IMG/VR virus record: IMGVR_UViG_3300044512_001236
Location: 1 to 24,185 of that record
Reading direction: 5' to 3' (one strand)
DNA: 24,185 nucleotides
Source: a virus
Lineage: Duplodnaviria > Caudoviricetes
The notes below the pieces were generated by a model that saw only the letters and a program-made list of their open reading frames with translations, was not told where the DNA came from and ran no database searches. Made by a program: the position numbers and the translations under genes. Positions 1 through 24,185 of the stretch are shown piece after piece (within the stretch, counting starts at the first letter, position 1; every line of letters begins with the position of its first letter).

Positions 1-2
1 AT

Positions 3-608
3 GCACTAACTAGAAATTCAAGTTCATATTTTCATAGAGCAATAAGAAAATATGGAAAAGAAAATTTTGTTATTGAAGAAGTTGAAATATGCGAAGAAAA
101 TTTGACTGATAGAGAAGTATTTTGGATTTCTGAATTAAAACCAAAATATAATCAAACTATTGGTGGAGATAATGGAATTCTTGGATACTCTCATACTGAA
201 GAAACTAAAAAGATAATATCTCAAAAGAATACTGGAAAATTTGTAGGCAACAAAAATCCATTCTATAATCAAACACATACAGAGGAACAAAAGAAGAACT
301 GGAGTAAAATGAGAAAAGGGCAACCATCTCCTTGTGGATTTGCTGGAAAATCACATAAAGAAGAAAGCAAAAGTAAAACATCTCAAACACTCAAAAATAA
401 TCCAAATGTGAAAAGAACCAAAGTATTTCAGTATGATATTGAAGGAAACTTTTTAAGAGAGTTTCAATCTATTAGTGATGCTTCTAAATTTGTAGGAACA
501 ACTCCTTCTAATATCAAATATACTTGCGAGGGAAAATTTAAGCACTGCAAAGGATACAAGTGGAGTTATAAAAAAAATGAACCAATATTAAAAGCACAAA
601 TAGTGTGA
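3..608 (+). CDS. GIY-YIG homing endonuclease with NUMOD3 and NUMOD1 DNA-binding repeats (5'-truncated by the window edge)
   Basis: The frame is open from position 3: ALTRNSSSYFHRAIRKYGKENFVIEEVE...REVFWISELKPKYN matches the C-terminal half of a GIY-YIG catalytic domain. It continues into NUMOD3-like repeats (HTEETKKIIS, NPFYNQTHTEEQK, GKSHKEESK) and a NUMOD1-like end (VFQYDIEGNFLREFQSISDASK...GYKWSY). Visibly AT-rich. Confidence 0.85.
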   Translation, partial: ALTRNSSSYFHRAIRKYGKENFVIEEVEICEENLTDREVFWISELKPKYNQTIGGDNGILGYSHTEETKKIISQKNTGKFVGNKNPFYNQTHTEEQKKNWSKMRKGQPSPCGFAGKSHKEESKSKTSQTLKNNPNVKRTKVFQYDIEGNFLREFQSISDASKFVGTTPSNIKYTCEGKFKHCKGYKWSYKKNEPILKAQIV

Positions 609-613
609 TTTAA

Positions 614-642
614 TAGACAAAACCATAATCTTGAGGTATGAT
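614..642 (+). promoter_or_regulatory. sigma70-like promoter (TAGACA-N17-TATGAT)
   Basis: TAGACA at 614-619, exactly 17 nt spacer, TATGAT at 637-642. The same hexamer pair occurs at 21617-21645. Confidence 0.6.
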
Positions 643-673
643 GAAAACCAAATATTTTTTAGAGGTAAATAGA

Positions 674-727
674 ATGTGTGAGTTAAGTTCAGTAGAGGAG
701 GGCGAGTGTGAGTCTTGCGCAGTTTAA
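674..727 (+). other. Orphan NrdA C-terminal tail mini-ORF (MCELSSVEEGECESCAV*)
   Basis: ATG at 674, AGAGGT Shine-Dalgarno at 661-666, TAA at 725-727. The acidic tail ending in CxxC-A-V is typical of class Ia NrdA C-termini, and it overlaps the nrdB start. Confidence 0.75.
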
Positions 728-1901
728 GGTCTCATCGGTGAATAATAATACGATGGCAAAGGTTGAAGGAATGACGGTTTTTAATACCGAAGTTCATGAT
801 GCCAAGAAACAACCAATGTTTTTTGGCAAACCACTTGGGGTTCAGAGATATGATTCTTATAAGTATCCTATCTTTGATAAACTTACAACTCAACAGTTGG
901 GATATTTTTGGAGACCTGAAGAGGTATCTCTACAAAAAGATAGAGCAGACTATCATACATTGAGACCCGAACAGAAGCATATCTATACTTCCAATCTGAA
1001 GTATCAGATCATGTTGGATTCTATTCAGGGTCGTGGTCCCGGTATGGCATTCATTCCTTATTGTTCACTACCTGAACTAGAGGCATGTATGGAAGTGTGG
1101 GGATTCATGGAGATGATTCATAGTCGTTCTTACACATACATCATCAAGAACATCTATCCAGACCCTAGTGATATCTTTGATCACATCATTACAGATCCTA
1201 GAATTCTGGAGAGAGCAAAGAGTGTAACTGAATCTTATGATTCATTTATCAACAGTGCACAAGCATGGGGTAATGGTGAACTGTGGTCAAGTGACTTTAG
1301 AGATACCCATGTTTCTCAAGATAGTATCAAAGATGTAAAACGCAAACTCTATAGGGCAGTTGCGAATGTTAATATCCTTGAGGGTATTAGATTCTATGTC
1401 TCTTTTGCTTGTAGTTTTGCCTTTGGTGAACTCAAACTTATGGAAGGATCTGCAAAGATTATTTCATTGATTGCTAGAGATGAGAACCAACACCTTGCGA
1501 TCACTCAGAACATTCTGAACAAGTGGGCTGCCGGTGATGATCCTGAAATGAAACAAATCATGAAGGAAGAGCAGGAGTGGTTGTATGCAATGTTTGATAA
1601 AGCCGTGAACGAAGAGAAGCGTTGGGCAGATCACTTGTTCAAAGATGGTAGTATGATTGGTCTTAATGATGCTCTACTCAAGAAGTATGTTGAGTGGGTT
1701 GCCAATCGTAGAATGAAGGCCATTGGTCTTAAACCTGTCTATGATGTTGCCGCCAAGAACAATCCTCTTCCTTGGACACAACATTGGATAAGCAGCAAAG
1801 GGTTGCAGGTAGCCCCACAAGAGACTGAGAACGAGAGTTATATCGTTGGAGGTATCAAACAAGATGTCAAAAAAGATACCTTCTCAGGATTCCAACTCTG
1901 A
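708..1901 (+). CDS. nrdB: Ribonucleotide reductase class Ia beta subunit
   Basis: FWRPEEV, LDSIQ, EMIHSRSY (radical Tyr), EGIRFYVSF, RDENQH and the VAPQETE tail. GTG start with GAGGAG SD at 695-700; an alternative ATG lies at 753. Confidence 0.97.
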   Translation: MSLAQFKVSSVNNNTMAKVEGMTVFNTEVHDAKKQPMFFGKPLGVQRYDSYKYPIFDKLTTQQLGYFWRPEEVSLQKDRADYHTLRPEQKHIYTSNLKYQIMLDSIQGRGPGMAFIPYCSLPELEACMEVWGFMEMIHSRSYTYIIKNIYPDPSDIFDHIITDPRILERAKSVTESYDSFINSAQAWGNGELWSSDFRDTHVSQDSIKDVKRKLYRAVANVNILEGIRFYVSFACSFAFGELKLMEGSAKIISLIARDENQHLAITQNILNKWAAGDDPEMKQIMKEEQEWLYAMFDKAVNEEKRWADHLFKDGSMIGLNDALLKKYVEWVANRRMKAIGLKPVYDVAAKNNPLPWTQHWISSKGLQVAPQETENESYIVGGIKQDVKKDTFSGFQL

Positions 1902-1989
1902 TTTTATTCAAAAACTAATCAAATATTATAAGAAAATAAAAGCCAAAAAGTTAGACGACTATATATTTCAGGACTATGAAGAAAAGTGA

Positions 1990-2418
1990 GTGTGTGACTA
2001 CGAGAACCCTTGGTTGTTTAAAGGTGAACCCTTTACCTCCAATCTTATTGGGGATAACTTTGGCTTTGTTTATCTCATTACCAACATTTCCTCCAACCGT
2101 AAATACCTCGGAAGGAAATACTTTTGGTCCTTTAGAACCCCTAAAGGAAAGAAGCGTAAGGTAAAACAAGAATCCGATTGGAAAAAATACTATGGTTCAT
2201 GTCCTGAATTAAAAGAGGATGTGGACCTTTTTGGTAAGGATAAATTCTCTAGAGAGATACTTTCCTTACACGATACCAAGGGTCAAACTAACTTTGAGGA
2301 GACCCGTCAGTTGTTTCTGAACGAGGTTCTGTCTCAAAGGTTGACAGATGAGACACCCCTGTATTACAATTCAAACATCCTTGGGCGGTACTACCGAAAG
2401 GATTATTACAATAAATAA
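1990..2418 (+). CDS. Small stand-alone GIY-YIG-family nuclease (conserved in T4-like phages)
   Basis: GFVYLITN...RKYLGRK variant of the GIY-YIG motif, YYGS, FSREIL, E..., YYNSNI. No appended DNA-binding domain. Confidence 0.75.
   Translation: MCDYENPWLFKGEPFTSNLIGDNFGFVYLITNISSNRKYLGRKYFWSFRTPKGKKRKVKQESDWKKYYGSCPELKEDVDLFGKDKFSREILSLHDTKGQTNFEETRQLFLNEVLSQRLTDETPLYYNSNILGRYYRKDYYNK
2410..2417 (+). promoter_or_regulatory. T4-type late promoter box (AATAAATA)
   Basis: NATAAATA box about 30 nt upstream of the lysozyme-like ORF. Confidence 0.5.
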
Positions 2419-2447
2419 ACTTTACTCGAATTTTAACAATTATTTCA

Positions 2448-3077
2448 ATGACTAGAAAATTTCTTACTGCTATTGCTGTTTCGGCAACATTACTTGGTAG
2501 TGCATGTGTCGCTGCAAAAACACTTGACGATCACCTTGCAGAAGTCACTGGTGATGCAGTAGTAGTAGAAGAGGAAGTTGTGGTTCAGGAACCCATAGAA
2601 ATTGTGGAGGTTGATAAGGAATGGACTTGTCCTACATGTACTCCCAATGAACAGTATGTTCTTGCAAAACTTCAGGAGTATACACCGATTGATGATCGTA
2701 ATGCCCTTGCAACAATCATGGGTAATATCAAATCAGAATCTAACTTTCATTCAAACATTTGTGAAGGAGGTACTCGTGTTCCTTATGAACGATGTCATAG
2801 TGGAGGTTATGGTTTGATACAATGGACTTCTATTGGTCGTTATAGGGGACTTGGAAACTTTGCTAGTAAGTATGGTTGTAATCCAAGTGAATTGGATTGT
2901 CAGGTTCGTTGGATGATTAATGAACCACAATTCCAACAAGCACTTCCTAGTTTTGCTGGTGGTGGTCAAACCGTAAGTCAATATATGCGTCCTGCATATA
3001 GATGGTTGGGTTGGGGTATCAAAGGATATCGTCAACAGTATGCATATGATTACAGTAAGAGACTTGTACTTGGTTGA
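2448..3077 (+). CDS. Exported lysozyme-like peptidoglycan hydrolase (phage tail lysozyme family) with N-terminal signal peptide
   Basis: ATIMGNIKSESNF and GGYGLIQWT motifs of the phage-tail-lysozyme fold. The N-terminus is MTRK plus a hydrophobic stretch, followed by an acidic V/E-rich linker. Confidence 0.75.
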   Translation: MTRKFLTAIAVSATLLGSACVAAKTLDDHLAEVTGDAVVVEEEVVVQEPIEIVEVDKEWTCPTCTPNEQYVLAKLQEYTPIDDRNALATIMGNIKSESNFHSNICEGGTRVPYERCHSGGYGLIQWTSIGRYRGLGNFASKYGCNPSELDCQVRWMINEPQFQQALPSFAGGGQTVSQYMRPAYRWLGWGIKGYRQQYAYDYSKRLVLG

Positions 3078-3080
3078 TTT

Positions 3081-3776
3081 ATGATTATTGATCCTTCTGA
3101 AATATTTGATAATAAAGTTTTTGTATTAAACAAAACTCCTATAATTGAAACAATTGATACTGGACCCGCCAAGGTGACAGTCATTGACAACTTCTATGAA
3201 TATATTGATGGGGTTATTGCACAAATTCCTAAGATGCCAGTCAGTTTAGTTTGGGATCAGGAAGGTAATAACGAAACATTTTTTGATGGGAGAAAGGTGT
3301 ATCGATCAAATATGGAAGGATCACTTATTCCATATGCATTTGATCATACTTTACCAAATTTGGTATCAAACATTATTGACTTTCCTGTAGATCGAATAAG
3401 ATCTAGTAAAGAATTTATTGTTAATTGTTTTACATTTACTGATGAATTTGATTCGGTATTTGAAACTCATTGGTATGGACCTCATCGTGATAGACATGAT
3501 TATGGTCCTACATCAACTGGTATGATTGCGATAGTAGTCTTCTTAAATGAACACTATGAAGAAGGTGAAGGAATGAATTTTTACGATGTACCCGATGACT
3601 TTGTTCTAACAATTCGTGAGAGAAAGGATAAAGTTAAACAGATATATACTGTACAGGGTAAAAAGAATCGTGCAGTTCTTTTTGACTCTCAGTTTCCTCA
3701 CGGACAACACACCCCAACAAATCAGTTCAAGAACGAAATGAGATACACTCAGGTAATTTTCGTTCCATTGTACTAA
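3081..3776 (+). CDS. 2OG-Fe(II) oxygenase superfamily protein
   Basis: VIDNFY, PHRD (HxD), IVVFLN, G-x-NFY, NRAVLFDS..PHG (distal His), RYTQVIF (2OG-binding Arg). Confidence 0.75.
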   Translation: MIIDPSEIFDNKVFVLNKTPIIETIDTGPAKVTVIDNFYEYIDGVIAQIPKMPVSLVWDQEGNNETFFDGRKVYRSNMEGSLIPYAFDHTLPNLVSNIIDFPVDRIRSSKEFIVNCFTFTDEFDSVFETHWYGPHRDRHDYGPTSTGMIAIVVFLNEHYEEGEGMNFYDVPDDFVLTIRERKDKVKQIYTVQGKKNRAVLFDSQFPHGQHTPTNQFKNEMRYTQVIFVPLY

Positions 3777-3781
3777 GGCCC

Positions 3782-3810
3782 TTGACACCAGTCAGGGTTT
3801 ACCCTATACT
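3782..3810 (+). promoter_or_regulatory. sigma70-like early promoter of the tRNA cluster
   Basis: TTGACA 3782-3787, 17 nt spacer, TATACT 3805-3810. Confidence 0.85.
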
Positions 3811-3815
3811 ATAAA

Positions 3816-3881
3816 GGTGGTTGAGAGACCACTGCTGTGACCCCCTTGGTAGTTCAGGGTTAGAGGCGATAGGAACTACCA
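3816..3881 (+). ncRNA. Structured leader RNA (hairpin plus predicted H-type pseudoknot) before tRNA-Arg
   Basis: GGTGGT/ACCACT hairpin (3816-3833). TGGTAGTTC (3847-3855) pairs perfectly with GAACTACCA (3873-3881). TGACCC (3838-3843) can pair with loop GGGTTA (3857-3862). Confidence 0.5.
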
Positions 3882-3884
3882 CTT

Positions 3885-3958
3885 GTCTCAGTAGCTCAGT
3901 GGAATAGAGCATCGCTCTTCTAAAGCGTTGGTCGCTGGTTCGAATCCAGCCTGAGACG
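3885..3958 (+). tRNA. tRNA-Arg (TCT)
   Basis: Cloverleaf: GTCTCAG/CTGAGAC acceptor stem, anticodon loop CTTCTAA, T loop TTCGAAT. No encoded CCA. Confidence 0.93.
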
Positions 3959-3961
3959 TAT

Positions 3962-4035
3962 GCCTTTGTAGCTCAGTTGGATAGAGCAGCTGTTTTGTAA
4001 ACAGCAGGTCACCCGTTCAAGTCGGGTCGGAGGCT
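3962..4035 (+). tRNA. tRNA-Thr (TGT)
   Basis: GCCTTTG/CGGAGGC acceptor stem, GCTGT-TTTGTAA-ACAGC anticodon arm, T loop TTCAAGT. Confidence 0.93.
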
Positions 4036-4037
4036 TA

Positions 4038-4159
4038 ACGGGATGGCGACACCCGTACTCACATTTCCGAGAGAAAAAAGAATCGGAGCAACAACCCATG
4101 TGAGGAGGAGGTGGGATCCCTCTTGGTGCCACCGCTGCTGACGAGTAGCGGTTATTTTT
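4038..4159 (+). ncRNA. Multi-stem non-tRNA structured RNA ending in a terminator-like hairpin
   Basis: ACGGG/CCCGT stem with GCGA tetraloop. CTCACAT/ATGTGAG encloses TTCCGA/TCGGAG. AGGAGG/CCTCTT hairpin. ACCGCTGCT/AGTAGCGGT followed by TATTTTT. Confidence 0.55.
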
Positions 4160-4161
4160 AA

Positions 4162-4234
4162 TCCCCAATAGCTCAGTTGGAAGAGCGCAAAACTGTTAAT
4201 TTTGATGTCCTTGGTTCAAGCCCAAGTTGGGGAG
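4162..4234 (+). tRNA. tRNA-Asn (GTT)
   Basis: TCCCCAA/TTGGGGA acceptor stem, CAAAA-CTGTTAA-TTTTG anticodon arm, T loop TTCAAGC. Confidence 0.93.
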
Positions 4235-4238
4235 CTTC

Positions 4239-4310
4239 GCTCGAATAACTCAGAGGTAGAGTAGTAGATTTACATTCTATTTGTCGGGGGTTCGATCCCC
4301 TCTTCGAGCA
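4239..4310 (+). tRNA. tRNA-Val (TAC)
   Basis: GCTCGAA/TTCGAGC acceptor stem, GTAGA-TTTACAT-TCTAT anticodon arm, T loop TTCGATC. Confidence 0.9.
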
Positions 4311-4332
4311 TGTCGTATCAATCTAATGAATC

Positions 4333-4581
4333 ATGTTAGTTATCAGATGCAAAAATTGTAATACAGAACTTACGAGTTCTCCCAAGACTCAGGTCTGTGG
4401 TTGTCCTAATAACACCACACTCACTGATGATAAGATTTCTGCTATTGATTTGTCTAAGGTGTTGATTATATCGAACACTAAACTCGATGAGAGTCACGAT
4501 GTTCTGACTGCAGCAGACTTGATGTACCAAGAACAAAGACGTAGACGTAAGGTAAAGAGACTTGACTTTGAAGTCAGGTAA
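4333..4581 (+). CDS. Small putative zinc-binding hypothetical protein
   Basis: CKNC...CGC cysteine pattern and a basic C-terminus (RRRRKVKRLDFEVR). Confidence 0.7.
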   Translation: MLVIRCKNCNTELTSSPKTQVCGCPNNTTLTDDKISAIDLSKVLIISNTKLDESHDVLTAADLMYQEQRRRRKVKRLDFEVR

Positions 4582-4587
4582 CAGTAA

Positions 4588-4595
4588 AATAAATA
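4588..4595 (+). promoter_or_regulatory. T4-type late promoter box (AATAAATA)
   Basis: NATAAATA box about 20 nt upstream of ATG 4613. Confidence 0.45.
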
Positions 4596-4612
4596 AATCA
4601 ACTACAAATGAG

Positions 4613-4789
4613 ATGATGGAAGTCTTTACTGTAAAAGAGTATCAAGATCGTTGGGATGAGTTGATGGAAAGAGTTGAGAACGGGGAGACTTTTGGTATAG
4701 TCAATGACAACGGACAGGCTGCCGTGATGATGCCTGCTGATGATGAGACTATGCGAATATACACAGAGAATAACAACGAAGGACCCTGA
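4613..4789 (+). CDS. Phd/YefM antitoxin-like small protein
   Basis: MEVFTVKEYQDRWDELMERVENGETFGIVNDNGQAAVMMP fits the Phd/YefM N-terminal pattern (T-x-x-E-hydrophobic...ELM-x-RV-x-x-GE...I...G...AV-x-x-P). Likely start is ATG 4613 or 4616, not the TTG at 4562. Confidence 0.55.
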   Translation: MMEVFTVKEYQDRWDELMERVENGETFGIVNDNGQAAVMMPADDETMRIYTENNNEGP

Positions 4790-4861
4790 GGGACTGTCGC
4801 ATATTGGTTAATGCTCGCTCCTTATAAGGGCGCAAACTGGGTTCAATTCTCAGCAGTCCCA
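4790..4861 (+). tRNA. tRNA-Ile (TAT)
   Basis: GGGACTG/CAGTCCC acceptor stem, CGCTC-CTTATAA-GGGCG anticodon arm, T loop TTCAATT, discriminator A. Confidence 0.85.
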
Positions 4862-4864
4862 TTC

Positions 4865-4937
4865 GCTTCTTTAGCAATCTGGTGAATGCAACGTGCTCAT
4901 AACACGTCGAAGGTGAGTTCGATCCTCACAAGAAGCA
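4865..4937 (+). tRNA. tRNA with CAT anticodon (elongator Met or Ile2)
   Basis: GCTTCTT/AAGAAGC acceptor stem, ACGTG-CTCATAA-CACGT anticodon arm, T loop TTCGATC. Lacks initiator features (paired 1:72, no GGG/CCC anticodon stem). Confidence 0.88.
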
Positions 4938-4963
4938 TCGAGGTCAGTTCGCAGACTGTCCTC

Positions 4964-4992
4964 TTGACTCTTACAGTCAAAACCCTTATACT
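4964..4992 (+). promoter_or_regulatory. sigma70-like early promoter preceded by an inverted repeat
   Basis: TTGACT 4964-4969, 17 nt spacer, TATACT 4987-4992. A GAGG-T-CAGT...ACTG-T-CCTC inverted repeat lies at 4940-4963. Confidence 0.8.
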
Positions 4993-5014
4993 ACTAAGGT
5001 CAATACGAAAGACA

Positions 5015-5227
5015 ATGACTATTACTTCTAAGTTCAAAAAAGACATCACAACCCTCAGGTCTGCAGCCAATGGGGAATTCTTCCTTGACGTAAAGAATCC
5101 AAAACTTTACAAGAAGGTTCGTAAATTTTATGAGAATGATGGTGTAACTTTTTCTGGTGATCCTCTCGACGATTATGATATTCTCATCGATTGTATTGCA
5201 GAAGATCTTGAAAGTGTGGAAGTATGA
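5015..5227 (+). CDS. Hypothetical cyanophage protein (70 aa)
   Basis: ATG 5015 lies just downstream of the promoter. The longer 4886 start would overlap a tRNA. ATGA overlap with the next gene. Confidence 0.75.
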   Translation: MTITSKFKKDITTLRSAANGEFFLDVKNPKLYKKVRKFYENDGVTFSGDPLDDYDILIDCIAEDLESVEV

Positions 5228-5505
5228 ATGATTTAGATCCCAAGTCTGTTGAGTCAACTAAGACTACGATTATTCATGAACGGTTTCCTTATCGTTTTGT
5301 TCAAAAGGGATACATTCAACTGAATGGTAAACCCGATTTTCGTTTACAGAAAGCAAATGAGTATACTAAAAAGTACTCTGACATCTATCTGTTTGATAAC
5401 GGAGAACAACTTCTTCTTGCCATTGAAGATCAAGAATATCCTAAGTGGCTTGACCCAGAGGGTGTTCCTTCTTACGTAAGAGATAGAGTTTCCAAAAATA
5501 AATAA
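5224..5505 (+). CDS. Hypothetical cyanophage protein
   Basis: 93 aa ORF coupled to the upstream gene, containing FPYRFVQKG..NGKPDFRLQK. Confidence 0.75.
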   Translation: MNDLDPKSVESTKTTIIHERFPYRFVQKGYIQLNGKPDFRLQKANEYTKKYSDIYLFDNGEQLLLAIEDQEYPKWLDPEGVPSYVRDRVSKNK

Positions 5506-5529
5506 ATAAAACAGATTTAGTTTTCGATT

Positions 5530-5784
5530 ATGTCTAGTAGAAAAACATCAGATACTGGAGCATACATGTCTCAGTATGACCAAGAAGTAGAAACCAGACT
5601 TAAAGCCCTTGAAGCTGGTGTCAAAAAGGTTGGGGAAGAAGTTCAAAAAAAGAGTTCTGCCCCTGCCGTTCCTGCTCCTGCTCCAGTTAGTGGTGATCTA
5701 GAAGCCAAAGTGGATTTGTTGATTAGTATTCTAAAACAGACACCTAGTCTTAATATCGAAAAACTGTCTAAAGGTAAACTCTGA
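5530..5784 (+). CDS. Hypothetical protein with coiled-coil and Ala/Pro linker
   Basis: 84 aa ORF preceded by tandem AATAAATA late boxes (about 5496-5508). Contains an APAVPAPAP linker. Confidence 0.7.
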   Translation: MSSRKTSDTGAYMSQYDQEVETRLKALEAGVKKVGEEVQKKSSAPAVPAPAPVSGDLEAKVDLLISILKQTPSLNIEKLSKGKL

Positions 5785-5787
5785 TAT

Positions 5788-5820
5788 GAGTTTCTTGCTT
5801 CTCTAAAGAGCAAGTGGCGC
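5788..5820 (+). ncRNA. Small predicted pseudoknot, possibly a manA-RNA-like module
   Basis: CTTGCTT (5794-5800) pairs with GAGCAAG (5808-5814), and the loop CTC can pair with GAG 5788-5790. The resemblance to the cyanophage manA RNA is from recollection only. Confidence 0.35.
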
Positions 5821-5837
5821 GGCATGAACCCTATACT

Positions 5838-5866
5838 AGGAGGTCTTGACAAAGGCCTCCTTTTTT
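5838..5866 (+). terminator. Intrinsic terminator overlapping the -35 of the next promoter
   Basis: AGGAGGTCTT-GACA-AAGGCCTCCT followed by a T run. Confidence 0.8.
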
Positions 5867-5874
5867 AATACAAT
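5846..5874 (+). promoter_or_regulatory. sigma70-like promoter of the glycan island
   Basis: TTGACA 5846-5851, 17 nt spacer, TACAAT 5869-5874. Confidence 0.8.
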
Positions 5875-5901
5875 ACATAGAGGGATATTGTAATTATTCA
5901 T

Positions 5902-6396
5902 ATGAAGATTGGTTTTAACTGTAGTTCCTTTGACTTGTTTCATGCGGGACATGTGACAATGTTGAAGATGGAAAAAGAACTATGTGATTATCTTGTAGTT
6001 GCTCTTCAAGTTGATCCTACTATTGACAGACCAGGTATCAAGAACAAACCTACACAGAGTGTGTACGAGAGGTATGTACAACTCCAAGGTTGTAAGTATG
6101 TTGATGAGATTTTGGTATATGAAACCGAGGATGATCTTATCAATCTGATCAAAACTCAAACAATTGATATTAGATTCCTAAGTGAAGAGTATAAAGATAG
6201 AGACTTCACAGGAAAACAATACTGTATCGATAATAATATTGAACTACACTATCATTTAAGACGACATAAGTATTCTTCCACTGAACTCAGGAATAGAGTT
6301 TATACATTGGAGAATGCAAAAAGAACAGAACTAGTTCCAGGAGAAGTATTAGATCAATACTCACCAGAACTTCTTAACAAGTATGAAAAATCATGA
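5902..6396 (+). CDS. Glycerol-3-phosphate cytidylyltransferase-like (TagD family) nucleotidyltransferase
   Basis: FDLFHAGH (HxGH), LVVALQVDP, QSVYER, YVDEI and SSTELR motifs. Confidence 0.85.
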   Translation: MKIGFNCSSFDLFHAGHVTMLKMEKELCDYLVVALQVDPTIDRPGIKNKPTQSVYERYVQLQGCKYVDEILVYETEDDLINLIKTQTIDIRFLSEEYKDRDFTGKQYCIDNNIELHYHLRRHKYSSTELRNRVYTLENAKRTELVPGEVLDQYSPELLNKYEKS

Positions 6397-7310
6397 GTAT
6401 TTTAGTTACGGGTGGTGGAGGATTCATTGGAAGTAATCTTCTCCACTATCTTGAACAGTTTGGTGAGGAAGTTATATGTGTTGACAATCTTTCTTATGCC
6501 GCAGATGAAACTAATCTTCCAGATTATGTAAAGTTTTATCGAGTAGATATTGCTGACGAACAATCGGTACGACATGTATTTGATTCCGAGAGTATTACAA
6601 AAATCTTTCACCTTGCAGCAGAGAGTCATGTAGATAATTCAATCAAAGATTGTAAACCTTTCATTCAATCTAACATTATAGGTACTGTCAATCTTCTTCA
6701 GTGTGCATTAGAACATGAAGTAAGTAGATTTATGCACATCTCTACTGATGAGGTGTTTGGTTCTATCGCATATGGTTCCTTCAATGAGATATCTAGATAC
6801 CGACCAAGGAATCCATACTCTGCATCTAAAGCAGCAAGTGATCATTTTGTAAATGCATACAACATCACATACGGATTACCAACTATTATTACAAACTGTT
6901 CTAATAACTACGGACCAAGACAACATCCTGAGAAGATGGTACCCAAAACTATCTTAAGTCTCATGAATGGCAAACCAGTTGATGTGTATGGTAGTGGATT
7001 ACAAATTCGTGACTGGATCTATGTTGAGGATCATTGTAAGGCCCTTGTAGAACTGTCTAATAGGGGTAGAATAGGTCAGAGTTATAACATCGGTGGTGAG
7101 TGTGAACTAAAGAACATTGAACTTGTTCATCGTATTGCTGGACTGATGAATAAAGAATTGGAAATTAACTTTATCAAAGATAGACCAGGACATGATCAAA
7201 GATATTCAACATCTAATGATAAGATCACAACTGAAACACCTTGGACTACTAGTGTAGATATTAATGAAGGTCTCTTAAAAACTATCAAATATTATTATGA
7301 ACAGAATTGA
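6393..7310 (+). CDS. rfbB: dTDP-glucose 4,6-dehydratase
   Basis: GGGGFIG, HLAAESHVDNSI, HISTDEVFG, PYSASKA, NNYGPRQHPEK, DRPGHDQRY. Confidence 0.93.
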   Translation: MSILVTGGGGFIGSNLLHYLEQFGEEVICVDNLSYAADETNLPDYVKFYRVDIADEQSVRHVFDSESITKIFHLAAESHVDNSIKDCKPFIQSNIIGTVNLLQCALEHEVSRFMHISTDEVFGSIAYGSFNEISRYRPRNPYSASKAASDHFVNAYNITYGLPTIITNCSNNYGPRQHPEKMVPKTILSLMNGKPVDVYGSGLQIRDWIYVEDHCKALVELSNRGRIGQSYNIGGECELKNIELVHRIAGLMNKELEINFIKDRPGHDQRYSTSNDKITTETPWTTSVDINEGLLKTIKYYYEQN

Positions 7311-7377
7311 TACCCCTATCCTCTCGGACAAAGATACAATTGGAAAGACTATGAGTGAGTGTGAAAAGTATGACTGA
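7297..7377 (+). pseudogene. rfbC: Internally deleted remnant of dTDP-4-dehydrorhamnose 3,5-epimerase (26 aa)
   Basis: MNRIDTP|ILSDKDTIGKTMSECEKYD*: an RfbC-type N-terminus fused to the RfbC C-terminal PILSxKD motif. It overlaps the rfbB end and the next start codon. Confidence 0.65.
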
Positions 7378-8191
7378 CCTTTCTTTATTCGGAGGTACTG
7401 GATATATTGGTTCAACATATGAACGAATGTATCCCGGTAATGTAATCATTCCTCGTGGTCAACGACATTTTGACACTAAGAATGTTCTGTATTTTATTAG
7501 TACAACAACTAATCAGAATATCTTTAAAGATCTACAGGTTGATATCGATGTCAATCTAAAAATCTTTACTGAATTCTTATCACATTGTAAGAGAACTGAT
7601 ACTGTAATCAACTTTGTAAGTTCGGGGTTTGTTTATGGTAATGATATTCTAGATGCAAAAGAGACTGACTGTTGTAATCCAACTGGGTTCTATTCTATTA
7701 CTAAAAGATGTGCAGAACAACTTTTGATCTCTTATTGTGAGACCTTTGGTATCAAGTATCGTATCTTTAGACTTGGCAATGTCTTTGGTATTGACCCAAC
7801 AGTATCACAAGGTAAGAATGTTCTAGGTTATATGATCCGTCGTTTGAAGAATGATGATTACATCGTATTGTATGATGGAGGTGATTATGTCAAAGATTAT
7901 ATGTGGGTAGAGGATGTCTGTAGGTCAATGAAACTTCTGATAGATGAGTCTGATACCAATCAAATCTATAACATTGGTACTGGTGTATCTCGTTCGTTCA
8001 GAGAAGTTATCGAGTATGCAAAAGACTATATTGGGAGTAACAGTGAGTTGATTAGTACAGAGATACCTGAGGATCAGAAGTATCTACAGATTAAAAACTT
8101 CACAATGAATGTGGATAAACTTTTATCCTATGGTCATGTTCCAAACCTCACAATTGATACTGGAGTCGAAATGATGTGTAAAGCGTATTGA
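7370..8191 (+). CDS. NAD-dependent epimerase/dehydratase (extended SDR)
   Basis: GGTGYIG, SSGFVYG, YSITK (YxxxK), FRLGNVFG, YNIGTG. Likely start is ATG 7370. Confidence 0.85.
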   Translation: MTDLSLFGGTGYIGSTYERMYPGNVIIPRGQRHFDTKNVLYFISTTTNQNIFKDLQVDIDVNLKIFTEFLSHCKRTDTVINFVSSGFVYGNDILDAKETDCCNPTGFYSITKRCAEQLLISYCETFGIKYRIFRLGNVFGIDPTVSQGKNVLGYMIRRLKNDDYIVLYDGGDYVKDYMWVEDVCRSMKLLIDESDTNQIYNIGTGVSRSFREVIEYAKDYIGSNSELISTEIPEDQKYLQIKNFTMNVDKLLSYGHVPNLTIDTGVEMMCKAY

Positions 8192-8221
8192 CTGTAAAAC
8201 TTAATTTTGGTAAAATAAATA
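8188..8221 (+). promoter_or_regulatory. Overlapping sigma70-like promoter and late box
   Basis: TTGACT 8188-8193, 17 nt spacer, extended TG, TAAAAT 8211-8216. AATAAATA at 8214-8221. Confidence 0.7.
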
Positions 8222-8241
8222 GTAAGTAACAAATTAAATGT

Positions 8242-9306
8242 ATGTCTGAATTTAAGAAAACCGCATTGGTACTAGGTGCGGGTGGGTTTATTGGTAGTCA
8301 CATGGTAAAAAGACTACGATCAGAAGGTTACTGGGTTCGTGGTGTTGACCTAAAGAGACCTGAGTATTCTGACACTGAAGCAAACGAATTCATTCAAGGT
8401 GACTTGAGAGATAGGAGTTTTGTTCGTCGTTGTATTCGTACCACTGGTATCAATGGTGGGTTCTATGCACAGATTGTTGACAAGTTTCTGTCACCCTTCG
8501 ATGAGATTTATCAGTTTGCTGCTGACATGGGTGGTGCAGGATTTGTATTTACTGGTGAGAACGATGCAGACATCATGCATAACTCTGTGTCTATCAATCT
8601 GAATGTCCTTGAAGAGCAACATCTTCTTAACTTGGACAAAGATGTAAACAAGACAAAGATCTTCTACTCTGGGTCTGCATGTATGTACCCAGAACATAAT
8701 CAACTTGATCCTGATAACCCTGACTGTCGTGAAGAATCCGCATACCCAGCAGCCCCAGACTCCGAGTACGGATGGGAGAAACTCTTTTCTGAGCGCTTAT
8801 ACTTTGCTTATAATCGCAATCATGGTATTCCCGTTAGGGTTGCACGTTATCACAACATTTTCGGACCAGAAGGAACCTGGGACGGTGGAAGAGAGAAGGC
8901 ACCAGCTGCAATCAGCCGTAAAGTTGCTTACCTCCCGAACGTCGGTGGAGGTATCGAGGTGTGGGGAGATGGCTTACAAACTCGTTCCTTCTTGTACATT
9001 GACGAATGCATTGAAGCAACTCGACGATTGATGGACAGTGACTTCATCGGACCAGTTAACATTGGTTCTGAAGAGATGGTCACTATCAATCAACTTGTAG
9101 AGACTGCTGCTAAGGTTTCTGGTAAGGTAGTACGTAAACTATACAAACTTGATGCACCTACAGGTGTTCGTGGTCGTAACTCTAACAATGATCTCATTCG
9201 TGAGAAACTTGGATGGGATTACTCTCAAAGTCTTGAAGAGGGTATTCGTAAAACATACGAATGGATCTGTACACAAATTGAGGAAAAGACTGATGAAAGT
9301 ATTTGA
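8242..9306 (+). CDS. GDP-mannose 3,5-epimerase-like SDR
   Basis: GAGGFIG, FAADMGGAGF, SACMYP, YGWEK, RYHNIFGPEGTWDGGREKAPAA and GVRGRNS are characteristic of the GME-like subfamily. Confidence 0.88.
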   Translation: MSEFKKTALVLGAGGFIGSHMVKRLRSEGYWVRGVDLKRPEYSDTEANEFIQGDLRDRSFVRRCIRTTGINGGFYAQIVDKFLSPFDEIYQFAADMGGAGFVFTGENDADIMHNSVSINLNVLEEQHLLNLDKDVNKTKIFYSGSACMYPEHNQLDPDNPDCREESAYPAAPDSEYGWEKLFSERLYFAYNRNHGIPVRVARYHNIFGPEGTWDGGREKAPAAISRKVAYLPNVGGGIEVWGDGLQTRSFLYIDECIEATRRLMDSDFIGPVNIGSEEMVTINQLVETAAKVSGKVVRKLYKLDAPTGVRGRNSNNDLIREKLGWDYSQSLEEGIRKTYEWICTQIEEKTDESI

Positions 9307-10177
9307 TGTATTTCTTTTTGGTTATGAACTAGATCTACTTGAGATTCGTATGAATCTCCTTGAACCTTATGTTGATTACTTTGTATTCAGTGAAGGTGGT
9401 AAGACATTCTCTGGTGAAGATAAAGGGTTCATCTTTGATATAACTGATGAACGGTTCAAAAAATTTGAAGATAAGATCATCTATACTAAGATTGAAGAAC
9501 CAACATCCGAACAACTTCAGGCACAAGGTGTAAAGTATAATGTAAAGAAAGAATCCTTTATGAGAGATACTTTCTATAAGGATAGTATCATCGATGTTCT
9601 CAAAGAACATTGTTCTGATGAGGATGTAATCATCTGGTCTGATCTGGATGAAGTACCTAACCCTGAAGTCATTGAACAGATTAAAGACTTCTATGAACCC
9701 GGTACGGTATATAACTTTGCACAAGATAACTACCAAGCTGCATTGAATTGGTTTGAAACTACAGGTACTATTACCTCTCAAACACAAGACTTCTCTTATG
9801 AAGAAGAAGGTCCACGTTGGATCGGTACTAAGTTGTGTGACTTTGCCACACTAAGTAAGTATTCTTTAACTAACATGAGACGTGAACTTCCTCAAGAGAA
9901 TAATCTAAGAATCTATCCTGGTGGTTGGCATTGGAGTACAGTTGGTAGTGATGAAGAGTGTACTATGTACGAGAGAGTGATGAAGAAGATCAAGTCTTCT
10001 GCCCACACTGAACTCAATAATGAAAAACTTATTGGGGAACTTGAACAGAGACTGAAGGATGGTAGATCACCACTAGGTCAAGACAATGCATCATACTGTA
10101 TTACTCACTTCGATGAAGATAGATTCCCACAGTATCTAATTGACAACCAAGAGAAGTATTCTTATTTGATCAAATGA
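9293..10177 (+). CDS. Glycosyltransferase family 17-like (beta-1,4-GlcNAc transferase)
   Basis: FDVFLF..ELDLLEIR..L.PYVDYFV..E...TFSG, SDLDEVP, GGWHWS. Likely start is ATG 9293. Confidence 0.82.
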   Translation: MKVFDVFLFGYELDLLEIRMNLLEPYVDYFVFSEGGKTFSGEDKGFIFDITDERFKKFEDKIIYTKIEEPTSEQLQAQGVKYNVKKESFMRDTFYKDSIIDVLKEHCSDEDVIIWSDLDEVPNPEVIEQIKDFYEPGTVYNFAQDNYQAALNWFETTGTITSQTQDFSYEEEGPRWIGTKLCDFATLSKYSLTNMRRELPQENNLRIYPGGWHWSTVGSDEECTMYERVMKKIKSSAHTELNNEKLIGELEQRLKDGRSPLGQDNASYCITHFDEDRFPQYLIDNQEKYSYLIK

Positions 10178-11133
10178 TTGTAACTGAAATTTATAGGGGT
10201 TCTGGACTGGGAAACCAGATCTGGAACCTGGTGGTATCTAGAATCCTTGCACATAGACATGGATATAAGTGGGGTGTAAAGAAAAGTACTCCATTCAAGG
10301 CAAGAAAGTTCATGCCAGACTTTGATTATGGTGAAGAAGTAGTTGGTGGTCATACTCCTAGAGAGGGACAACCACCAGAATCATTACCTAATGGTATCAC
10401 TCATTACATTTGTGAGAGGAATGATCCTCTTCCACAGTGTGGTCATAGTGGTATCTTTTTTGATCCTGGTCTATGGAATAATCTTCCTGATAACTCAAAG
10501 ATTGATGGACTCTTTCAGTGTTTAGAGTATATCAATGACCGTAAAGATGATATTCGTCAGTGGTTATCTCATAATGTAAATGTTACTGAGTATTCTGATG
10601 AAGATATTTGTGTCATTCACTTCCGTGGTGGTGAGTATTTGATTACTGCGTCATGGTTAGAACCAAAGTTCTATGAGAATGCACGTGATAGGATGTTGGA
10701 ACACAATCCAAACATGAAGTTTGTAGTTGTGACTGATGATCCAGAGAATGCAAACAAGTTTATTCCATGGGCCAAGGTTGTAGGTGCAACTACACTCAAG
10801 GAACAAGAAGACATCGAACAAGGAACAGGGTTCTTCAAATATAAAGGAGGTAATATTGGTGTTGATTATTCTATTCTACATAATGCTAGGAACGTCATCA
10901 TGTCAGCATCAACATTCTCCTTCTGGCCAGTATGGACATCTAATGTTACACCAAAGGTCATTGCACCCAAGTACTGGTTTGACCATAAAACTTCCAACGG
11001 TTGGTGGAGAGGTGACGATATGATCGTCAAAGATTGGGATTATATCGATAGAGAAGGCAAACTCTTCAGTGGTCCTGATTGTCAAAGAGAGTATGATCTT
11101 TACAGGATCAAGACTCCATATTATAATCTTTAA
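10174..11133 (+). CDS. Glycosyltransferase family 11-like (alpha-1,2-fucosyltransferase)
   Basis: GLGNQ, GLFQ, HFRGGEY, VVTDD, STFSFW, VIAPKYW. Confidence 0.82.
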   Translation: MIVTEIYRGSGLGNQIWNLVVSRILAHRHGYKWGVKKSTPFKARKFMPDFDYGEEVVGGHTPREGQPPESLPNGITHYICERNDPLPQCGHSGIFFDPGLWNNLPDNSKIDGLFQCLEYINDRKDDIRQWLSHNVNVTEYSDEDICVIHFRGGEYLITASWLEPKFYENARDRMLEHNPNMKFVVVTDDPENANKFIPWAKVVGATTLKEQEDIEQGTGFFKYKGGNIGVDYSILHNARNVIMSASTFSFWPVWTSNVTPKVIAPKYWFDHKTSNGWWRGDDMIVKDWDYIDREGKLFSGPDCQREYDLYRIKTPYYNL

Positions 11134-11147
11134 AGATAGAGAGTAAC

Positions 11148-12443
11148 ATGTATCAATTGATTGAAAACTTCATTCAATCCGCAAAGGAGATGGATGATAA
11201 TGTGTTTCCATTCATGGCTAACAAGGATTGGAAGCCAGGTAACAATGTCTATTACTCTGGTCCATACTGGAATGATATGGAGGCACAGGAACTTATCTAC
11301 GCAGTAATGAAAGGTAAGTGGTTGTCTTCTGGTGAGAAGGTGAATAAGTTTGAGAAAGAGTTCTCTAATAGATTTGAGTTTGATCATTCGGTTATGGTGA
11401 ACTCTGGTTCATCAGCCAACCTGGTGATGATTGCTGCACTGAAGAAATACTTCGGGTGGGAAGATGGTGATGAGATCATCGTCTGTTCCTGTGGATTTGC
11501 AACTACCATTGCTCCTGTAGTTCAGGCTGGTCTGAAACCAGTCTTTGTTGATATCAACTGGGATGATCTGAACTGGAACATGGATCAGGTAGAAGAAAAG
11601 ATTACTGAAAGAACTCGTGCAGTATTCTCTTCACCTGTTCTAGGTAATGCGTATGACATGGATAGGTTGGTAGAACTTTGTAAGAGTAAAGATATTCATA
11701 TCATTGCAGACAACTGTGATAGTCTTGGGAGTAGATATAAGGGTGACTATCTTACTAAACATGCAGTTGCTGCATCATGTTCTTTCTATCCTGCACACCA
11801 TATCTGTACTATTGAAGGTGGTATGGTGTCATCTAATGTCAAGGCTATCGTAGACTTGGCTCGTAGTTTTGCTTGGTGGGGTCGTGGATGTTATTGTGTA
11901 GGACAACAGAACCTACTCTCTAACGGTGTCTGTGGCCGTCGTTTTGATGCTTGGTTAGATGGTTACGAAGACATTGTTGACCACAAGTATGTGTTCTCAC
12001 AGATGGGCTACAACTTGAAACCACTTGACATGCAGGGTGCAGTTGGTTCAGTTCAACTTCTAAAGTTTGATGAAATTCATAGATTGAGAAGGAAGAACAA
12101 AGAACGTATTCAAAATATCATCGAGACCATCGATGGTTGTCGTGTTGTCAATGAACGTGATGACAGTGAGACAAGTTGGTTTGGTGTTCCTATTGTATGT
12201 AATGATAAGAAACTAAAACACTCTCTTGTTGCTCATTTTGAGAAGAACAAAGTTCAGACACGTAATTACTTTGCAGGTAACATTCTTCTTCATCCTGGTT
12301 ACTCACATCTTGATGATGCAATGAAGTATCCTGAAGCCAATAAGGTATTGAACACAGTATTCTTCTTGGGTTGTTCACCAGTTATTACTGATGATATGAT
12401 AGACTATATTGAACAGGTAGTAGAGGACTTTAAAAATGCTTGA
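11148..12443 (+). CDS. rfbH: RfbH/DdhC-like NDP-4-keto-6-deoxyhexose 3-dehydratase (DegT/DnrJ family)
   Basis: VNSGSSANL, DNCDSLGS, SFYPAHHI (His in place of the PLP Lys), WGRGCYC Fe-S motif, YDHKY-like VDHKY, GYNLK. Confidence 0.85.
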   Translation: MYQLIENFIQSAKEMDDNVFPFMANKDWKPGNNVYYSGPYWNDMEAQELIYAVMKGKWLSSGEKVNKFEKEFSNRFEFDHSVMVNSGSSANLVMIAALKKYFGWEDGDEIIVCSCGFATTIAPVVQAGLKPVFVDINWDDLNWNMDQVEEKITERTRAVFSSPVLGNAYDMDRLVELCKSKDIHIIADNCDSLGSRYKGDYLTKHAVAASCSFYPAHHICTIEGGMVSSNVKAIVDLARSFAWWGRGCYCVGQQNLLSNGVCGRRFDAWLDGYEDIVDHKYVFSQMGYNLKPLDMQGAVGSVQLLKFDEIHRLRRKNKERIQNIIETIDGCRVVNERDDSETSWFGVPIVCNDKKLKHSLVAHFEKNKVQTRNYFAGNILLHPGYSHLDDAMKYPEANKVLNTVFFLGCSPVITDDMIDYIEQVVEDFKNA

Positions 12444-13158
12444 TCTATCCAGAGTTACATGCTTTGCGATTGACAATACAAATCGAATAGAAGAAACCAT
12501 CAATGCACTTCACACTTGTAAGAACGTAGCAAACTTTGGGGAGGTTAAGTTAGTTACCACCCCCAACTATGTCAACAAATACAAGGACGAATGTGTGTCT
12601 GATGGTATTTTAGTACAAGAACAAGTCAAACCTCTTACCAATATCGATGAATACAATTACTACATTCTTTACCACCTTCACAAACACATTAATACAGAGT
12701 TTTGCCTCCTCGTCCAGGATCATGCTTTTATTATTAATCCTGATGCTTGGAGGGAAGAGTTTTTCTCGTATGACTACATCGGAGCACCATGGCCAATCAG
12801 AGAAAGAGCATACATCACTCCCTATGGAGAACATCAAAGAGTAGGTAATGGTGGGTTCTCATTGAGATCAAAGAAACTTTTAAAAGTTCCACAAACACAA
12901 TGGATACCATTCAGAGTCGCAGACGTTGCACAGGACTTCTATAAGATGTTTGGTGGTAACAACACGAATGAGGACGGTAATATATGTGTCCACAACAAAC
13001 ACCTTTTTGAGATGAATGGATGTAAAATAGCTCCAGTAGAGGTAGCAAAATACTTTTCATATGAGTCCCCTGTCCCTGAGAACCAAGGTATAATTCCCTT
13101 TGGGTTCCACAATAATCTTCCACCTGGTGTCACCGTGGAGGGTTATAACCCCCGATAA
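12436..13158 (+). CDS. DUF5672-like glycosyltransferase-related protein
   Basis: LLVQDH, YDYIGAPW, VGNGGFSLRS, NED, FSYE, PFGFH. Confidence 0.75.
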   Translation: MLDLSRVTCFAIDNTNRIEETINALHTCKNVANFGEVKLVTTPNYVNKYKDECVSDGILVQEQVKPLTNIDEYNYYILYHLHKHINTEFCLLVQDHAFIINPDAWREEFFSYDYIGAPWPIRERAYITPYGEHQRVGNGGFSLRSKKLLKVPQTQWIPFRVADVAQDFYKMFGGNNTNEDGNICVHNKHLFEMNGCKIAPVEVAKYFSYESPVPENQGIIPFGFHNNLPPGVTVEGYNPR

Positions 13159-13161
13159 ATA
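13154..13161 (+). promoter_or_regulatory. T4-type late promoter box (GATAAATA)
   Basis: NATAAATA box 20 nt before ATG 13181, in one of the few intergenic gaps of the island. Confidence 0.4.
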
Positions 13162-13180
13162 CTACAGATTTGTTATTACT

Positions 13181-13864
13181 ATGTCATTTGTTTATAATGC
13201 TCCTTCCTTTGTGGAGGTAGACAATGTGTTCCCTGAAGGTCCAAAAAGAACTAACAATAACACAGCAGCATACACTCTCAATCACATTACCTTTGCAGAA
13301 AATGTGGATGAGTTTGGAGGAGAAGGAGATATTCTAGAGTTCGGTGTCTGTAGTGGTGGTACACTCCTCCCTATTGGACAGAAGAACCCATCACGTAAAG
13401 TCTTTGGTTTCGATCACTTCAAAGGTCTGGAAGTCACACAACAACCAACACCATCATATGCTGGTTGGGCAGAAGGTGCATTCCGTATTGGTGACCCACA
13501 GTATACTTGGATCCCCAAAACTGTAGAAGATGTTAAGAGAAAGTGTTCTGTCTCACCTAATATCAAAATCTTTGTTGAAGATGTTCATGATATGGTAGAG
13601 AAAGAACCATCTGATTTTGGTATTGGTAAGGTCGGTGCAATTCATATTGACCTAGACATCTACGAACCTACAGTATCAGCATTCAAGTTCATTGATAAGT
13701 GTGAGTGGGATAAACTTTATTTCCGTTTTGATGATTGGCATGGTCACGAACCTGACTATGATCATCATGAACGTAAAGCATTCAGAGAGTGGATTACCAA
13801 ACACGGATACAACTTCGAAATCATTGAAGATGGTATCAGTGCTGGTGTGAAGGTATGGAAATAA
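13181..13864 (+). CDS. Class I SAM-dependent O-methyltransferase (TylF/MycF-like)
   Basis: ILEFGV..GG, FGFDHF.GL, IHIDLDIYEPT, FDDW. Likely start is ATG 13181. Confidence 0.75.
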   Translation: MSFVYNAPSFVEVDNVFPEGPKRTNNNTAAYTLNHITFAENVDEFGGEGDILEFGVCSGGTLLPIGQKNPSRKVFGFDHFKGLEVTQQPTPSYAGWAEGAFRIGDPQYTWIPKTVEDVKRKCSVSPNIKIFVEDVHDMVEKEPSDFGIGKVGAIHIDLDIYEPTVSAFKFIDKCEWDKLYFRFDDWHGHEPDYDHHERKAFREWITKHGYNFEIIEDGISAGVKVWK

Positions 13865-14568
13865 AGGTATCAGTAGTTATCCCTTGCTATGAGTATGGTG
13901 GTAAGGGTGTCAGATACCTTTCTGATATACTTAGAACTATCTCACAACAAACAATCAAGGAAGTAGAAGTTATCATTCCAGACCACAGTGTCAACACTGA
14001 CATTGAAGAGTTCTGTCATGATAATATATTTGATCTTAACATCCTTCACTATAGAAATGAAGTAGATAGAGGTAATGCAGCATCCAATAAGAATGTTGGA
14101 ATGGACTTTGCCAGAGGTAAGGTTGTTAAGATGATGTATATGGACGACTACTTCTTTACTAATGATGCGTTAGAGAAAACTTATAATACATTAATGAACT
14201 CGGACAAGATGTGGTTGGTATGTGGTACTAATCATACTAGAGATGATGGTAAAACATTTGATACCTATATCATACCCCGGTGGAATGACAATATGTTACG
14301 GTCCAGAGGTAATAATACCATGAGTGGTGTCTCTGTGTTATCGTATAAGAATAATAACATGCACATCCGATGGGATCCTAACACCTGTATGTTGATGGAT
14401 GTAGACTTCTACTATTCATTGAGGTCTAAGTATGGTGATTGTATTTACTTGAACGATTGTATGATTACTCAACGTGTAAATAACGACGCTTTGTCATCCA
14501 CGACTAGTGACGAGGATGTACAAAAAGAATTTGTGTATTGTAGAGAGAAACACGGTATTATATTATGA
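13855..14568 (+). CDS. Glycosyltransferase family 2
   Basis: VSVVIPCY, QT..EVEVII.DHS, G.A..N.N.G...A.G, MDDY. Confidence 0.88.
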   Translation: MEIKVSVVIPCYEYGGKGVRYLSDILRTISQQTIKEVEVIIPDHSVNTDIEEFCHDNIFDLNILHYRNEVDRGNAASNKNVGMDFARGKVVKMMYMDDYFFTNDALEKTYNTLMNSDKMWLVCGTNHTRDDGKTFDTYIIPRWNDNMLRSRGNNTMSGVSVLSYKNNNMHIRWDPNTCMLMDVDFYYSLRSKYGDCIYLNDCMITQRVNNDALSSTTSDEDVQKEFVYCREKHGIIL

Positions 14569-15392
14569 AACATTACCTATCAATCGCATCTGTTTTCAAA
14601 AATGAAAGCTGGAATCTTAAGGAGTGGGTTTTACATTATAGGTATCACGGGGTTGATCACATCTATCTGGTTAACGACTTCAGTGATGATGAGTATATGC
14701 CTATACTTGAACCGTTTATTCGTGAAGGATTTGTTACTCTCTTCCAAAATAATATCACAGAAAAGTATACCGGTAGACAGACTGATGTAAACAATCGGTT
14801 CTTCTTACCTATCTGTAATAAAACTCAATGGATTGCACAAATCGATCTAGACGAATTTCTATATAGTCCTAAGACAGTAGACTTAAAAGAAGTCTTAAGG
14901 AACTACGAAGAGTACGGTACCGTTGAAACCAACTGGGTATGGTTTAATAGTAACGATCATATTTATCACCCTGATGGTGGTCTGGTTAAGAATTTTACTA
15001 GTCGTGCTGAATTTGGAGACAGGGTATGGATGACCCATCGATCCAGATGTGCTGGTGCAGGACAAGAAGAACCTGAATGGTTTAATCTCTGGGCACCTAA
15101 ACAGATTGCAAACACTAGATTTGGTGTACAATCTTTTAATATTCATAAGATATTCACTAGTGGACCTAACATCAACCTATCATTTGTTGGTAGACCAGAT
15201 GACCCTGAGATACTAAACAATCATTACCAGATTCAATCAAGAGAGTTCTGGGAAAAGATTAAGATGACAAGAGGTGCATTGAATAACTGGTACGCAGCCA
15301 ATGCAAGAGGTTGGCATACCTTCTATTCATTAGATGTAGGAGATACTATAGACACAACACTGGCAGAACAAAACAAGGAGATTGAATTATGA
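14565..15392 (+). CDS. Glycosyltransferase (GT92 / GT2-like)
   Basis: FKNESWNLKEWVLHY...GVDHIYL.ND.SDD, W...IDLDEF, NHY. Confidence 0.8.
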   Translation: MKHYLSIASVFKNESWNLKEWVLHYRYHGVDHIYLVNDFSDDEYMPILEPFIREGFVTLFQNNITEKYTGRQTDVNNRFFLPICNKTQWIAQIDLDEFLYSPKTVDLKEVLRNYEEYGTVETNWVWFNSNDHIYHPDGGLVKNFTSRAEFGDRVWMTHRSRCAGAGQEEPEWFNLWAPKQIANTRFGVQSFNIHKIFTSGPNINLSFVGRPDDPEILNNHYQIQSREFWEKIKMTRGALNNWYAANARGWHTFYSLDVGDTIDTTLAEQNKEIEL

Positions 15393-16195
15393 CTATTGGA
15401 ATGAACAACCTTGGTAATAATGGAAGAATTGGTAATCAACTATTCCAATATGCTGGACTTGTAGGTATTGCAAAGAATAAAGGTTATGACTTTAGAATCC
15501 CAGAAGACCAGGAACTCAGTAAATGTTTTGAAATGCTTCATTGTGGTAACCGTTATGGTCTTATTGACGGACCTGAGTGTGTTCTTCATGAGTCTCATAC
15601 ATTTGCAGAAGACCTTTTCAATGAGTGTCCTAATCACATTCATCTGAGTGGATACTTTCAGACAGAAAAGTATTTCAAGGATGCACAAAGATTATTGAAG
15701 TGGGACTTTAGATTCAAAGATGATATTATCAATGAAGTGGATTATGTCTATGGTGATATTCTAAGTACAAACCCTGTCTCTATCTGTGTGAGAGAGTATA
15801 ACGATCACTTTGATTATCCTGGTAGTCATAACAATCATCGTAATCTACCATGGGAATATTTTGAACGTGGTATTGAGATGTTAGGTAAGGACAGAACTTA
15901 TATTATCTGTTCAAACAATCTTGACTTATGTAAGGAACAAGAAGTGTTCAAAGGTGATAACTTCTACTTCAATGACGTTACAACTAAGGTAGAAAAGTCT
16001 CACTTTGATCTATGTTTGATTTCAAAGTGTTCAGACTTTATCACATCCAATAGTACGTTCAGTTGGTGGGGTGCATACCTGTCACAGAATTCAACCAAGA
16101 GAGTGATTGCACCAACTCCATGGTACGGTCCTGGTTTACAACATATTAGTACAGAAGACTTATACCCTGATTCATGGGAGGTAATTGAGGCATGA
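15389..16195 (+). CDS. Glycosyltransferase family 11-like
   Basis: GRIGNQLFQYA, GYFQTEKYF, NSTFSWWGAYL, VIAPTPWYG. The donor-binding motif is divergent (ICVREYND). Confidence 0.85.
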   Translation: MTIGMNNLGNNGRIGNQLFQYAGLVGIAKNKGYDFRIPEDQELSKCFEMLHCGNRYGLIDGPECVLHESHTFAEDLFNECPNHIHLSGYFQTEKYFKDAQRLLKWDFRFKDDIINEVDYVYGDILSTNPVSICVREYNDHFDYPGSHNNHRNLPWEYFERGIEMLGKDRTYIICSNNLDLCKEQEVFKGDNFYFNDVTTKVEKSHFDLCLISKCSDFITSNSTFSWWGAYLSQNSTKRVIAPTPWYGPGLQHISTEDLYPDSWEVIEA

Positions 16196-16971
16196 TTGAA
16201 ATTGCAATTCACGATGGTTCACCCGGCCTTGCAAATAGAATTAAGAACTATGCAGGTATTCTGAGAACATTCAAACAAGCACTGACAGTAAATGATGCAG
16301 ATGCATATATTTTTGACAATCTAAGACTTGCAACGGAGGATGAACTCACTACATATCCTTGTTACGATCATTGGAGACTTCCAATTCTCCCTGGTGAGGA
16401 TAGTAAACGAGGAGAATATAAGTACATCGATCTTCTGTATGAAGACACTCCAGAGTATTTTGTTGAACAGTATAAGAAAGCGTTTAGTTACTTACAACCT
16501 AGACAAGATATCGTAGATTATGTCAATGACTTTACTGAAGGTTGGAATAATGTAGTTGGTTTACATATCAGATCGTGGTATTGTGACAGACATAAGTATC
16601 ATAGTAACGAACTGTTTGAAAGTGTTATAGATACTTTCGACAAAGACAGAAGGATCTTTCTTTGTGGTGACAATAAAGATGTATTAAATCACTTCAAGAA
16701 TAAGTATGGTAATCGTATCATCACTCATTCTCAGAAGAAATATAATCATCCACACATGGCAGAGTCTGGACATAATAAGTCCATGCAAGACACAGTAGAT
16801 GCATTCATTGACTTGATGCTTCTGTCTAGATGTGATACTATTGTCGGTACATATGCCTCAACGTTTGCTGAGGTTGCGTGGTGGTTAGGAGATACCAAAC
16901 CCAAGGTTATTATTCCCGAACCATACAATGTAGAGGAATCATTTAAGAATAGGATTTTTGAGAAACTATGA
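16192..16971 (+). CDS. Fucosyltransferase-fold glycosyltransferase (NodZ/O-FucT-like)
   Basis: GLANRI, VVGLHIR, IFLCGD, AFIDLMLLSRCD.IVGT..STF. Confidence 0.7.
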   Translation: MIEIAIHDGSPGLANRIKNYAGILRTFKQALTVNDADAYIFDNLRLATEDELTTYPCYDHWRLPILPGEDSKRGEYKYIDLLYEDTPEYFVEQYKKAFSYLQPRQDIVDYVNDFTEGWNNVVGLHIRSWYCDRHKYHSNELFESVIDTFDKDRRIFLCGDNKDVLNHFKNKYGNRIITHSQKKYNHPHMAESGHNKSMQDTVDAFIDLMLLSRCDTIVGTYASTFAEVAWWLGDTKPKVIIPEPYNVEESFKNRIFEKL

Positions 16972-17864
16972 AAACCTCCCTTGTTACAGGTGGTGCTGGA
17001 TTTATCGGTAGTCACCTGGTGGACAAACTATTATCAATGGGTCACAATGTGATCGTTCTTGATAATGAATCATCTGAAGGTCACGATGATTATCATTGGA
17101 ACACTGGTGCAACAAACTACCCTGTAGACATTAGAAATTTTTATCATATTGCTGATAAGTTTAGAGGAGTTGATTATGTCTATCACCTTGCAGCTAAGGC
17201 AAGTGTTCAGGCATCGATTGACTTCCCACTTGACACAATGGAAACACAGGTTATGGGTACAGCCAATGTACTTGAGGCCGCCAGACAGTGTGGTGTAGAG
17301 AAGTTTATCTACTCTTCCACATCTGCATGTTATGGTAACAAGAACCCCATTCCAAACACTGAAGTGATGAGAGAAGACCCTCTCAATCCTTATGCTATTG
17401 GTAAACTTGCTGGTGAACAACTGGTCAAGTCATATCATGGTCTCCATGGTATGAAGACTGTAGCATTTAGATATACTAATGTGTATGGTGAGAGGGCAAG
17501 ACATGTAGGAACTTATGCTCCTGCAGTAAGTAAGTTTCTGAAGATGACCAGAGAGGGACAACCCATTACTATCTTCGGTGATGGTACACAACGTCGTGAC
17601 TTTATTCATGTATCTGATGTAGTCAATGCCAATGCACTGATTAGTTTTATGGAACTTGATAACTGGGGTGAGGTCTACAACATTGGGTATGGTGAGAACT
17701 GGAGTATTAAAGAGATTGCAGATGCCATCTCTGATGATCAGGTTTTCTTATCTGGTAAACCTGGTGAGATGAAAGAGACACTTGCAGATATTCGTAAGGC
17801 TAGAACAGAACTTACCTGGAAACCAAAAGTAAACATTCTTGATTGGATCAAAACACAACTATGA
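16968..17864 (+). CDS. NAD-dependent epimerase (UDP-hexose 4-epimerase-like)
   Basis: VTGGAGFIG, HLAA, SSTSACYG, PYAIGK, RYTNVYG, GDGTQRRDFIHV. Confidence 0.9.
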   Translation: MKTSLVTGGAGFIGSHLVDKLLSMGHNVIVLDNESSEGHDDYHWNTGATNYPVDIRNFYHIADKFRGVDYVYHLAAKASVQASIDFPLDTMETQVMGTANVLEAARQCGVEKFIYSSTSACYGNKNPIPNTEVMREDPLNPYAIGKLAGEQLVKSYHGLHGMKTVAFRYTNVYGERARHVGTYAPAVSKFLKMTREGQPITIFGDGTQRRDFIHVSDVVNANALISFMELDNWGEVYNIGYGENWSIKEIADAISDDQVFLSGKPGEMKETLADIRKARTELTWKPKVNILDWIKTQL

Positions 17865-18667
17865 TTGACCTATCACAAGCCACATTTATTATTCCTATCA
17901 GAATTGAATCTCCAGATAGGTTAAGGAATGTTATTACTACTACTGCATTTCTGTTAGAGAACTTTGATACAAACATTATCATCAAAGAAGTTGATAGTGA
18001 ATCTGTATTTGAAAGAGATGCTCTTCCAATTCTTAAAAGTATCTTGGATGTAGATGTCAATATCAATCACATCTTTGAGAAGAGTGATGCTCCTTTGTTT
18101 CATAGACAAAGAGTTCTCAATGAGATGATTATGGAAGCTGATACAAAGATAGTTGTGAACTATGACTGTGATGCAATTCTTCCTCTGGAATCATACGAAC
18201 TAGCATACACTGGTATTCTTGATGGTATCTACGATGTTGTATATCCTTATGCATCTGGTAACTATCAGTATCAAGTGGAACGATCAGACAACGTTGTTTC
18301 ACATTTCCTAGAGACAAATGACTATGAGTATCTGAAATCACATTCTAAAGTTCACGATGCACAGTATGGACATGTACAGTTCTTCAACCGTGATGTTTAT
18401 ATCAAAGGTGGTATGGAGAATGAAAACTTTAAAGCCTATGCACCAGAAGACAAGGAAAGGTTTTACAGATTCACAAAACTAGGTTATAGTGTAGGACGTA
18501 TATCTGACTACATATACCATCTCGAACATTCTCGCGGTGAGAATTCTTGGTTTTCTAATCCTCACATGAATTCTAATATGTCTGAATGGGATAAGATTCA
18601 AAAACTGACTAAAGAAGAACTCATAGAGTATTACTCGGTCCAAAGTTATCTTAAAAAGTATCAATGA
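17861..18667 (+). CDS. Glycosyltransferase, GT-A fold (GT2/GT7 galactosyltransferase-like)
   Basis: TFIIPIRIES.DR.RN, YDCD, GGMENENF.AYAPED, YHLEH. Likely start is ATG 17861. Confidence 0.78.
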   Translation: MIDLSQATFIIPIRIESPDRLRNVITTTAFLLENFDTNIIIKEVDSESVFERDALPILKSILDVDVNINHIFEKSDAPLFHRQRVLNEMIMEADTKIVVNYDCDAILPLESYELAYTGILDGIYDVVYPYASGNYQYQVERSDNVVSHFLETNDYEYLKSHSKVHDAQYGHVQFFNRDVYIKGGMENENFKAYAPEDKERFYRFTKLGYSVGRISDYIYHLEHSRGENSWFSNPHMNSNMSEWDKIQKLTKEELIEYYSVQSYLKKYQ

Positions 18668-19512
18668 AAATTCTTAATCTAGGTTCTGGTGGTCAGATAG
18701 GTGCATACCTGTCTGACTATCTTCGTAAAAAGGGTCACGAAGTTTTTGATTTCGACATCACAAATGGTCCAGAACAGGATCTAACTCTGATTCCAAATCT
18801 ATCTCTTGAACATTATGTAAAAGAATCAGACTTCGTATTCTTTCTTGCATTTGATGTGGGTGGATCACGATACCTGAAGAAGTATCAACATACCTTTGAC
18901 TTTATCAATAACAACACTCGTCTGATGGCGAATGTATTTGGTTTGTTAGAGAAGCATCATAAGAGATTTATCTTTGCATCTTCACAGATGGCAAATATGA
19001 GTTACTCACCCTATGGTATTCTTAAAACTGTAGGAGAACTATACACTAAGTCACTCAAAGGATTGACAGTTAAGTTCTGGAATGTATATGGTATTGAGAA
19101 AGACCATGAGAAGTCTCATGTAATTACTGACTTTATTCGTAGAGGGTTTGAGGAGGGTCAGTTTGAGATGATGACTGACGGTACAGAAGAAAGACAGTTC
19201 CTGTATGCTGAAGACTGTTGTAGAGGTCTTGAGACTATCATGGAATGTTATACTGATTTCAAACCTGAAGATGAACTTCACTTGACATCATTCCATTGGA
19301 ATACAATCAAAGATGTTGCACATATTATCTCTGGTCAATTCAATATAATTAACAGACCAGTTAGTATTACTCCAGGTACTTCAAAAGATAGTGTTCAACT
19401 TGACAAGAGGAATGAAGCCAGTAATTATATTCATGGATGGTGGATTCCAGAGACTACAATTGACCAGGGTATTGCAAAAGTATTCAACGAAATGAAAAAT
19501 GATTGGGTTTGA
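18664..19512 (+). CDS. NAD-dependent epimerase/dehydratase
   Basis: GSGGQIG, FLAFDVGG, FASS, YGILK, NVYG, RQFLY. Confidence 0.85.
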   Translation: MKILNLGSGGQIGAYLSDYLRKKGHEVFDFDITNGPEQDLTLIPNLSLEHYVKESDFVFFLAFDVGGSRYLKKYQHTFDFINNNTRLMANVFGLLEKHHKRFIFASSQMANMSYSPYGILKTVGELYTKSLKGLTVKFWNVYGIEKDHEKSHVITDFIRRGFEEGQFEMMTDGTEERQFLYAEDCCRGLETIMECYTDFKPEDELHLTSFHWNTIKDVAHIISGQFNIINRPVSITPGTSKDSVQLDKRNEASNYIHGWWIPETTIDQGIAKVFNEMKNDWV

Positions 19513-20293
19513 TTATCTCGGAAAGGCTGGACAACTGGGTAACCAGATGTTTCAGTTTGCAGGTACAAAAGGTATTGCACAAAATCGAGGATACGATATG
19601 TGTATCCCTGACCACGATGAAAAATTCAATGATGGTATAGGTAACATACTTCGTATCGAACTTGATGATGCATTTGACATCGAGTGTCAAAGAGGTATAA
19701 TAGGTTCGAACGTTCTTCAAGAACAAAGTTTTCACTTTGATGAAACCTTATTCAATGAATGTCCAGACAATCTAAGTCTGTATGGTTTCTTCCAGACGGA
19801 GAAGTACTTCAAACATATTGAAGATGATATACGTAAAGACTTTACATTCAAAAAGAAAATTCAAGATGAATGTAAAGAAATTGTTGAAGAAGTGTTCGAT
19901 CAGAATCCTATCGCCTTACACATTCGTAGAGGTGATTTTCTAATCAACAGTGGTAATCATCATAACCTTTCTCTTGATTGGTATGAGAAAGCACTGAAGA
20001 AGTTTGATCCTGATAGAGAAGTCATCATATTTTCTGATGATGTATTCTGGGCATCTGCTCAAGAACTGTTCAAACCTGATAGGTTCATTATCTCTGATGG
20101 TAATAGTTCTTATCATGATATGTTTATGATGACACAGTGTAGTGACTTCATCATTGCAAACTCCACCTTCTCATGGTGGGGTGCCTGGTTAGCAAACACT
20201 GGTAGAGTTATTGCTCCATCTAAGTGGTTTGGACCAAACAACTCACACTTAAATACAAAAGACCTGTACCCTGATCATTGGGAGATTTTATAA
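19499..20293 (+). CDS. Glycosyltransferase family 11
   Basis: GQLGNQMFQFA, GFFQTEKYF, HIRRGDF, FSDD, NSTFSWWGAWL. Confidence 0.9.
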   Translation: MIGFDYLGKAGQLGNQMFQFAGTKGIAQNRGYDMCIPDHDEKFNDGIGNILRIELDDAFDIECQRGIIGSNVLQEQSFHFDETLFNECPDNLSLYGFFQTEKYFKHIEDDIRKDFTFKKKIQDECKEIVEEVFDQNPIALHIRRGDFLINSGNHHNLSLDWYEKALKKFDPDREVIIFSDDVFWASAQELFKPDRFIISDGNSSYHDMFMMTQCSDFIIANSTFSWWGAWLANTGRVIAPSKWFGPNNSHLNTKDLYPDHWEIL

Positions 20294-21096
20294 TGGATAA
20301 GAACAAATCAGTATATAAACTCGATGGTATTGGTCCAATCTATTGTATTAATCTAGATGAACAACCAGAGAGATGGAAGTTTATGGAGGACCAGTTTAAG
20401 TACTGGGAGATCAAAAACTACACTCGTATCTCTGCCTATGACGGTCGTGAAGACGACTTAAGTGATATTATCAAGGGAAGATACCCTGACATGGTTTCAT
20501 CGGGTGAGGTGGGTTGTGTAACCTCTCACCTTAAGGCTATCAAACATTGGTATGAAACCTCTGATAGTCCTTATGCAGTCATCATGGAAGATGATTGTGA
20601 CCTAAACCTTGTACGGTTCTGGAACTTTACATGGAAGGATTTCTATAGTAAGATTCCTTATGATTGGGACCTTTGCCAGATTGCTATTATTTCAACTGGT
20701 GATATCCACATCAAAGTCCACAAGAGATTTGTGAATGACTTCTCAACTGCTTGTTACCTTATCACAAGACACCACGCTGAAAAGATGATTCGTCTTCACT
20801 GTAGAGGTGACAAGTACAAACTTGATAATGGTGTAAGACCAAGACCAGTTGCAGATGATCTTCTGTATAACTCTGGTAACTCTTATGCCCTTCCTCTTTT
20901 ATTATACAAAACCGAATTGGGTTCCAGTATTCACCCAGAACATGTGGACGTATTCCATAAACAAAACTATGAAGCACAGATGAACTTCTGGGCAAATGCT
21001 GGAGCTCAAATGACAATTGAAGAACTGATGGACTTTGATCCCTACCTTGGTAGAGTGTCGAATTCATCACAACAACAACCTCCTCAGGGGGGTTGA
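20293..21096 (+). CDS. Glycosyltransferase family 25
   Basis: YCINLD..PER, ISAYDG, GEVGC..SH, IMEDD, STACYLI. Likely start is ATG 20293 (TAATG overlap). Confidence 0.85.
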   Translation: MDKNKSVYKLDGIGPIYCINLDEQPERWKFMEDQFKYWEIKNYTRISAYDGREDDLSDIIKGRYPDMVSSGEVGCVTSHLKAIKHWYETSDSPYAVIMEDDCDLNLVRFWNFTWKDFYSKIPYDWDLCQIAIISTGDIHIKVHKRFVNDFSTACYLITRHHAEKMIRLHCRGDKYKLDNGVRPRPVADDLLYNSGNSYALPLLLYKTELGSSIHPEHVDVFHKQNYEAQMNFWANAGAQMTIEELMDFDPYLGRVSNSSQQQPPQGG

Positions 21097-21121
21097 CAGA
21101 ACCGATAGTATCGGTTATACT
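21093..21121 (+). promoter_or_regulatory. sigma70-like promoter with a perfect palindrome in the spacer
   Basis: TTGACA 21093-21098, 17 nt spacer, TATACT 21116-21121. AACCGATA-G-TATCGGTT at 21100-21116. Confidence 0.8.
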
Positions 21122-21240
21122 AAATAACATCACCTTTTGTCTTTCAGTAATTAAAGTAACAAACGGTAATAATTAACAGGGAGTTGTCGATTCCCTTTCC
21201 ATCCGTGGGTATACTCCACGAGAAAAAACGAGGTAAACAA

Positions 21241-21612
21241 ATGTTTAAATCTGTATTCGCAGCAGCTGCTGCTCTGTCCATGTCCACCGGTGCTGCCCTT
21301 GCAGGTCCCTACGTCAATGTCGAAACCAACGCTGGTTGGGTCGGTGATGATTACTCTGGTGCCGTAACTGACCTTCATATCGGCTATGAAGGTGCCATCG
21401 GTGAGAACGCTGGTTGGTACATCCAAGGCGGTCCTGCTATCGTCGCCCCCGATGGTGAAGAAAGTGAAACCGAAATCTCTGGTAAGGTTGGCGCTTCTGT
21501 TGCCCTGACTGAATCCCTCGGTGCCTATGGCGAACTTTCCATGATCACTGCTGACCAGGACTTCGATGACCTGAACGTCGGTGGTAAGTTGGGTCTGAAG
21601 TACAACTTCTGA
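21241..21612 (+). CDS. Small outer-membrane beta-strand (porin-like) protein with signal peptide
   Basis: GAGG SD before ATG 21241. Signal peptide MFKSVFAAAAALSMSTGAALA, alternating amphipathic strands, C-terminal LKYNF (terminal Phe). Strong bias toward C-ending codons. Confidence 0.8.
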   Translation: MFKSVFAAAAALSMSTGAALAGPYVNVETNAGWVGDDYSGAVTDLHIGYEGAIGENAGWYIQGGPAIVAPDGEESETEISGKVGASVALTESLGAYGELSMITADQDFDDLNVGGKLGLKYNF

Positions 21613-21616
21613 TTCC

Positions 21617-21645
21617 TAGACAGATAACTGATTACATGTTATGAT
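21617..21645 (+). promoter_or_regulatory. sigma70-like promoter for purC-purM
   Basis: TAGACA-N17-TATGAT with an extended TG at 21637-21638. Confidence 0.6.
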
Positions 21646-21671
21646 GGGAGTGCGAAAGTACTCCCTTTTTT
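21646..21671 (+). terminator. Intrinsic terminator
   Basis: GGGAGTGC-GAAA-GTACTCCC followed by TTTTTT. Confidence 0.85.
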
Positions 21672-22370
21672 ATGGAAATAATTATAGAAGGTAAAGTAAA
21701 AACAGTATATCAAGGTGACGATTCTGATCGTGTCATCATTGAGTATCACGATAAAGTTACTGCTGGTAATGGTGAGATGGTTGATCATCCTTTAGGAAAA
21801 GGATCTCTCTGCTGTAGTATCTCATCTATTATCTTCGAGAAACTTACTAAAGAAAATATCCCAACCCATTATGTTGATATGGTTGGTGCTAACAAAATGA
21901 TTTGTAGGAAGGTAGAGATTGTTCCTCTGGAGGTTATCTGTAGAAACCGTGCTGCTGGATCTATTGTCCGTGAAACAACTCTAAAGGAGGGTTATCCACT
22001 ACCTCAACCCATTGTAGAATTCTTTCTGAAGGATGATACTAAACATGACCCTTTACTTACACCTGACCGTGTACGTCTGATGGGATATGACCCAGAACCT
22101 TTCATTGAAATGACACTTCGTATCAATGATTACCTTCGTCAGATGTTTTACATCATGGGTATTGATCTAATTGACTTTAAAGTTGAGTATGGATACACTG
22201 CCCATGGAGAGTTACTACTTGCTGATGAGATTAGTCCTGATAGTATGAGACTATGGAGAATTGGTAGTGACGAAAGATTTGATAAGGATCTATTCAGAAA
22301 GGACGAAGGTGATATCGTTCCTGCATATAGAACAATTTTAGATAAACTACAACCCCTTGCTATAGTATAA
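21672..22370 (+). CDS. purC: SAICAR synthetase
   Basis: EGKVK.VY, DKVTAGNG, IPTHY, VPLEVICRN.AAGS, KDD..HDP, IDFKVEYG, LADEISPDSMRLW, FDKD.FR. Confidence 0.96.
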   Translation: MEIIIEGKVKTVYQGDDSDRVIIEYHDKVTAGNGEMVDHPLGKGSLCCSISSIIFEKLTKENIPTHYVDMVGANKMICRKVEIVPLEVICRNRAAGSIVRETTLKEGYPLPQPIVEFFLKDDTKHDPLLTPDRVRLMGYDPEPFIEMTLRINDYLRQMFYIMGIDLIDFKVEYGYTAHGELLLADEISPDSMRLWRIGSDERFDKDLFRKDEGDIVPAYRTILDKLQPLAIV

Positions 22371-23299
22371 TGGACTACAAAACTTCTGGTGTTGATATTG
22401 AAAAGGGACGAGAGTTTGTAGAAGAACTCAAAAAGAAAGTACCTAACATTGGTGGATTTAATGGTATGATAGAAATTCCTTCTGGATATGAAAGCCCTGT
22501 ACTAGTATCTGGTGCTGATGGTGTAGGAACTAAAATTAACATTTGTAGGATTGCTCGTGATTACACTACTATTGGTCAGGACCTTGTTGCTATGTGCGTT
22601 AATGACGTTATATGTTCTGGTGCTAAACCATTATATTTTCTAGACTATATCTCAACTAAAAAACTAGATGGTAATGTAAATGATATCATCCAAGGTGTGA
22701 TTGATGGTTGTATTATTTCTGGAATGTATCTTCTAGGTGGTGAGACTGCCGAACACTTTAGAGCAACTGACTATGACCTTGCTGGTTTCTGTACAGGTAT
22801 TGTAGAGAAGTTTGATATTGTTAACGGTACTAACATCAGACCCGGTGATAAAGTTATTGGTATTGAAAGTAGTGGACTTCATAGTAATGGATACACACTA
22901 GTCAATGATATGTTGTGGAGAAATAAAATCTTCTACAAGGAGATGCCTGAGTTGTTAGAACCAACTACCATCTATTCTCCTCTTGTTCAGGACTTGTTGG
23001 ACGTAGTTCCTATTCTAGGTATGTCACACATCACTGGTGGTGGTATCCCTGAGAACCTTCCACGGTGTCTTCCTAAGGGTCTTACAGTTGATGTAGACTA
23101 CAACTCCTGGGAGAGACCAGAACTCTTCAATAAGATACAGGAAGCAGGAGACATTACTGAAGAAGAGATGTGTAATGTATTCAATCTAGGTATTGGTTTC
23201 TGTGTGGTTGTACCTGAGGACTCAGTTCAATTGACTCAAGAAATTATTGCGGATACTCCACATGGTATGAGGTCATGGGTTATTGGTGAAGTGGCGTAG
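22370..23299 (+). CDS. purM: AIR synthetase (phosphoribosylformylglycinamidine cyclo-ligase)
   Basis: Y..SGVDI, GADGVGTK, DLVAMCVND, GGETAE, SSGLHSNGY, HITGGG, FNLGIG. Confidence 0.96.
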   Translation: MDYKTSGVDIEKGREFVEELKKKVPNIGGFNGMIEIPSGYESPVLVSGADGVGTKINICRIARDYTTIGQDLVAMCVNDVICSGAKPLYFLDYISTKKLDGNVNDIIQGVIDGCIISGMYLLGGETAEHFRATDYDLAGFCTGIVEKFDIVNGTNIRPGDKVIGIESSGLHSNGYTLVNDMLWRNKIFYKEMPELLEPTTIYSPLVQDLLDVVPILGMSHITGGGIPENLPRCLPKGLTVDVDYNSWERPELFNKIQEAGDITEEEMCNVFNLGIGFCVVVPEDSVQLTQEIIADTPHGMRSWVIGEVA

Positions 23300-23304
23300 A
23301 AAAT

Positions 23305-23493
23305 ATGAAAAATTATTTTTTAAAACTAGTAGCTAGTCCAATAGTTCATTTCAATATTATTACTGTTGGATTACTTATTGTGATAGGGTCGTTACATAAC
23401 CATGCCCACTATCAAATGAGTAATGATCCTGATGCGTATGTGTATCAGTGGTGTAAGGCCAATCCAGAAAGATGCACATACCGACCGAAGTGA
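23305..23493 (+). CDS. Small hypothetical membrane protein
   Basis: 62 aa ORF with one hydrophobic segment, then HNHAHY and WC...C. Confidence 0.65.
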   Translation: MKNYFLKLVASPIVHFNIITVGLLIVIGSLHNHAHYQMSNDPDAYVYQWCKANPERCTYRPK

Positions 23494-23495
23494 GG

Positions 23496-23524
23496 TTGAC
23501 AAATCTTTAGATTTACTATATACT
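23496..23524 (+). promoter_or_regulatory. sigma70-like promoter of the hli unit
   Basis: TTGACA 23496-23501, 17 nt spacer, TATACT 23519-23524. An AAATCT-TT-AGATTT palindrome lies in the spacer. Confidence 0.8.
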
Positions 23525-23551
23525 ATGTAAAGAAACATTACGGAGTGTATC

Positions 23552-23770
23552 GTGACTGTAACAACTAATGATCGTGGACAACAAAATCTGTTCGCTAAAG
23601 AACCCCAGATGTATGTCTCTCAAACTGATGCAGAACGTTATGGTTATGAGAGTTATGCAGAACGTGCAGAGAAACTGAATGGTCGTGTTGCCATGCTTGG
23701 TTTCGTTGCAGCAGTTGTATCTTATGCAACTTCCGGTAGTCTCTTCTTCTTCGGGGCATTTGGAATCTGA
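23552..23770 (+). CDS. hli: High-light-inducible protein (long form)
   Basis: AEKLNGRVAMLGF chlorophyll-binding motif. GTG start with GGAG SD. Confidence 0.92.
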   Translation: MTVTTNDRGQQNLFAKEPQMYVSQTDAERYGYESYAERAEKLNGRVAMLGFVAAVVSYATSGSLFFFGAFGI

Positions 23771-23799
23771 TTATAGATAAAGGGACAGTCAATAATAAT

Positions 23800-23949
23800 A
23801 TGTCTAATCCCAAACAACTCTATGAGGACATGGAGAGACTGAATGCCCTATACGAAGAACTCTGCTGGGGGCATGATGATGAATTAGTTTTCATCCACGA
23901 AAATGGTAGAGTCGTTATTTACAACAAAACACAGGAGCAAAACAAATGA
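23800..23949 (+). CDS. Small hypothetical protein (49 aa)
   Basis: MSNPKQLYEDMERLNALYEELCWGHDDELVF..., with an ATGA overlap into the next hli. Below the ORF-track cutoff. Confidence 0.65.
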   Translation: MSNPKQLYEDMERLNALYEELCWGHDDELVFIHENGRVVIYNKTQEQNK

Positions 23950-24053
23950 ACGAGAACGCAGAACGGATTAATGGTTGGGCAGCAATGCTTGGCGTAGTTG
24001 CAGCCATTGGAGCATATGCTGTTAGCGGCCAGATTATTCCTGGGGTATGGTGA
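23946..24053 (+). CDS. hli: High-light-inducible protein (35 aa short form)
   Basis: MNENAERINGWAAMLGVVAAIGAYAVSGQIIPGVW*: AExxNG and GQIIPG motifs, CAGGAG SD. Confidence 0.92.
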   Translation: MNENAERINGWAAMLGVVAAIGAYAVSGQIIPGVW

Positions 24054-24172
24054 ACGCATACCTAGGACTAATGGTTGCATTCGTCATAGTCTATATCATT
24101 ACAACACCTGGAGATGATGACGACGGACCAGACAAAGGTATGATGACACCAGTGTATCAAGGATCCCGATAA
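24047..24172 (+). CDS. Small single-pass membrane protein (41 aa)
   Basis: MVNAYLGLMVAFVIVYIITTPGDDDDGPDKGMMTPVYQGSR*. Start may instead be GTG 24050. Confidence 0.6.
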   Translation: MVNAYLGLMVAFVIVYIITTPGDDDDGPDKGMMTPVYQGSR

Positions 24173-24185
24173 GGGGTCCTTTTTT
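24160..24185 (+). terminator. Intrinsic terminator
   Basis: AGGATCCC-GATAA-GGGGTCCT followed by a T run. Confidence 0.8.

Follow-up and report, generated by a model that had tools for sequence, protein, structure and literature searches.

A stranded nrdA 3' end before nrdB in a cyanophage, likely left by a GIY-YIG homing cassette

Homing elements with duplicated gene ends

Homing elements that duplicate the end of their host gene are known, and the locus described here is a phage variant of these. The closest counterparts are mitochondrial endonuclease elements with a C-terminal duplication, which occur in atp6 of Allomyces macrogynus and in atp6, atp9, cox2 and nad3 of Glomus (PMC3630166). 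In these elements, as in ours, the gene owes its completion to a 3' end of foreign origin, behind which come first the endonuclease ORF and then the native end. As in those elements, the downstream copy is nearer to element-free relatives than the upstream copy is, here in 32 of 32 haplotypes. The differences are that our element carries a phage GIY-YIG enzyme, and that of about 50 displaced codons no more than the last 16 are left, which hold the Shine-Dalgarno (SD) sequence and start codon of the next gene. Because so few of the displaced codons are kept, the locus works like the Allomyces and Glomus type without being a member of it.

The free-standing homing endonucleases of T4, which include SegF, SegG and mobE between nrdA and nrdB, and hef of phage U5, are a second point of comparison (PMC2988022, PMC2790892). 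Features shared with them are a gene at the nrdA/nrdB junction, a late promoter within a ribosome-binding-site hairpin, a distant target with co-conversion (predicted in our case), and carriage of control signals for the host genes. However, T4 mobE is an HNH enzyme that nicks the 5' part of nrdB, whereas the predicted target here is the 3' end of nrdA. Unlike the situation with T4 mobE, duplication is forced here because the host genes overlap.

Two further systems share some of these features. The nrdA-a/mobE/nrdA-b arrangement of phage Aeh1 also has an endonuclease in the nrd operon and a new ATG downstream of it, but there the active site is divided between two chains, both of them required, while NrdA is one complete chain in our locus (PMC3045599). 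Genes fractured by split inteins have the same TATAAATA hairpin before the endonuclease, and the 3' end of the element supplies the downstream start codon, but there is no intein at the tail site described here; such an arrangement is found instead at nrdA codon 435, for example in contig L006 (PMC2677866). In a literature search of limited coverage, neither this cyanophage cassette nor a duplication forced by gene overlap was found described, and the part of PMC10448857 consulted holds nothing on such an arrangement.

The nrdA/nrdB junction in the window

The window, that is, the whole stretch of 24,185 nt analysed (IMG/VR record IMGVR_UViG_3300044512_001236; Duplodnaviria, Caudoviricetes), has a junction region that falls among T4-like Synechococcus and Prochlorococcus phages by blastn. 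The features described here between positions 1 and 1901 are on the plus strand. The window opens with the 3' part of a free-standing GIY-YIG/NUMOD3/NUMOD1 endonuclease gene (1–608), assigned by matches above cut-off to TIGR01453 and PF01541 and by identity to contig L002. A preliminary description, made from the sequence alone, had placed behind this gene a TAGACA at 614, a TATGAT at 637 after a 17-nt spacer, an AGAGGT at 661, and an ATG at 674 opening MCELSSVEEGECESCAV followed by a stop codon (674–727), overlapping the GTG of nrdB at 708. All of these lie where they were placed. The stranded tail is real, located 3' of the endonuclease frame and running into the nrdB start; codons 3–17 of the 17-codon micro-ORF are nrdA-derived. 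The longest open frame that ends in the tail has 29 aa, begins at an ATG at 638, ends at 727, and has no Pfam match. The description had also recognised the peptide as an NrdA C-terminus, and this is borne out: 44 of 48 nt are shared with loci that lack the endonuclease, such as L118, at the end of their nrdA, and blastn aligns the sequence from 689 onwards with cultured Synechococcus phages across their nrdA/nrdB junction.

Two features are absent from that description. First, the nrdB SD sequence, AGGAGG (696–701), lies within the tail, where it is formed by the E-E-G codons 6 nt before the GTG. The class Ia beta subunit gene, nrdB (708–1901), starts inside the first cysteine codon of the tail and overlaps it by 20 nt. 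Secondly, a late-promoter-like TAAATA (666–671), predicted to serve nrdB, overlaps the SD-like AGAGGT (together 661–671).

A complete nrdA and a free-standing endonuclease upstream

The virus record is the window itself, and the upstream sequence was therefore taken from identical contigs, L001 (no mismatches over 5605 nt) and L002 (none over 4714 nt). Upstream of the window the two disagree at 13 of 817 bases, and they may represent the same population as the window. In L002, nrdA is a single ORF of 765 aa with the C-terminus LLQELSSVEEEDCESCKI, the last residues before the stop being EDCESCKI, so that it has a CxxC of its own. The ORF spans positions 1–760 of the 761 in PRK09103, a class Ia model, and is thus not divided in the Aeh1 manner.

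The endonuclease gene in L002 encodes 236 aa and follows 53 nt after the stop of this complete nrdA; its start lies about 100 nt upstream of the first base of the window. PF01541, NUMOD3 and NUMOD1 all score above cut-off, the domain composition of Seg-type enzymes. No intron or intein encloses the gene, the genes on either side are intact, and alleles with and without the element both exist. The 53-nt spacer forms a hairpin (z = -4.45) that has TATAAATA at the apex and AGGU in the stem, an arrangement like that described for I-TevI and Aeh1 mobE (PMC2988022).

Carriers were collected by a search with the endonuclease (best 80 of 92 relatives). Within these best 80, the GIY-YIG motif is found in 79, and both TATAAATA before the endonuclease and a CxxC closing nrdA occur in 77 of the 78 with the respective region or nrdA end in view; the exception for the CxxC, L033, has an early nrdA stop, with the CxxC DNA still present downstream. 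A scan for the junction pattern returned 32 stretches, mostly from contigs already known, and wherever they include the end of nrdA, which 25 do, it is a CxxC end with this endonuclease in between. No cultured phage with this endonuclease was found, all 412 matches having less than 60% identity.

In carriers L003–L080, passenger ORFs of 65–365 aa form a shuffling array between the endonuclease and nrdB. Several of them start like GIY-YIG genes, and they are joined at a recurring GGAGTTATGAAAA-type junction located at the 3' end of the endonuclease.

The overlap of nrdA and nrdB, and what is kept of it

Junctions were compared in the best 80 of 599 confirmed nrdB relatives, from an estimated total of about 3100 nrdB stretches, and in three GenBank phages; L154, which has no anchor, was set aside and the other 82 were classed. 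They comprise 57 of overlap type, 17 with separated genes, 6 without an nrdA end, and 2 carriers. In 56 of the 57 endonuclease-free overlap junctions, an in-frame GTG with an SD sequence stands 20 nt ahead of the last base of the nrdA stop codon; the remaining junction has GCG. The SD is formed by the E-E-G codons of nrdA, and the GTG lies inside the first cysteine codon. The 20-nt overlap is annotated likewise in phages RN05-S and S-SM2, while nrdB of S-H68 is annotated from a later start. Since the SD and GTG are inside the nrdA end, an insertion after an overlap-type nrdA must either make a second copy of the overlap or provide nrdB with a new start.

Each of these outcomes is found in the 74 carriers in which the 5' end of nrdB is in view. 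An ATG-started frame with CxxC is found in 29 of them, and the same frame with CESD in one. In 22 the ATG is in another frame and the stop falls on the GTG, and in 2 the tail has neither form. The remaining 20 have no remnant of the overlap, and those inspected by eye have a new ATG for nrdB. In L006, whose nrdB is 95% identical, the frame stops before the cysteines. The cultured Synechococcus phage DSL-LC02 has an unrelated, weakly HNH-like gene at its nrdA/nrdB junction (L194:2306–2977; E 0.008, below cut-off) that ends in NESNKI and thereby has the same 20-nt overlap with nrdB in the absence of cysteines. Judged from these alleles, it is the overlap and the nrdB start that are kept, not the redox pair. 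The persistence of the tail cysteines is probably due mainly to their overlap with the GTG start and codons 3–4 of nrdB, and to recopying from intact alleles. Separately, L009, L055 and L059 have, just ahead of nrdB, a second small ORF, free of cysteines, that ends on the old nrdA stop and overlaps a new nrdB start.

In 71 of 74 carriers, tail-less ones among them, a TAAATA is no more than 125 nt away from the nrdB anchor; the motif is not enriched (15 found against 23 expected), so that its conserved position alone counts. Cyanomyoviruses have a late motif, NATAAATA (PMC2984593), with which GGTAAATA of the window agrees only in its last six letters. The preliminary description had given the tail its own promoter. 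The sigma70-like motif (614–642) is in place, and 28 of 74 carriers have it with the same spacing, but within the window such matches are at chance level (7 sites against 8.1 in shuffles), and it is best called a candidate.

An addition to the preferred reading, which is set out below, is that the micro-ORF undergoes translation and is under selection for coupling, whatever its peptide, replacing the flow of ribosomes from nrdA onto the nrdB start. We regard this as possible but doubtful. An ATG stands 2 nt after TAAATA in 56 of 74 carriers, and in 21 of 26 haplotypes the ORF extends to or into the nrdB start, some having the 20-nt overlap and others a GTGA overlap with a different peptide; DSL-LC02 keeps the same overlap by means of another ORF. 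A transcript from the sigma70-like site would carry both the SD at 661 and the ATG at 674. However, 18 of 74 carriers have no such ATG, nrdB has a strong SD of its own, and no structure above shuffles was found over the tail that could hide it (z 0.1–0.9). Spacing as in T4 late promoters would probably put the start of a TAAATA transcript at or after the ATG. Moreover, a micro-ORF that reaches nrdB is to be expected, because the native tail from which it descends was already open in both frames.

Origin of the stranded tail

A stranded tail is present in 58 of the best 80 of 92 carriers, in 33 haplotypes. All 32 comparable tail haplotypes are nearer to an endonuclease-free nrdA end than to that of their own genome (median 46 vs 27 of 48 nt), in a comparison, anchored on the stop, of the best of 72 endonuclease-free ends against a single own end. 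The window's own tail, with its 44 of 48 nt in common with the endonuclease-free type, shares 26 of 48 with the nrdA end of its own genome. In several pairs, the match to an endonuclease-free phage runs from nrdB to 47–50 nt before the stop and ends there; this ungapped leftward extension is unsuited to pairs with indels in the N-terminal part of nrdB, the window included.

The tail of the window (678–727, about 50 nt) is a mosaic, in which 680–702 is identical to the L118 type and 691–736 matches L087 except for one base, the switch falling in a shared core of 12 nt. In L043, the tail is joined to an intergenic stretch that resembles the separated-type L102 (29 of 30 nt). We infer that both the mosaic and the L043 junction fit crossovers inside the tail. 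Synonymous against other changes number 8 vs 5 in well-preserved stranded tails and 16 vs 15 in native tails; this ratio reveals no decay or relaxed selection in the stranded tails, and does not separate selection from recent copying.

A foreign nrdA end and a predicted target

The upstream gene in carriers is completed by a foreign 3' end, which makes up the last 50 or so codons of nrdA. When the last 300 codons were compared among 48 carrier, 50 overlap-type and 16 separated-type haplotypes, nucleotide identity at aa 716–725 was 0.88 for overlap-type and 0.63 for carriers. The decapeptide TTYKYGWKTS is present in 56 of 57 overlap-type, 4 of 17 separated-type and 0 of 76 carrier loci; carriers have 16 variants of it instead, none of the common type. 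Fisher's test on these data gives p = 3e-17, which overstates the case because the loci are related and the counts non-independent. As the exact decapeptide is missing from 13 of the 17 endonuclease-free separated-type junctions, part of the contrast with carriers may be a matter of lineage.

Matched pairs point to the same place. Across 27 pairs, identity falls to 0.59–0.60 at aa 710–724, while in 43 control pairs it rises to 0.93. Over the 165 nt compared that end with codon 716, L056 and L129 differ at 2 positions; from the very next base they diverge, with about 75% identity or less, until the match resumes 47 nt before the stranded stop. Other pairs break 5–15 codons earlier (about aa 700–712). 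Such a pattern would be expected if this were a homing target, with co-conversion and with alleles that resist cutting, as in intronless homing (PMC2988022, PMC2790892). The cut site in endonuclease-free nrdA is predicted to lie near codons 716–725, although the GIY-YIG-like passenger ORFs of many cassettes could provide an alternative cutter.

Five loci without this endonuclease (L086, L144, L145, L149 and L157) have recoded decapeptides of carrier type, and their junctions are separated. Loss of the element may explain them, and L086 retains sequence from the right end of the cassette.

A probable homing cassette with a renewable right border

Taken together, we consider it probable that the tail at 678–727 is the recipient's old nrdA end, left in place by a GIY-YIG homing cassette, with nrdA itself complete upstream. 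The old end was likely spared because it contains the ribosome-binding site and start codon of nrdB. The endonuclease would be made late, from its hairpin-gated promoter, and would cut endonuclease-free nrdA near codons 716–725, about 150 nt before the stop. Repair from a carrier would then introduce the endonuclease, in many cases passenger genes too, and a 3' end that is recoded, resists cutting and has a CxxC of its own. The right-hand crossover would fall in the tail of about 50 nt or in nrdB, making the tail a homology arm as well, renewed from each recipient, while the right end of the cassette would give nrdB its TAAATA and sometimes a sigma70-like promoter. Of the three options first put forward, the one supported is that nrdA received a replacement 3' end upstream and that the present copy is kept because nrdB initiates in it. 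An insertion about 17 codons before the end of nrdA had also been suggested; this describes the right border correctly, but the exchanged tract begins about 50 codons before the end.

On this account, a selfish endonuclease can settle between overlapping essential genes that offer no intergenic space, since the cassette brings the first gene a new end and the old end stays as the start of the second. Because the cut site is predicted to within a few codons, the enzyme is directly testable. NrdA has a conserved tyrosine pair with a role in radical transfer, and the 16 carrier variants suggest that homing pressure diversified the residues beside it. For annotation, a tail of this kind should not be called a split nrdA, and the nrdB start should be sought inside it.

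A competing account of the foreign end, which we consider improbable, is that a one-off illegitimate insertion was followed by ordinary recombination, nrdA being no target and the recoded decapeptide a lineage trait. The replacement ends do look like nrdA alleles of the separated type, and many of those alleles differ at the site without having this endonuclease. It is difficult to reconcile, however, with 16 carrier decapeptides of which none is the common type, with near-identical pairs that break at the site, and with an endonuclease ORF that is intact in 79 of the best 80 of 92 carriers.

Redox, split-gene and intron readings

Tail cysteines re-reduce the active site of NrdA (PMC9531940). 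A more novel possibility is that the cassette makes the 17-aa CxxC peptide, which would act alongside a complete NrdA as an additional free redox shuttle or as a thioredoxin or glutaredoxin decoy, while its translation would also couple ribosomes onto nrdB, so that the scar would have become a functional micro-gene. We consider this very unlikely, and give a redox role of the peptide in general equally little credence.

The preliminary description had, in its title, presented the peptide as a separately made redox tail, one option being that NrdA is split and the tail supplied in trans. The SD, the ATG and the intact CxxC of the window micro-ORF, also present in 29 of 74 carriers, would permit this, but 45 of the 74 are unable to make the peptide, with L020 having CESD and L006 stopping before the cysteines. 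The upstream nrdA, read in L002, is complete and has its own CxxC, which refutes the split; it is extremely improbable, and the picture of a free tail is unneeded to account for the locus.

The chance that the tail is the 3' exon of a group I intron is close to nil: the endonuclease does match TIGR01453, named 'group I intron endonuclease', but nrdA reaches its own stop before it, only 53 nt separate the two and only about 70 nt lie downstream of the endonuclease ORF, and Rfam searches found no intron at E<=1 in window positions 1–2000 or at E<=0.01 in L002. The Rfam matches obtained were a chance snoRNA (window 1–2000) and tRNA-type and minor ones (related contigs, L002 included). A skip of 893 nt in two RNA-library contigs was considered as a splice and rejected; the joint contains 10 foreign letters and there are 56 differences in nrdB, and it therefore represents an endonuclease-free relative. 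Nine RNA runs had small shares (0.05–0.16), and among the contigs of the four examined none extends across the locus. A split intein at the tail site was likewise rejected, as nrdA is complete before the element and the 29-aa frame is without a Pfam match.

Other observations

Split inteins do occur elsewhere in these nrdA genes. In L006 (1340–4842), which was read together with L008, nrdA is fractured at codon 435, where the halves of a split intein flank a second GIY-YIG gene in the manner of PMC2677866. Gaps like that at codon 435 are also found in L012, L013, L027, L028, L050 and L058, while L008 has a contiguous in-frame insert at nrdA codon 435 and L025 a gap of similar size. L058 (9966–10002) further has an Rfam abiF match above the gathering score, among tRNA genes.

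In the window itself, a SegE-like gene with a GIY-YIG domain lies directly 3' of nrdB (1990–2418; PF19835). Positions 5902–21096 hold a long sugar-nucleotide and glycosyltransferase island, with epimerases, a DegT aminotransferase, GT2, GT11, GT17, GT25 and GT92 enzymes and a NodZ-like gene, and genes for purC (SAICAR synthetase) and a purM-like AIR synthase are found at 21672–23299.
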